DNA from: Alphaproteobacteria bacterium | Lineage (GTDB): Bacteria; Pseudomonadota; Alphaproteobacteria; Rs-D84 | Length of the DNA stretch: 58,784 nucleotides | Reading direction: 5' to 3' | Assembly: GCA_017471805.1 (NCBI GenBank) | Contig: JAFURS010000016.1 | Location: forward strand, 1 to 58,784 | Shown: piece after piece, positions 1 through 58,784 of the stretch | Layout of the letters: each line of letters starts with the position of its first letter | Numbering within the stretch: the first letter of the stretch is position 1 | Translations under genes and position numbers: made by a program | Notes under the pieces: generated by a model | Database searches by the model: none | Told to the model about the DNA's origin: nothing | What the model saw: the letters and a program-made list of their open reading frames with translations, nothing else

Positions 1-84
1 AACGTTGGTACACATTATTTACCACTACCCTGTCTTGCGAACACGGTTCGCAATCCACCCCTTCGCCAGCAAAGGGGAATAACC
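1..84. repeat. REP-like multi-hairpin repeat, module Y (copy 1 of 3, cut by window start)
   Basis: Near-identical to 639-728 and 14871-14959. Contains stem TTGCGAAC/GTTCGCAA and a CCCCTTCG...AAGGGG hairpin. Confidence 0.85.
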
Positions 85-120
85 CGACATTACTTCCCTA
101 TTTTGTATTGTGTTATAAAA

Positions 121-165
121 ATTAAGAACCTTTGTCATTCCGGGGCTTGACCCCGGAACCCAGGT
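121..165. repeat. Palindromic repeat module Z (left flank of the GIY-YIG gene)
   Basis: ATTAAGAACCTTTGTCATTCCGGGGCTTGACCCCGGAACCCAGGT. Same 45 nt (1 mismatch) at 14974-15018. Internal 8-bp stem TTCCGGGG/CCCCGGAA. A diverged inverted copy lies at 502-533. Confidence 0.85.
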
Positions 166-186
166 TTTTGTATCATTGTTTTTGTA

Positions 187-495
187 ATGACATACCAGCA
201 GAAATTTTATTATGTTTACATTATGGCAAGCGCAAGAAATGGGACGCTGTATATTGGTTTTACCAGTAATTTGCCACAACGGGTTTATGAACATAAAAAT
301 CATTTGTTGCCAGGTTTCACATCCAGATACAATGTGAACAAACTGGTTTATTTCGAACGATTTGATGATGTTAATCAAGCAATACGACACGAAAAACGAT
401 TAAAAGAGTGGAAACGGAATTGGAAGAAGGATTTAATTGAAAAATTTAATCCTGATTGGCGTGACTTATATGATGACTTGAATAATTTATTATAA
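187..495 (+). CDS. GIY-YIG nuclease family protein (YhbQ/UPF0213-like, 102 aa)
   Basis: YYVYIMASARNGTLYIGFTSNL...RVYEHK...EKRLKEWKR matches the GIY-(10-11 aa)-YIG plus R/E core of small GIY-YIG proteins. Confidence 0.85.
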   Translation: MTYQQKFYYVYIMASARNGTLYIGFTSNLPQRVYEHKNHLLPGFTSRYNVNKLVYFERFDDVNQAIRHEKRLKEWKRNWKKDLIEKFNPDWRDLYDDLNNLL

Positions 496-501
496 AGCCA
501 A

Positions 502-533
502 ACCTGGGTGCGAAAGTCAAGCCCCGGGATGAC
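502..533. repeat. Inverted, diverged copy of module Z (right flank of the GIY-YIG gene)
   Basis: Reverse complement GTCATCCCGGGGCTTGACTTTCGCACCCAGGT versus GTCATTCCGGGGCTTGACCCCGGAACCCAGGT at 134-165. Confidence 0.7.
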
Positions 534-571
534 ACCACTTCGTTAGAACTTCGTGGTGCAAGCAAGTTTTT

Positions 572-728
572 TAGATTTTTGTGGGGCATTATTATAATAA
601 CCACCCCGGCACGGTGTGCCACCTCCTCCATAGAGGGGAACTGTAGGCATACATTATTTACCACTACCCCGTCTTGCGAACACGGTTCGCAATCCACCCC
701 TTCGCCAGCCGAAGGGGAATAGTAGGTG
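572..728. repeat. REP-like mosaic, modules X+Y (copy 2)
   Basis: Colinear with 14803-14959. X = ATAATAACCACCCYGGCACGGTGTGCCACC...AGAGGGGAAC. Y = CATACATTAT..ACCACTACCCCGTCTTGCGAACACGGTTCGCAATCCACCCCTTCG...GAAGGGGA. Confidence 0.85.
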
Positions 729-745
729 TTTTTTATTATCGGGGG

Positions 746-1168
746 TTATTCCTGGACGGTTAATGTCTTTAACAGGCGCATTATTAATTCACGCTTTTCG
801 TCGTCAAGTTTCCAGTATAAATTTATTAGTTGCAGGGTTTCGGTTTTGGACAATGGATCAAATGATGATGTGTCGTCGTCACATACACGATTCTTGGGCA
901 GGCGACCATTGCGTGGCTCACGTTCAAGATGCCCAGGTAATCCTGAAAAGAAAAATGATATCGGTGTGTCCAGTGCAACGCCAATCTCGAACAAACGAGA
1001 TGCAGAAATTCGGTTCGATGCACATTCGTATTTCTGTATCTGCTGAAAAGTGACACCGCATATCTGGGATAAGTCTTTCTGGGACAGCCCCATCATAACA
1101 CGGCGCAGTTGCAAACGCTGGCCAATATGTTCGTCAATCGAATTTGGAACAAAGGGTTTTCCACTCAT
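746..1168 (-). CDS. XRE-family helix-turn-helix transcriptional regulator (140 aa)
   Basis: IDEHIGQRLQLRRVMMGLSQKDLSQICGVTFQQIQKYECASNRISASRL is a typical Cro/C1 HTH of conserved alphaproteobacterial regulators. Confidence 0.85.
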   Translation of the reverse strand: MSGKPFVPNSIDEHIGQRLQLRRVMMGLSQKDLSQICGVTFQQIQKYECASNRISASRLFEIGVALDTPISFFFSGLPGHLEREPRNGRLPKNRVCDDDTSSFDPLSKTETLQLINLYWKLDDEKRELIMRLLKTLTVQE

Positions 1169-1286
1169 TTTCTTTTCTCTTATAAGATGTTTTTCCTAAC
1201 TTTATTAGTTATACAATTTTTCTTTTGATTTTGCAATTAAAAAACGGCTATCATAGCCCAGAGTTTTTAGTAAAAGAGGATGAAAA

Positions 1287-2759
1287 ATGAAAAAACCGTT
1301 AGTGCTGTGTATCTTGGATGGGGTGGGAATTAACAACGATAAAATTCATAATGCGGTGGCGTTGGCAAAAACACCGTTCTTGGATTCGTTATTAGAAAAA
1401 TATCCACACGCAAAACTAAATGCCAGTGGCGTTGCCGTAGGATTGCCAGACGGAACAATGGGAAATTCAGAAGTTGGTCATATCACAATGGGTGCAGGAC
1501 GGGTCGTTAACCAATTCTTGCGTCGATTCCAAATCGAAAATTGGAACGAAAATACACAACTGCAAAATTTTATTTCAAGTGTGAAAAATAGTGGCGGTAT
1601 TGTTCACGTCGCAGGTCTGATGTCAGATGGACGGGTTCACGCAGATGTTAATGATATTTTGATAATTATTAAATATATTTTAAATACAGGGTTGCGTGTG
1701 TGTTTGCACTTTATCGCAGATGGTCGGGATACCCTGCCCCAGTCGGCCGAAAAATATATTGGGATGATTAAGTCAGAATTGTCAGATGAATTGAAATCAG
1801 GTCAGGCCTTTTTTGGCACGTTGTCGGGACGTTATTATGCAATGGACCGCAATCAGAATATGGACCGAACAGAAATCGCAATAAATGCAATTGTAAATGC
1901 AAGTTCTGAATACACTGCAAAAACAATAGATGATGCGTTGGCGGCGGCATATGCACGTGGGGAAACAGATGAATTTATATACCCAACGGTCATAGACGGT
2001 GATGTGGCAATAAAGGAAAATGATGGGTTCTTGTTCGGAAATTATCGCAGCGACCGGGCCCGCCAAATTATGCGGGAAATTGTTAAAACCAATGCGCATA
2101 TTTTATGCTTTTCACAATATGGCGAGGGACTGAACGAGGTTTGCCCTGCACTGTTGCCGGATGTGGCGGTGGAAAATACGTTGGGTGATGTGTTGGCGGA
2201 AAACGGTTTGTCCCAGTTGCGTATCGCAGAAACAGAAAAGTATAATCACGTGACCTATTTCTTTGATGCGGAAAGAAATATAGATTTTGAAAATGAAAAA
2301 AAGGTTTTAATTCCATCGCCGGATGTCGCAACGTTTGATTTGAAACCAGAAATGTCAGCCGTTGAAATTACAGATGCGTTGCTGTCAGTGCTGGGGCAAT
2401 ACGATGTCGTTATTTTGAACTATGCAAATGGCGATATGGTCGGACATACGGGAAATGAAAATGCGGCAATTCGTGCAATGGAAGTCTTGGATTCGCAATT
2501 GGCACGTCTGGTGCCGGCTGTATTAGAACTGGGCGGTAAATTGTTGATTACAGCAGATCACGGAAATGCAGAAAAGTTATGGGATGATAAAAATAATGTG
2601 CCGTGGACCGCACATACGACAAATCCTGTAAATGTTATCTTGGTTGCAGAAAATACCCCAGAGATACGAGATGGTGGCTTGGCAGATGTTGCGCCAACTG
2701 TGTTAAAGTTGCTGGGAATAAAACAACCGTCAGAGATGACAGGAAAGTCCTTGGTATAA
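1287..2759 (+). CDS. gpmI: 2,3-bisphosphoglycerate-independent phosphoglycerate mutase
   Basis: LCILDGVG, NSEVGHITMGAGR, ADGRD, NYANGDMVGHTG and TADHGNAE motifs. AAGAGGA Shine-Dalgarno upstream. Confidence 0.95.
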   Translation: MKKPLVLCILDGVGINNDKIHNAVALAKTPFLDSLLEKYPHAKLNASGVAVGLPDGTMGNSEVGHITMGAGRVVNQFLRRFQIENWNENTQLQNFISSVKNSGGIVHVAGLMSDGRVHADVNDILIIIKYILNTGLRVCLHFIADGRDTLPQSAEKYIGMIKSELSDELKSGQAFFGTLSGRYYAMDRNQNMDRTEIAINAIVNASSEYTAKTIDDALAAAYARGETDEFIYPTVIDGDVAIKENDGFLFGNYRSDRARQIMREIVKTNAHILCFSQYGEGLNEVCPALLPDVAVENTLGDVLAENGLSQLRIAETEKYNHVTYFFDAERNIDFENEKKVLIPSPDVATFDLKPEMSAVEITDALLSVLGQYDVVILNYANGDMVGHTGNENAAIRAMEVLDSQLARLVPAVLELGGKLLITADHGNAEKLWDDKNNVPWTAHTTNPVNVILVAENTPEIRDGGLADVAPTVLKLLGIKQPSEMTGKSLV

Positions 2760-2779
2760 ATAGTGCGCCAGATGGCGCA

Positions 2780-3226
2780 TTATTTTTTGCGACGAATTGC
2801 AAAGAAGTCTTTTAATAATTGGGCGGATTCGTCGGCGTATTCTGATAATTGTTCGACGTTTGGTTTCCACAGGTGGCGGTCAGTTTCATAAATACGGGCA
2901 TTAGATGTTATGCCACCGCCCTTTTCGTCCCGGGCCGCAAAGTATATGTTTTTTATGCGGGCAAATGAAATCGCCGTTGCGCACATAGCACACGGTTCAA
3001 GTGTGATATAAATGTCGCAGTTGTCTAGGAACTTTTGCCCCAGTTTTTTGCAGGCACGGTTAATTGCAACAATTTCTGCGTGTAATGTTGGGTTGCGCTT
3101 TTTTTGCACCTGGTTTTCGCCACGGGCAATTATTTTACCGTCACAGACAATTACCGCCCCAATCGGAACGTCATCGTGATTAAATGCGTGTTTTGCACAA
3201 ACAAAGGCTTGATTCATAAAATTCAT
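2780..3226 (-). CDS. tadA: tRNA-specific adenosine deaminase
   Basis: HAEIVAI...TLEPCAMCATAI (H-A-E / PC-x-x-C zinc deaminase motifs); 148 aa. Confidence 0.92.
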   Translation of the reverse strand: MNFMNQAFVCAKHAFNHDDVPIGAVIVCDGKIIARGENQVQKKRNPTLHAEIVAINRACKKLGQKFLDNCDIYITLEPCAMCATAISFARIKNIYFAARDEKGGGITSNARIYETDRHLWKPNVEQLSEYADESAQLLKDFFAIRRKK

Positions 3227-3236
3227 AATTTATACT
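3209..3236 (+). promoter_or_regulatory. Predicted promoter of rsmD (leaderless arrangement)
   Basis: TTGATT-N16-TATACT, then 7 nt to ATG 3244; no Shine-Dalgarno. Confidence 0.5.
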
Positions 3237-3261
3237 TTAACGTATGGATTCAAAATTGCAA
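3234..3261 (-). promoter_or_regulatory. Predicted promoter of tadA (leaderless arrangement)
   Basis: Minus strand TTGCAA-N16-TAAAGT, then 7 nt to ATG 3226. Its -10 box overlaps the rsmD -10 box. Confidence 0.45.
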
Positions 3262-3804
3262 ATTATTTCAGGTCAGTTCAAAGGGCGTAAGTTGCGCCTG
3301 CCGATGGATGCACGCCCGACACAAAATCGGGCCAGGATTGCGTTGTTTAATATGCTGGATGCTGGAATTATCGAAGATGGTAATTCGTTGGTGGTATGGG
3401 ACGCATTTGCCGGCAGTGGTGCGTTTGGGTTTGAGTGTCTGTCACGGTGGCCGGGGGCAAAGGTTGTTTTGACAGATGTTGCGCCGTCGTCGCTGAAAAC
3501 AATTCGTGATAATTTGGCAATGCTGGCGGTGGGAAATCGGGCGACGATTGTGCATACTGATGCGGTTGCCGGTGCAGAAAAGTTTGGTGCAAATGCTAAT
3601 GTGATTTTTTTAGATCCGCCCTATTCGACCCCAGGGCTGGGGCGCAGTCTGGTCGCACGGCTGGGGAAAGTTGCCAGGCCAGGAACGATTTTAATCTGGG
3701 AACAGGAAGTTGGTAATGATGTGATTCCTGATGAAAAAATATGGTCTGTGTTGCGTGACAAAACATACGGTCGTGCCAGATTTTTGATTTTGGAAAGAAA
3801 ATAG
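3244..3804 (+). CDS. rsmD: 16S rRNA (guanine966-N2)-methyltransferase RsmD
   Basis: IISGQFKGRKLRLP..ARPTQNRARIALFNML, DAFAGSGAFGFECLSR and FLDPPY motifs. Confidence 0.9.
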   Translation: MDSKLQIISGQFKGRKLRLPMDARPTQNRARIALFNMLDAGIIEDGNSLVVWDAFAGSGAFGFECLSRWPGAKVVLTDVAPSSLKTIRDNLAMLAVGNRATIVHTDAVAGAEKFGANANVIFLDPPYSTPGLGRSLVARLGKVARPGTILIWEQEVGNDVIPDEKIWSVLRDKTYGRARFLILERK

Positions 3805-3805
3805 G

Positions 3806-3835
3806 TTGATTAAGTCTTATAAAATGTGATATAGT
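3806..3835 (+). promoter_or_regulatory. Predicted sigma70-type promoter with extended -10, driving a ~190-nt structured leader
   Basis: TTGATT-N18-(TGA)TATAGT. The first downstream ORF starts at 4033. Confidence 0.45.
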
Positions 3836-4032
3836 ACGGACAGTGCCAGGTGTTCTGGCATTGGGGTGTCGAAACCCACGAAAACGGCGTCTGGTATTGT
3901 TCCAGATGATAAATCTCCAACCAATCGGTTGGAGGGTGGCGAATATATTGAATAAGCCCACTATACCGTTTTATAGTTTCGAACCTCCAACCGCTTTACA
4001 TTTTGTGGCGGTATTTTCTTTTATGGGGGGCG

Positions 4033-4224
4033 ATGAAATTTATATGTGGTATTTTGATGATGTGTTTTATGCCAGGCGTGGCACTGGCTGACATTGCATC
4101 AACAACATATGTAGATAATACCAAGGTTGATGTATCTGCATCCGCAAACCAAACAATGGCGGGTACATATACTGTATCGGGGACGTTGGTGGTTTCCACG
4201 CCGCCGTTGCCCACCGCACCATAG
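4033..4224 (+). CDS. Small secreted protein (63 aa from ATG 4033; the ORF is open from TTG 4003)
   Basis: MKFICGILMMCFMPGVALA/DI signal peptide; GGGGGG Shine-Dalgarno 3 nt upstream. Confidence 0.55.
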   Translation: MKFICGILMMCFMPGVALADIASTTYVDNTKVDVSASANQTMAGTYTVSGTLVVSTPPLPTAP

Positions 4225-4236
4225 GACCCGCCACCG

Positions 4237-5292
4237 ATGAAAAAAATTCTGATATTTATATTCTTTGTGCTTTGTGGGTGGGCAAATGCCGCACAGGTTG
4301 TAAATGTTGAATATATTCATAATGCAATAAATCAAAGGTGGAATATAACCGTTCCGTATAATGCCGAACTGAGCAATCCACGTGTTGCAGCGAATATGAA
4401 ATACCTGTTGACAGCGGTGGATGTTGCAAATGAAATGCTGAATGGAACTGCAACAACCGACTATGGTAATGGCGTATTTGCAACAACTGTTGTTGCTGAT
4501 ACTGTTGCCGTTGATACCGTCGTTCGGGATTTAATACGGCAAAATACATCGGTGCCTGATAATCCAGATGATGACGTGTGGAATGATAGTGTGACAAGCG
4601 CAGAATATCCGTTCGCAATAGAGTTGGTGGATGGGACGACAGAATTTACTTTTTTGCTGACCGCGGCGGGCGAATTTGTTGTTGATTGGGGTGATGGTGA
4701 TACAGAAAATATTTCTAAATCTGATACCTCTGAATTAGAGGTCGTTCATCGATACGATACGCCGGGCGCCTATGTTGTAAAGTTAGGCGGTCGTGCGACC
4801 CAGTATGATAAAACTGTTTTTGCGACGGCATGGGTACCCGCAATTTCGGCAATTTGGGTGACAGATTATTGGAGTGTAGCAAAATTATATGGACGTCTGG
4901 GGCGTGTGTTCCCAACGTTGGCGGATGGAACACAGCCGTGTTTTGCGGGGGCTTTTATGTATTGTGATGCGTTGACAAGCATTCCGGAAACCCTGCTGGA
5001 TGGAATTACAGGTGATATTGATGAATATATGTTTTACAGTATGTTCGAGGGCGCAGAACGTTTATCGAACATACCAAATGGAATGTTTAATGGTTTGACC
5101 GGTGGGCTTAAAACAGGGGTGTTTAGTTATATGTTTTCAGATTGTTATGGATTAAGTGGTAATTCGGCGAAGATAAATGGTGAATATTTGTATAATCGCT
5201 GGCCCGATGCGACAAGTGAGCAGGTAGGTGGAATGTATATGAACGATACAGGATTGACGGATTTTACAAATATTCCAAGTGTTTGGAAATAA
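4237..5292 (+). CDS. Secreted BspA/DUF285-like leucine-rich-repeat surface protein (351 aa)
   Basis: Signal peptide MKKILIFIFFVLCGWANA. C-terminal repeats FAGAFMYCDALTSIP / YMFYSMFEGAERLSNIP / GVFSYMFSDCYGLSG. Confidence 0.7.
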   Translation: MKKILIFIFFVLCGWANAAQVVNVEYIHNAINQRWNITVPYNAELSNPRVAANMKYLLTAVDVANEMLNGTATTDYGNGVFATTVVADTVAVDTVVRDLIRQNTSVPDNPDDDVWNDSVTSAEYPFAIELVDGTTEFTFLLTAAGEFVVDWGDGDTENISKSDTSELEVVHRYDTPGAYVVKLGGRATQYDKTVFATAWVPAISAIWVTDYWSVAKLYGRLGRVFPTLADGTQPCFAGAFMYCDALTSIPETLLDGITGDIDEYMFYSMFEGAERLSNIPNGMFNGLTGGLKTGVFSYMFSDCYGLSGNSAKINGEYLYNRWPDATSEQVGGMYMNDTGLTDFTNIPSVWK

Positions 5293-5298
5293 AATCAC

Positions 5299-5327
5299 TT
5301 GATTTTTCGTGTTTTTTGGGTTAATAT
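5299..5327 (+). promoter_or_regulatory. Predicted promoter of rplY
   Basis: TTGATT-N17-TAATAT, about 65 nt upstream of ATG 5394. Confidence 0.45.
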
Positions 5328-5393
5328 GTGCGGCGCATTGCACCCTTGGAGGCAATGTGAAACATATAACAAATGCTATAAAAGGATAAAAAA

Positions 5394-6008
5394 ATGGCAA
5401 TTAATTTAAACGCAGAAATTCGCAACGTTGCTGGCAAGGGGGCCGCACGTAGCATCCGCAATAACAAAAATATCCCTGCTGTTATTTACGGGGAAAAGAA
5501 AGCCACAATCGCTATAGAATTGAACGGTCGTGAATTCGAAATGTTGCTGAAAAAAACAGGTTTGCGGACTAAATTGTTCCAAATTAAAACAAATGAAGGC
5601 ACAGAAGACGCTATGTTGATGGATGTGCAATATCATCCAGTGTCAGATGCAGCAATTCACGCAGACTTTAAACGTATCGATGTTAAAAAGCCTGTTAACG
5701 TGGTGGTGCCTGTCGAAGTTATCAACGCCGATATTTCAAAGGGTTTGAAATTGGGTGGAACATTGAACTTTGCAGTGCGTAAGGTTGCATTGCGTGGTTT
5801 GGTCGATGTTATCCCAGAAAAAATCATTATCGATTTGGCAACCTTGACAATCGGTGACGTGGTTCACGGAACTGACCTGGTATTGCCAGAAGGTGTTGAA
5901 TTAGGATTGCATCAGGCAGAATTGGCGTTCGCAATCATTGGTGGTAAAATGCCAATGGAAGAAGACGAAAAAGCCAAGTCCGCAGAAATGGCAGCGTCTA
6001 AAAAATAA
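5394..6008 (+). CDS. rplY: 50S ribosomal protein L25 / general stress protein Ctc
   Basis: N-terminus LNAEIRNVAGKGAARSIRNNKNIPAVIYG; 204 aa long form. Confidence 0.93.
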   Translation: MAINLNAEIRNVAGKGAARSIRNNKNIPAVIYGEKKATIAIELNGREFEMLLKKTGLRTKLFQIKTNEGTEDAMLMDVQYHPVSDAAIHADFKRIDVKKPVNVVVPVEVINADISKGLKLGGTLNFAVRKVALRGLVDVIPEKIIIDLATLTIGDVVHGTDLVLPEGVELGLHQAELAFAIIGGKMPMEEDEKAKSAEMAASKK

Positions 6009-6028
6009 TTTTGTATCAAAAATGTTTT

Positions 6029-6052
6029 GCCGCCCAATCGGGCGGTTTTTTA
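6029..6052 (+). terminator. Rho-independent terminator after rplY
   Basis: CCGCCC-AATC-GGGCGG followed by TTTTTTATTT. Confidence 0.8.
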
Positions 6053-6086
6053 TTTGAAAAAGAATAAGAAAATGTGTCTATTGCCA

Positions 6087-6114
6087 CTTGAAATCATTTT
6101 CTGATTAACTATAT
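6087..6114 (+). promoter_or_regulatory. RpoH (sigma32)-type heat-shock promoter upstream of dnaK
   Basis: CTTGAAA...N18...CTATAT fits the alphaproteobacterial CTTG-N17/18-CYTATNT consensus, 35 nt before dnaK. Confidence 0.5.
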
Positions 6115-6148
6115 GGTGGGTAAGCGAAAATTTTAAGGAGTAAAAAAT

Positions 6149-8041
6149 ATGGGAAAAGTTTTAGGTATTGACTTAGGAACAACTAATTCTGCAATGGCTT
6201 TTATGGATGGCAATGATCCAAAAATCATCGAAAATGCAGAAGGTCAACGAACAACACCATCGGTCGTTGCATTGACAAGTAGTGGTGAACAGTTGGTCGG
6301 GATTACCGCAAAAAATCAGGCGGTGACAAATCCTGAAAATACAATCTATGAAATTAAACGTTTGATGGGATTGCGTTTTGACAGTCCTGCTGTGCGTGAA
6401 ATCGCAGCACGTGTGCCGTATAAAATTGTTGCCGGCGAAAACGGTGATGCCTGGGTGGAAATGGACGGCAAGAAATATGCGCCATCTCAGATTTCTGCAA
6501 TGATTTTGGCAAAGTTAAAGAAAGATGCGGAAAGTTATTTGGGCGAAACGGTCACAGATGCAGTTATCACAGTGCCGGCTTATTTTAATGATTCACAACG
6601 TCAGGCAACAAAAGATGCCGGTCGTATCGCCGGTTTGAACGTTTTGCGTATCGTTAATGAACCAACCGCTGCTGCGTTGGCGCATGGTTTGGACAAAGGC
6701 AAAGACGGCGTTATTGCGATTTATGACCTGGGTGGTGGAACGTTTGACGTTTCAATCTTGGAAATTGTTGATGGTGTGTTCGAAGTAAAATCCACAAATG
6801 GTGATACTGCATTGGGCGGTTCGGATTTTGATGCACGTATTTTGGAACACTTGATTGCGGAATTTAAGGCACAGTCTGGTATAGATTTATCAGGCGACAA
6901 GTTGGCGTTGCAACGCTTGAAAGAAGCCGCAGAAAAGGCGAAAATTGAATTGTCGTCTAAGACATCGACAGATATTAACCTGCCATATTTGACGGCGGAC
7001 GCAACAGGTCCAAAGCACTTTAACACAACGTTGACACGTGCAAAGTTGGAATCGTTGGTGGCGGATTTGATTGAACGCACAATCGAACCGTGCAAAAAAG
7101 CATTAAAAGATGCAGGATTGGATAAATCACAGATTAACGAAGTTATCTTGGTCGGTGGTCAGACACGTATGCCAAAGGTTGCAGAAACAGTAAAAGAATT
7201 CTTTGGACGTGAACCGCACAAGGGTGTGAACCCAGACGAAGTTGTCGGTATGGGCGCAGCAATTCAAGGTGGCGTTCTGAAAGGCGATGTAAAAGATGTC
7301 TTGTTGTTGGATGTGACACCTTTGTCATTGGGAATTGAAACTTTGGGTGGCGTATTTACACGTTTGATTGACCGCAATACTACAATTCCAACCAAGAAAT
7401 CACAGGTGTTTAGCACAGCCGAAGATAATCAGTCGGCGGTGACAATCCGTGTATTTCAGGGTGAACGTGATATGGCGGCTGATAACAAGTTATTGGGTCA
7501 GTTCAATCTGGAAGGTATTGCCCCTGCCCCACGTGGTATGCCACAAATCGAAGTGTCGTTCGATATTGACGCAAATGGTATTGTTCACGTGTCTGCCAAG
7601 GATAAAGGCACAGGTAAAGAACAGGCAATTTCAATTAAGTCTGATGGCGGTTTAAGTGAAGACGAAATTAAACGTATGGTTGATGAAGCGGCTGCAAATG
7701 CAGAAGCGGATAAACTAAAACGTGAATTGGCAGAAGCGAAAAATACCGCAGAAACGGCTATTTTCAGCATTGAAAAGTCTTTGAAGGAACACGGTGACAA
7801 GATTTCTGAGGACGAAAAGAAAGTAATCGAGGATGCAAAAAAAGAATTGGCAGACGAATTGGCCAAGGCAGATGCAACCGCAGAATCTTTGAAGGCAAAA
7901 ACTGATGCGTTGTCAGAAAAAGCAATGAAGTTAGGCGAAGCGGTCTATAAGGCGGCGCAGGCCGAACAACAGGCAAATGCTGATGCCGGCGACAAGAAAA
8001 ACGATGACGGCACAGTCGATGCAGATTTTTCTGAAAAATAA
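6149..8041 (+). CDS. dnaK: Molecular chaperone DnaK (Hsp70)
   Basis: [19 protein letters not shown] and [11 protein letters not shown] signatures; 630 aa; AAGGAG Shine-Dalgarno. Confidence 0.98.
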
Positions 8042-8050
8042 TAAATAAAT

Positions 8051-8075
8051 ATCCCCCGTTTGGGGGATTTTTTTG
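8051..8075 (+). terminator. Rho-independent terminator after dnaK
   Basis: ATCCCCC-GTT-TGGGGGAT followed by TTTTTTT. Confidence 0.85.
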
Positions 8076-8146
8076 ATGCTATATTTTTTGTTGACTTATC
8101 GTGGATTTGTGTAAAAATTATTCTCTAAGCAAAAAGGATATAATTT

Positions 8147-8566
8147 ATGTATAAAAAAATAAGTGCTATTTTAAGTGATTATTCAAATGGCAAAACAATT
8201 ACACCAGATACCAATTTGACAAATGATTTGGCGTTGGATTCAATTGACCGTGCAGAAATCGGTGTTTTAATCGAAGATTCATTGGGATTACCCGAAGGAA
8301 TTTTGCTGCACGAAGATGTTATGGCGGCAAGGACTGTGCGTGATTTGGTTGTTTTGATTGAACATTGTGCAAAATACAAAGATTTGAAATTGAACAAGCC
8401 GGCATTAAAACCTGTGAATCTAAAACAGCCAGGGCAGATTTGTTCGCAGACAGGGAAAGTTTGTAATAAAATTACCCATTTGCGTGCCGTTGATAACAAC
8501 GTGGATTTCTGTAATATTGTAAAGTGCAAAATTGCAGAAACGTATCTGAGAACGAAAACAAAATAA
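8147..8566 (+). CDS. Acyl-carrier-protein-like protein with a Cys-containing C-terminal extension (139 aa)
   Basis: LTNDLALDSIDRAEIGVLIEDSLG resembles the ACP phosphopantetheine-attachment helix (DSxD). The tail carries CSQTGKVC...CNIVKC. Confidence 0.6.
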   Translation: MYKKISAILSDYSNGKTITPDTNLTNDLALDSIDRAEIGVLIEDSLGLPEGILLHEDVMAARTVRDLVVLIEHCAKYKDLKLNKPALKPVNLKQPGQICSQTGKVCNKITHLRAVDNNVDFCNIVKCKIAETYLRTKTK

Positions 8567-8568
8567 TA

Positions 8569-8595
8569 CAAAAAACGGGCAATGCCCGTTTTTTA
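8569..8595. terminator. Bidirectional terminator between the ACP-like gene and pfk
   Basis: AAAAAACGGGC-AAT-GCCCGTTTTTT. Confidence 0.8.
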
Positions 8596-9672
8596 TTTCA
8601 ATTCCCCGATATAAATCCCCATATCGTATGCCAATGCCAGTAGTGGACTGTCGGAATTTACATAGGCGTTGGATGTGAACAATTCTGGGATTTTAGGATC
8701 AGCAACGGATTCGCCGTTTTCGATGACGTCTGATAATGCGACAGTGTGAACCAGGTCGTTTTCAAGGACGGTCATAACATAGGTTTCGCCATTTTCAATT
8801 GCAGTCAAGGCACAATCTGCAAAGCGTGTTGCCAGAATCCGGTCTGTGGCGGTGGTGTCCCCTGCCCGTTGGGTATGTTCGGGAAAAGCCGTGCGGTTTG
8901 GAATGCCGGCCGATGTTAATTTGCGGGAAATCATATCAGCCGGACGGCCCGAATGTCCACGCAATGATATACCTTCGGAAACGATGATTACACCATAGTC
9001 AACAGGCGACTGTTTAATTTGTTTGATTAAATTGTTAACATCAAATTTTATTTCTGGGATTAGAATGGCCGTTGCGCCCACCGCAATACCGGCGTGCAGT
9101 GCCAATTGCCCACAATCACGGCCCATTGCCTGAACAACAAACCAACGATGATGACTGCGTGCGGTCAGCATTAGTTGGTCGCAGAACGAGGTTAATTGTT
9201 GCACAGCGGTATCAAAACCAATTGTTCGTTCGGTTAGTGGTATGTCCAGGTCAATTGTCTTGGGGATACAGACCAATTGTAAATCACGATAAATTGACCG
9301 ATTTGCCCAGGCAAGTGACAGACTGCCGTTGCCACCGATTAAAATCAGTGCATCTAAATCCAATGTTTTTAAGGATTTGCGCAGTTTCTTGTTAAATGTG
9401 TCAAGGTGGCCGGTTTCAGCTGCTGTTTCGAAGTTTAGTGCATTAGAATGGCCGTTGTGCAGAAAACTGCCTGCAAGGCGTGCGTTCTCAATCGGCAACA
9501 TCATATCACTTAATTTAACCACAGCTGGCGGGTTTGTGCATAAACCGTCGGTGCCGTCCAGGATTCCATAAACGTCCCAACCACGAAGGGACGCACCGTG
9601 CATTATTCGTTGAATCGCAGTGTTCAAACCGCTGCAATCGCCACCTGTTGTCATAATTCCTATCTTTTTCAT
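8593..9672 (-). CDS. pfk: 6-phosphofructokinase (ATP- or PPi-dependent)
   Basis: IGIMTTGGDCSGLNTAI, LILIGGNGS and PKTIDLDI motifs; 359 aa. Confidence 0.9.
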   Translation of the reverse strand: MKKIGIMTTGGDCSGLNTAIQRIMHGASLRGWDVYGILDGTDGLCTNPPAVVKLSDMMLPIENARLAGSFLHNGHSNALNFETAAETGHLDTFNKKLRKSLKTLDLDALILIGGNGSLSLAWANRSIYRDLQLVCIPKTIDLDIPLTERTIGFDTAVQQLTSFCDQLMLTARSHHRWFVVQAMGRDCGQLALHAGIAVGATAILIPEIKFDVNNLIKQIKQSPVDYGVIIVSEGISLRGHSGRPADMISRKLTSAGIPNRTAFPEHTQRAGDTTATDRILATRFADCALTAIENGETYVMTVLENDLVHTVALSDVIENGESVADPKIPELFTSNAYVNSDSPLLALAYDMGIYIGELK

Positions 9673-9786
9673 TAGTTATCCCCCGCTTTTTTGTAAAATT
9701 ATACCATAAATAAATTGACAAAGAAATATTATTTGGAATAATTTGTCTAAACTGATTAAAATACTTGGCACTCAGGAGTTTTTGGT

Positions 9787-10929
9787 ATGTCAAAAAAGAA
9801 TAATATGGGAAAAACAAAACGTTCTACGGATGATTTGATAAATGATTCAATTGCACAACAAAATGATTGGCTGGAAAACCGTCGTGAATATACACGTGGG
9901 TTCTTGAAGTCGTTGAACTGTTTTGCACGACCATCGCATAAAAATACAGAAAATCAGTCTGTTGACAAGGCAGATGTAGAGGCCGCACGGACACGTCGCA
10001 CCGGTCTGCGGGCGTATTGGTTTCCGGTGCTGTGTGCAATGATTGTGATTTTTATTGCAATATGGGTGATATTTATTCGTGGCACGGTTGAATCACGTGT
10101 GATTGTTGTGCCGGCTGTCCCAGAACCAGTGGTGCAAAAAGTCAATAATATAACTGTGCCAGAGTTTGATATTGTGCGCATTGAAAAAAACGGCAGTATT
10201 GTTATTGCAGGTCGTTGGTTGCCACATCAAAACATTTCAATTATGGTAAATAACAAGATTGTCGCCACAGAACGCACGGACTATGCCGGGGAATTTGTTT
10301 ATGCACCTGCAAATGTTTGGGCGCCTGGCAATTATACAATTGCGCTGTTGGGGGCCGAACCAGAAGTTAAATCGTCTGATAAAGTATTTGTATATGTGTC
10401 CGAAGCCGGGGCAGAAAATTCTGTGTCGTTGCTGATGACCAAGACAGGCAGCACCCTATTACAGGCACCTGCAATGTTGCAAGATGGGGATTTGGCAGTT
10501 TCAAAAATTGACTATCTGGATACCGGTCGTATCGTTATAACCGGGGACGGGTTGCCACGCTTGCGTGTGTCGTTGGCAATGGATGGCGAATACTTTGGCT
10601 TTGCACGTGTGTCAGATCATAAGCATTTTGGACTGGGGGCCAATGTTGGTGATTTGGTGCCAGGAAAACAGTATCAGTTGGCGGTGCGTATGCACGATGG
10701 GGATGGGCGCACCATTGCAACGGTTATGCACGAATTTGTTATGCCAGAAATGACCGGCGATGATGATACATACTATACGGTTCGTCGTGGGGATTGTTTG
10801 TGGATTATTGCCCGAAACTTTATGCGCCGTGGTGTATTGTTTAGCATTATTGCAGAAAGAAACAATATCACAAACCCTGGTTTGATTTTTCCAAAACAAA
10901 AATTACAAATCCCCGTTTCTGGGAAATAA
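9787..10929 (+). CDS. Membrane-anchored LysM peptidoglycan-binding protein (380 aa)
   Basis: TM helix YWFPVLCAMIVIFIAIWVIFI. C-terminal LysM: YYTVRRGDCLWIIARNF...NITNPGLIFPKQKLQIP. Confidence 0.8.
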   Translation: MSKKNNMGKTKRSTDDLINDSIAQQNDWLENRREYTRGFLKSLNCFARPSHKNTENQSVDKADVEAARTRRTGLRAYWFPVLCAMIVIFIAIWVIFIRGTVESRVIVVPAVPEPVVQKVNNITVPEFDIVRIEKNGSIVIAGRWLPHQNISIMVNNKIVATERTDYAGEFVYAPANVWAPGNYTIALLGAEPEVKSSDKVFVYVSEAGAENSVSLLMTKTGSTLLQAPAMLQDGDLAVSKIDYLDTGRIVITGDGLPRLRVSLAMDGEYFGFARVSDHKHFGLGANVGDLVPGKQYQLAVRMHDGDGRTIATVMHEFVMPEMTGDDDTYYTVRRGDCLWIIARNFMRRGVLFSIIAERNNITNPGLIFPKQKLQIPVSGK

Positions 10930-10946
10930 TTAAAAAGGCGAATATC

Positions 10947-11579
10947 ATGATAACAACAGAACTTGGTGGCGCCCGCGGTGCCGCATTTTATTCAACCCAA
11001 CAAGGTGGCACATTACCCAGTGGTGGCGGTAGTGGTGACGATGATTTTTTCAAAATAGTTGTTTGGGGCCTGATCGCTGCCCTAATCCTAGGTCCGGCAA
11101 TTTGTGTCGTCGGAGACTTTATATACGCCCAAAAAGCCAAAGAACGTCACCTCTCCAGCCCAGAACATAACAAATTGACCCAACAAGTTTCCAACCTTAT
11201 TTTAAATGAGGTATATCACATTGGGGTAAAACCAGCCGATCAAATTGATATCAAAAACATCACCATAAATCCACAACAGGTGCAACAGGCGCAACGTGAT
11301 TCTGCACATTACGCGACACAAATTACAAAATTTGTCAGAAATAATGTAGATGATTATATTATACGCAACATAAAGCGCCAAGTTTATTACAGAGTTTACA
11401 TAAACCCTATTTGCGTTATTTGTGGCAAACGGTTGTGTCTAGAAGAATCACACCCCACCGTACACATTCACGCATTAATCAAAGACAAAAAATTGCAAGC
11501 ATTGAAGAAAAAATATGATCTGGCCGTTCAACAACTAGAAGTGCAACGCCGATATAACCGTTTACACAAAACGAAATAA
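10947..11579 (+). CDS. Hypothetical membrane protein (210 aa)
   Basis: Gly-rich N-terminus, one TM helix (FKIVVWGLIAALILGPAICVVGDFIY), basic C-terminus. AAAGG Shine-Dalgarno. Confidence 0.55.
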   Translation: MITTELGGARGAAFYSTQQGGTLPSGGGSGDDDFFKIVVWGLIAALILGPAICVVGDFIYAQKAKERHLSSPEHNKLTQQVSNLILNEVYHIGVKPADQIDIKNITINPQQVQQAQRDSAHYATQITKFVRNNVDDYIIRNIKRQVYYRVYINPICVICGKRLCLEESHPTVHIHALIKDKKLQALKKKYDLAVQQLEVQRRYNRLHKTK

Positions 11580-11607
11580 AGATACAAAACCAATCAGCAA
11601 CAGCGGA

Positions 11608-11626
11608 TGGTGCGGGCGAAGGGAAT
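11608..11626 (-). repeat. 19-nt perfect copy of the 3' end of tRNA-Gly(CCC) (att-like direct repeat)
   Basis: TGGTGCGGGCGAAGGGAAT is identical to 11795-11813. Confidence 0.9.
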
Positions 11627-11794
11627 GTCTGATTCCCATATTCGCTTTTGCTCTATGGGCCCCTTTCGCTACGTAAGACTCGAACGTCGTTTTCACTTGT
11701 TCTCGTCAACTGACGCTCCGAACCCTCTTGGTCGGGTTCTCTTCCTCGCCGCAATCCAAAAAACAAATCCGACCACAAGGGTCGGCCTGATTTT

Positions 11795-11868
11795 TGGTGC
11801 GGGCGAAGGGAATCGAACCCTCGTCTTCAGCTTGGGAAGCTGACGTGCTACCATTATACCACGCCCGC
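11795..11868 (-). tRNA. tRNA-Gly (anticodon CCC), CCA encoded
   Basis: GCGGGCG...TCAGC-TTCCCAA-GCTGA...GAGGG-TTCGATT-CCCTT-CGCCCGC-A-CCA folds as a cloverleaf; 74 nt. A terminator hairpin lies at 11760-11794. Confidence 0.95.
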
Positions 11869-11935
11869 AGTGTTGAGTATTTTATATGAAACAAAGATAA
11901 ATGTCCAGAACAAAACCAACAAAAGTAATAAATAG

Positions 11936-11964
11936 TTGACATTTTGCGGATTATAGTCTAATAT
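11936..11964 (+). promoter_or_regulatory. Predicted promoter of the rpsP operon (about 155-nt leader)
   Basis: TTGACA-N17-TAATAT. Confidence 0.5.
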
Positions 11965-12124
11965 TGTCCTGCAAATCCCAAAAGTTTGCCATTTATATAA
12001 AACCAGTTCGCAGTATGCGTGTGGAACATCATCCGACGAGTTTTCGTTCTTGATGTCACTTTTGACGTGGTTCGAATTGTTGGCAACACCGGGAAAAACA
12101 GTTATAAAATAAGGAGCAAAAAAT

Positions 12125-12556
12125 ATGGCAACTGTTATTCGTTTGGCACGTTTCGGTGCAAAAAAACGTCCATACTATCACATTGTTGTGACTGATTCAC
12201 GCAATGCACGTAATTCAGGTAATGTCTTGGAAGTCGTCGGTAAATACGACCCAATGCAGGCAAAAGATAGCGAAAAACGTGTTATCTTGAAATTGGATGA
12301 AGTTAAAGCCTGGTTGGCAAAAGGCGCACAGCCTTCAGACCGTGTTTATAAATTTTTGGCCAAGGCCGGTTTGGTTAAACCAAAGGCAATTCCTGTGCAG
12401 ACTAAAAAGCATTTGCAGTCTGAAAAAACACAGATGAAGATTAAAGATAAGGCTGAAAAGTTGGCAAAAATTGCAGCAGAAAAAGCCGCTGCAGAAGCAG
12501 CCGCCAAGGCAGCAGCCGAAGCACCTGCGGAAACAGCAGAAGCAGTCGCAGAATAA
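12125..12556 (+). CDS. rpsP: 30S ribosomal protein S16 with Ala/Lys/Glu-rich C-terminal extension
   Basis: [30 protein letters not shown]...; AAGGAG Shine-Dalgarno. Confidence 0.95.
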
Positions 12557-12610
12557 TTTTTTGTTCTTAGGTATGCCCGGGGAAACCCGGGCAGAATTAA
12601 GTTAAGGTTT

Positions 12611-12820
12611 ATGGTTATGTCTGATAAGTGCCCGTGTGCAAAAAATTTAGTCTGTTCACAAGTCGAACGTATGGATGAATTTTATCGCCAAATGTCCGAG
12701 GCAATGTTGCAAAACAAGCCTGTGTATTATCTGACGGGCGGTCAATGCCCTGCGTTTTCATCAGAATGTATGAAATTGCGTGAGTTTAGAGCAAGACAAT
12801 TGGCGCAAAATCAAAAATAA
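12611..12820 (+). CDS. Small Cys-rich hypothetical protein (69 aa) inserted between rpsP and rimM
   Basis: TAAGGT Shine-Dalgarno 4 nt upstream. The stop lies 1 nt before the rimM ATG. CPC...C...C...C pattern. Confidence 0.45.
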   Translation: MVMSDKCPCAKNLVCSQVERMDEFYRQMSEAMLQNKPVYYLTGGQCPAFSSECMKLREFRARQLAQNQK

Positions 12821-12821
12821 T

Positions 12822-13286
12822 ATGACAGAATCAAAAAAAATCTTGGTTGGGAAAATTGTTGCACCACAAGGAATCCGTGGCGAAGTGCGTGTTCAGACCT
12901 TTTCTGAGCGGCCAGATGATTTTCGCAAATTTAAAATAATCAGTTCCAGATTCGGGACAGATGATTTTAAGTTTGTGCGTGTGCAACCAAGTTCGTCGGT
13001 TGTAATCGCTAAAATTCGTGGGTTTGATGACCGAAATGCCGCCGAAACACTGCGTGGGACAGAACTGTTTGTTGAACGGGATGCCCTGCCCCCGGTTAAG
13101 GATGACGAATATTATCAGGCTGATTTAATTGGATTTGATGTTGTTCGTGATAATGTGAATTTGGGAACGATTGCCTGTTTTCAGAACTTTGGCGCCGGTG
13201 ATATTATTGAACTGAACAATGGGGATATGGTGTCTTTTGTTGGGGCGACGGTTGATACGGCCACAAAAACAGTATTTGTAAGGTAA
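12822..13286 (+). CDS. rimM: Ribosome maturation factor RimM
   Basis: From ATG 12822: MTESKKILVGKIVAPQGIRGEVRVQTFSE... is a typical RimM N-terminus. The track ORF begins at an upstream GTG. Confidence 0.9.
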   Translation: MTESKKILVGKIVAPQGIRGEVRVQTFSERPDDFRKFKIISSRFGTDDFKFVRVQPSSSVVIAKIRGFDDRNAAETLRGTELFVERDALPPVKDDEYYQADLIGFDVVRDNVNLGTIACFQNFGAGDIIELNNGDMVSFVGATVDTATKTVFVR

Positions 13287-13292
13287 AAGTAT

Positions 13293-13577
13293 ATGACAGA
13301 ATCAAAAAATAACAGTGGTTTTAGTATTGCAAGTTCTTGGGGGATAGTTGTGGTTGCCTGTCCAGGATTACACAAAAATTGCAGATTGCGTAATTATATT
13401 GAAAAAAATGCCAATCTGGCAAAGACGATTGTTGGTCCTGATACAGATGTTATGACGTTGCGCACACTGGGGACAACACAGCAGATTGCGTCAAAAACAC
13501 CAACGCTATATAGTTCTGCAAAAAAGATTTGTGATTTTTGTATGCTGGCCACGGCGAAAAAGGAAAATCAGAAATAA
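13293..13577 (+). CDS. Hypothetical 94-aa protein inserted between rimM and trmD
   Basis: AAGGT Shine-Dalgarno. Its first 18 nt (TATGACAGAATCAAAAAA) duplicate the rimM start. The stop lies 1 nt before the trmD ATG. Confidence 0.4.
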   Translation: MTESKNNSGFSIASSWGIVVVACPGLHKNCRLRNYIEKNANLAKTIVGPDTDVMTLRTLGTTQQIASKTPTLYSSAKKICDFCMLATAKKENQK

Positions 13578-13578
13578 A

Positions 13579-14265
13579 ATGCACTTTAATATACTGACAA
13601 TCTTTCCAGAAATGTTTCCGGGAACCCTGGCGGGTGGTGTTGTTGGGCGTGCGTTGGAAAAAGGCATCTGGACGGCGGACGTTATAAATATTCGTGACTT
13701 TGCAATAAATAACTATGGCAGTGTCGATGACACCCAGTTCGGCGGTGGGGCCGGTATGGTTATGCGGCCTGATGTGTTGGGGGCGGCATTGGATTCGATT
13801 GAAAATCCAGGTAAAATCATATATTTTTCCCCACGTGGCGCAACCTTGAACCAGAAAATGGTGCGTGATTTTGTTGCAGATCAGAATTCAATATACACCC
13901 TGTTGTGTGGACGGTATGAAGGAATTGACCAGCGGGTCATAGACGAATATGATATAAAGGAATTGTCAATTGGCGATTATATATTGTCAGGGGGTGAAAT
14001 TGCAGCGCAAGTTTTTGTTGACAGTTGCGTTCGCCTGATGGATAATGTGGTCCACGGTGGAATTGACACCACCCAAAATGAAAGTTTCGAAATCGGCGGG
14101 CTTGAATGGCCGTTATATACCCGTCCGTCAGTATGGCGTGGACAAAGTGTCCCAGAAGTCCTGCTGTCCGGTCACCACGGCAATATCGAACGGTGGCGGA
14201 AACAACAATCGGTTGACATAACAAAAGAACGTCGGCCGGACTTAATAAAGGAAAATGAAAAATGA
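13579..14265 (+). CDS. trmD: tRNA (guanine37-N1)-methyltransferase TrmD
   Basis: From ATG 13579: [15 protein letters not shown]...; [19 protein letters not shown]. Confidence 0.95.
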
Positions 14266-14654
14266 GCATTATTAAAAAAATCGAAGCAGCCCAGGTTGCA
14301 AAACTGGCGGCAGATAAAAAAATCCCAAACTTCAAGGCTGGGGATACATTAAAGGTTCACGTTAAAATTAAAGACGGTGACAAATTCCGTATCCAGGTTT
14401 TCGAAGGTGTTGTTATCGCACGTGATGGCGGTAATGGGAATAATGCATCCTTTACAGTGCGTCGTGAATCATACGGTGTCGGTGTGGAACGTAAATTCCC
14501 ACTGTATAGCCCTGCAATCGAAAAGATTGAAAAGGTTCGTATTGGTAAAGTGCGTCGTGCAAAGTTGTTCTTTTTGCGTGGGTTGTCTGGGAAAAAGGCA
14601 CGTATTGTCGAAGACCTGGCAGCGGCATCTGCAGAAAAAGCAGCAAACAAATAA
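14262..14654 (+). CDS. rplS: 50S ribosomal protein L19
   Basis: [33 protein letters not shown]...; ATGA overlap with trmD. Confidence 0.96.
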
Positions 14655-14679
14655 TAATTATTTATTTGTTAAAACAAAA

Positions 14680-14705
14680 GTCCCGTCATTTGACGGGCTT
14701 TTTTG
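14680..14705 (+). terminator. Rho-independent terminator after rplS
   Basis: GTCCCGTCA-TT-TGACGGGC followed by TTTTTTGTTTT. Confidence 0.85.
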
Positions 14706-14761
14706 TTTTAGGTCTGTGATGGATTGTGGTGTGGATTGTATAAAAATGTCTGCGACGCAAT

Positions 14762-15115
14762 AGATTCCCGCCTTGGCGGGAATGACGAAGGTTTTTGTCT
14801 TTGGATTTTTTGTGGGGGATGGGTTGTTATAATAACCACCCTGGCACGGTGTGCCACCCCGCCCAGAGGGGAACGTTGGCATACATTATAACCACTACCC
14901 CGTCTTGCGAACACGGTTCGCAATCCACCCCTTCGGCCGGCGAAGGGGATTAGTAGGTGTTTATTATAAAAAGATTAAGAACTTTTGTCATTCCGGGGCT
15001 TGACCCCGGAACCCAGGTAATGTGGGTGCTAATTTAGGTATGTAATGATGAACGCTCTGACCACCCCGCCCGTTGGCCACCCCTCCATAGAGGGGAACTA
15101 TAAGAATACATTATT
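14762..15115. repeat. About 350-bp mosaic of REP-like palindromic modules (GGGAAT palindrome, X, Y, Z, second partial X/Y)
   Basis: 9-bp palindrome ATTCCCGCC/GGCGGGAAT at 14764-14783. X+Y at 14803-14959 matches 572-728. Z at 14974-15018 matches 121-165. A partial X/Y junction lies at 15058-15115. Confidence 0.85.
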
Positions 15116-15273
15116 TGGTGATTGGCAGGGGTAAAAATTTATTTTTTTGCGTATTGCAATAATTAAAATTCTTGTAAAGGAAATTTTTTTCTTGATTTTA
15201 TTGAAAATTAACTTTTTTCACTTGCGCATATGGCGGTAAATTTTCTATCCTTAACACAAAAGAGAGGAAGAAT

Positions 15274-18200
15274 ATGGGAAGAAAACGCAGTTTCCTGGGG
15301 TTTTTGGCAACTTTGGCAATGTTGTTTGTTGGCGCAAATGCATTTGCGGCGGCTTATTCGTGCCCAACGACCGTGAACTATACATCGTGTAGTGCGGGAT
15401 ATTATCTTGCCGAAAATGGCACGTATAATGACTGTTACGAATGTCCTGATAACTCTGGCACAGGAGCAGACAATATTGCGTCGGGGTGTACGTGCAACAC
15501 AGGATATAGCGTCTCAGGAGATGCCACAGATAAGACCTTGGCTACACAAGGATCACCCTGTAAACCGATTGAAACTGTGATTACTTTAACGCAGATAGGG
15601 AATGCACAAGGAATAGATATTAAGGCGACACAAGAAGGAACTAAGTATTTATATACAAGATACGGCAGTGGAACATTTTATTCAGACCCAACACGAACAA
15701 CTGCTATTTCTGAAATTGAACTGCCCGAACTAGTATATACAATCAGATACGAAACCCAGGGAGGTTCGTTACCGTCGGGGACCGCTGCGACCGCTACGTC
15801 CGAATGCGCTTTTGGCAGTTATGGAAATTCAGGTGGCACATATGTTGACAAAGACGGCTTTACAAGAGAGGGGTTAAGCGCACAAAATCGTTATACATCT
15901 GCGAGTGATACGTGGTATTTAACCTGGGGAAGTTGCGGAAATATTATCCTGCCAACCCCAACCAAAACCGGTTATAAGTTTACAGGGTGGTCGGATGGAA
16001 CAAATACGTATGCTGCGGGTGCGTCATACACTCCATCGGGGGCCACGACGACCATAGCCCTTGTTGCCCAGTGGCAAGCAAATTGTAATGAGATTACAAT
16101 AAATTATACCGCAAATGGCGCAGACACGGAAGGTTGGACTAAACTTTACAAGCTTACAGACTCTACAGCTTGGTATGGTGGCTCGAATTGTGTCTTGGAT
16201 CCGTTTACTCACATTCCTTCCCTTGGATTTAAGGATAATGCTACGGCTGCGGGATTGTTTACATCAGCGACAGGTAGAACCCAGGTTGCGAATGGATACA
16301 TTGCAGAAGATGATCCTGATAACCTTCTGTTAAGCACGACCTGGACTGTAAAAGGGCCGACAACATTGTATGCCCAATACGATTGTTATCAGAATTATCG
16401 TGGTTCAGGAACCCGTATTACAGGGGCCTGCACAGGAAACGGCTATAAAATTACATTGGACGGTAATGGTGCAACCAGTAGTGACACGACAGCGCTTTAT
16501 ACGACATATGGTACAAATGTCTATTTGGATAGCCCACGGTCCAAGGCGATGACGACAGCTGCGAATGCTATAACCAAGCCAACACGCACAGGATATAACT
16601 TTAAGGGATATTATTCTGCAGCCAGTGGTGGATTACAGTATGTTGCATCGACAGGTTATATTACCAGCAACGGGTTGACCGTAGGAAAAAATGCTACTGC
16701 GGATACGACCTGGTATGCGCAGTGGACGCCAATTGACAGTCGGTTTACTTTTGTCGCAAGTCAAGCGACATCTGCAACGAATGCAGCAGGTTATGTTTAT
16801 ACCAGATATGATTCTGGGGCGTTCTTGGATTCTGATCGAACCCAGGCAATGTCAACATCGGCAAACCCGATATATGTTCCATCACGTGAATATACGGTCA
16901 CATATGACGCAAATGGCGGTTCAGTATCGAAAACGTCAGACACAGCAAGATATACATTTAATGGATATTGGACAGCAATCAGTGGTGGAACGCAATATTT
17001 TGCAGCTGAGGTTCTTCCGTCAGGGACAGGAAAATCATATATAACCGAAGCAGGTATTGCCGCCGCCAAGAAAAATACAACGATAACAGAATTGTATGCA
17101 CAGTGGACAGATGGCAGAGTGACATTGCCAACCCCAGAACGCGATGGTTATGTGTTCAAGGGGTGGTATACTACGGGCGGGGAAGAGGTTGGTGATGCTG
17201 ATAAGACATATGCCCCAACGTCCACCGTGACATTGTATGCCCAATGGACAGTGGATACATATACCGTTTCGTTTGACCTGAATGGTGGCAGTGGCAGCAC
17301 TCCATCGTCTGTGACACAACCATATGGCAGTGATATGCAGCCATATGAAGAGTTGGCAACAACGCCATATAAAACAGGTTATACATTTATGGGCTGGTAT
17401 GATAACAAGACCTATACGTCGGGAACCAAGTATTATAATGCCGATGGGACATCTGCCCGCACGTGGGATAAAACAGATGACGCAACCCTGTATGCTGGAT
17501 GGGAAGCAAATACATTTACCGTATCATATGCTGGTAATGGCAACACGGGTGGCAGTGCGCCGACCAGTCCGACCAGTTGCACATATGGTTCAACCTGTGC
17601 GGCACCAAGCAACGCATACACCAAGACAGGCTATGTGTTTGTGGGATGGGCGTGCACAGGTGGCACAACATCGTGCGACGGCGACATAATTCAGCCAGGG
17701 GCCAGTCTGTCAACCGTTAGCACGGGCTCAACAATCACATTGACGGCGCAATGGGTACGTGAATATACCAAATTTACAATCGATAATGCAGGTGGTTCGA
17801 GCAGTGTTTCAGAAATCTATTTGAAGTATGACCCATCCTCTAAGACGTTTAGTTGGGTTGATTCAACTAAGTCCACTGCAATTACCAAGATTGCAATTCC
17901 AACACGTGCGGGACATACGTTTACAGGTTATGCGTATAATCCGTGTCAATACAGAGACACAGGGTGCGCCCTAAGTATTTGTTTTGGGCTTAGCTCTGGA
18001 TGTTCGGTTGATATAACCAAGACGGATTTAACAACGCTTAAATCAGTTAGTGGTGTAAGTAACGAAAATTATTTTTACTTTACAACCGATCTTGCGAATG
18101 AAAACGAGACTTGGACAATGTCGGCAAACTGGACACAGTGTACAGGATTGCCAGATGATAATGCGTATTGGACAACATCGACAAACAACACCTGTGTGTG

Positions 18201-21200
18201 GGCGTGTAATGCCTGTGTCAAGGGAACAAATGCCGCCAGTTGTTCAGTGTCCAAGGAAACAGATTCGTGCACATATTCAGGGACCTGTAATGTTGATACC
18301 TATAACCCAACGGTAAGTGGGGTGACGGTTTCTTGTTCGGACTGTCCAACGGGCAGTAATGCGGCGGCGGGAAATACTGCGACGTCTTGTGCGTGGAATA
18401 ACTATTCTGTGACCTATTCCTGTGGCGCTGGGGACGGGACAGAACCGGCTGGTGCAACAGCAACATACAACAGCAACTTTACACCGGCGGCAAATACTTG
18501 TTCACGTGATGGATATAATTTTAGTGGTTGGTCGGTCAGTGGAACAAGTGACGTCAAGGCGGCAGGGACTGCATTTCCTTGGACATATGTTGAGGATAAA
18601 ACATTTACTGCGGTCTGGGTGTTGCAAGGGAACAAGGCGGTCACATACGAAACAAATGGCGGAACGATTAACGATACAAGTGTGGTTTCGTCTTGTAATG
18701 TTGAAACAGCGACATTTAATCTGCCAACAAATGTGACAAAAATTGGATATACTTTTGCGGGGTGGTATGAATCGTCTGATTTCAGCGGTTCGGCGGTGAC
18801 CAGCGTTGCAAAGGGAAGCTGTTTGTCTGATTTGAAGTTCTATGCAAAGTGGGACGCAAATGCAATTACTGTTGTATATGATGGTGATGGTCAAACCAGT
18901 GGTTCGGTTGCAAATCAGACCTGTTATTATGACCAGGATTGTATTGTTCAGGGTCAGGGTAATTTGTTAAAGACAAACTATGTTTTTTCTTATTGGACAT
19001 ATAATTCCACGCTTTATGAAGTTGGCACAAATATAAAAAATATCATAACAGGCGGAACCGTGACTCTTACTGCTACCTGGAAATTGGAATATACAAGAAT
19101 CGACCTTGGCGACAATGGTGGCAGTGGTGGCAGTGGCACAATTTATTTGAAATACAATCTAACTGGGGGACTATATAATGGTCCTAGAGTCACGTTGACG
19201 GATTCTAATAAGGCAGATATAACGTCTGTTAAGATACCAATCCGCAAGGGATATGTGTTTGCAGGATATCAGTATGATGATTGTGAATTTTTATCGGACA
19301 CAGACTGTTTCCTTAAACACGGTTCAAGCGAATATTGGGAAGACTTTATCAAAGCCGATGGAACGTTGCTATATCCAGATGACATAATTGGGTATCAGGG
19401 CATTACGGGTTATCGGACAGCGAAGGCCAAGTGGACACAGTGTACAGGATTGCCAACAAATGCAGATTGGACGATATCGACAAATAACACCTGTACGTGG
19501 GCGTGTGGAAGTGAGTTTTATCAGTCCAGCGGAACGTGTGTGAACTGTCCGACAAATGCGAAGTGCGATGGCGGGGCAACCTGGGATTGTTTGGCGGGTT
19601 ATGAAAAGAATACCGCTGGCACAGCCTGTCAGGGCAAGGAATATACGGTCACATTAGATGCGGATGGCGGTGTGTTTGGTTCAAATTCGACAGCGACTGT
19701 GACGGCGACGTATAATCAGGTCTTGCCTGATGCCACGATGCCAACACGGACGAATTATAACTTTATGGGTATATATTCGGCGAAAAATGGTGGTGGCGAT
19801 CAATATTACGATGCTTCAGGCACGCCTACAAAGGTGTGGACGACAGATGGTGGGGCAACATTGTATGCACACTGGTCATTGGGGGTCTTTACCTGCACGG
19901 CTGGAAAGGCAGCGGATGGAACGACCTGTAGTGCGGGTTCTTATTGCCCGGGTGGCAATGTGACGGCTGGCACTGAAACGGGGGCAAATGGTTGCGAACG
20001 CACCTGCCCTGCGGATGCGGCGGGCGGCACGGTTTCTTCGGTTGCCGGGGCCACAAGTAGCGCAGCCTGTATGACAGTTCGCAAAAATGTTGAATTGACG
20101 GATAAGACGGGTGCAGGTGATCAGACGTGTTATTATAATAGCACAAAAGCTGATTATTCGAATACTTGCACAATTAAGGTGACAAGTTGTATCGCTGGAA
20201 GATATCGTCAGGAAGAATCTTCAACAACCTGTATATTGACTGAAATTGGACGTTATAGTCCAAAGAATGATATAGCGGCTTATAATTGTAGTGATTTAAG
20301 TGGTGCAGATAGCACAGTAAAAACAGCGTCGACCGGGTCCAGTGCTGCAACACAGTGCTATAACACGTGTTCAAATATCAGTATAACAAATGGAACACAG
20401 GTGCCGGTGTCGGGAACAGTGTATTATAACGGCACAACGATTCCGGCGTGTGAATATACAACATCCTGCGCTGATGGATATGCGGTGTCTGGAACAAGTT
20501 GTGTGCCAAAGGTCTTGAAGGTGACATTGGATCATAATGGGGGGGCATCCACTGTTAGTGAAATATATTTGAAATATAATACAGGTTGGTATTCAGATAG
20601 TTCTGCAAATAATGCTATAACGACGGTTGCAATACCGACACTGGCAGGACAGACCTTCTCTGGATATTTGTATGGTTCAAATATTATTGTTGATGCAGAA
20701 GGCAAATTAACAACGGCGACACGTTCATTTACGGAACCTGTTACGATAACTGCGTCGTGGAACCAGAACGATTCATTAACGTGTCCAGCAGGAACATATT
20801 ATAAGGGGACCGGAGATACGTGCACGGACTGTCCAGTAGGTAGCTATTGCGAAGGTGTGACAGTGATTCAGGGTATCGGAACAGAGTCAGGACGTGAAAC
20901 CTGTTCGGCCTTGAATGGAAAATATACGGCCGCAAAGACGGCAGCAGGTGCGACGATGAGCGTGACGGTGTCTTCTGCGGCAAAGTCAGACAGCGCAACA
21001 GACTGTTATGCAACAAACGTTGAATATGTATCTAATACACGTTATGCCCAGGGAAGTCAGACCTGTTATTACAATGAATCAACAGGCGAATATACAGATA
21101 GTTGCAAAAGCAAGACAGTATTACAATGTGTTGCTGGATACTATTTATATTCTTCTTCGAATGTCGATTGTAGCGAGGTTGGAAAGGGATATTATAGTGG

Positions 21201-24200
21201 GTCGAAAGAGTTGATACGGACAGCCTGCCCTAATTTGAACGATGGACTTGGCGTGACGACGACAAGTTCTACATCAGAGAAGATAGAACAGTGTTATTTA
21301 GGGAATATTTGGTATGAACCGGAAAATGGTCATAGTGGTCATAGACGCAGTTGTTATCATACGTCTGATGCAACAGATACAAATGTTGATACGGGATATA
21401 CATATAATTGTGATGTGTCAATAATTGTGACCTGTGATGGCGGGTATTATGACGACGGGGTTTCTGTAAATGCAAACGGCGAACGTGATTGCGTTGAAGT
21501 TGGGGAAAACTATTATAGTCCAGAACAGCTGTATTTCGTCGAAAGAAACAACGAAGATGAACAACCATTGTCTGCGAATCCGGGTTCTTCAACATTGCGT
21601 GTAGCCTGTCCGGCAGGTGGCACAACGAATGGTGCAACAACGTCAGATCGTCCAGAGGATTGTGGTTTATGTCCAGAAGATCACGTCTGCAAGGATGGTG
21701 AACAATATACTTGTTCTGAATTGACGAACGGTGAATACACAAGGTCTGATGCGGGGACAGAGGATGTTTCGGGGTGCTATAAAGCGTGTGAAAAGTTGTG
21801 TGAAGCACCAACAGATTGTCCGGCAAACTTTGGTAAGTGTACATACGCAACCAGCACGATGAATTCAGGTATCCAATACTATGGAACAACAACTTGTATT
21901 GTGTCTGATAATGAATGTCCTATAGATTGGGATGGTTCAAACCGCTGTGACACGAAGTATTATATGACGGATGCAGAACCATATTGCACGTTGATGTGTA
22001 AGGATTTGCAACCAGTAGGAACATATGATCAGTCTTCTATGGCAACACTAAGCAATCAGGCGGGCGCTTGTTATGGTAGTGGGTCACCAGATTGCGACCA
22101 TTCTAACAACTATGTCTTGGGCGAGGACGGTATGCCGACTGTTGAATATGTTGATTTTTGTCCGGAAAATGCAACCTGTACAGAATCGACAAAGCCAAAG
22201 GTTGGATATGCTTGGTATCCGCTAGATATTTATATCCCTTCATCGTTCTGTAAGTTCACATATGTGTGCGATCCGGGATATAAGGCGGAAACAACAGGAG
22301 ATATTGAGTATGGCTACAAGAAGACGTTGTATGGTGTTGCTTCTACAGCTGTGACTGTGGCATCTTGTTCGCCAGATACTTATACTATCACATTAGATGA
22401 TGCGACAGGTAGTGGTGGTTCGGGAACTATTTATCAGAAGTATAAGACTGGTTGGTTCGCAGATGATGCTGCTGCAACCACGATAAACAAGGTCAAGGTT
22501 CCAACGAAGACAAATTATTCGTTCTTGGGATATTATACTGCCCAGACAGGTGGAACCAAGACAATAGATACAGATGGAACTATCTTGTCGGGTGCAACCT
22601 TTACAAGTAATACGACATTCTATGCACGTTGGTCACAAAATTTAGAGAAGTGCGTTGCAGGAAAGTATTATAAAACAGGGACATTGACAACCTGTATAGC
22701 ACCTTACTATTGTTCGGGTGATGGTAATGTGGCAGTTGGAGAAACAGGCTGTTATAGCGAATGTCCGGCAGGTGGTTATGTTGATAATAATGGCAGCTCA
22801 ACAATAAATGATTGCCACAAGATTATTACAGACGCATCTAAAAACTTCCCGAATGGGACAGCGCAGTGGGATTGCTATTACACAAGTGGTTTTGGCGATA
22901 ACGCACTGTATAGCACGAGTTGTAAGGTTGTGCCATTAACGTGTAATGCAGGATATTACTATGAAGGTAATAATGTTATTGGTTGCACGGCGGTAGAAGA
23001 TAAATATTACAGCCCTGCCAATGATTTGGATAAGAAACTTTGTGAAGGTGGTGACGGATCGGTTAATCCACGTGACAGTATAGAAACCTGTTATGTGAGT
23101 TGTGACCTGAATAAATCTGAAGTGCCACATAGCACAAGTGTGACACCAGATAGCGAACAGGCAATGTATTCGGGTGGGAAGTATGAAACCTGTACATATA
23201 CATTGAACTGTGAAACAGGATATACGGCAGTGCCGGGGGCAAGCCCGAAGTGTAACCCAAATGAATATACGGTTACACTGAATAAGAATGGTGGTTCTGG
23301 TAGTGTCGCAGGTAGTGTAAAATGCACGTTTAACAGTGGTTCGTGCACCCTGCCCGCAACAAGTTCATTGAGTCGACCAGGATATAATGTAGTTGCGAAG
23401 TGGTGCGAAAACAAAGATGGCACGGGAACGTGTTATGCAGCAGGTGCAGCAACGACAACAAACATATCTGCAACTGGTTCCAACACTGAATTGTTTGCGG
23501 TTTGGGCCCCAGCAGTGCTTAAGATTACTTTGAGCGCATCTGATGCAGATAAAAATGCTGACCAAGGACCAGTTTATCTGAAATACGCAACAGGTTGGTA
23601 TTCAGATGCGGCGGCGACAAAACCAATGGTAAGTCTGGGAACAAACTTGCCAAGCAAGGGTGGCGAAGCATATGTGTTTGCAGGATATAAATTGGGCAAT
23701 GTGACAATTATTGACGCAAATGGCACATTACAGAGTGGCGATGCGTTAACTGCGACTACGACAGATGCAACTGCGACTGTGGTTTGGAGTTTGGGGGCAA
23801 CAAACTGTAATCCAGGATATTATTATCCAGGCACAGGTAGTCAGTGTATGGTCTGTAAAGAAAACCATTATTGTCCAGGCGGTAAGTTTGCGACAGACAA
23901 TGGCAGTGTTGGCGGGTTGAACGCTTGTTTGGATGGCGGTTTGTCAGATGGAGGTGTGTCGGCAACAAATATCGGCGTTTGCTATAAGCAACAGTTGGCA
24001 TATGTGTCACCAACCAAAAATGCAACGGGAACACAGACCTGTTATCACGATGGTATCTTGGGATATGTTGCTGGGTGTAAAGATATTGAAGTTAACACTT
24101 GCACAGCAGGACACTACTATGATACTGCACAAACGTTAATTGACTGTGTTGAGGTTGGTGTAAATTATTATAGTCCTGACAAGGTATTGGAACGCACAGC

Positions 24201-26157
24201 CTGTCCGAATGGCGGTATTACGGGAACATTAACAACGGCGGCGGCGGCAACAGAATGCTTCAAGACAGTTGACTTTACATCGGCGTCCGGCAACGGAACG
24301 GGAACACAAGTATGTATGTATACAAGTGGCGAAGGAGACGACGCACGATATGCAACCGATTGTCGTGAACAATATGTCAATAAATGTAAGGGTGGTTATT
24401 ACAAAACAACCAATACGTCGATTGACTGTGATGAAGTTGGACAGAATTATTATAGTGCAGAAGGTGATGTGGAGCGTGATGCCTGTCCGAATGGCGGAAT
24501 GACAGAATCTAAGACTGCTAATGCGCCGACGTTCTGTTATAAGACAGATACGCCATATCAGGGCGAACACGGAAAAGGTATTCAACTGTGTTATTATAAT
24601 GCAGAAACAACTGTATATGACACGGCGTGTGAAACGGTAATATTCCAGGAATGTGATCCGGGATATTATTGGGCGAAACAAGGCGATAAAGATTGTTCTG
24701 TTGTGGACTTTGGTAATTATGGTCCAATTGCTGACGAGAACAATAATGGTAAGCCAACTGCACGGGCGGCATGTCCAAATAATGGTATGACCAAGACAGC
24801 AACCAGTGCAAGTGCAGATGCGTGCTATCTGACAGATGTGGCCTGTGATGTCGCAAATGGAAGTGGTGAACATACCTGTAATTATGACGCAAGCGCAGGT
24901 GCGTATGCTGCAAACTGCACAGCGTGTGTAGTGACAGGATGTGATACAGGTTATTCACAGGTGGGCGATGAATGTATCAACTGTCCAGAAGATAGTGTAT
25001 GTGTTGGTGGCGAACAACAGACCTGTGCGGAATTGACAGGTGGAACACATACAAAGTCTGATGCAGGAACAAATGATGTGGCATATTGCTATAAGGAATG
25101 TGATGTCATTGCAAATGTCGCACAGATGTCAGGTCGTGACTATTATGGTGCAAATGTTGCAGACACCTGTGAAATCAAGGTTTGTGCGGCGGGTTATACA
25201 CTGGCAGATGGCAAGTGTGTCGAATGCCCAGAAGGTTATGTATGTGATCCAAACGATCCAGACAATCCGGGGAAGCCAAAATCTTGTTCTGTGTTGACGG
25301 GTGGAACACATACAATGTCGGATGCAGGTGCAAAGTCGGTAAAAGACTGTTATCAGCAGTGCGAACCATATGAAGTTGTAAATGGAACCGCAGTGCCAGT
25401 CGAAGAAAAGGCTTATTATCCAGCAGAGTGTGATTACGAAGGTCGTTCAGATACAGGTAATCCGTGTGAAATTGTCGACGGTGTATGTATCGAAACGTCG
25501 TGTAATTATAACTTTGAGCTGATAAATGGCGTTTGCAAACCGTGCGCCCGTGAAAATGCAATTACATATAAGCAAAATGGAAATTGCGTTGTTGAATCGT
25601 GTGCATCAGGATTCCATCCAAATGGTCAGGCCTGTGAATCAGACGTGACGGGTTGTGTGGCACCAAATGCATTGGCGGCGACCCAGGTTTGGAACCCAAG
25701 TAAGAACGCATTTGGTGAATGCATTATTACAAAGTGTGATGCAGGTTATCATTTGGCGGCAAATGCGTGTCAGGTTGATGAACAGGTTTGTGAACTGGAA
25801 CACGGTATTGGATTGCAGGAATGGAACCACGATACAAATACGTGGGGCGAATGTATCGCAACCGAATGTGATCCGGGCTATACAAATGACCGCAGCCAGA
25901 CAAATGAACTGTGGAAACAATGCGGACGTTGCAACAATATGTATAGTGCAGATGGCGATTTAGCAGCCAGCAGTTATGTGCAGGAATGTGAAATTGCGGC
26001 CTGTATGTATCAAGGAGAAAAATACATATTGGAAAACAACGAATGTCGTTTGATTTGCAACGAGTTCGAAGATGAAACAGGACGTAGATATTGGGATAAC
26101 AACAAGAAAAAGTGTATCCACGACTGTAATAAAGAAAAAGGCTATGTTCCGTGGTAA
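15274..26157 (+). CDS. Giant secreted surface protein (3627 aa): signal peptide, Listeria-Bacteroides-type (Flg_new-like) repeats, then a Cys-rich module array
   Basis: GAGAGGAAG Shine-Dalgarno. Signal MGRKRSFLGFLATLAMLFVGANAFA. Many Y-T-V-x-(F/Y)-D-x-NGG...GY-x-F-x-GW...LYAQW units. At least 7 modules of TCYYN..C....C.AGYY....DC.EVG.NYYSP....R.ACP. Uninterrupted 10.9-kb frame. Confidence 0.9.
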   Translation: MGRKRSFLGFLATLAMLFVGANAFAAAYSCPTTVNYTSCSAGYYLAENGTYNDCYECPDNSGTGADNIASGCTCNTGYSVSGDATDKTLATQGSPCKPIETVITLTQIGNAQGIDIKATQEGTKYLYTRYGSGTFYSDPTRTTAISEIELPELVYTIRYETQGGSLPSGTAATATSECAFGSYGNSGGTYVDKDGFTREGLSAQNRYTSASDTWYLTWGSCGNIILPTPTKTGYKFTGWSDGTNTYAAGASYTPSGATTTIALVAQWQANCNEITINYTANGADTEGWTKLYKLTDSTAWYGGSNCVLDPFTHIPSLGFKDNATAAGLFTSATGRTQVANGYIAEDDPDNLLLSTTWTVKGPTTLYAQYDCYQNYRGSGTRITGACTGNGYKITLDGNGATSSDTTALYTTYGTNVYLDSPRSKAMTTAANAITKPTRTGYNFKGYYSAASGGLQYVASTGYITSNGLTVGKNATADTTWYAQWTPIDSRFTFVASQATSATNAAGYVYTRYDSGAFLDSDRTQAMSTSANPIYVPSREYTVTYDANGGSVSKTSDTARYTFNGYWTAISGGTQYFAAEVLPSGTGKSYITEAGIAAAKKNTTITELYAQWTDGRVTLPTPERDGYVFKGWYTTGGEEVGDADKTYAPTSTVTLYAQWTVDTYTVSFDLNGGSGSTPSSVTQPYGSDMQPYEELATTPYKTGYTFMGWYDNKTYTSGTKYYNADGTSARTWDKTDDATLYAGWEANTFTVSYAGNGNTGGSAPTSPTSCTYGSTCAAPSNAYTKTGYVFVGWACTGGTTSCDGDIIQPGASLSTVSTGSTITLTAQWVREYTKFTIDNAGGSSSVSEIYLKYDPSSKTFSWVDSTKSTAITKIAIPTRAGHTFTGYAYNPCQYRDTGCALSICFGLSSGCSVDITKTDLTTLKSVSGVSNENYFYFTTDLANENETWTMSANWTQCTGLPDDNAYWTTSTNNTCVWACNACVKGTNAASCSVSKETDSCTYSGTCNVDTYNPTVSGVTVSCSDCPTGSNAAAGNTATSCAWNNYSVTYSCGAGDGTEPAGATATYNSNFTPAANTCSRDGYNFSGWSVSGTSDVKAAGTAFPWTYVEDKTFTAVWVLQGNKAVTYETNGGTINDTSVVSSCNVETATFNLPTNVTKIGYTFAGWYESSDFSGSAVTSVAKGSCLSDLKFYAKWDANAITVVYDGDGQTSGSVANQTCYYDQDCIVQGQGNLLKTNYVFSYWTYNSTLYEVGTNIKNIITGGTVTLTATWKLEYTRIDLGDNGGSGGSGTIYLKYNLTGGLYNGPRVTLTDSNKADITSVKIPIRKGYVFAGYQYDDCEFLSDTDCFLKHGSSEYWEDFIKADGTLLYPDDIIGYQGITGYRTAKAKWTQCTGLPTNADWTISTNNTCTWACGSEFYQSSGTCVNCPTNAKCDGGATWDCLAGYEKNTAGTACQGKEYTVTLDADGGVFGSNSTATVTATYNQVLPDATMPTRTNYNFMGIYSAKNGGGDQYYDASGTPTKVWTTDGGATLYAHWSLGVFTCTAGKAADGTTCSAGSYCPGGNVTAGTETGANGCERTCPADAAGGTVSSVAGATSSAACMTVRKNVELTDKTGAGDQTCYYNSTKADYSNTCTIKVTSCIAGRYRQEESSTTCILTEIGRYSPKNDIAAYNCSDLSGADSTVKTASTGSSAATQCYNTCSNISITNGTQVPVSGTVYYNGTTIPACEYTTSCADGYAVSGTSCVPKVLKVTLDHNGGASTVSEIYLKYNTGWYSDSSANNAITTVAIPTLAGQTFSGYLYGSNIIVDAEGKLTTATRSFTEPVTITASWNQNDSLTCPAGTYYKGTGDTCTDCPVGSYCEGVTVIQGIGTESGRETCSALNGKYTAAKTAAGATMSVTVSSAAKSDSATDCYATNVEYVSNTRYAQGSQTCYYNESTGEYTDSCKSKTVLQCVAGYYLYSSSNVDCSEVGKGYYSGSKELIRTACPNLNDGLGVTTTSSTSEKIEQCYLGNIWYEPENGHSGHRRSCYHTSDATDTNVDTGYTYNCDVSIIVTCDGGYYDDGVSVNANGERDCVEVGENYYSPEQLYFVERNNEDEQPLSANPGSSTLRVACPAGGTTNGATTSDRPEDCGLCPEDHVCKDGEQYTCSELTNGEYTRSDAGTEDVSGCYKACEKLCEAPTDCPANFGKCTYATSTMNSGIQYYGTTTCIVSDNECPIDWDGSNRCDTKYYMTDAEPYCTLMCKDLQPVGTYDQSSMATLSNQAGACYGSGSPDCDHSNNYVLGEDGMPTVEYVDFCPENATCTESTKPKVGYAWYPLDIYIPSSFCKFTYVCDPGYKAETTGDIEYGYKKTLYGVASTAVTVASCSPDTYTITLDDATGSGGSGTIYQKYKTGWFADDAAATTINKVKVPTKTNYSFLGYYTAQTGGTKTIDTDGTILSGATFTSNTTFYARWSQNLEKCVAGKYYKTGTLTTCIAPYYCSGDGNVAVGETGCYSECPAGGYVDNNGSSTINDCHKIITDASKNFPNGTAQWDCYYTSGFGDNALYSTSCKVVPLTCNAGYYYEGNNVIGCTAVEDKYYSPANDLDKKLCEGGDGSVNPRDSIETCYVSCDLNKSEVPHSTSVTPDSEQAMYSGGKYETCTYTLNCETGYTAVPGASPKCNPNEYTVTLNKNGGSGSVAGSVKCTFNSGSCTLPATSSLSRPGYNVVAKWCENKDGTGTCYAAGAATTTNISATGSNTELFAVWAPAVLKITLSASDADKNADQGPVYLKYATGWYSDAAATKPMVSLGTNLPSKGGEAYVFAGYKLGNVTIIDANGTLQSGDALTATTTDATATVVWSLGATNCNPGYYYPGTGSQCMVCKENHYCPGGKFATDNGSVGGLNACLDGGLSDGGVSATNIGVCYKQQLAYVSPTKNATGTQTCYHDGILGYVAGCKDIEVNTCTAGHYYDTAQTLIDCVEVGVNYYSPDKVLERTACPNGGITGTLTTAAAATECFKTVDFTSASGNGTGTQVCMYTSGEGDDARYATDCREQYVNKCKGGYYKTTNTSIDCDEVGQNYYSAEGDVERDACPNGGMTESKTANAPTFCYKTDTPYQGEHGKGIQLCYYNAETTVYDTACETVIFQECDPGYYWAKQGDKDCSVVDFGNYGPIADENNNGKPTARAACPNNGMTKTATSASADACYLTDVACDVANGSGEHTCNYDASAGAYAANCTACVVTGCDTGYSQVGDECINCPEDSVCVGGEQQTCAELTGGTHTKSDAGTNDVAYCYKECDVIANVAQMSGRDYYGANVADTCEIKVCAAGYTLADGKCVECPEGYVCDPNDPDNPGKPKSCSVLTGGTHTMSDAGAKSVKDCYQQCEPYEVVNGTAVPVEEKAYYPAECDYEGRSDTGNPCEIVDGVCIETSCNYNFELINGVCKPCARENAITYKQNGNCVVESCASGFHPNGQACESDVTGCVAPNALAATQVWNPSKNAFGECIITKCDAGYHLAANACQVDEQVCELEHGIGLQEWNHDTNTWGECIATECDPGYTNDRSQTNELWKQCGRCNNMYSADGDLAASSYVQECEIAACMYQGEKYILENNECRLICNEFEDETGRRYWDNNKKKCIHDCNKEKGYVPW

Positions 26158-26186
26158 AAAAAATCCCCCGTATGGGGGATTTTTTG
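26158..26186 (+). terminator. Rho-independent terminator after the giant gene
   Basis: AAAAAAATCCCCC-GTAT-GGGGGATTTTTT. Confidence 0.85.
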
Positions 26187-26364
26187 TGGCGTATGTGATG
26201 TGTTGGAACGGCTGGGGGGTATGATTTTCAGGGCGGTGCGGTTGCAAGGCGCATACGCCCTGTTTATTACTTAATGCCCAGACAAGAATTAGGCATTAAA
26301 AGAACAAAATCCCGATTCATTTGACGGCGACTACTGCACCAGCAAGAGTTTAACCGCAGTTTTG

Positions 26365-26997
26365 ATGTCAAGAATGAATCAGTTCACAGATACAGATAAT
26401 GTATTAAATCAATCTGTTTTTGCTAAAAAAACTGATGTATCCACCAAGTCTGATATAAAAGAAATGCGAGAAGATGCAAAAAAATATCTGCTTGGGGTTG
26501 TTAGAAAACAGGATATAAAACATCCTACACTGGGCGAAATACGTGTTTCTAGAACGGGAATTGACGAATTTATTAGCCACAGTAGCAATAAAGATAAATT
26601 AGCGTTAGTGCCGCACTTAAAAGAATTGATAGAAACATCAGTCGTAGGCACAGAAGAATTACCAAGACACCCACGCAAAGATGGAATAGTTGCGTTTATA
26701 CCGTTATATAATGATGCGATAATAGACGATGTGCCATATAATACTAAAATATGGATTGGTAAAGATAAAAAAGGGAACTTGTTTTATGATGTAAAGTTAG
26801 AAAGCACCGAAACTGGTGGCGTTGAGAATCAATCAACGGTCAGTTCCGATGCTCTTAATATGAGTATTACACCAGAAACAACAAATGTCAAGCCATTAAC
26901 GCAACGCACACAATCCAACGGATACTATGATGCAGAGTTAAAGGTTATTGTTCTGGGTAGAAATATGAATACTATGACACTGCCCCGGGGTTGCTAA
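26365..26997 (+). CDS. Hypothetical protein (about 210 aa) resembling a stand-alone module of phage/plasmid polyvalent proteins (possible Barnase/EndoU/RelE-like nuclease domain)
   Basis: GEIRVSRTGIDEFISHSSNKDKLALVPHLKELIETSV...GKDKKGNLFYDVKL pattern, recognised from memory only. No Shine-Dalgarno or clear promoter. Frame is open from 26293. Confidence 0.45.
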   Translation: MSRMNQFTDTDNVLNQSVFAKKTDVSTKSDIKEMREDAKKYLLGVVRKQDIKHPTLGEIRVSRTGIDEFISHSSNKDKLALVPHLKELIETSVVGTEELPRHPRKDGIVAFIPLYNDAIIDDVPYNTKIWIGKDKKGNLFYDVKLESTETGGVENQSTVSSDALNMSITPETTNVKPLTQRTQSNGYYDAELKVIVLGRNMNTMTLPRGC

Positions 26998-27005
26998 TTT
27001 AACGG

Positions 27006-27035
27006 TTGAATAAAATTAGAAAAAAATATTATAAT
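27006..27035 (+). promoter_or_regulatory. Predicted promoter of the methyltransferase gene (leaderless arrangement)
   Basis: TTGAAT-N18-TATAAT, then 7 nt to ATG 27043. Confidence 0.55.
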
Positions 27036-27042
27036 CTAAATT

Positions 27043-27861
27043 ATGAAATGCGTTTTAGATGATTTTTTAGATAAAGTTATTTGTGGGGATTCGGCCGAAG
27101 TGTTAAAAAATATCCCGGATAATTCGGTTGATTTTATTCTGACCAGTCCGCCTTATGATAATTTACGTAGTTATAAGGGATTTGTGTTTGATTTTGAAAC
27201 CATCGCAAAAGAATTACAAAGGGTTTTGAAAAATGGCGGAGTATTAGTCTGGATTGTGGGCGATGCCACAATAAATGGTTCTGAGACTTTGTCGTCGTTT
27301 AGACAGGCGTTGTTCTTTCAATCGATTGGTTTGAATTGTCACGATACAATGATATATCAGAAAAATAATTTCAGCAATCCGTCGCAGACACGGTATCATC
27401 AGATATTTGAATATATGTTCGTGTTTTCAAAGGGAAAACCAAAAACATTTAACCCAATAAAAGACAGAAAAAATATTTATGTTGGGTATTCTACACTGGG
27501 TGAAAATACAACAAGAAAGGCGGACGGTGGTTTTTCGAAAAATGGCAAGCGGACAATTCAAGAATATGGTATGAGATATAACATATGGAAAGGAAACACC
27601 GCAGGTCAAGAAAATATGTGCAAGCATATTGCACACCCTGCCCAGTTTCCATTGTGGTTGGCACGTGATAATATTATTTCGTGGACAAATGAAAATGATG
27701 TTGTGCTGGACCCATTTATGGGCGGTGGCACGACGGGATGTGCCTGCAAGGAATTGGGGCGACATTTTATTGGTATTGAAATTGAACCGACATATTGCCA
27801 ATTATCAACAGAACGTATTCAAAATCACAAATGTTGCGCCCCAGAATTACCGTTAAAGTAG
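27043..27861 (+). CDS. Beta-class DNA amino-methyltransferase (N4-cytosine or N6-adenine), Type II R-M
   Basis: Motif IV ILTSPPYDN near the N-terminus and motif I VLDPFMGGGTTG near the C-terminus (beta permutation); 272 aa. Confidence 0.88.
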   Translation: MKCVLDDFLDKVICGDSAEVLKNIPDNSVDFILTSPPYDNLRSYKGFVFDFETIAKELQRVLKNGGVLVWIVGDATINGSETLSSFRQALFFQSIGLNCHDTMIYQKNNFSNPSQTRYHQIFEYMFVFSKGKPKTFNPIKDRKNIYVGYSTLGENTTRKADGGFSKNGKRTIQEYGMRYNIWKGNTAGQENMCKHIAHPAQFPLWLARDNIISWTNENDVVLDPFMGGGTTGCACKELGRHFIGIEIEPTYCQLSTERIQNHKCCAPELPLK

Positions 27862-28458
27862 GTCGCTGGGCTTGTAAAGGTTTTTGTTATCTTGGTTGAA
27901 TTCTAGTTTCAATTTGACATTTTTCAAAAACATATCTGTAAAATGCCAATCCAGGATTGTATGTGGACCTTTGGCGTTTTCGCTGGTGGTTGCAAACCCA
28001 ACTAATAAATGCGGCGCATCCTTGGTTATTTTGGACGTGTTAGATGGCGAATAAAAGAAGGAACGAAGTGTTGATTGACCACTGGTGTGGGCAAATGTTT
28101 TAACCTCGATATAACAAATGTCGCCGTTTGGTAATTCAATACAGCCATCAGGATAACCAGATTCTTTGCAATGACCGTCAGTATCGGTCGGGGTATGATA
28201 GTTTAAACCAAGTTTTCTGCATTCGGATGCAAATAAATTTTGAACATAGTTTCCAAATTCATTTATGCGCCCAACATATGGATTTGCTGATTCGTTGTTA
28301 TGAGTTGCTGTGTTCTGGGCCGCAATTTTTAATTTGCCAAGCAATTCATCATTATCAAATTTAAGAACCCGGTGGCCGTCAATGCTTTCAACAACGTCTG
28401 CAAATCTAAATACGTGACCGTTTATGGATTTGATGTTGGATAATGCGTCTATTTTCAT
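27853..28458 (-). CDS. Putative Type II restriction endonuclease (PD-(D/E)xK fold, 201 aa)
   Basis: GYPDGCIELPNGDICYIEVK (PD...13 aa...EVK). Convergent with the methyltransferase, 9-nt overlap. AAGGAAG Shine-Dalgarno. Confidence 0.65.
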   Translation of the reverse strand: MKIDALSNIKSINGHVFRFADVVESIDGHRVLKFDNDELLGKLKIAAQNTATHNNESANPYVGRINEFGNYVQNLFASECRKLGLNYHTPTDTDGHCKESGYPDGCIELPNGDICYIEVKTFAHTSGQSTLRSFFYSPSNTSKITKDAPHLLVGFATTSENAKGPHTILDWHFTDMFLKNVKLKLEFNQDNKNLYKPSDLL

Positions 28459-28480
28459 TTTACTTCCTTTTTTTATTATC

Positions 28481-29005
28481 TTAACGAGAGAATATGCGGC
28501 GGGTTTGTAAAAATGGATTTACAAGTGGAACAGGACGATAGCCTGTTTTTTCAACACATACATTTATACAATTTTTATGATTGCTGAAATCATAATCTTG
28601 GATATGAATGTGGCCGTGAATGTTCGCTATGGGGTCATAATCGCCAAATTCTGGCAATGGTTCGTGTGATAACATTATATAGTTTTCGGCATCGTATATC
28701 GGATGCGAATATACACGATCAAATCCACACGATAACCACCAGGTTTCAGAATGACCACGGTCGTGATTGCCCATAATTAAATATTTACGGCCACGTAACT
28801 GCTGTAATATGGCACGAACTTTGTCTTTGGTTGCGCCATACATAATGTCGCCAAGCCAATAACAGATGTCTTGTTTGGAAACGGTTTCGTTGTAATTTTT
28901 TATCAGGGTTTCATTCATTTCTGATACGCTTGAAAATGGACGCTGGCCGTTGATAATTATACTTGCCGAATCAAAGTGTGGGTCCGAGAAAACAAATTTT
29001 GCCAT
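28481..29005 (-). CDS. Small calcineurin-type metallophosphoesterase (COG4186-like, 174 aa)
   Basis: SDPHF, LGDIMYG, GNHD, SHEP and HGHIH metal-binding motifs in canonical order. GGGGGAA Shine-Dalgarno. Confidence 0.85.
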   Translation of the reverse strand: MAKFVFSDPHFDSASIIINGQRPFSSVSEMNETLIKNYNETVSKQDICYWLGDIMYGATKDKVRAILQQLRGRKYLIMGNHDRGHSETWWLSCGFDRVYSHPIYDAENYIMLSHEPLPEFGDYDPIANIHGHIHIQDYDFSNHKNCINVCVEKTGYRPVPLVNPFLQTRRIFSR

Positions 29006-29020
29006 AGTTATTTCCCCCGT

Positions 29021-29938
29021 TTATAATTGTTTTAGGTCTTGGGTTAATGTCTGCAATCGCTGGACAATTGTGTTCCAAGAAACCTGAGGTTGTGTAAATG
29101 TGCCAGACATCGCATAATAATCATCAGAAAGTTGATATAGTGTTTTGTCGTCTGGGATTAAAATTACATCACGTGCGTGCTGTAATGGAATAATTTTTGT
29201 TGTGTGTATTTTCTGATACGAAATTGTGTCTGATAACATATGATGCGTTCGTTCTAGGTCTGTAAAATCAGACAACAACGCCACGTCACAGTAATGACGT
29301 GAATAGGACTTATCAACGTGGGGCGTCCGTGACAGCGCATTGGAATGAAGGGCAAAAACCTTGTCCCAGAATGTTTGCTGATATGCCACAGTTGGAATTG
29401 GGGCAAATGATTGTGGTAATGAATACGGCACAATCCCACGGTATGATATTTGAGCGGAACGATATTTGCGGGCGCTGATTTCAATGCACAGGTGGCCATC
29501 ACCATATTCAGATCGATATAACAAATGCAGTGCCGGTGATGATGCGTGGCGACCAGTGTTTTCAGGCGATGGCCAATCACGGTCGGTTATAATGTCAAAC
29601 ATTTCATCGTGGTTGATAATCGAATCTAGTTTTGAATAAATGTTCGAAAAAGTAAATGTTTTGAACGTTTTCTTGAAATTATTTAACTGACGTTTGGTGC
29701 GCCCAGATGACAGGTCTGTGAAATTTATCAAGGATAAATCTAAATCACGGCCGATACGACTGCTGATTTGATATGACTTGGTTAAGGTTGCACCGCCCGA
29801 AAATACAAAATTGCGACGAAAATAGTCGTTTTGGAAGATTTTATCCAAAACATAACATTCCAGATAGTCGTGAAGTGCTAGTCTGGGGTTTGGGGTGCGG
29901 TCAAATGCCTGATGTATTTCAGGTAATAATTTTATCAT
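29021..29938 (-). CDS. AbiEii/DUF1814 (MenT-like) nucleotidyltransferase family protein (305 aa)
   Basis: FVFSGGATLTKSY...RIGRDLDLSL (GG-x-x-L ... R-x-x-D-x-D) and C-terminal SRHYCDVALL, as in AbiEii-type toxins. Confidence 0.7.
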   Translation of the reverse strand: MIKLLPEIHQAFDRTPNPRLALHDYLECYVLDKIFQNDYFRRNFVFSGGATLTKSYQISSRIGRDLDLSLINFTDLSSGRTKRQLNNFKKTFKTFTFSNIYSKLDSIINHDEMFDIITDRDWPSPENTGRHASSPALHLLYRSEYGDGHLCIEISARKYRSAQISYRGIVPYSLPQSFAPIPTVAYQQTFWDKVFALHSNALSRTPHVDKSYSRHYCDVALLSDFTDLERTHHMLSDTISYQKIHTTKIIPLQHARDVILIPDDKTLYQLSDDYYAMSGTFTQPQVSWNTIVQRLQTLTQDLKQL

Positions 29939-29945
29939 AGTATTT

Positions 29946-29973
29946 AATTTAGCACATATAATTTGTTTGTCAA
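29946..29973 (-). promoter_or_regulatory. Predicted promoter of the NTase-phosphoesterase-endonuclease operon (leaderless arrangement)
   Basis: Minus strand TTGACA-N16-TAAATT, then 7 nt to ATG 29938. Confidence 0.55.
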
Positions 29974-29992
29974 TATTTTGATATTTAACAAT

Positions 29993-30021
29993 TTGACATT
30001 AGGCGGTTGAATCTGTAAAAT
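29993..30021 (+). promoter_or_regulatory. Predicted promoter of the DUF2155 gene (leaderless arrangement)
   Basis: TTGACA-N17-TAAAAT, then 7 nt to ATG 30029. Confidence 0.55.
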
Positions 30022-30028
30022 TCGAGGT

Positions 30029-30376
30029 ATGAAAAATTTATTACTTGGAATTTTGGTAGTTTGCGCCCTGCCCGATGTGGCAGATGCGTTTGTTAATCGC
30101 AATACGGCGGTTGTTCGGATTATGAATAAAGATGCCGGCAAAGTTCAGGAATTTGTTATTCCTGTTAACCAAGAAAAGCAATTCGAAAAATTGTTTATAA
30201 ATATTCGGGCGTGCAAGCAGACGGACCCTTTTCAGGCAGAAGATTTCTTTGCCTTTATCGAAATTTCAGAAAGTTCCAAAGGACTGATTTTTAGCAATTG
30301 GATGAGCCGTAATGAACCAGGTATGAATCCTTTGCAACATCCTGATTATGATGTGTGGTTGGTAAAATGCGAATAG
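30029..30376 (+). CDS. DUF2155 domain protein (alphaproteobacterial periplasmic protein)
   Basis: Signal peptide, then ...FINIRACKQTDPFQAEDFFAFIEISE...IFSNWMSRNEPGMNPLQHPDYDVWLVKC, as in DUF2155. Confidence 0.8.
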   Translation: MKNLLLGILVVCALPDVADAFVNRNTAVVRIMNKDAGKVQEFVIPVNQEKQFEKLFINIRACKQTDPFQAEDFFAFIEISESSKGLIFSNWMSRNEPGMNPLQHPDYDVWLVKCE

Positions 30377-30391
30377 TCAAAGGTTTTTAGT

Positions 30392-30781
30392 ATGCAAATA
30401 AATAAAATGGTTGGGTATATGTTGGGAAATTCTAGTCACGTTGTTGGTCGTGGCGAACAATGGTGTGATGCTGGGATTCAGGTCTTTGTTTGTGCCAACC
30501 AAGATACAGCACGGGCAATATTAGACGCATCACAAAAAGAATCACTTGAACCACATATTGTGTGGACAACGGTTTATCGTGTGCAGGCCAAAAATATCAA
30601 CATCGATAAATTTGAAAATGACCTGATGTGGACAACCCAAGGCGACAAGATTTTCGTTGATGGTCCGGTTATGTATCGTGAACCAGAAATTATGACAGAA
30701 CAACGGTTGTTGCAAAATGCACGCCTGATTCGTCCGCATTTTTCACGTCTAATGAACAACAATAAAAGGAAGGTAAGATGA
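30392..30781 (+). CDS. Hypothetical protein (129 aa)
   Basis: ORF only; ATGA-coupled to the next gene. Confidence 0.5.
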   Translation: MQINKMVGYMLGNSSHVVGRGEQWCDAGIQVFVCANQDTARAILDASQKESLEPHIVWTTVYRVQAKNINIDKFENDLMWTTQGDKIFVDGPVMYREPEIMTEQRLLQNARLIRPHFSRLMNNNKRKVR

Positions 30782-31083
30782 ATTTTATTAAGAAATATTT
30801 CAAGATTTTTATCGGAATTGCTGTGTTGATTTTGGTTATTGTTGTGTTCTTTTTTGCACAACGCAGCAGCACGCTGGAAACAGGCGTGTTAAAAGATTGG
30901 CGGGCGGCCGATTTAGATAGACGGGTTGCCGCAGTCCAAATCTTGGTTGGGGCAGATGAAAATACAGATACATTGGTCGCCTGTATCGATAAAATGGCAA
31001 CCCTGCCCGACAGTGGGGAAATGGCAATTCGTGATGCCGCATCATTGTGCCACACAGGAATGCAACTAAAAGAAAACTTATAA
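30778..31083 (+). CDS. Hypothetical single-pass membrane protein (101 aa)
   Basis: TM helix IFIGIAVLILVIVVFFF; translationally coupled on both sides. Confidence 0.55.
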   Translation: MNFIKKYFKIFIGIAVLILVIVVFFFAQRSSTLETGVLKDWRAADLDRRVAAVQILVGADENTDTLVACIDKMATLPDSGEMAIRDAASLCHTGMQLKENL

Positions 31084-31773
31084 ATGATTTTTCGTTTTTT
31101 ATTATCTGTTTTGTTGGCTGGGTGCAGTCTGGGGAATACAGACTTTCCTGGCCAGTATTTTTTAGGTGCCAGGTATTTAAATTCGCCGTTGGGTGAAGAA
31201 GTTGCCCCAGACAACGATCCGCTAATTCGGTTTGATGCGTTTGATTGCACGACGTTTGTCGAAACAGTTATTGCCGACAACAACTTAAAAAAACTGAATA
31301 AAATCAGATATAAAAATGGACAAGTTGATTTTCTTGCTCGCAATCATTTTATTGAAACTGATTGGTTGCAAAATAATTCAGATGTCGTGCAAAATGTCAG
31401 CAATCGTTATGGGCCTGTTCAGGTGCGAAGTGTAAAAATAGATAAAAAATCCTGGTTCAAGAAGGTTCATAATATTGAAACCGAATTTACACCACAGGTG
31501 GTCGATATAGAATATATACCTTATAAAAATGCAAAAAATATACTGCCGGAAAAAACTTTGGTAGTGTTGTTTATTACTGACAAACCAGAATTACGTGATA
31601 AAATAGGAACTGATTTAGCGGTGGTGCATATGGGATTGCTGTTGCCTAATGGGATGTTGCGACACGCATCAAGCACACAAGGCAGGGTCGTCGATGTTGA
31701 TATGGATGAATATATCGACAATCGAACACAAGACAAAACAAATCTGGGGATAACATTGGTTGAAATAAAATGA
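31084..31773 (+). CDS. DUF1460-like lipoprotein (amidase-like domain)
   Basis: Lipobox LLAGC. YLNSPLGEEV...FDCTTFVETVIA resembles DUF1460. Confidence 0.65.
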   Translation: MIFRFLLSVLLAGCSLGNTDFPGQYFLGARYLNSPLGEEVAPDNDPLIRFDAFDCTTFVETVIADNNLKKLNKIRYKNGQVDFLARNHFIETDWLQNNSDVVQNVSNRYGPVQVRSVKIDKKSWFKKVHNIETEFTPQVVDIEYIPYKNAKNILPEKTLVVLFITDKPELRDKIGTDLAVVHMGLLLPNGMLRHASSTQGRVVDVDMDEYIDNRTQDKTNLGITLVEIK

Positions 31774-32891
31774 GTGACGAAAAACTGATTATAATGGATA
31801 TGGGTAATTTAACAAGCGACACACACAGTGTGCGCCCCACCCTGTGTCTGGGGATTGAATCATCGTGTGACGAAACGTCGGCAGCAATCGTTGATAGCTA
31901 CAGAAATATACTGGCGCATATTATTTATTCACAGATTCCAGAACATCAAAAATACGGTGGTGTTGTGCCTGAATTAGCGGCACGGGCGCACATATTGGCA
32001 ATTGACGATGTTATTAAGCAAACCCTTGCCAAGGCAAACAAAACAATTGACGACATAGACGTTGTTGCCGCAACGGCGGGCCCGGGGTTGATTGGCGGGG
32101 TTTTAGTCGGCTGGATGGCGGCAACCGGTATTGCACAATCAACAAACAAGCCGTTGGTTGCGGTTAATCATCTGGAAGGACACGCATTGGTTCCACGTCT
32201 GAGCGCAACACTGGCAAACGGCAGTGCCAGTGGGGTGCAGATTGAATTTCCTTATTTGTTAATGCTGGCGTCGGGTGGACATTGTCAAATACTGTTGGTG
32301 CGTGGTGTCGGCAAATACGAAATGATTGGTCAGACATTGGACGACAGTGCGGGTGAAGCCTATGACAAGGTGGCAAAAATGCTGGGACTGGGGTATCCAG
32401 GGGGGCCGATTGTTGATAAACGGGCGCAAGCGGGTAATCCGAATGCATTCAAATTTCCACGGCCGTTGTGTGATAAACCAGGATGTGATTTTTCATTTAG
32501 CGGAATCAAGACAGCGGCAAGGACGTTCTTGGATAAACACACAGGTGAATTGTCTGAGGAATATATAAATGACTTTTGCGCATCGTTTCAGGCGGCGGTT
32601 GTGGACTGCATCACAAACAGACTGCAAAACGCATTAAAAGATGACCGTGTGCGTAAAGCGACACCAAAAACACTGGTGGTTGCAGGTGGAGTTGCTAAAA
32701 ACAGTGCCATACGCAGTGCAATGGAAAAAATGGCCCAGAAAAATAATATGATTTTTGCGGCACCACCAATGAATTTATGCACAGATAACGGGGCAATGAT
32801 TGCCTGGGCGGGATTGGAAAATTTTGCAATTGGCAATGTCGTCAAAGAACCTGTGGCGCCACGTCCACGATGGCCATTGACCGAATTATAA
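31770..32891 (+). CDS. tsaD: tRNA N6-adenosine threonylcarbamoyltransferase TsaD
   Basis: LGIESSCDETSAAIV, VNHLEGH, SGGHC and VAGGVAKN motifs. The N-terminal extension leaves the start uncertain. Confidence 0.93.
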   Translation: MSDEKLIIMDMGNLTSDTHSVRPTLCLGIESSCDETSAAIVDSYRNILAHIIYSQIPEHQKYGGVVPELAARAHILAIDDVIKQTLAKANKTIDDIDVVAATAGPGLIGGVLVGWMAATGIAQSTNKPLVAVNHLEGHALVPRLSATLANGSASGVQIEFPYLLMLASGGHCQILLVRGVGKYEMIGQTLDDSAGEAYDKVAKMLGLGYPGGPIVDKRAQAGNPNAFKFPRPLCDKPGCDFSFSGIKTAARTFLDKHTGELSEEYINDFCASFQAAVVDCITNRLQNALKDDRVRKATPKTLVVAGGVAKNSAIRSAMEKMAQKNNMIFAAPPMNLCTDNGAMIAWAGLENFAIGNVVKEPVAPRPRWPLTEL

Positions 32892-32892
32892 A

Positions 32893-32921
32893 TTGAAATA
32901 ATGGGGGTGGTGTGCTATACT
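32893..32921 (+). promoter_or_regulatory. Predicted promoter of ORF 32929 (leaderless arrangement)
   Basis: TTGAAA-N17-TATACT, then 7 nt to ATG 32929. Confidence 0.5.
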
Positions 32922-32928
32922 GCCCTGT

Positions 32929-33441
32929 ATGGATAAAGCAAAAGAACAATTATTTGAATCTGCAACTAAAAAGCTGATTGGTCAATTGGACACAATGGGC
33001 CTGGACAAGTTGTCACGTATGCAGGCCAAAAATTTTGTTCTGTTGTTTCGTGATAGTTTTAAGTCTGATGCGGTAAAACAGGCGACTTTTTCACGCACGA
33101 TTGGTGATGATTACAAAAAATTCCCGTATGACGCATATGGATTCTGCAAGGCGGCAAGTTGTGCGTTTGTAGGTTTGATGAACGCCCCGAAAGAGTGGCG
33201 ACTAATGTATATAAATGAAATTTGGGCGTATGGACCACACTATTATGTGCAACACATAAAATCAGGCCAGGTATTTGATTTGACATACGACCAATACGAA
33301 TACGACCGATTTACCGTGCCATACTATATGGGACAACCTGTGAAAATAAATCGTGAAGCCCAGGATACTGTTGTGCGATTTTTGCACTCTATCGGGATGG
33401 ACTTTATGCAATTTGTGAAAACCAACAACGCAAAAGAGTAA
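32929..33441 (+). CDS. Hypothetical protein (170 aa)
   Basis: ORF plus a precisely positioned promoter; no recognisable motif. Confidence 0.55.
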   Translation: MDKAKEQLFESATKKLIGQLDTMGLDKLSRMQAKNFVLLFRDSFKSDAVKQATFSRTIGDDYKKFPYDAYGFCKAASCAFVGLMNAPKEWRLMYINEIWAYGPHYYVQHIKSGQVFDLTYDQYEYDRFTVPYYMGQPVKINREAQDTVVRFLHSIGMDFMQFVKTNNAKE

Positions 33442-33445
33442 TATT

Positions 33446-34678
33446 ATGCAAAAACCCCTGCCGGCTGTTAATAACGACACTGTTTTTAGTGTGACAGATG
33501 CATCTGCATTGTTAAAGGGTGTTGTAGAAAGTGCATTTCCACGCATAAAAATACGTGGCGAATTGTCGCAAATTACACGGGCAACATCAGGTCATATTTA
33601 TATGACAATCAAGGACGCAGGGGCGGCTATTTCTGTTATTGTATGGCGGGGAACACCGATTCCGTTTAAGTTAGAAGATGGGTTAGAGGTTATTTTAACC
33701 GGTCGCTTTACAACATATCCGGCACGCAGTAATTATCAGATTGTTGCAAGCGAAATTGAAATGGCAGGTGTGGGTGCAATTCTTAAAATGCTGGAAGAAC
33801 GCAAGCGGAAACTGGCCGCTGAGGGCCTGTTTGACGAAAACAAGAAAAAGCCCCTGCCCCGATTGCCAAAAGTTATTGGGGTGGTCACCAGTCCAACCGG
33901 CGCCGCATTTCAAGACATTCAAAACAGATTGCGTGAACGTTTTCCTGTGCGTGTATTGCTTTACCCCGCAACAGTTCAAGGGGCAACCGCTGCGGGCGAA
34001 GTTGCAGCAGGGATTGAATACTTTAACAAAATGAATAATGTCGATGTTATTATCGTGGCACGTGGCGGTGGCAGTCTGGAAGATTTATTGCCCTTTTCAG
34101 AAGAAATTGTTGTTCGGGCCGCCGCCGCCAGTCATATTCCCCTGATTTCAGGGGTTGGACACGAACCAGACTGGATGTTAATTGACTTTGCGGCTGATTA
34201 TCGTGCGCCAACACCAACCGGCGCCGCCGAAGCGGTTGTGCCGACAAAACTGGCCCTGTTCCAAGAAATTGACAATATGTGGGTGCGATTGTCTGGTAAT
34301 TTCACAACACGCTTAATAAATGCCAAGCAGCGTATGGAATCCATCGTTATAAAAAGCCCAAAGCAAATGCTGATGGAACATACGCAAAGACTGGACGATG
34401 TGGGACGAACAATGAACATTATCATCAGCGCAAAGATGACGAACGCCCATCAAAAAATCGATGCTGTTTCATCATTTCCAAACATTATGCAAAATCGTCT
34501 TAGCAACTTGACCCAGGGTGTTTTACACCTGGGGCAGATGCTAAATTCACTTAGTTATAAAAACGTGTTGTCACGTGGCTATGCAATTGTGCGTGACGCA
34601 AACAATAAAATCATCAGCAAAATTGGCGACGGTCAGCCGACCAGTATCGAATTTGCCGATGGAATTATTTCATTATAA
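33446..34678 (+). CDS. xseA: Exodeoxyribonuclease VII large subunit
   Basis: FSVTDASALLKGVVESAFPRIKIRGELSQ...GHIYMTIKD (OB fold); VVTSPTGAAFQDI; ARGGGSLEDL. Confidence 0.93.
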   Translation: MQKPLPAVNNDTVFSVTDASALLKGVVESAFPRIKIRGELSQITRATSGHIYMTIKDAGAAISVIVWRGTPIPFKLEDGLEVILTGRFTTYPARSNYQIVASEIEMAGVGAILKMLEERKRKLAAEGLFDENKKKPLPRLPKVIGVVTSPTGAAFQDIQNRLRERFPVRVLLYPATVQGATAAGEVAAGIEYFNKMNNVDVIIVARGGGSLEDLLPFSEEIVVRAAAASHIPLISGVGHEPDWMLIDFAADYRAPTPTGAAEAVVPTKLALFQEIDNMWVRLSGNFTTRLINAKQRMESIVIKSPKQMLMEHTQRLDDVGRTMNIIISAKMTNAHQKIDAVSSFPNIMQNRLSNLTQGVLHLGQMLNSLSYKNVLSRGYAIVRDANNKIISKIGDGQPTSIEFADGIISL

Positions 34679-34721
34679 AGCACTCTTTCACTAAAAAAAA
34701 ATAGCAAAATTATGTTTTTAA

Positions 34722-34750
34722 TTGCTACGTATTATCATAATTGGTATAAT
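34722..34750 (+). promoter_or_regulatory. Predicted promoter of the MmeI-family gene (leaderless arrangement)
   Basis: TTGCTA-N17-TATAAT, then 7 nt to ATG 34758. Confidence 0.5.
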
Positions 34751-34757
34751 GTCAATT

Positions 34758-37445
34758 ATGATAAACCAAGAGAAATTTTTAGATTTTGTCAAAAAACATA
34801 AAAACGATACAGACGAAGAAAAACAAAAACAATTGTTTTATAATGATTTGTTCGATGTTTTTGGGGTTTGCTTTCAACAATACGCAACATTTGAATATTC
34901 TGTAAAAAATGAGCACGGAAACACAAGTTTTGTTGATGTATTTTATCCACGTGTGCTATTAGTCGAACACAAATCAGCAAGTTTTACAAATCTTGAACCC
35001 GCAATAAAACAAGCAGAAAGTTATTACGAAAGAATAAAACAAGTTGATGAAGTTAAACTACCCAAATATATTTTAGTTAGTAATTTCAAAAAATTTATTC
35101 TGATAAATAAAGAAGACAATGATAAAAGATATGAATTTTCTTTTGAAGAATTAACCAGTAAAAAGAAGATTCATTTATTAGAATTTATTGGTGGTTCAGA
35201 ATTACAAAATATAGAAAGCCAAAAAATTTTATCACAAAAAGCATCATATTTACTGGGAAATTTATTTGATGAATTAGTAAAAAATAAAAATAATGTTGAA
35301 AATTTGAAATTATTTCTTGTAAGAATTTTATTCTGTATGTATGCAGAAGATTCAGGGATAATGGATATTTGTAAATTTTCTTTGTTTATAAAAAATGAAA
35401 CAAAGCAAGACGGTTCAGATACAGGCGAAAAATTATCTCATTTATTTACTACATTGAATAAATCTATTGAAAACAGACCACGAACCGACGATTTATTTAA
35501 TACATTTCCATATGTTAATGGCGGGTTATTTGCAGACAATCTAGAAATACCTGTTTTTACAAAAAAAGCACGGGATTTATTATTAAAATGTTGTGATTAT
35601 GATTGGAATCAAGTATCGCCTATTATTTTTGGTTCGTTGTTTGAAGCTGTCGTTTCAAAGAAACAAAGAGCAGAACTTGGAGAACATTTTACTTCTGAGG
35701 CAAATATACTAAAAACCTTAAAACCTCTTTTCTTAGATAATTTAGAAAAAGAATTTGAAAAATGTTCAAATAAAAATCAATACAAATCGTTTCTTGAAAA
35801 AATTTCTAATATTAAAATATTGGACCCTGCCTGTGGGTGTGGAAATTTCTTAGTTGTTGCTTATTCTGAATTAAGAAAATTAGAATTAAAATGTCTTGAT
35901 AAAATATTTGAACCTGAAAAAAACCTTGTGTTAAATTTTGATGCAAAAACATATAGAAAAGTAAATATTGATAATTTTTATGGAATTGAAATAGAAAGTT
36001 TTCCATGTGAAATCGCCAAAGTCGCTATGTGGCTGATAGAAAATAAATGCGATAGGGAGTTATCAAATAAATTTGGTCAATACATTGCAGATATACCATT
36101 AAAACATACCGTTAATATAACCTGTGGTAATGCATTAACAATTGACTGGAATAGTGTTATATCTAATCAGCAATTATCATATATTGTTGGCAACCCCCCA
36201 TTTATTGGAGCACGCAGAAAAAATCAAACCCAATCCAACGAGATGAAAATGATTTTCAGTAATATTCATGGGGTTGGAAATTTAGATTATGTTTGCGCTT
36301 GGTATAAAAAATGTGCTGATTATATTCATAATACGAATATATCTTGTGCGTTGGTTTCTACAAGCAGTATTACACAAGGACAACAACCATCTATATTATG
36401 GTCCGCCTTGCCAAATTTACATATTAATTTTGCATACAAATCATTCATTTGGAAAAACGAGGGAGCGAATCAAGCAGCGGTATATTGTATTATATTGGGT
36501 TTTTCTGAAAAAAATGAAGTGAACAAGTATATCTTTGATAATAATGGTTGTGATAGAGTAAAAAATATTTCACCAAATTTAACATCTAATGCAAATATTG
36601 TTGTTAATGCTAGAACGAACCCAATAATAGACACAATACCTAGGGCTGTATTTGGCAGTATGCCAAATGATGGCGGCAATTTATTACTTACAAAACAAGA
36701 AAAGAAAGATATTATAGAACAATATCCACATTGTGAAAAATATATTAAACCCTTAATGACAGCAAAATCTTTTATTAACAAAGGAGAACAATACTGTTTA
36801 TGGTTAAAAGATATTCCTGTTAGTGAGTATTCTAATATCCCACCTATTAAACAACGAATAGAAAATGTCAGAGTACATAGATTATCTTCCAATAGACAAG
36901 CCACAAAAAGATTGGCTGAAACCCCAATGTTATTTGGCGAAATACGACAACCAGATACAAATTATATTTTAATTCCAAGCGTATCTTCTGAAAACAGACA
37001 ATATATGCAGATAGCCTTTTTGCCTAAGGATACTATTACTAACAACAGTTGTATCATTGTTCCAACTAACGATTTGTTTTTATTTGGTATTCTTAATTCT
37101 AAACTGCATAATATTTGGAAGGATAAAATTGGTGGAAAATTAAAACAAGATTATAGATATTCAATTCAAAATGTATATAACACTTTTCCATTCCCGAAGA
37201 ATGTATCAAGCGAACAGAAAAAGTTGGTAATATCTTGTGTTGAAAATATTTTAGCAATAAGAAAACAATTTGCTAATTCTTCTATGGCTGAATTATATGG
37301 TAAATTTATGCAACCAGAACTTTTAAAAGCGCATCAAGCACTGGATAAAGCAGTTGAGAGAATTTATACAAGAAAAACATTCAAAGATGATAGTGAAAGA
37401 TTAGAATTCTTATTAAATTTATATCAAGAATATGTTTCAGAATAG
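34758..37445 (+). CDS. MmeI-family Type IIL restriction-modification enzyme (fused PD-ExK endonuclease + gamma-class N6-adenine methyltransferase + TRD)
   Basis: Colinear with MmeI as recalled: FVDVFYPRVLLVEHKS (D...E-x-K), LFLVRILFCMYAEDSGI, FPYVNGGLF, GEHFTSEANILK, LDPACGCGNFL (motif I), GNPPFIG (motif IV), VSTSSITQGQQ, SSENRQY. Start could also be 34749 or TTG 34722. Confidence 0.9.
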   Translation: MINQEKFLDFVKKHKNDTDEEKQKQLFYNDLFDVFGVCFQQYATFEYSVKNEHGNTSFVDVFYPRVLLVEHKSASFTNLEPAIKQAESYYERIKQVDEVKLPKYILVSNFKKFILINKEDNDKRYEFSFEELTSKKKIHLLEFIGGSELQNIESQKILSQKASYLLGNLFDELVKNKNNVENLKLFLVRILFCMYAEDSGIMDICKFSLFIKNETKQDGSDTGEKLSHLFTTLNKSIENRPRTDDLFNTFPYVNGGLFADNLEIPVFTKKARDLLLKCCDYDWNQVSPIIFGSLFEAVVSKKQRAELGEHFTSEANILKTLKPLFLDNLEKEFEKCSNKNQYKSFLEKISNIKILDPACGCGNFLVVAYSELRKLELKCLDKIFEPEKNLVLNFDAKTYRKVNIDNFYGIEIESFPCEIAKVAMWLIENKCDRELSNKFGQYIADIPLKHTVNITCGNALTIDWNSVISNQQLSYIVGNPPFIGARRKNQTQSNEMKMIFSNIHGVGNLDYVCAWYKKCADYIHNTNISCALVSTSSITQGQQPSILWSALPNLHINFAYKSFIWKNEGANQAAVYCIILGFSEKNEVNKYIFDNNGCDRVKNISPNLTSNANIVVNARTNPIIDTIPRAVFGSMPNDGGNLLLTKQEKKDIIEQYPHCEKYIKPLMTAKSFINKGEQYCLWLKDIPVSEYSNIPPIKQRIENVRVHRLSSNRQATKRLAETPMLFGEIRQPDTNYILIPSVSSENRQYMQIAFLPKDTITNNSCIIVPTNDLFLFGILNSKLHNIWKDKIGGKLKQDYRYSIQNVYNTFPFPKNVSSEQKKLVISCVENILAIRKQFANSSMAELYGKFMQPELLKAHQALDKAVERIYTRKTFKDDSERLEFLLNLYQEYVSE

Positions 37446-37491
37446 TATTTTTAATTTTTTAAATTTTATTATCTTTTATGGAACAGAATAT

Positions 37492-37517
37492 AAAAAAGCC
37501 CCGAATGGGGCGTTTTT
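37492..37517. terminator. Bidirectional terminator between the MmeI-family gene and recN
   Basis: AAAAAAGCCCC-GAAT-GGGGCGTTTTT. Confidence 0.8.
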
Positions 37518-39168
37518 AATTCTTTATAAGCGTCTTGGCCGTGGCGACAGATTCAGGCGTTATTTGCGCACCGCTGATTATACGGGCAATTTCATTTACA
37601 CGTTCGTCTGATGAAATCTGATGAACGGTGGTGGTAGTTTTCCCATCAGCAACAGATTTTGATATTTTATAGTGTCGGTCGGCATAACCTGCAACCTGGG
37701 CGGAATGAGTTATAACCAATGCCTGATTCTGGGCCGCCAAACGATTCAGGCGACATCCAACCGCCGATGCAGTCGCCCCACTGATTCCAGTGTCTATTTC
37801 ATCAAAGATAAACGTGTGTAAATCACCATCCCCAGCCAGGACAACACGCATTGCCAGCATTAAACGTGCCAGTTCCCCACCAGATGCAGACTGGTGCAAT
37901 GGTGCAAACGGCGAACCAGGATTCGTTTTTATCATAAACGTTATGTCGTCCACCCCAGATACGTTCGGTGCTGCCGACGCAAAATCAACAGTAAAATCCG
38001 CCGAGCCTAGTTTCAAGTCTGGCAATTCTTGCAAAAGTTGATTGCGCAAAATTTCGGCGGCACGTTGGCGAAGCTGTGTTAGCGCACGTGCAGATTCATT
38101 AAACTTATTGCGTAGCACCGTCACAGTTGTGGTCAGTTTTTGTAATTCTGCGTCTGAATTGTCAATCGTGTTCAATTGCGCCGATATTTGTTCTAAAAAT
38201 GCCGGCAAATCATCGGGGGCAACACGATGCTTTCGGGCGGCGGCACGAATTGCAAACAGACGTTCTTCGATTGTGTCCATACTGTCTGTGTCGGGTGTGT
38301 CTGTTTCCAGACTTTGTGCAATTTCAGATAGCGTTTCGGCCACAGAATACAATTTGTCGATTTGTTCGGAATATGGATTTTCATCACCCTTAATCCGTTG
38401 CAAAATATGCGCAACCGCAAATATTTGTGATTCCAGACTGTTGCCACGTGGAGCAAGTGCCTGCAAGGCATCCGCCAGGATAGCCGCATTTTTTTCAGCA
38501 TTCATCATTGCAGCACGTCGGTCTGCCAATTCTTGTTCTTCGCCCACCACGGGATTCAAGGCACGCAATTCAGCAACGTTGTGTTCCAGAAATTCACGTT
38601 CGGATGCACTGCGTTCCACTAGTTCCTGTAATTGTATTAAACGCTTTTGCGCATCGTTATAATCCCGAAAATGCGACATTGTTTCGGACAGAGCAACCGT
38701 AAAGCCAGGAATATGTTTTTCTGCAAATAAATCAAGTGTAGGACGATGTGTCGATTGACTTAACAGTGTGTGATTTGCAAATTGCCCGTGTATTTCAACC
38801 AATGAATCGCCAACAGATTTCAAGACCTTAATCGAAACGGGCGTGTCGTTTATCCAGGCACGGCTTTTGCCGTCTGATGATAATGTGCGTCGCAAAATTA
38901 AACCGTCGCTGAAATCCAGTTCGTAATCAGACAACAATTCTATAATCGCCCCCGGCACAGCGTCAAAACTGGCAATGACGTTTGCAGTGTCACAACCGTG
39001 ACGGATTAAACCTGTGTCAGAACGTGCGCCTAATGCCAATGACAACGCATCAAGCAATATACTTTTACCCGCACCCGTTTCGCCAGTAAGAATATTTAAC
39101 CCAGCACCAAATTCAAGATTTAGTTTTTCAATTAAAACAATATTAGATATAAATAAACCTGTTAACAT
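37516..39168 (-). CDS. recN: DNA repair protein RecN
   Basis: LNILTGETGAGKSILLDAL Walker A, long coiled coil, SGGELARLMLA signature, FDEIDTGISG. Confidence 0.95.
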   Translation of the reverse strand: MLTGLFISNIVLIEKLNLEFGAGLNILTGETGAGKSILLDALSLALGARSDTGLIRHGCDTANVIASFDAVPGAIIELLSDYELDFSDGLILRRTLSSDGKSRAWINDTPVSIKVLKSVGDSLVEIHGQFANHTLLSQSTHRPTLDLFAEKHIPGFTVALSETMSHFRDYNDAQKRLIQLQELVERSASEREFLEHNVAELRALNPVVGEEQELADRRAAMMNAEKNAAILADALQALAPRGNSLESQIFAVAHILQRIKGDENPYSEQIDKLYSVAETLSEIAQSLETDTPDTDSMDTIEERLFAIRAAARKHRVAPDDLPAFLEQISAQLNTIDNSDAELQKLTTTVTVLRNKFNESARALTQLRQRAAEILRNQLLQELPDLKLGSADFTVDFASAAPNVSGVDDITFMIKTNPGSPFAPLHQSASGGELARLMLAMRVVLAGDGDLHTFIFDEIDTGISGATASAVGCRLNRLAAQNQALVITHSAQVAGYADRHYKISKSVADGKTTTTVHQISSDERVNEIARIISGAQITPESVATAKTLIKN

Positions 39169-39175
39169 AGCCGAA

Positions 39176-39631
39176 TTATAACTGTTTTACGGGGACTTTT
39201 TCCAGTGAAAAATCGTGCGTCCACAGTATATACCCCTGAATGTCGTAATCAGAATAAATCATTTTTAATAATGATATATATTCTTGTATCTGGGCGATAT
39301 ATTTTGTGTAAAAACGATGCGTGTCGGTGTCCGTTTTATAATCCAATACACGTATTGTTCGGGCGACTTCGTCGATTAGCAACCTGTCCAGACGACGGCT
39401 TATAAATTCATTATTTAATATGCCTGCAATGGGAACTTCGCATCGGGATACGGGCGAAAAGAACGGAACCAGTTCAGGGTGCGCCAAAATCTGGGCCACC
39501 AGTTCGGAATCGCCAGTTGTGTTGTCGCCGTCAATAACAACCCGGCGCAGACGATTATGCATTTGTGTGCCGGCAGTTGTCGCAAAGCGTTCTTGGGCAT
39601 ATGTGCCGATGATATCATTTAATGTCTTCAT
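39176..39631 (-). CDS. addA: AddA C-terminal PD-(D/E)xK nuclease domain as a separate reading frame (152 aa from ATG 39631; frame open to 39754)
   Basis: GTQMHNRL..., then RRLDRLLIDEVARTIRVLDYKTD (D...D-Y-K RecB-type nuclease motif). Overlaps the helicase ORF stop by 17 nt in another frame. Confidence 0.6.
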   Translation of the reverse strand: MKTLNDIIGTYAQERFATTAGTQMHNRLRRVVIDGDNTTGDSELVAQILAHPELVPFFSPVSRCEVPIAGILNNEFISRRLDRLLIDEVARTIRVLDYKTDTDTHRFYTKYIAQIQEYISLLKMIYSDYDIQGYILWTHDFSLEKVPVKQL

Positions 39632-42233
39632 TGGTAATCCTGATATATTCTGAATCTGGGGTATTGCCTGCGAAAACACGCCACAGTTGTGCAAACCACG
39701 AATTTTCACCGGCGTTCTTGTTCGATGTATAGCCATAAATATACAATTCATCACGGGCCCGTGTCATTGCAACGTATAGCAAACGATAATATTCTGCAAT
39801 ACGAACCTGCATCAGGGAATCGGCCGCTGCGGCACGGGCGTCGCTGACGTCAGAGTGCGGTGTCCACAGCCAAACAGGATACGATGATGATGTCAGCGGC
39901 AACACATTATCCAGTTGCGGAACACGAACCGTGTCAATCAAAAAGACAACCGGTGCTTCCAGGCCCTTGCTGCCGTGGACGGTGACAACACGAACACCGC
40001 TGGACGCATCCATATCACGTTTTATTTCACTGGCACCAGTTATGAACCACTTTAAGAAGTGGTGCAGTGTGCCGGGCTGGGTCCGCTCATACGAAAGGCA
40101 TATGGTTAAAAATTCTTCCATTGGGTCGATAACCTGGTCGCCCAGTGCAGAAATGAACTTTTTACGTGTATCATTTGTATTCAACACATATGTAAAGAAG
40201 GAATAAGGCCCCATATATTTCGAACGACTGCGTATCTGTAATAAGCACGAATGTATATCTGGGAATACAGATTCCAGAACATCAAAAACAGTTGTCTTTG
40301 GGGTATTTCCCGGGGCGTTTTTGGCGGCAACATTGCGTGCATTTCGTTCATAACATAAATTAAAAATATCACGTTCAGTCAAATAGAAAACAGGACTTTT
40401 TAACACGCAACACAAACTAAAATCATCACTTGGGTTCAGGCACCAACGAACCAGATTTAACAAATCACGAATTGCAGGAAATTCTGGCAAAACAATACGG
40501 TCACTGCCGGCAACTTCGATATTGCGACGCTTTAATTCATAGACAAGCGGAGAAACCAGTGGATGACGACGTTGGACCAAGACCATTATATCCTGGGGGG
40601 TAAATTTGCCCGAATCCAGAATAGATTTTATCTTGTCTGCAATCATAGCCACATAGTCTTTGACCGTGGTTTCGTCTTCGGCCTTGGATACCAATTTATG
40701 CAATTCAACGACACCGGCATCGTCGGCACGAAAACACTTGTGATTATTGTTTGAAAAATTCGAAATACTGATTACATCAGGATCAGAAAAGAAGCAATCG
40801 ACAGAATTTAATATCGGCGCAGTTGAACGAAAACTTTGTGCCAATGGAATTTCGCAGATTGTGCGGGCATTTTGTTGAATCTGTTCGGCAATCGCAGAAC
40901 GACTGGACGCAAATGCCGCAGGGTCTGCCCCCTGAAAACCATAAATAGACTGCTTAGAGTCGCCAACAACAAACAAAGAACGTGGGTTTTGCGCAGTGTC
41001 GCCTTCGGCAAAGAAATCGCCGGACAACATACGCAAAATATCCCACTGTTGCGGTGATGTATCCTGGGCTTCATCCAGTAAAATATGCGTCAGCGAATAA
41101 TCCAACTGGGACAAAACCCAACCCATTGTGGCCGTGTCTGAAAATAATTTGCGTGTGTATAAAATCATATCTTCGAAATCCAACAGATTACGTGCACGCT
41201 TTAACCTATGATATTCTGTGGCAAATGCCGCCGACAAATCAAACAAGGCAACCGTATCTTGGAACAATAATTGGTTGGCGTTATACTGGTCAACATCATA
41301 AACCCTTTCTTGTTCCTGAACCAAATATGGACGCTTTGAAACGGTGACTTTTTTGGTCCCAGCCCCCGTCAAGTATAAAGTTTTGTATTTTTCAAAATTT
41401 ATAGTCTTGTCAATATACTGTTTTGTTAAGTTAACAATTTCTTCAAGGAACTTGGCCGGCTTTTTCGAAGATTTTATCTCTTCCGTTGCCATTTCGATGA
41501 TATTTTTCAAGTTTTTTTCGTCTGCATCCATATTTGGAACACTGGACAAATCAAGAAAATTTGACGTCGTTTCAACAAAGTATTCACGATATTTAACAAT
41601 GTCCGACACGTCAAAAAACAGTTTATATTGTTGACTTAAAACAGATAACAAATCCGAAACATAGTATTCAGACACACGACCGACAATGTGTGAAAAAGCA
41701 GAGTGTACACGTGGGTCATTATTTGGCGAATTTATCAGCCTGTCGAATGTATCTTGCAACAAAACACGTTGCGCAGAATCAGAAACCAATGTCCAGGAAG
41801 GTGACAGTCCAGCCTCTAGCGGGAAGCGATGCAAGATTTCTTCGCAAAAACCGTGGATAGTTTTTATCTTTAAAATATCTGGATTGTCAATGTAGTGATA
41901 AAATATCGAGCGTGCGTGCGCAATGTCGGCATCTGTGACGGGTTTATGCAACGAAACACCGTCCAGCAGTTCGGCCAATTCTTGGTCGGTCGATGTTGCC
42001 CACTGGCGCAGGGATTTTAGTATTCGATTGCGCATTTCGCCCGCACCTGCATTTGTATAGGTCAGACATAAAATACCCGTTGCACCACAATCTGGGGTGC
42101 GAAATAATATACGCAACAATCGCTGAACCAGAACACTTGTTTTGCCGGTGCCGGCATTTGCCTGGACCCATACATTATTCGATGGATTCGCCGCATTGTC
42201 TTGTTCGGTTGATAAAGTAGTTTTTTTTAACAT
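39615..42233 (-). CDS. addA: AddA-type UvrD/Rep superfamily-1 helicase (872 aa; nuclease domain not in frame)
   Basis: VWVQANAGTGKTSVLVQRLLRIL, LCLTYTNAGAGEM, ILLDEAQDTSPQQW, FVVGDSKQSIYGFQGA, VTVHGSKGLEAPVVFL, LLYVAMTRARDEL. Confidence 0.88.
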   Translation of the reverse strand: MLKKTTLSTEQDNAANPSNNVWVQANAGTGKTSVLVQRLLRILFRTPDCGATGILCLTYTNAGAGEMRNRILKSLRQWATSTDQELAELLDGVSLHKPVTDADIAHARSIFYHYIDNPDILKIKTIHGFCEEILHRFPLEAGLSPSWTLVSDSAQRVLLQDTFDRLINSPNNDPRVHSAFSHIVGRVSEYYVSDLLSVLSQQYKLFFDVSDIVKYREYFVETTSNFLDLSSVPNMDADEKNLKNIIEMATEEIKSSKKPAKFLEEIVNLTKQYIDKTINFEKYKTLYLTGAGTKKVTVSKRPYLVQEQERVYDVDQYNANQLLFQDTVALFDLSAAFATEYHRLKRARNLLDFEDMILYTRKLFSDTATMGWVLSQLDYSLTHILLDEAQDTSPQQWDILRMLSGDFFAEGDTAQNPRSLFVVGDSKQSIYGFQGADPAAFASSRSAIAEQIQQNARTICEIPLAQSFRSTAPILNSVDCFFSDPDVISISNFSNNNHKCFRADDAGVVELHKLVSKAEDETTVKDYVAMIADKIKSILDSGKFTPQDIMVLVQRRHPLVSPLVYELKRRNIEVAGSDRIVLPEFPAIRDLLNLVRWCLNPSDDFSLCCVLKSPVFYLTERDIFNLCYERNARNVAAKNAPGNTPKTTVFDVLESVFPDIHSCLLQIRSRSKYMGPYSFFTYVLNTNDTRKKFISALGDQVIDPMEEFLTICLSYERTQPGTLHHFLKWFITGASEIKRDMDASSGVRVVTVHGSKGLEAPVVFLIDTVRVPQLDNVLPLTSSSYPVWLWTPHSDVSDARAAAADSLMQVRIAEYYRLLYVAMTRARDELYIYGYTSNKNAGENSWFAQLWRVFAGNTPDSEYIRITNEDIK

Positions 42234-42322
42234 TTCTGCCCTTGCATTATTAAATAGATTCTAGTATAAATTCATTATAACTGCAAGTTTTATAAAAATG
42301 TTTTTATCTTAGGGGGAAAGGA

Positions 42323-44248
42323 ATGGAAATCACACAAGCCTTGTTAATTGGCGGTGGCGTTTTGGCCGGTTTGTTGCTAGTCGCATTGGGCGTCTTGTTT
42401 TTCGTGTCCAGAAAATCACAAAAGGTTATGAATTCACTGTTGACCATTATGACACGACCAGAACGTACCAAGATCGCAGACGCAGTGCGGGTTTTGAACA
42501 CTATACTTAGTGATGAAATATACAAGATTGAACAAAGTTTCCAGACTATGCGTGATACGCTAAATGCGCAAATCGCATCAGCCGAAGAATTAAAACGACA
42601 AATAAGTGATGAAAATTCACGGTTGGTCGATTTGGCCGACGAAGCAACCAAAAAGATTTCAACTATGTCGGGACGATTGGAAAACACCGTGGGTGGACTG
42701 GGCCAGATTGTTTCGTCACAATCCTGGAATGACGTCGAACTGTCAACCGAAAGATTTAACAGCACAGTCAACGAGTTATTATTAAAAATTGACACAACGT
42801 GTGAAACAACAACCGAACGCACTGCACAGATTCAAACCCAGATAGATTCTTGGATTGAAAGTGGCAAAGCGTTAGCGGAACACTTGCAAAACGAATTTAA
42901 AAATAATGTGACACAGATGAAAGAAGTCACAACAGAAACAGAAACAACCCAGAACAAGTTGTCTGAATTATCCAAGTCTGTGGCAGATGGTTTTGCATCG
43001 GTAAAAACCGCCGCTGCAAATTACGAAGAGGTGATGGTCCGAAGTGACCGTTCGTTGGATACATATCTGGAAAAATTAGAATCATTTGGCGTTCAGGCAA
43101 AAAAACAAATGACAAGCCAGATGAACACCCTGGCAAATACTGCAACAACAATAGCGGGTCATATACGACTGTCGGAAACCGCTGTTGAAAGCCAAACAAA
43201 AACATTGACCGAAGCCGCCCAGGAAATGATTTCGACAGCATCAACCACAGAAAATTCTGTCCGGGCGGTCGCAGGTGAATTGGCAACACTGACCAATCGG
43301 TTTAATAATGAAGTAAAAGAATTTGCACGTGGTGTTGTGTCGGAAATGAAAAGCGTTTCAATGGACGCAAATACTACATTGGAAAACACCAAGACTGCGG
43401 CAAATGCGTTTTCAGAATCAGTCAAAGCAATGGCGACAGGCGTTCGTGATACACTGATGGAAATGAACACGGCGCACACGCAATTGTCGGGTCAGTCGGC
43501 AAGTCTGATAAAGATGTCAACGGAAACAACCGCCCAGTTGCAGCCTTTGTCGGCACTGATTGAAAGATATTATTCCGCCCTGCCCGATTTGTCACGTGGC
43601 AGTTTGGAAACCAGCGAAACATTGGAAAAGATTGTCAGCAGTTTGAACGAAAAACTGAACCAGATGAAAACAACCGTGGCGGAATCAACATCTACTATTT
43701 CTGAATCTGCGGTAAAACTGGAAGATTTGGCCGGTTCTTCACGTCAACAGATGATAGATTTAATGTCTGATTATGCCAAAGCGGTTAACACAATGCAGAC
43801 ATTAAACAAGCAAATGATGGTCGCACGGGCATCAGCACCAATGGACGCAATAAAAACCGCCCCATCAGAATCGTTTGGACATATAAGCAGCCAGGACTTT
43901 TTAAGCCAAAGCGAAAAAATGTTCGAAAAATTACACGAACAATCTATGGATTTAACCAGGGTTGCAGGCGCAGAAATTCCAGATGTCGTTTGGAAAAAAT
44001 ATCACAGCGGAGATAAAACAATATTTTCAAAATGGTTGGCCAAGATGTTGGCGGCTGCTGACAAAAAACGTGTCCGTGATATGATGAAATCAGACACCGT
44101 ATTTCGTCGCCAGGCAACACAATTTGTGCGCAGTTTTGATAAAATCCTTGGGCTGACACAACAAACCGATAATGCGGATTCTGTGGCAGCGACACTGATA
44201 AAAACAGAACTGGGGCAAATTTATATTGCGCTAAAAAGTTATGTTTAA
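42323..44248 (+). CDS. Membrane-anchored long coiled-coil protein (641 aa), function unknown
   Basis: N-terminal TM (LLIGGGVLAGLLLVALGVLFFV), Q/E/T/S-rich helical region. AGGGGGAAAGGA Shine-Dalgarno. Confidence 0.7.
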   Translation: MEITQALLIGGGVLAGLLLVALGVLFFVSRKSQKVMNSLLTIMTRPERTKIADAVRVLNTILSDEIYKIEQSFQTMRDTLNAQIASAEELKRQISDENSRLVDLADEATKKISTMSGRLENTVGGLGQIVSSQSWNDVELSTERFNSTVNELLLKIDTTCETTTERTAQIQTQIDSWIESGKALAEHLQNEFKNNVTQMKEVTTETETTQNKLSELSKSVADGFASVKTAAANYEEVMVRSDRSLDTYLEKLESFGVQAKKQMTSQMNTLANTATTIAGHIRLSETAVESQTKTLTEAAQEMISTASTTENSVRAVAGELATLTNRFNNEVKEFARGVVSEMKSVSMDANTTLENTKTAANAFSESVKAMATGVRDTLMEMNTAHTQLSGQSASLIKMSTETTAQLQPLSALIERYYSALPDLSRGSLETSETLEKIVSSLNEKLNQMKTTVAESTSTISESAVKLEDLAGSSRQQMIDLMSDYAKAVNTMQTLNKQMMVARASAPMDAIKTAPSESFGHISSQDFLSQSEKMFEKLHEQSMDLTRVAGAEIPDVVWKKYHSGDKTIFSKWLAKMLAAADKKRVRDMMKSDTVFRRQATQFVRSFDKILGLTQQTDNADSVAATLIKTELGQIYIALKSYV

Positions 44249-44275
44249 AAAATCCCGCCGAACGGCGGGTTTTTT
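44247..44275. terminator. Bidirectional terminator
   Basis: AAAAAATCCCGCCG-AA-CGGCGGGTTTTTT. Confidence 0.85.
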
Positions 44276-44867
44276 ATTTAGATTTTTCAAGACGTTTTAT
44301 GTGCGCCATCAAACGTGGATTGTATAACCCATTTCGAGGCGACAGAATATAATCGACATCCAGCCCCGCACGCAAAAAGTCCATAGGCGAACAGGTATTG
44401 GTGCGACGGACGTCAATGTCGTTTGGCATATTTGCACGCTGGGCCGCAGTTTCAAGGCTGTTTTCAGGTGGCAAGAAATACGCAATCTTGAAATTATAAT
44501 ATTTTGATAAATTATTCTTTTCAAACCAGTCAATTAGTTGCCGGGTATAACGTGGTTCTATGACGTCATAAATTAAATTCCGCCCCAGATGTTCACGAAT
44601 TTCTGATTCCGGGATTCCGTATAGCCACTTTGGTGTTCCGGGGGTCCATAATGCCTGGTTCACCCACAGACGTGTTGCCAATTGTGCATCATAAAAATAT
44701 CTCTCTTCACGAAAGAAATACGGATTACCCTCGGATTCGCCGGGGCGCATTGGACGGGTTGTGGCAGAACGCAGACTGTAAAACAAATCGGCCGGCAATG
44801 TATTTTGTATAAAATACGATTTCCCACTGCCCGAGACACCATTGCAAAATAATAATGTTTTTTTCAT
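44274..44867 (-). CDS. Guanylate-kinase-like P-loop nucleoside monophosphate kinase (divergent)
   Basis: From the ATG with an AAGGA Shine-Dalgarno: NGVSGSGKSYF (P-loop), SATTRPMRPGESEGNPYFF (Gmk signature S-x-TTR-x-x-R-x-GE-x-x-G-x-x-Y-x-F). The rest is poorly Gmk-like. Confidence 0.6.
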   Translation of the reverse strand: MKKTLLFCNGVSGSGKSYFIQNTLPADLFYSLRSATTRPMRPGESEGNPYFFREERYFYDAQLATRLWVNQALWTPGTPKWLYGIPESEIREHLGRNLIYDVIEPRYTRQLIDWFEKNNLSKYYNFKIAYFLPPENSLETAAQRANMPNDIDVRRTNTCSPMDFLRAGLDVDYILSPRNGLYNPRLMAHIKRLEKSK

Positions 44868-44893
44868 AACAAAATCCTTTTTTATTGTGAAAA

Positions 44894-44911
44894 GCCCCAC
44901 AATAGTGGGGC
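44894..44911 (-). terminator. Hairpin after rpoD (weak terminator)
   Basis: GCCCCAC-TATT-GTGGGGC followed by TTTTCACAAT on the minus strand. Confidence 0.45.
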
Positions 44912-44920
44912 AATCGTTTA

Positions 44921-46999
44921 TCAGTCTTCAAGGAAACTGCGCAATTTACGGGCACGTGTTGGATGTTTTAATTTATTCAGTGCCTTTTGCTCAATCTGAC
45001 GAATACGTTCACGTGTGACGCCGATGTATTCACCAACCTCTTCCAGGGTGCTGGTGCTGTTGGTTGACATACCAAAACGACGACGCAGGACCGTTTCTTC
45101 CTTGGGGTCCAGTTCAGCCAAAATCCGGGTGATAATTTCACGCAGATTCTTTTGGGCGGCCGATGTGAACGGATTCTTGGCCGTTTCATCAGCAATGATT
45201 TCAATTCTGGAACTGTCATCTTCGGTGCCAACGGGCGCTTCTAGTGAAATTGGTTTCAGATTTACCTTCATAGCCTTGTGAATCTTGTCAACAGGCAGGT
45301 AAATAATCTTGGACAATTCTTCGGCAGTTGGTTGACGGCCATATTTGTGCTTAAATTGACGTGAGGCACGTTGAATCTTGTGAATATTGTCAATCATATG
45401 AACTGGGATTCGAATTGTGCGGGCCTGGTCTGCGATACTGCGTGAAATACCCTGTTGAATCCAGTTAGTTGCATAGGTCGAAAATTTATTCCCCAGTCGA
45501 TAATCGAATTTATCAACCGCCTTCATCAAACCAATGTTGCCGTCCTGAACCAAGTCAGAGAAATCAAGCCCAAGGCCACGATTGCTGGACTTTTTTGCAA
45601 ATTTGATAACCAGACGTAAGTTCGCTTCTATCATTTCACGTTTTGCACGGGCGGCTTCGGCCTGGCCACGACGAACAAGTTCAACGACCTTTTTATATTC
45701 TGCGGTTGGTTGCCCTGTTTCGTTTGCAATTGCGGTGATGTCTTCTTGGATTTTCAGAATTTCATTCTGGTATTTGGTGGCAAAGTTCACCCAGGCGGAA
45801 TTTTTACTTTTCGCCATCTTCTTGACCCAATTGCGATTCAATTCATTGCCGGTGTATTCTGCCAAGAAATCTTCACGCTTAACCTTGTTTGCCAGGGCCA
45901 AACGCAACAATTTTCCTTCGAGTCCCATCAACAACTGATCACGTTTGGTTAATTGTTCCAGAATTTCTGCAATTCTGTCATCGTTCAGACGTATCTTGCT
46001 GACGTGTTCAAACAATTCCAGACGCATTTTTGTGTATTTCTTTTCCAGTGCCGCATCTGGGGTGTCAGATGTCAACAGATTTTCCAGACGTTTTGCCTGT
46101 AATTTCTGCATACTGTTAAATATGCGTTTGATTTTCGAGAACAAATCCATAACCATTGGGGTCAAAGATTCTTCCATAACTGGAATTGGCACCCCAGATG
46201 TCCCACGTGGTGTATCTTCTTTCTTGATACCGTCTTCGTCTTCTTCGTCCTCTTCCTCGTCTTCTTCGACGGTTGTGTCTGTTAAATCATCCAGTTCGTC
46301 ATCGTCCAGTTCGTCAACGTGTTCGACACCCTTGGACTTTAATGCCTCGGACAAAGCGGCAAGGGATTTTTGTTCGGATTCACTGGAATACATAACTTCT
46401 AGGTTCACAATATAACGCAGACGAATATCTTCATTTAACAATTGTTGATACCAATCCAACATAGCCTGAATTGTCATTGGACTTTCGCACAGGCCATAGA
46501 CCATCAATCGAGATGCCGCTTCGATACGTTGGGCGATTGCAACCTCGCCCGCTGCGGTTAATAACTGAACCGTGCCAATTTGCTTTAAGTATGATTGAAC
46601 AGAATCTTGGACACCCAAAACCAAAGAACCAGTTTGACTGCGTTCCAACTGTTTGGCATAGTGTTCATAGTCGTCATCGTTAACATCAACCTGTTCGGCG
46701 TCCGCATTTAGTAAATTGCGTGTCTTGTCACGTGATTCTTCGTCATCGTTGTCAAAATAACGCCCTAAATCCTGTGGATAATTATCAGATTCCAGAATTT
46801 CAAGCCCCAGGTCTTGTTGAAAGAAATCAAGAACCTCGTCCTGTTCAGATTCTGGGATTTCGTCCGCTTCGGTTGCGGCCGTGAAATCCATTTGCGATAG
46901 ATAGCCAACCTCGATTGCGGTTGTCGCCAGTTTCTGCAAGTTTTCAGGCAAGGATTCAATTAAAAGTTTTGTTGCTTCGTCCAGTTTTTTTACCATCAA
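44921..46999 (-). CDS. rpoD: RNA polymerase primary sigma factor RpoD
   Basis: Acidic insert (EEDEEEDEEDEDG); regions 2-4: IEANLRLVIKFAKK, DLVQDGNIGLMKAVDKFDY, STYATNWIQQGISR, TLEEVGEYIGVTRERIRQIE. Confidence 0.97.
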   Translation of the reverse strand: MMVKKLDEATKLLIESLPENLQKLATTAIEVGYLSQMDFTAATEADEIPESEQDEVLDFFQQDLGLEILESDNYPQDLGRYFDNDDEESRDKTRNLLNADAEQVDVNDDDYEHYAKQLERSQTGSLVLGVQDSVQSYLKQIGTVQLLTAAGEVAIAQRIEAASRLMVYGLCESPMTIQAMLDWYQQLLNEDIRLRYIVNLEVMYSSESEQKSLAALSEALKSKGVEHVDELDDDELDDLTDTTVEEDEEEDEEDEDGIKKEDTPRGTSGVPIPVMEESLTPMVMDLFSKIKRIFNSMQKLQAKRLENLLTSDTPDAALEKKYTKMRLELFEHVSKIRLNDDRIAEILEQLTKRDQLLMGLEGKLLRLALANKVKREDFLAEYTGNELNRNWVKKMAKSKNSAWVNFATKYQNEILKIQEDITAIANETGQPTAEYKKVVELVRRGQAEAARAKREMIEANLRLVIKFAKKSSNRGLGLDFSDLVQDGNIGLMKAVDKFDYRLGNKFSTYATNWIQQGISRSIADQARTIRIPVHMIDNIHKIQRASRQFKHKYGRQPTAEELSKIIYLPVDKIHKAMKVNLKPISLEAPVGTEDDSSRIEIIADETAKNPFTSAAQKNLREIITRILAELDPKEETVLRRRFGMSTNSTSTLEEVGEYIGVTRERIRQIEQKALNKLKHPTRARKLRSFLED

Positions 47000-47041
47000 T
47001 CACCCCGTCACAGTTTTTATGAATTTGCGATTTGTAAAAAA

Positions 47042-47602
47042 TTATTTCTTTTTAGATTTGTTCTTCTTTTTAGGGGCAGACGCCTGCTTTTGCGCCTTGG
47101 CAATTGCATCGTGGATTGCAGATTCAGATACCAACCCCAAAACAATTGGACTTTGAATTTGGATTTCCTTGATTGACTTGTGCGTTTTGTTGCGAATTGA
47201 ATTAACCGTTGGGTTCGTGCTGCGCATCAGGCGGGCAATCTGGCCGTCGGACAATTCAGGATAGTTCTTTAAAATCCAGGCAATTCCACCAAGACGATTT
47301 TGACGGTGGATTTTTGGTGTATAACCAACGCCTTTTTTGTTTTGCTTTTGTTGTGCGTCGATAATTTCTTTGCGCAATGTCAGACGGGCAGACGCATCGG
47401 CTTCGCACTGTGCGATGTCTTCACGGGTGACCTGGCCACTTAAAATCGGATTCAATGGTTGCACTTTATACGTTTCTGCATCAGCAATATTTTTTACTTC
47501 TAATTCGTGCAGACCGCAGAATTCAGCGATTTGTTCAAATGTCAATGATGTGTTTTCAATTAACCACAAGGCTGTTGATTTTGGCATATATGGATAGTTC
47601 AT
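47042..47602 (-). CDS. DUF1013 domain protein (conserved alphaproteobacterial)
   Basis: MPKSTALWLIENTSLTFEQIAEFCGLHELEVKNIADAE matches the DUF1013 N-terminal signature. Confidence 0.85.
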   Translation of the reverse strand: MNYPYMPKSTALWLIENTSLTFEQIAEFCGLHELEVKNIADAETYKVQPLNPILSGQVTREDIAQCEADASARLTLRKEIIDAQQKQNKKGVGYTPKIHRQNRLGGIAWILKNYPELSDGQIARLMRSTNPTVNSIRNKTHKSIKEIQIQSPIVLGLVSESAIHDAIAKAQKQASAPKKKNKSKKK

Positions 47603-47667
47603 GGAAATTTCCTCTATTGTTAACGGGGGGTAATATACACTAAAATTACCCTAGTTTCAACCATTTT

Positions 47668-48954
47668 TTATCTTTTTGTGTTATGATTTTGCTCATAGGC
47701 AATTTGTTTCAACAACTCTTGCGTTGCGGCACGTTCAGATATATAGTGCACCCCTGCTAAACGGGTTGCAATTCGGTCAATCTGGGCATCAGAAACAGTA
47801 TAAAAATCTTGCAAATTAGGGGTGTTAACAGAAAACACTACCGAATTTTTATCATCAAGATCCATAACAAATGCAAAATCAGACACTTTGTCAGCCGGTA
47901 TATAGCAACCGTCGATTATGTATTCTGAATCTTGGGCGTATTCGGCAAAAAGTTCGGCAATATTTGTCACACCTGGAAATCTTTGTGCCAAATCTTCTGG
48001 GGACAAAATCAGCCCAGCATCGTGGCGACGTTTGATTTCTTGGTGATGCGCAATACGTTTATTCAATTCTGCCTGTTGTTGCGCCAGGTAAATTTCTTCT
48101 AGTTCTTGCTTTGATTTTTGTTTTGTTTCCGCCTGGATTCTGTAAGCCTTGTCAATATCATCAAACTGCATAATTTTTGTTGCAATTGACGACTTTTCAC
48201 GTCCCAGGGCGGCGTTATCCCTGTGCTGATGCGTGCGATTTTTGTGCCAGGTGGCAAAATCATCACGGGCGGTGCGTTTAAGGTATGGACGGACACCACC
48301 GTTCTTGTAATAACCGTATTGTTTTTGGAATAATACGTCGTCTGGATACAGGGCTTTATAGGCCTTGAAATCGGAAAAATGGACCTTGGTCCCCAACCAT
48401 TCGGACAATGTTGTGCCATCGACATAGTCTTTTAGATTTATTTTGCCCTGGCCATTTTTGTTTGCGCGCCATTGTCTGAAATCGTGGAACGCATCCGATT
48501 TTAGAAAATATTTGGTCTGGCTGACGCCCTGCCAGGAATTATAATCCTGAACCGCAAGGACGGATTCGGGGTGCAGGCGTTGATATTCCCGGATTTCAAA
48601 AACCGTCACTGCCGGTGTATCCAGATATTCCATTTCAATCAAATCCCCACAGGTGCGTTTGATTAAAACCAGTTCTTTTAATGCCGCACAGGTCTGGTTT
48701 TTTCCCCACAAACGCAGTGGCAATTTATAATGCATAGCAAACGACAAAACGTATTCCAGGACATCGTGCTTGTTGGTCAATTTCTTGTTATAAAGTCCGT
48801 CAAATTCAGCGACCGATGCAGTCAATTTTGTGCGCAAAATATGCGAAAACATTTCCGAAATGGGTATAAGATGAAAACTGTCGTGGACAGGAACGAATTT
48901 ATAATAAATCTCTTCCAGGATAGAAAAATCATTGTGTAATGTATAGCGTGCCAT
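47668..48954 (-). CDS. Hypothetical protein (428 aa)
   Basis: Long ORF with a GGGGAT Shine-Dalgarno; central basic/coiled segment; no recognisable motif. Confidence 0.6.
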   Translation of the reverse strand: MARYTLHNDFSILEEIYYKFVPVHDSFHLIPISEMFSHILRTKLTASVAEFDGLYNKKLTNKHDVLEYVLSFAMHYKLPLRLWGKNQTCAALKELVLIKRTCGDLIEMEYLDTPAVTVFEIREYQRLHPESVLAVQDYNSWQGVSQTKYFLKSDAFHDFRQWRANKNGQGKINLKDYVDGTTLSEWLGTKVHFSDFKAYKALYPDDVLFQKQYGYYKNGGVRPYLKRTARDDFATWHKNRTHQHRDNAALGREKSSIATKIMQFDDIDKAYRIQAETKQKSKQELEEIYLAQQQAELNKRIAHHQEIKRRHDAGLILSPEDLAQRFPGVTNIAELFAEYAQDSEYIIDGCYIPADKVSDFAFVMDLDDKNSVVFSVNTPNLQDFYTVSDAQIDRIATRLAGVHYISERAATQELLKQIAYEQNHNTKR

Positions 48955-49026
48955 AACATCCCCGTTTTTTGTATTAGCCTATTCCATATAATACAAAAAT
49001 ATGCAATTGTCAACATTTGTTGTTGA

Positions 49027-49055
49027 AAAACGCCCTTTTTCGGGGCGTTTTTTGT
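49027..49055 (-). terminator. Terminator after cysS
   Basis: Minus strand AAAAAACGCCCC-GAAAAA-GGGCGTTTTT. Confidence 0.75.
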
Positions 49056-49070
49056 GTTTTTATACTAAAA

Positions 49071-50495
49071 TTATGCTTTTTTGACTATTTTATAGCCGTC
49101 TTTGCCGTCCAAAACGGTCCAGCCGGCGGCGTCGATTTCATTTCGCAACGCATCAGCCGTTGCCCAATCACGATTTGCCTTGGCATCGGCACGGCGGTCG
49201 GCCAGTGCAACAATTTCCGCCGGCGCAGTTTCATTTTCCAGGGCGGCTAGTTTTTTTGCCCGGTCAATAAATTGCAAGCCCAGTAAATCATCAACAAAAC
49301 GAACCAGCGCCAATTTAGTCGCATTGTTTATATCTGATGATTTAACAAATTCCTGTAACATAACCAATACAGACGCAGTTTTCAGATTGTCCGACATCAC
49401 AGATACCATTTCGTCGTGCCATTTGTCATAGACAGCCTGATCGACGTTGCCAGCACTGTCGGTTATCAAATCTGCAACACGGCGCACCAAGTTCGCATAA
49501 CTTTTGGCAGTTGCGTCCATTGTTTCCCACGAAAACGCCAACTGTGACTGATAATGCCCCATCGCAACAAAATAACGATAGACCATTGGGTCATAACCAC
49601 GATTGCGCACGGCGTCCATACCCAAGAATTCGCCTTTGGACTTTGCCATCTTTTCGCCTGATTTATCCAGCAAGAAACTGTAATGCAACCAGGTGTTAAC
49701 CCACGGCGCACCAGTTATTGGTTCACTTTGCGCAATTTCGTTGGCGTGATGAACACGTGACAGATCTTCGCCGCCAGTATGAATATCAAAGTGGTTGCCC
49801 AGTAACTTCATACTCATTGCGCTGCACTCTGCGTGCCAACCAGGGAATCCGACGCCCCACGGGCTGTCCCATTCCATTTGGCGTTTGGTGTCGGTGGGCG
49901 AATATTTCCACAATGCAAAGTCTGTTGGATTGCGCTTGGCATCGTTATAGCCAACACGTGCGCCGGCACGCAGACCAGACAACGACCCACCAGTCAATGC
50001 GCCGTATGCTGCAAATTTTGACGTGTCATAGTAAATACCGTCGCCCGGAATTTCATAGGTATAACCCAAATCCTGTAATTTCTGAACCAGTTCTATCTGT
50101 TCTGGGATATAGTCTGTGGCGTGTGGCATTACCGTTGGCGCAATCATATTCAAATCGTTAAAGTCACGCAAAAATTCATCTTTATAGAACTTTGCAATAT
50201 CCCATACAGATTTGTTGTCACGGGCGGCGCCTTTTTCCATTTTATCTTCGCCAGAATCGTCTTCGTCATTGGTTAAATGCCCAACGTCGGTTATGTTCAT
50301 AACGTGACGAACATCATAACCGTTCGCCAAGAACATACGCTTTAAGAAATCATTGTGTAAAAACGTGCGCAAATTCCCCAGATGTGTATAATGATAAACC
50401 GTTGGACCGCATGAATAAAAGCCAACCTTGCCCTGCTCTAATGGTTTAAATTCTTCTAGTTTGCGTGTCAGTGTATTATATAATCTGATTGTCAT
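49071..50495 (-). CDS. cysS: Cysteine--tRNA ligase
   Basis: FYSCGPTVYHYTHLGNLR (HIGH region), KMAKSKG (KMSKS), 474 aa. Confidence 0.96.
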   Translation of the reverse strand: MTIRLYNTLTRKLEEFKPLEQGKVGFYSCGPTVYHYTHLGNLRTFLHNDFLKRMFLANGYDVRHVMNITDVGHLTNDEDDSGEDKMEKGAARDNKSVWDIAKFYKDEFLRDFNDLNMIAPTVMPHATDYIPEQIELVQKLQDLGYTYEIPGDGIYYDTSKFAAYGALTGGSLSGLRAGARVGYNDAKRNPTDFALWKYSPTDTKRQMEWDSPWGVGFPGWHAECSAMSMKLLGNHFDIHTGGEDLSRVHHANEIAQSEPITGAPWVNTWLHYSFLLDKSGEKMAKSKGEFLGMDAVRNRGYDPMVYRYFVAMGHYQSQLAFSWETMDATAKSYANLVRRVADLITDSAGNVDQAVYDKWHDEMVSVMSDNLKTASVLVMLQEFVKSSDINNATKLALVRFVDDLLGLQFIDRAKKLAALENETAPAEIVALADRRADAKANRDWATADALRNEIDAAGWTVLDGKDGYKIVKKA

Positions 50496-50768
50496 TGTGC
50501 GTCCTTTCAGGTTTATTTGTAATTGAAATTTTAATAATTACGTGATTGAAATGCAAACAAATTCAGTTTGCAGAAAATGCAATATTAGCGACAACAGTAA
50601 AAGTTTATAAAACGAATTGTCATAATTGTATTATGACACCGTTTGAACAAGAAAGTCAAGACGCAAAACATTCATATTTTAGCCACCATCTGGGTCGCAA
50701 ATGCGCCCCATCCCCCGCCAAGGACGGGGGACATTTTGACGGAGCCTCTAATGCCTATATAAGTGTAT

Positions 50769-50827
50769 GCAGCAAAAAATTAAACCCGACAAAGGTCGGG
50801 TTGAATTTTCTGGCGGAGCGTATAGGA
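50769..50827 (-). repeat. 59-nt direct repeat (copy 1) = terminator hairpin + last 17 nt of tRNA-Ser(GCU); copy 2 at 50949-51007
   Basis: Identical except one loop position (50794 G versus 50974 A); period exactly 180 nt. Confidence 0.9.
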
Positions 50828-50990
50828 TTGGACTCCCCTTCCCGCCAGGGGCGGGTGGGGATACCCCTCTCCACCCGTGACAATTTGGGGGCGCTATGCT
50901 TCCCAAATCTACTTCGTGTCGAACCTTGACGGTTCTCGTCCTACGTCCGCAGCAAAAAATTAAACCCGACAAAAGTCGGGTTGAATTTTC

Positions 50991-51078
50991 TGGCGGAGCG
51001 TATAGGACTCGAACCTATGGACCAAAAATTTCGGTCACAGATTAGCAATCTGCTGCATTACCACTCTGCCAACGCTCC
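50991..51078 (-). tRNA. tRNA-Ser (anticodon GCU), CCA encoded
   Basis: GGAGCGT...GCAGA-TTGCTAA-TCTGT, long variable arm GACCGAAATTTTTGGTCC, ATAGG-TTCGAGT-CCTAT-ACGCTCC-G-CCA; 88 nt. Confidence 0.95.
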
Positions 51079-51204
51079 GTGCAGGGGGTATTATATAGAA
51101 AACTTAATTTAAATGCAAGTGGTAAAATCTGTTTTTTTATGGACAAATACCGATTTTTTAGTAATATCCGATAAATACACAACAACTTAACAAAGATTAA
51201 AAAT

Positions 51205-51720
51205 ATGTTTAAGGAAGTATGTTTTTCTAAGTCTTATAAAATGATGTGGTTAACAAAGATGGGGTTGGGCGATCAAACCACAACCGGTTTTAATATAAAA
51301 AGTATGTCCGAATACTTTCCAGGCAGACAGTTTGTCGCAAAAGGCAACCCAGCCAGGCCGACATCGAACCGATTTGGTGTTATTGCCAACGAACCCGTCT
51401 TTCATTTTTGTGATAATGCTGTTGATACTTTGATGTGGTATTGGGAAGTGTTTTCTTTCTTTGATGACGAAGGACCTATAATCAACTTTTTTGAAATTAA
51501 ACCCCTGGCCAAGGTTTTTAAAAACAGGGCCCCAGACGAAACAATGCTGTATCAGTGCGGAACAAATAGTTTTGAAATTGTAAAACGAACAAATATACAA
51601 TGTGTTGCACAGGACGCCTGTAAGGAAATTGAAAATAATCATCAAAAAATAATAGATAGATATCCAAACTATGATATGAAAGATTTTATCTTGCGTATAA
51701 AAAGACAGGCACAAAAATAA
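51205..51720 (+). CDS. Hypothetical protein (171 aa; start uncertain)
   Basis: ORF only; weak ribosome-binding site. Confidence 0.45.
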   Translation: MFKEVCFSKSYKMMWLTKMGLGDQTTTGFNIKSMSEYFPGRQFVAKGNPARPTSNRFGVIANEPVFHFCDNAVDTLMWYWEVFSFFDDEGPIINFFEIKPLAKVFKNRAPDETMLYQCGTNSFEIVKRTNIQCVAQDACKEIENNHQKIIDRYPNYDMKDFILRIKRQAQK

Positions 51721-51740
51721 ATCCCACCAGTTGGTGGGAT
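51721..51740. terminator. Hairpin shared by the convergent genes 51205-51720 and accD-accA
   Basis: ATCCCACC-AGT-TGGTGGGAT flanked by AAATAA / TTATTA. Confidence 0.6.
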
Positions 51741-51743
51741 TTA

Positions 51744-53489
51744 TTAGTGTTCTTCGCCAACGTGTTCGGGCTGATAAATCTCAACATCACGGGTCATTGC
51801 CAAGAACTTTTCAGCACGACGTGATGGTAATTCAGACACTGGAATCTGTTGCAGTTCCAATATGTGTTTCGCAACAGATTTGCCCAATAATTCCATCGTC
51901 GTTTGCCAGTCTGTGTGCGCACCACCCGCAGGTTCGTGAATAATCTCGTCAATGACGTTCATATCCGCCATATCACGTGCTGTCAAGCGCATCGCCGTGG
52001 CGGCGGTGGCCTTGTAATTATTATCACGCCATAAAATACTGGCGCAGGATTCAGGCGCAATTACAGAATAAATCGCATTTTCTAGCATCAAAACACGGTC
52101 GCCTGTGCCAATCGCAATTGCACCGCCAGACCCACCCTGGCCTACGTTAACAGCAACATAAGGGGTTTTAATCGACAGCCCCATTGCAATCGATGACGCA
52201 ACCGCCTGGGATTGGCCACGTTCTTCGCCTTCACGGCCGGCAAATGCACCAGCGGTGTCAAACAGGGAAATCAGTGGCAATTCAAACTTCTCGGCCAGGC
52301 GCATCATTCGCTGGGCCTTGCGATAGCCGTCGGGATTCGCCATACCAAAACGATGCTTTTGACGGGTTTCGATACTGCGCCCCTGTTCTTGCCCGATAAT
52401 AACAGCCGGTATTCCACGCCAAAAACCAATTCCAGACGCCATTGCGGCATCTTCGGAATATAATCTGTCGCCCGCCAGGTATGTCCAATCGTCAACAATA
52501 CCGTTTATGTAATCCAGAAAATGTGGACGGTTTTCATTGCGGGCCAACAATACTTTATCATACGCTTCGGACTCGCCCATACCACGAATCTTTTTCGAAG
52601 AATCGTGTGGCGGGGTCGTTGCAACAATTTGCTTTGGCGCACGTTCCTGTTTAGTCAAAACAGATAATATACGTGCCAATGCATCGTGCAGTTCACCACG
52701 GGCAACAACCATATCAACCATACCGTGTTCATATAAATAATCAGCCGTCTGGAAATTAGATGGTAATTTTTCACGGATATTCTGTTCGATAACACGACGA
52801 CCTGCAAATCCAATGCGGGCGCCCTTTTCCGCAATGTGAATATCCCCCAACATTGCAAACGATGCAGTCACACCGCCAAATGTAGGGTCAGTCAACAAAA
52901 CAATATATGGAATACCGTTTGCGTGCAATTTGTTCACAGCAACAGTTGTGCGTGCCATTTGCATCAAAGACAAAATGTTTTCCTGCATACGGGCGCCACC
53001 ACTGGACGTGACCATAATAAACGGACGGCGTTCAGAAACAGCGTGTTCAATTGCCGCAACAATAGCATCGCCAGCCGCACGCCCCATTGACCCCATCATA
53101 AACAAACCGTTCAGGACACATACCGTTGATGGAATCCCGCCAATAACACCATCCGCCGTGGAAACCGCATCATAACAACCCGTTTCGGATCGTGCCTCGG
53201 TCAGGCGGTCTTGGTAAGGGACACGGTCAACAAACTGTAATGGGTCGTCTGATACATTTGGCGACGGCAGACGCACCCACGAATTATCATCAAATAATAA
53301 ATCAAATCGCTGTTTAGGGGTCATTATAAATGCACGACCACAACTGGGACAGATGTATTTATTATCTTTGTAATCCTTGTAATAAACCAGTTTGCCACAC
53401 GATTCGCACTTAATCCACATCAGGCGACGAACACGTTCATAGCGTTCACGATTACGATTTTTTATGCCTGATTTTTTTCCAAATAACAT
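51744..53489 (-). CDS. accDA: Fused acetyl-CoA carboxylase carboxyltransferase, beta (AccD) + alpha (AccA) in one 581-aa polypeptide
   Basis: N-terminal Zn ribbon CESCGKLVYY...CPSCG and GGARMQE (AccD). C-terminal half FGMANPDGYRKAQRMMRLAEKF..., GQGGSGGAIAIG, EPAGGAH (AccA). Confidence 0.9.
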   Translation of the reverse strand: MLFGKKSGIKNRNRERYERVRRLMWIKCESCGKLVYYKDYKDNKYICPSCGRAFIMTPKQRFDLLFDDNSWVRLPSPNVSDDPLQFVDRVPYQDRLTEARSETGCYDAVSTADGVIGGIPSTVCVLNGLFMMGSMGRAAGDAIVAAIEHAVSERRPFIMVTSSGGARMQENILSLMQMARTTVAVNKLHANGIPYIVLLTDPTFGGVTASFAMLGDIHIAEKGARIGFAGRRVIEQNIREKLPSNFQTADYLYEHGMVDMVVARGELHDALARILSVLTKQERAPKQIVATTPPHDSSKKIRGMGESEAYDKVLLARNENRPHFLDYINGIVDDWTYLAGDRLYSEDAAMASGIGFWRGIPAVIIGQEQGRSIETRQKHRFGMANPDGYRKAQRMMRLAEKFELPLISLFDTAGAFAGREGEERGQSQAVASSIAMGLSIKTPYVAVNVGQGGSGGAIAIGTGDRVLMLENAIYSVIAPESCASILWRDNNYKATAATAMRLTARDMADMNVIDEIIHEPAGGAHTDWQTTMELLGKSVAKHILELQQIPVSELPSRRAEKFLAMTRDVEIYQPEHVGEEH

Positions 53490-53491
53490 AA

Positions 53492-53773
53492 TTATTGTCC
53501 ATTCATCTTTTTAGTTAATTCACGACTGGGCTTGAACAGAATTGTTGTGCTGGCCGGTAATGGCATAGGCTGACCGGTGCAAGGATTATAACCTATTTTA
53601 GTGGCACGGGCCCGTGGTTGAAATGTGCCAAAACCACGAATCTCAATCCGATCGCCGTTGGCAACAGATTCAATCATCTGGTCGGAAACAGTATCCAAGA
53701 TAGCAGCCGCATCAGATGTGCGCATATGTTTAAATTTTACTTGAATTGAACGAACTATGTCAGAGCGTTTCAT
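53492..53773 (-). CDS. ihfB: Integration host factor beta subunit / HU-family DNA-binding protein
   Basis: GDRIEIRGFGTF...GYNPCTGQPMPLPASTTILFKPSRELTKKMN; 93 aa. Confidence 0.85.
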   Translation of the reverse strand: MKRSDIVRSIQVKFKHMRTSDAAAILDTVSDQMIESVANGDRIEIRGFGTFQPRARATKIGYNPCTGQPMPLPASTTILFKPSRELTKKMNGQ

Positions 53774-53918
53774 TTTTTTACATCCTTTGTTCTTGCCCCA
53801 TATTATTTATATCTTAGCACATTTTATCAAGAGTAAAGTTTTTTTATTGTCGGAATACGTTCCTGTGCATAAAAATCAGCCAATTTGTTATGCTTTTATG
53901 TGATAAAAAGGAGAAAAT

Positions 53919-54650
53919 ATGGATGATTTTTTGGACCTGTGCGAGTCAGACATTGCAGATAACACAGATTCTGAATTTGTAAAATTGCCCCTTATTGGCG
54001 AAATTGCCCCGGAATTTGTAGCAAATACGACAAATGGCGCAATCAAATTCCCAGATGATTTTATCGGCAGTTGGGTTATATTATTTTCACACCCGTCAGA
54101 TTTTACGCCAGTATGCACATCTGAATTTATTGCATTTCAAAAAGAAATCCAGGAATTTGAAAAATTAAATGCAAAACTGCTGGGGCTGTCGGTGGGGGCA
54201 ATCAGTTCGCACTTGGCCTGGATAGATGCAATTTCAAAGTTGCCAGATGGCGCAGATATTCAATTCCCAGTTATAGACGATGCAAATATGCGTGTTGCAA
54301 AAAAATACGGTATGATTCATCCAGCGGCATCGGACACCAGTGCCGTGCGTGCAGTCTTTGTAATTGACCCAACGGGAATTATTCGTGCAATTTTATATTA
54401 CCCGGCAGTTCTGGGACGAAATATTTCAGAAATTCGCCGTATGCTTATCGGATTACAGGTCGCAGATAAATTCAAGGTGGCGACACCGGCAAATTGGAAT
54501 CCGGGGGATTTGGTGTTAAGCCCTGCCCCACAGACAGTGAGTGCATTGCGCCAACACACCGGCAAGGAAGCCTGGTTTTATAGTCACAAAGAGTTAAGCG
54601 AAAATGATATTTTTAGCAAAATCGGAAAACAAAAATCTGGTAAAAAATAA
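53919..54650 (+). CDS. 1-Cys (Prx6-type) peroxiredoxin
   Basis: GSWVILFSHPSDFTPVCTSEF active-site motif; AAGGAG Shine-Dalgarno. Confidence 0.9.
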   Translation: MDDFLDLCESDIADNTDSEFVKLPLIGEIAPEFVANTTNGAIKFPDDFIGSWVILFSHPSDFTPVCTSEFIAFQKEIQEFEKLNAKLLGLSVGAISSHLAWIDAISKLPDGADIQFPVIDDANMRVAKKYGMIHPAASDTSAVRAVFVIDPTGIIRAILYYPAVLGRNISEIRRMLIGLQVADKFKVATPANWNPGDLVLSPAPQTVSALRQHTGKEAWFYSHKELSENDIFSKIGKQKSGKK

Positions 54651-54682
54651 TCCTGGGGCCGACCGTCCAATTTTTTTCTGGC

Positions 54683-55045
54683 TTAAAATACCAGCGGAAA
54701 ATCACGGATGTCAACGGGGACGGAATCCCGTTCGGGGTCCCACTGAAATTCGGACATAATAACAGTCTTTTCAGGTGTGAAATTTACCCCTTCGGCTTTT
54801 AATGTTCGATACTGTTCGGCGGCAAAGCCTGAACACAAGGACCCGTCCTTGAATACGACACGGTGCCACGGCAGATTCCAAGACGCAGGATTATTTGACG
54901 CATATCCAACAAATCGTGCGCAACGTGGACGACCAATTAAATTGGCAATTTGCCCAAACGTCGCAACCCGTCCAGACGGAATACGGGCCACAACATCATA
55001 GACCATTTCATTAAAAGTTTTTGCGGGCTGCTGATTTTTTGTCAT
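54683..55045 (-). CDS. Alkyltransferase-like (ATL) / MGMT-family DNA-binding protein lacking the acceptor cysteine
   Basis: VYDVVARIPSGRVATFGQIA...; the active-site PCHRV is replaced by LPWHRVV. The ORF extends to TTG 55096; ATG 55045 is preferred. Confidence 0.8.
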   Translation of the reverse strand: MTKNQQPAKTFNEMVYDVVARIPSGRVATFGQIANLIGRPRCARFVGYASNNPASWNLPWHRVVFKDGSLCSGFAAEQYRTLKAEGVNFTPEKTVIMSEFQWDPERDSVPVDIRDFPLVF

Positions 55046-55090
55046 AGATAAAATTTTATCAAACGATGTAAAAAAGTCAAATATTTGGTC

Positions 55091-55119
55091 TTGCAAAATA
55101 ATCCGTGGGTGGTTATAAT
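55091..55119 (+). promoter_or_regulatory. Predicted promoter of tRNA-Ser(CGA)
   Basis: TTGCAA-N17-TATAAT, ending 9 nt before the tRNA 5' end. Confidence 0.6.
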
Positions 55120-55128
55120 GCGTGTCAC

Positions 55129-55219
55129 GGAGACGTGGCAGAGCGGTTGAATGCGCGCGACTCGAAATCGTGTATACGGCAACCCCGTATCAAGGGTTCA
55201 AATCCCTTCGTCTCCGCCA
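55129..55219 (+). tRNA. tRNA-Ser (anticodon CGA), CCA encoded
   Basis: GGAGACG...CGCGA-CTCGAAA-TCGTG, long variable arm, AAGGG-TTCAAAT-CCCTT-CGTCTCC-G-CCA; 91 nt. Confidence 0.95.
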
Positions 55220-55290
55220 TCCGCTTTCGCTGACGCTACAGCGAGATAAATCCGTTTTCGCTGACGATGTTGCAAGATGGTCAAGAATTA

Positions 55291-55316
55291 AACCCGCCAA
55301 TCGGCGGGTGTTTTTT
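55291..55316 (+). terminator. Rho-independent terminator downstream of tRNA-Ser(CGA)
   Basis: ACCCGCC-AATC-GGCGGGT-G-TTTTTT. Confidence 0.8.
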
Positions 55317-55382
55317 GTATCTACATATTCTTATTTTAGTGCTTTTATGTAATAAATGGTGCTGTAAATGTGAAAATGATAC

Positions 55383-58300
55383 TTAGTCAGTTTTTATAGC
55401 CTTAATTACATAATATTTACCACTTTCTGTTTCAAAAGGCCGGAAATACCCCGTTTGTGTAAATTGTTTTATATATGTTTGTGTAGATGGAGTATTGGAG
55501 TCGATAAATATTGCAATATCTTTGTTTGAATCGAATAAATCGGACAGCAATTTTTTTACATCATACCCACTTGATTGATAGTATAGAATTTGCTTAGTTT
55601 TATAATCATACACTTGTATTGGTTTTGCCCCCCTTAGTGCATCTAGAAGTGCGTCTGCTGTGCCGTCAGAATTCAAAATTTCTGTGTATGCACCAATTTT
55701 CCAAGAACTTTGTTCCGTTGGTTTTGCACGATAAGCATCGTATTCGTTACCAAAAAATGGTTGACTAGAGTGCTGTAATTGACCACCAACTGCGCCGCTA
55801 TTTGGATTCATATAATCTATTGCGTGACTGGTTTCGTGTGAAAGAGTGTTTATAAAATGATCAAATTCTTGTTGTTGAGAGAAATCGATTGCAATAACAT
55901 GCTCATCTCCGCTATAAAAACCACCCGTGCCGGCCGGCTGTTTGAAATCGTATACAGGAGGATGATTTTTATGTATCCCGTTTTTTTTCATCAACGCAAC
56001 AGCCAATTCGTTTGCATATTCTTCTTTTTCATTAATGCTTAGATTTTTCCAATTAGCTTTTTTTGCTAACAATGATTGGTCTTGATCTATGATTTCTTTC
56101 ATTTGTTTTGCACGTAACAAGGCAACCCGATCTGTGGCATTATCTGATACATATGCCCCCATCTGTCTTAGAATGTTGTCATCAGCTTGTTGTTGTATTT
56201 TTTTGGATTCAGTGTCCAATATTTTTAATGATTCATCCACTGAAATATTTGGGTCATTTAACAAATCTTGCGAAACTTTATTTTTTTGTAGATTGCTGAT
56301 ATTGTTTTCGATGTCTATAGTGTTTTTAAGCCCTTTGTTTTGCTCTACTCTCCAAGTTGTATAGGAACCGAAGGAAATCCCCTCGTCTTGAATTTGCATT
56401 ATTGCATCTTGCTTTTGCATTAAATGCATCAACTCTCTATGTTCTGTTACATATACGTGAGTTCCTTTTTCGTCTAAACGCCCAGCGTTTTGGTAGTAAT
56501 ATATTGCATCTGGGTGTTTTTTTAGGTATTCATCTATTTGGTTTTGAGTTTTAACAAATGCCAAATCTGGTTCGGCGGCTTCGTCCCATGAAACCCAGCC
56601 TTTTACTTGATCCTGCATTTTTGCCAAATCGCCATCGGTAATTTCTTTGAATTCTTCAATTGAATCATGATTGCGAACACCGTATTTTTCAAATAATTCT
56701 TGCCACGCAGCATCTGTGTCAGATACAAAGTTAGTGTTTTTTTTCATGGCCTCAACAGTGTCCAGAATTGCAAATTTTTGTTTTAGCTCTAATCTGGTAC
56801 CTGATAGAGTACCTTCTATTGCGCGTTCTACGCTATCAACTGCTGCGGTCAACTTGTTTTTTATGGCGGTGGTGCTTTTTGCTATGCGGCTGGATTTTGA
56901 GATTGCCCATTTGGTAATACCAGTGACCAGAGACGCCAGTTGCAGGCCAATACCTACCGCACGCCAGACCTGTTCCGGTTCCCAGGAATCAAAATCAAAG
57001 AACCCCAGTTTATTATCAGCCATATCCGTGCCATTTACCAACATTGTTGCCCAGATGTCGTCATCGTCGGGTATCAGGTTCGCCAGGCGGGCAAGTTCGC
57101 TGTCAACTGCATCAGCCTCGGCCGGGGTCATATCGTTTTGCAGATTTGCCATACGTTGCAGGTTTTGCGACAACATCTCTTTGGCACAGGTTGCGTCGTG
57201 ACATTTATTACTTTCAACCAAGAAATTGTCTGCAATGCCGTTGATTTTTAATTGTTGGTTTAGTTCAATAACACCACCAATGGTTTCAAGGCTTGTAAAA
57301 ACAATTGCAGTCGTTTGTGCTGTGGTTGCTGTGCCAGTGGCAACGGCACCTGCGGCAGCAGCGGTTGCGGCAAATCCACCGAAACTTGCAACGGTAATGA
57401 CAACGCCTGCGATTACGCCGCCGGCGATTAGTGTGATATTTACACCTTTCTGCAGGTTTTGTGCATCTGCAGATGATGGCAATATGCAACTTTCTGTATC
57501 CTTATCCCACCTTGCGGCCTTGCATTCTGGGCATTCGGTCAAATTAGATTGGCGCAGGATATTGCACTGTTGTTCGCCCAGGCCGATACAACGTTCGCCA
57601 CTGTATGTGCCACCGGTTACGATACAAGACATACCCTGAACACCACCCTGGGCCGTCTTTTTCCATTTTTCGTTTATATCATCAAATACAAAGTCTATTT
57701 GATTGTCGCCAACATAGCACGTTTTTATGTCGTCTTTGAAATCAGTTATGCCGTCCCGTGTGCAACCGGTGCCAGTGTATGTCTTGAACCCAGAATCACA
57801 TTTCACAGACGTTTCCGACACACCCGCACGGTCCGCCACATATTGCTTCAAATACGTTTCAACATTTGGCGTGTTGGAAACCTGAATCCCGTGACAGAAT
57901 ACAAAATTATCTATGTCATATGCGGTTTTCAATTCTTCACGTTTGTATATGGTATTAAAATCTATTTCGCATTTATTGTTTTTGTATCTGGTGATATAGC
58001 CGAATTTGGCCATAGATTGGTTTATTTTTGCACATTTTGCACTATCTGCCGCACAAGAGGCAGACCAGCATGTGGTGGTGCCACTGACATTTGTGCCGCC
58101 GCCCGCACAGCCGGCTGTGGTTGGTTTTGCATTATACATACGACAGATTGCGGTTTGTATGCTGTCTTGGATTATTTTATCCTTTGGTTCTTCCAGGTCA
58201 TCAAACACAAATTCATAGTATGTGTTTTGCTTATATGATGTGCACATAAGTTTATAATCAAGGATACCTTTGTCAAAATCACTTTTGCACAAAACCGACG

Positions 58301-58751
58301 AATCGTTGTGTTTCAGGCGTGCGTATTCCTGGGCCAATGTTTGACCTGGGGTCAAATTAACCTGGGTTCCGCCATAGATTTTGTTTGTAAAGAAATCATC
58401 AACGCAGACATAACTTGATTTGCCCTTGTATTTTTTGTCACAGGCAGGATAAAACGAAACACTGGCCCGTGATAACAGTTCAGTTGCGAACTGTTCACAT
58501 TGTAACTTGCCGGATTCGGATGAAATATCCCAACCAGCGACCTTGCAAATATCCCATAACGCCCGGGCAGAAATACCGGCGCCATTGGCGGCCGTTAATA
58601 ATTTATTATATTCGCTAATTACCGCCGTATTTCTGTCTGCTGGGACAAATTCTTGGACCGTTGATATTACCGCATCCGCAGGAATCATAACGTTTGCAAC
58701 AGACGGCCAACACAAGAACAATGATAAAAATGCGCAAATTATTTTTCTCAT
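55383..58751 (-). CDS. Large Cys-rich membrane protein with C-terminal HExxH (zincin-like) motif (1122 aa)
   Basis: Signal peptide MRKIICAFLSLFLCWPSVANV. About 440-aa Cys-rich N-terminal region. Ala/Gly/Thr-rich hydrophobic block (LIAGGVIAGVVITVASFGGFAATAAAAGAVATG) and a second hydrophobic segment. TLSHETSHAIDY near the C-terminus. Confidence 0.8.
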   Translation of the reverse strand: MRKIICAFLSLFLCWPSVANVMIPADAVISTVQEFVPADRNTAVISEYNKLLTAANGAGISARALWDICKVAGWDISSESGKLQCEQFATELLSRASVSFYPACDKKYKGKSSYVCVDDFFTNKIYGGTQVNLTPGQTLAQEYARLKHNDSSVLCKSDFDKGILDYKLMCTSYKQNTYYEFVFDDLEEPKDKIIQDSIQTAICRMYNAKPTTAGCAGGGTNVSGTTTCWSASCAADSAKCAKINQSMAKFGYITRYKNNKCEIDFNTIYKREELKTAYDIDNFVFCHGIQVSNTPNVETYLKQYVADRAGVSETSVKCDSGFKTYTGTGCTRDGITDFKDDIKTCYVGDNQIDFVFDDINEKWKKTAQGGVQGMSCIVTGGTYSGERCIGLGEQQCNILRQSNLTECPECKAARWDKDTESCILPSSADAQNLQKGVNITLIAGGVIAGVVITVASFGGFAATAAAAGAVATGTATTAQTTAIVFTSLETIGGVIELNQQLKINGIADNFLVESNKCHDATCAKEMLSQNLQRMANLQNDMTPAEADAVDSELARLANLIPDDDDIWATMLVNGTDMADNKLGFFDFDSWEPEQVWRAVGIGLQLASLVTGITKWAISKSSRIAKSTTAIKNKLTAAVDSVERAIEGTLSGTRLELKQKFAILDTVEAMKKNTNFVSDTDAAWQELFEKYGVRNHDSIEEFKEITDGDLAKMQDQVKGWVSWDEAAEPDLAFVKTQNQIDEYLKKHPDAIYYYQNAGRLDEKGTHVYVTEHRELMHLMQKQDAIMQIQDEGISFGSYTTWRVEQNKGLKNTIDIENNISNLQKNKVSQDLLNDPNISVDESLKILDTESKKIQQQADDNILRQMGAYVSDNATDRVALLRAKQMKEIIDQDQSLLAKKANWKNLSINEKEEYANELAVALMKKNGIHKNHPPVYDFKQPAGTGGFYSGDEHVIAIDFSQQQEFDHFINTLSHETSHAIDYMNPNSGAVGGQLQHSSQPFFGNEYDAYRAKPTEQSSWKIGAYTEILNSDGTADALLDALRGAKPIQVYDYKTKQILYYQSSGYDVKKLLSDLFDSNKDIAIFIDSNTPSTQTYIKQFTQTGYFRPFETESGKYYVIKAIKTD

Positions 58752-58784
58752 TTTGACGGCACCCCCGGCAAAATGTTTTTCGCA

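Follow-up and report, generated by a model that had tools for sequence, protein, structure and literature searches.

We found that two adjacent genes of the alphaproteobacterial order Rs-D84, encoding a nucleotidyltransferase of the AbiEii/MenT family and a small metallophosphoesterase, are vertically inherited as a pair and are under purifying selection like their housekeeping neighbors. Because its position among housekeeping genes was the same in all Rs-D84 genomes sampled and the pairing is constant, the pair has the appearance of a two-enzyme module that was domesticated, not of a mobile phage-defense island. In the window, by which we mean the whole stretch of 58,784 nucleotides that was analyzed and that comes from an uncultured organism, both genes lie on the minus strand, with the transferase gene (29938..29021) followed after 15 nt by the phosphoesterase gene (29005..28481). 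The features of the locus are as follows.

29021..29938, minus strand: AbiEii/MenT-family (DUF1814, Pol-beta fold) nucleotidyltransferase, 305 aa, assigned by Pfam, PADLOC and AF2/Foldseek
29006..29020, minus strand: intercistronic spacer of 15 nt with the SD-like GGGGGAA of the phosphoesterase gene, read from the sequence
28481..29005, minus strand: small calcineurin-fold metallophosphoesterase, 174 aa (phrog_547 / aq_1665-like), assigned by Pfam, PHROG, PDB 1xm7 and AF2
29973..29946, minus strand: promoter-like site TTGACA-16-TAAATT with a TG extension, from a consensus scan
29993..30021, plus strand: promoter-like site TTGACA-17-TAAAAT, from a consensus scan
30029..30376: divergent DUF2155 gene (Pfam, E = 1.6e-23)

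The 305-aa ORF carries the stretches FSGGATLTKSY...RIGRDLDLSL and SRHYCDVALL, which the original prediction had read as an AbiEii/DUF1814 signature. Profile searches agreed with this reading: Pfam PF08843 (AbiEii) matched at 55 bits (cut-off 22.5, E = 1.4e-14) and the PADLOC AbiEii model PDLC02289 matched over the full length (residues 24-304, E = 3.9e-28), while NCBIfam had no model for the protein. All catalytic residues are present (G48 G49, D65 x D67, E153, K193 and R214-H-Y-x-D218), and the hGG, DxD, third carboxylate and K / RxxxD motif IV were invariant in sets of 22 and of 39 orthologs. Searches against PDB sequences, with either the single sequence or a 22-sequence profile, returned chance matches only (LolB, HAUS6), and the link to MenT3 emerged from fold comparison only. 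The top 10 PDB matches found by Foldseek for the AF2 model (pLDDT 90.9) were MenT3/TglT (Rv1045) and JHP933, with a probability of 1.00 and TM scores of 0.49-0.62, so that the modeled protein has the bilobed MenT3/JHP933-like fold. Judged by its motifs and its predicted structure, the protein is a bona fide AbiEii/MenT-fold nucleotidyltransferase whose catalytic motifs are intact. No homolog above 33% identity was found outside the clade. Since each of the two proteins has about 100 or more ortholog clusters and invariant catalytic residues, their features are not the product of chance. One clade transferase (L041) carries a 1-nt frameshift.

To our knowledge, all characterized DUF1814 nucleotidyltransferases (AbiEii, MenT1-4) are toxins that are restrained by AbiEi/MenA via induced auto-phosphorylation. 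In the window, no AbiEi/COG5340/DUF6088 or MenA gene was found upstream of the transferase, where the 90 bp hold promoters only. We built a partner HMM on the AbiEi-like proteins that accompany the nearest canonical relatives; it returned 46 hits as a positive control but had no match in the window or in 43 related clade loci, even at E <= 10, which upholds the earlier claim that an AbiEi/MenA-type partner is missing. By comparison, a partner of about 205 aa is encoded upstream in about 40 of the 42 canonical relatives (35 scored), in most cases by a gene that overlaps that of the transferase, and the five such partners scanned with Pfam were DUF6088/AbiEi_4 proteins.

MenT1, MenT3 and AbiEii are turned off via auto-phosphorylation of an active-site Ser/Thr, and the induction of this reaction by the antitoxin is the known form of neutralization (bioRxiv 10.64898/2026.01.19.700257; PMC11375011). 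The acceptor is T39 in MenT1 and S78 in MenT3 (PMC11375011). The corresponding position in the window transferase is Gly63 (RIGRDLDL), two residues before the first catalytic Asp. Across the clade, this residue is G in 25 members, C in 6, S in 6 and N in 2 (n=39), Ser/Thr thus being absent from 33 of 39, whereas all 42 of the nearest non-clade AbiEii relatives have Ser at this position (RFSEDxD).

The second protein had been described as a calcineurin-type phosphoesterase with all metal-binding motifs, and it proved to be one. The ORF contains SDPHF, GDIMYG, GNHD, SHEP and HGHIH, which supply a complete set of metal ligands (D8 x H10, D53, N80-H81, H114, H132 x H134). In an alignment of 27 sequences, D8 x H10, G52 D53, G79 N80 H81 D82, H114 and G131 H132 x H134 were invariant. 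The protein matched Pfam PF00149 (Metallophos) at 28 bits (cut-off 21.5), the PHROG family phrog_547 'phosphoesterase' at E = 2.7e-36 and, by sequence, PDB 1xm7 at E = 1e-6; PADLOC-DB 2.0 gave no match at E <= 0.1. The AF2 model (pLDDT 94.3) best matched 1xm7 (TM 0.71), then LpxH, MJ0936, Rv0805 and Mre11, and there were no lambda-phosphatase/PPP structures among its fold matches. The signature of PPP Ser/Thr protein phosphatases (lambda phosphatase-like) is GDxHG, GDxVDRG and GNHE; it is not present in the phosphoesterase, which reads SDPHF, GDIMYG and GNHD instead. The GNHD and GD motifs predict an enzyme of the phosphodiesterase/nuclease type, not of the PPP type.

These motifs bear on the idea that the phosphoesterase, acting as a protein phosphatase, returns an auto-phosphorylated transferase to activity and would therefore be its activator and not its antidote. 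Such re-activation has been achieved in vitro, where the PP2C phosphatases PstP and SaSTP restore the activity of auto-phosphorylated MenT/AbiEii (bioRxiv 10.64898/2026.01.19.700257; PMC11375011). We consider the idea very unlikely for this locus and gave it less weight because the acceptor is Gly in the window and has been lost in most clade members: only 6 of 39 retain Ser, whereas the phosphoesterase is highly conserved in all of them. The missing PPP signature also speaks against a protein phosphatase, as does the absence from the locus of any AbiEi-like inducer of phosphorylation.

Relatives of the phosphoesterase are frequent in large virulent phages, and the phage enzymes of the phrog_547 / aq_1665 (PDB 1xm7) group have the family, the fold and all metal-binding motifs in common with the protein studied here. 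In Bacillus phage Riley, a relative sits in the DNA replication/recombination module. Given the frequency of the family in large phages and this replication context, a DNA or nucleotide substrate is possible; the Riley neighborhood, taken as a pointer by itself, leads to a DNA replication module and does not single out a substrate. The mycobacteriophage phosphoesterase gp48 is a DNA-damaging counter-defense enzyme (PMC12287305), and COG4186 is mentioned only in passing in the literature. Among 20 longer relatives, Pfam found no informative extra domains other than a sub-threshold S4 RNA-binding domain in one. Phage and other non-clade relatives (30-47% identity) differ from the clade in their surroundings, as AbiEii was not adjacent in 79 of 80 metagenome loci and in all 80 viral loci. 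In the single exception (L260), the phosphoesterase relative is convergent with a canonical AbiE pair.

The fold comparisons also raise the possibility that the transferase makes a small molecule derived from nucleotides, or modifies something other than RNA, and that the phosphoesterase degrades the product, as in a synthase/hydrolase pair. The phosphoesterase matches that follow 1xm7 include LpxH, a UDP-sugar pyrophosphatase, MJ0936, and Rv0805, a cyclic-nucleotide phosphodiesterase, and phage calcineurin-fold phosphodiesterases are predicted to destroy nucleotide signals (PMC7824862). Moreover, Pol-beta-fold transferases include signal synthases, and OAS and cGAS were weak Foldseek matches of the transferase. 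These matches were insignificant (E > 0.01), however, with MenT3/TglT and JHP933 alone reaching significance, and no effector or sensor gene accompanies the pair, whose neighbors are rplS and DUF2155. A pair acting on a nucleotide product seems quite improbable to us.

The arrangement of the operon was largely as first described. Two promoter-like sites stand back to back in the 90 bp that separate the transferase ATG (29938) from the divergent DUF2155 gene, and the phosphoesterase gene follows 15 nt downstream of the transferase behind its own GGGGGAA. In orthologous loci, the phosphoesterase gene is spaced by 0-24 nt or overlaps by 4 nt. An SD of 4 nt or more precedes it in 30 of 39 loci, and no SD motif longer than 4 nt was found for the transferase in the 39 loci. 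With 7 nt between the end of the transferase promoter and the ATG, the mRNA is expected to be leaderless or almost so. Conserved across the clade are TTGACAAA, the extended -10 'TGT' and a promoter-to-ATG distance of 4-9 nt. The promoter is of consensus type and looks constitutive, with no operator or repressor at the locus, and Rfam detected three tRNAs in the window and no RNA element at the locus. One part of the description did not survive: the third gene of a suggested 3-gene operon, which encodes 201 aa downstream of the pair, specifies a type II restriction enzyme whose partner is a convergent methyltransferase. Both occur only in the window and in L006, and the restriction-modification genes beside the pair are a recent, separate insertion found in 2 genomes.

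The pair was present in 38 of 38 species genomes of Ca. Enterousia / order Rs-D84, gut bacteria with genomes of about 0.75-1 Mb and about 900 genes, and in about 10 further loci. The phosphoesterase gene lay directly 3' of the transferase gene in all 38 and likewise in each additional locus, whichever side it was examined from. The site is fixed, with DUF2155..tsaD..xseA on one side and, ancestrally, the rpsP-rimM-trmD-rplS operon on the other; rplS-trmD-rimM flank the pair in 26 of 36 informative loci. Outside the Rs-D84 lineage the pair was never found: there was no phosphoesterase in 42 genomic and 12 viral AbiEii loci, no AbiEii in 80 viral loci encoding phosphoesterase relatives and none next to the three closest non-clade phosphoesterases, and plasmids yielded only 3 distant canonical AbiEii genes. 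In close species pairs, the transferase had a dN/dS of 0.03-0.10 and the phosphoesterase one of 0.03-0.11, similar to tsaD and xseA, and we rejected gene-wide positive selection on the transferase on the basis of these values. Over the long range, the transferase was the fastest-diverging gene of the neighborhood, with a mean Kimura distance of 0.87 versus 0.21 for TsaD.

These data do not sustain the framing of the locus as a defense island or mobile toxin, for the pair belongs to one lineage, sits at one fixed site among translation and housekeeping genes, is inherited vertically and has dN/dS values like those of tsaD and xseA. Its location was neither patchy nor mobile but the same in 38 of 38 species genomes, and PADLOC-DB 2.0 recognized no complete system, as the transferase matched AbiEii models only, without AbiEi. 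Scoring of adjacency among homologs, which had been proposed as a check, showed the pairing to be conserved in all 38 clade species, at a site that is not a defense island, and never found it outside the lineage. Overall, the original prediction holds for the observation itself, the protein families, the lack of AbiEi and the conserved pairing, and is not supported for the defense-island and mobile framing and the 3-gene operon. No paper was found that links DUF1814 to a metallophosphoesterase, and the pairing, conserved across the clade, is undescribed as far as could be searched.

Because the whole neighborhood is syntenic, adjacency alone is weak evidence that the two genes work together. 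The order DUF2155-orf101-amiA-tsaD-xseA, and usually rplS-trmD-rimM too, is likewise conserved, and with an entire block kept in order the two genes could be functionally unrelated and held side by side only by regional synteny in streamlined genomes. Several observations run counter to this, and we give it very little credence. One protein (P0205) is a linker-less, in-frame transferase-phosphoesterase fusion of 488 aa; it is encoded at the corresponding syntenic position, and its junction contains neither a stop codon nor an ATG or SD. The fusion was seen in a single metagenome-assembled genome (GCA_011262095.1), and among the best 150 results of a phmmer search of 1.84 billion representatives with the 488-aa sequence, no second protein aligned to both of its halves. 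The distances of the transferase and phosphoesterase remained correlated when TsaD and XseA were accounted for (partial Mantel r = 0.60, p <= 0.0005), whereas all other neighboring gene pairs gave 0.06-0.29; this mirror-tree signal could also stem from joint exchange of both genes within the clade. A single promoter serves both genes, and their spacing is of the coupling type. Moreover, both are of accessory type, in a pair arrangement without a homolog elsewhere, and their position among universal genes suggests that they were acquired together. Together, the operon structure, the exceptionless co-occurrence, the in-frame fusion and the pair-specific correlated evolution support functional coupling.

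As the best explanation, we tentatively propose that the transferase extends RNA, specifically tRNA, 3' ends and that the phosphodiesterase counteracts this extension. The transferase would add nucleotides without a template to RNA 3' ends, most likely tRNA acceptor ends, like MenT1/3 and AbiEii. The co-translated metallophosphodiesterase would act on the same ends and limit addition by trimming or otherwise hydrolyzing the extension, and it would thereby stand in for the lost AbiEi partner and the auto-phosphorylation switch. The operon is fixed in the chromosome and, with equal caution, we take it to be constitutively transcribed, judging by its promoter sequence, and to derive from an AbiE/MenAT-type toxin gene. 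We infer the substrate (tRNA 3' ends), the antagonistic direction of the phosphoesterase and the role of the pair in growth or translation control as against defense. The phosphoesterase may in this sense act as the antitoxin, as had been suggested for it. Trimming has a precedent: cells are rescued from MenT3 when RNase PH or the CCA-adding enzyme PcnA is over-expressed and removes the added nucleotides (PMC11541572). The possibility of a DNA or nucleotide substrate, raised by the phage relatives, counts against this reading.

The proposed pair of opposing enzymes resembles known systems in part. AbiE (AbiEi-AbiEii of Streptococcus agalactiae) and MenAT1/MenAT3 of Mycobacterium tuberculosis (type IV/VII) have the DUF1814/PF08843 family, fold and catalytic motifs in common with the transferase and are likewise bicistronic operons with a partner gene, and template-independent nucleotide addition to tRNA 3' ends is likely here too. 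Unlike these systems, the Rs-D84 locus has no AbiEi/COG5340/MenA and its partner gene lies downstream, not upstream; the phospho-acceptor Ser/Thr is Gly in the window and missing from 33 of 39 clade members; there is no autoregulator, and the consensus promoter looks constitutive; and the module is fixed at a core site across the order, neither patchy nor mobile. In DarT-DarG, the antitoxin enzyme strips the modification made by the toxin, which is ADP-ribosylation of DNA. The same logic of a writer toxin and an eraser antidote would apply here if the phosphoesterase reverses the modification made by the transferase, although the folds and the chemistry are unrelated and nucleotidylation of RNA is predicted in our case.

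The main rival explanation is cooperative RNA/tRNA 3'-end repair, in which the phosphoesterase would heal a 2',3'-cyclic phosphate or 3'-phosphate to a 3'-OH and the transferase would re-extend the end, so that the former toxin would be a housekeeping enzyme. We judge this to be unlikely, but several observations fit it. The module belongs to the core of a lineage whose genomes measure about 0.75-1 Mb, where it is vertically inherited and was present in every member sampled, its dN/dS is like that of housekeeping genes, its consensus promoter has no operator or repressor, and the neutralization switch has been lost. Furthermore, all three window tRNA genes encode CCA, and a CCA enzyme would be needed for repair only; the borderline S4 RNA-binding domain on one phosphoesterase relative is also in keeping with repair. 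The 488-aa P0205 parallels known repair enzymes that occur as fusions: the bacterial class II CCA-adding enzyme with an HD phosphohydrolase domain and Pnkp (kinase-metallophosphoesterase-ligase) combine a transferase with a metal-dependent phosphoesterase on RNA 3' ends (PMC6961547; PMC2190708), and the healing domain of Clostridium thermocellum Pnkp is a metallophosphoesterase (PMC2190708). This resemblance is functional only, as the transferase here is DUF1814, not PolyA_pol or ligase, and the phosphoesterase is of the small aq_1665/phrog_547 type, not HD or the lambda-phosphatase/Pnkp subtype. No kinase, ligase, Hen1, PolyA_pol or HD domains were found in the two proteins and their neighbors.

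Repair is also at odds with the known activity of the family, since the characterized DUF1814 enzymes all damage tRNA by extending intact CCA ends, and we know of no DUF1814 enzyme that rebuilds CCA. In addition, divergence as fast as that of the transferase relative to TsaD is unusual for a housekeeping enzyme. A further form of the idea is that a former abortive-infection toxin has become a (near-)essential factor of tRNA 3'-end maintenance or quality control in Rs-D84, where, together with the phosphoesterase, it would proof-read acceptor ends or heal them and extend them again, possibly in place of a classical CCA-adding/repair enzyme; we consider this rather improbable. A cooperative bifunctional or repair enzyme nevertheless matches the fusion, the strong constitutive-looking promoter and the universal retention in genomes of about 900 genes at least as well as a toxin with its antidote does.

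The locus is a natural experiment on whether tRNA nucleotidylation gets reversed and on what re-activates or restrains DUF1814 enzymes. A whole order has dropped the antitoxin and the phospho-switch, yet it keeps a predicted-active enzyme under strong purifying selection together with a dedicated phosphodiesterase. The label 'AbiEii toxin' in Rs-D84 genomes should be treated with caution, as it does not mean a defense system. Should the phosphodiesterase prove to erase the modification, the AbiEii/MenT toxin family would have its first dedicated eraser and a new mode of control; should the two enzymes instead cooperate, the pair would clearly exemplify the domestication of a toxin for the upkeep of RNA ends in streamlined genomes.

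Both genes lie on the minus strand of the window, and the reading frames, the spacer and all motifs quoted in the original prediction were confirmed in its sequence:

29938..29021, minus strand, transferase ORF, 305 aa
between the transferase and phosphoesterase ORFs, minus strand, 15-nt intercistronic spacer with GGGGGAA
29005..28481, minus strand, phosphoesterase ORF, 174 aa

The 305-aa protein had been read as an AbiEii/MenT-type nucleotidyltransferase, and database searches agreed: it matched Pfam PF08843 AbiEii at 55 bits (cut-off 22.5) and the PADLOC AbiEii model PDLC02289 over nearly its full length (E = 3.9e-28). The catalytic residues were intact, with G48 G49, R61, D65, D67, E153, K193, R214-H-Y and D218 invariant in 22 orthologues. 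A PDB search by sequence only found no relative of the transferase; with an AlphaFold model built from the 22-orthologue alignment (pLDDT 90.9), the top ten PDB matches, all at probability 1.00, were to MenT3/TglT (Rv1045) or JHP933. Profile, motifs and fold all assign the transferase to the AbiEii/MenT family, whose regulatory Ser it does not have.

A transferase profile scan of one genome per species across 185,579 species yielded 38 loci with transferases 32-69% identical to that of the window, the next matches falling to 21-26%. Their source genomes are Ca. Enterousia and related MAGs named 'Alphaproteobacteria/Rickettsiales bacterium', recovered from the guts of animals and, apparently, of a termite. 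As the original prediction required, the pairing was conserved: the phosphoesterase gene (product 62-87% identical) was immediately next in 38/38 loci, spaced by 0-24 nt or overlapping by 4 nt. On the divergent side, all 38 had DUF2155, then orf101, amiA-like, tsaD and xseA, and the downstream convergent neighbour was rplS-trmD-rimM(-rpsP) in 26 of the 36 informative loci, usually 40-100 nt from the phosphoesterase stop codon. Every further locus, reached from either protein in NCBI, ENA, JGI and Logan assemblies, was arranged likewise. A contig of 473 kb carrying the label 'Muribaculaceae bacterium' (GCA_023665245.1, JAMPEH010000001.1; locus L185) has a complete Enterousia-type block including the pair; the label is probably an error of binning or of naming. 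A 1-nt insertion (…ACTGATCGT-G-GATTGG…) interrupts the transferase orthologue of another locus (L041, 8001-8925), where an intact phosphoesterase gene adjoins downstream; this frameshift may be a MAG assembly error or a real pseudogene.

The window itself departs from this arrangement on the rplS side, and a further gene is inserted beyond xseA (the last entry below is a separate ORF):

12125..14654, rpsP-rimM-trmD-rplS
15274-26157, 3,627-aa Cys-rich repetitive ORF, filling most of a 13.8-kb insertion
26362-26997, 211-aa ORF with large polyvalent protein-associated domain 3 (LPD3; E = 8e-21), adjoining the restriction-modification pair
27043..27861, plus strand, N4/N6 methyltransferase (PF01555, E = 8.5e-44)
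28458..27853, minus strand, 201-aa type II restriction enzyme (PADLOC REase_II, E = 6.7e-13)
34722-37445, 907-aa MmeI-family type IIL restriction-modification enzyme with all five MmeI Pfam domains
51744-53489, 581-aa ORF with zinc-ribbon, carboxyltransferase (AccD-like) and AccA domains

Given the position of the rplS end of the operon, the phosphoesterase gene is separated from rplS by 13.8 kb of DNA inserted relative to the ancestral order; this DNA comprises the 3,627-aa ORF, the ORF with the LPD3 domain and the restriction-modification pair, which is of type II. The methyltransferase and restriction enzyme genes (27043-28458) are convergent, overlap by 9 nt at their 3' ends and sit directly downstream of the phosphoesterase gene. 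Among 38 related genomes the pair was present only in that of locus L006 (86% and 77% identity), so the suggestion that the 201-aa gene is a third member of the module did not hold. The LPD3 ORF is probably left over from the mobile element that brought in the restriction-modification genes, and the 3,627-aa ORF is probably a surface protein. L006, L007 and L015 have related giant ORFs at its position, and other relatives have an Hsp70-like gene or other genes there, which marks the junction as a hotspot of variation in the subclade of the window. The MmeI-family gene, placed between xseA and a recN/SMC-like gene that adjoin in L001 and L004, is the second insertion of defence genes in this block, which is conserved otherwise. 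The 581-aa ORF appears to be a fused acetyl-CoA carboxylase carboxyltransferase.

With its synteny fixed clade-wide and the restriction-modification insertion limited to the window and L006, the pair's locus is core chromosome and not a defence island; the defence-island framing had to be abandoned, as the same core site was found in 38/38 loci and in the further loci. The lineage that carries the pair is order Rs-D84; its genomes span 0.75-1.0 Mb with about 850-950 genes (PMC12306168), and a rumen survey reported few recognised defence systems in them (bioRxiv 10.1101/2024.04.04.588093). No effector gene accompanies the pair, which makes a small-molecule product a less likely reading of its function.

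Canonical relatives differ from the clade in two features. About 40 of the 42 nearest non-clade AbiEii genes have an upstream gene of ~205 aa, mostly overlapping, and all five such partners scanned were DUF6088/AbiEi_4 proteins; in the clade loci an AbiEi-type partner was undetectable, as the original prediction had noted for the window. The Ser of the R-F-S-E-D-x-D motif is present in 42/42 of these non-clade proteins, and this Ser/Thr position, two residues before the first catalytic Asp, corresponds to MenT1 T39 and MenT3 S78. Antitoxins turn the toxin off by inducing its auto-phosphorylation at MenT1 T39 or MenT3 S78 (PMC11375011; bioRxiv 10.64898/2026.01.19.700257). In 39 clade sequences the phospho-acceptor position was Gly (25), Cys (6), Asn (2) or Ser (6), and in the window it is Gly63. 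With the partner undetectable and Ser in only 6/39, loss of the antitoxin went with loss of the residue through which it acts, and despite both losses all catalytic residues were kept. AbiE/MenAT systems have a defining antitoxin, encoded upstream, and a mobile, patchy distribution, whereas the two-gene unit of the window and clade has no such antitoxin, no antitoxin gene upstream and a fixed place, and does not count as an AbiE/MenAT system.

The phosphoesterase matched Pfam Metallophos at 28 bits (cut-off 21.5) and 1xm7, an uncharacterised Aquifex protein; much stronger than the Pfam match was that to PHROG phrog_547 'phosphoesterase' (E = 2.7e-36). All five metal-binding motifs were invariant in 27 sequences. 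The structure model (pLDDT 94.3) best matched 1xm7 (TM 0.71), then LpxH, MJ0936, Rv0805 and Mre11, which places the protein among the superfamily's phosphodiesterases, pyrophosphatases and nucleases. Its SDPHF, GDIMYG and GNHD motifs differ from the established PPP protein phosphatase signature, and a protein-phosphatase role, weakened by Gly63, is less likely. Viruses encode many relatives with 30-47% identity, present in at least 558 viral-contig stretches and at least 694 GenBank phage records; most of the latter belong to large phages of Vibrio, Staphylococcus, Enterococcus and Bacillus. Helicase and exonuclease genes flank the one in Bacillus phage Riley, and one relative has a sub-threshold match to an S4 RNA-binding domain. 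We know of no characterised member of this wider family. The cellular or phage-like relatives nearest to the clade but outside it had no AbiEii gene beside them. In 75 metagenome loci from outside the clade with phosphoesterase relatives, the sole adjacency of the two families was L260 (JGI Ga0206975_1110, 3501-5488), where a canonical AbiEi-AbiEii pair is convergent with a relative (36% identity, plus strand), 3' ends overlapping; the AbiEii keeps its Ser phospho-acceptor and the island carries an integrase gene. As ~0.1 such case is expected by chance (rough estimate), we regard it as a lead, not evidence.

Homology predicts an active enzyme that transfers nucleotides from NTPs to RNA 3' ends without a template; its characterised relatives lengthen the CCA ends of tRNAs and prevent aminoacylation (PMC7450476, PMC10435456, PMC11541572). 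All three tRNA genes in the window (Gly-CCC 11795-11868, Ser-GCU 50991-51078, Ser-CGA 55129-55219) encode the 3'-terminal CCA, so de novo CCA addition may be dispensable in this organism. In the window, the transferase and DUF2155 genes diverge across a 90-bp gap with two back-to-back promoter-like sites. Clade-wide, the transferase promoter comprises TTGACAAA, which does not vary, an extended -10 (TGT) and a -10 hexamer rich in A/T, ending 4-9 nt before the ATG; no Shine-Dalgarno motif was found before this ATG in the clade loci, which implies a leaderless mRNA. The phosphoesterase gene has a Shine-Dalgarno of its own. The first 24 nt of the transferase and DUF2155 genes (29916-29939 and 30028-30051; MIKLLPEI and MKNLLLGI) form an 83%-complementary inverted repeat, which may be a coincidence given the A+T-rich sequence. 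Transcribed from a consensus promoter without a repressor and no longer restrainable by AbiEi-induced auto-phosphorylation, the transferase would most likely be held in check by the co-expressed phosphodiesterase acting at the same 3' ends. This writer-eraser pairing, in which the phosphoesterase counters the transferase at shared RNA 3' ends, is the reading we tentatively prefer. MenT3 is detoxified through enzymatic trimming by RNase PH and the CCA-adding enzyme PcnA (PMC11541572).

Several observations tie the two genes together, in addition to the operon anatomy and the unbroken co-occurrence described above. P0205 (GCA_011262095.1, contig JAAGKN010000093.1; L184, 6001-7467) is a natural in-frame transferase-phosphoesterase fusion of 488 aa at the same syntenic site as the separate pair, and its junction (…NLSSINNRIFAYVYSDPHF…) has no stop codon, ATG or Shine-Dalgarno and effectively no linker. 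Known from one MAG, it is a single case: in an exhaustive search of 1.84 billion representatives, the best 150 matches included no other protein similar to both halves. In a partial Mantel test with species divergence regressed out via TsaD and XseA distances, transferase and phosphoesterase distance matrices correlated at r = 0.60 (p <= 0.0005), against 0.06-0.29 for the other nine neighbouring gene pairs. That the two are unrelated neighbours is less likely, contradicted by the fusion and by this pair-specific co-evolution. In close species pairs both genes are under strong purifying selection (dN/dS 0.03-0.10 for the transferase, 0.03-0.11 for the phosphoesterase and 0.03-0.08 for tsaD). 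The main rival to the writer-eraser reading is cooperation, the phosphoesterase healing cyclic-phosphate or 3'-phosphate ends that the transferase re-extends; it is favoured by the place of the pair in the core chromosome, by the fusion and by selection on both genes like that on housekeeping genes, but the known chemistry of the transferase family speaks against it, and we think it less probable than the writer-eraser reading. Over long range, the transferase is the most diverged protein in the block (mean Kimura distance 0.87, compared with 0.35 for the phosphoesterase and 0.21 for TsaD). High conservation of the phosphoesterase beside a fast-diverging transferase fits an enzyme with a conserved substrate better than a binding-type antitoxin.

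No description of a DUF1814-metallophosphoesterase pair was found in the literature or in defence-system models, and the original view of the pairing as undescribed stands. It is confined to one uncultured lineage, and its mechanism is one that we infer. What is new is the partnership of a known toxin-type enzyme and its domesticated genomic status. Such a pair would surprise specialists in this toxin family, and it lets reversal and re-activation of the family be tested directly.
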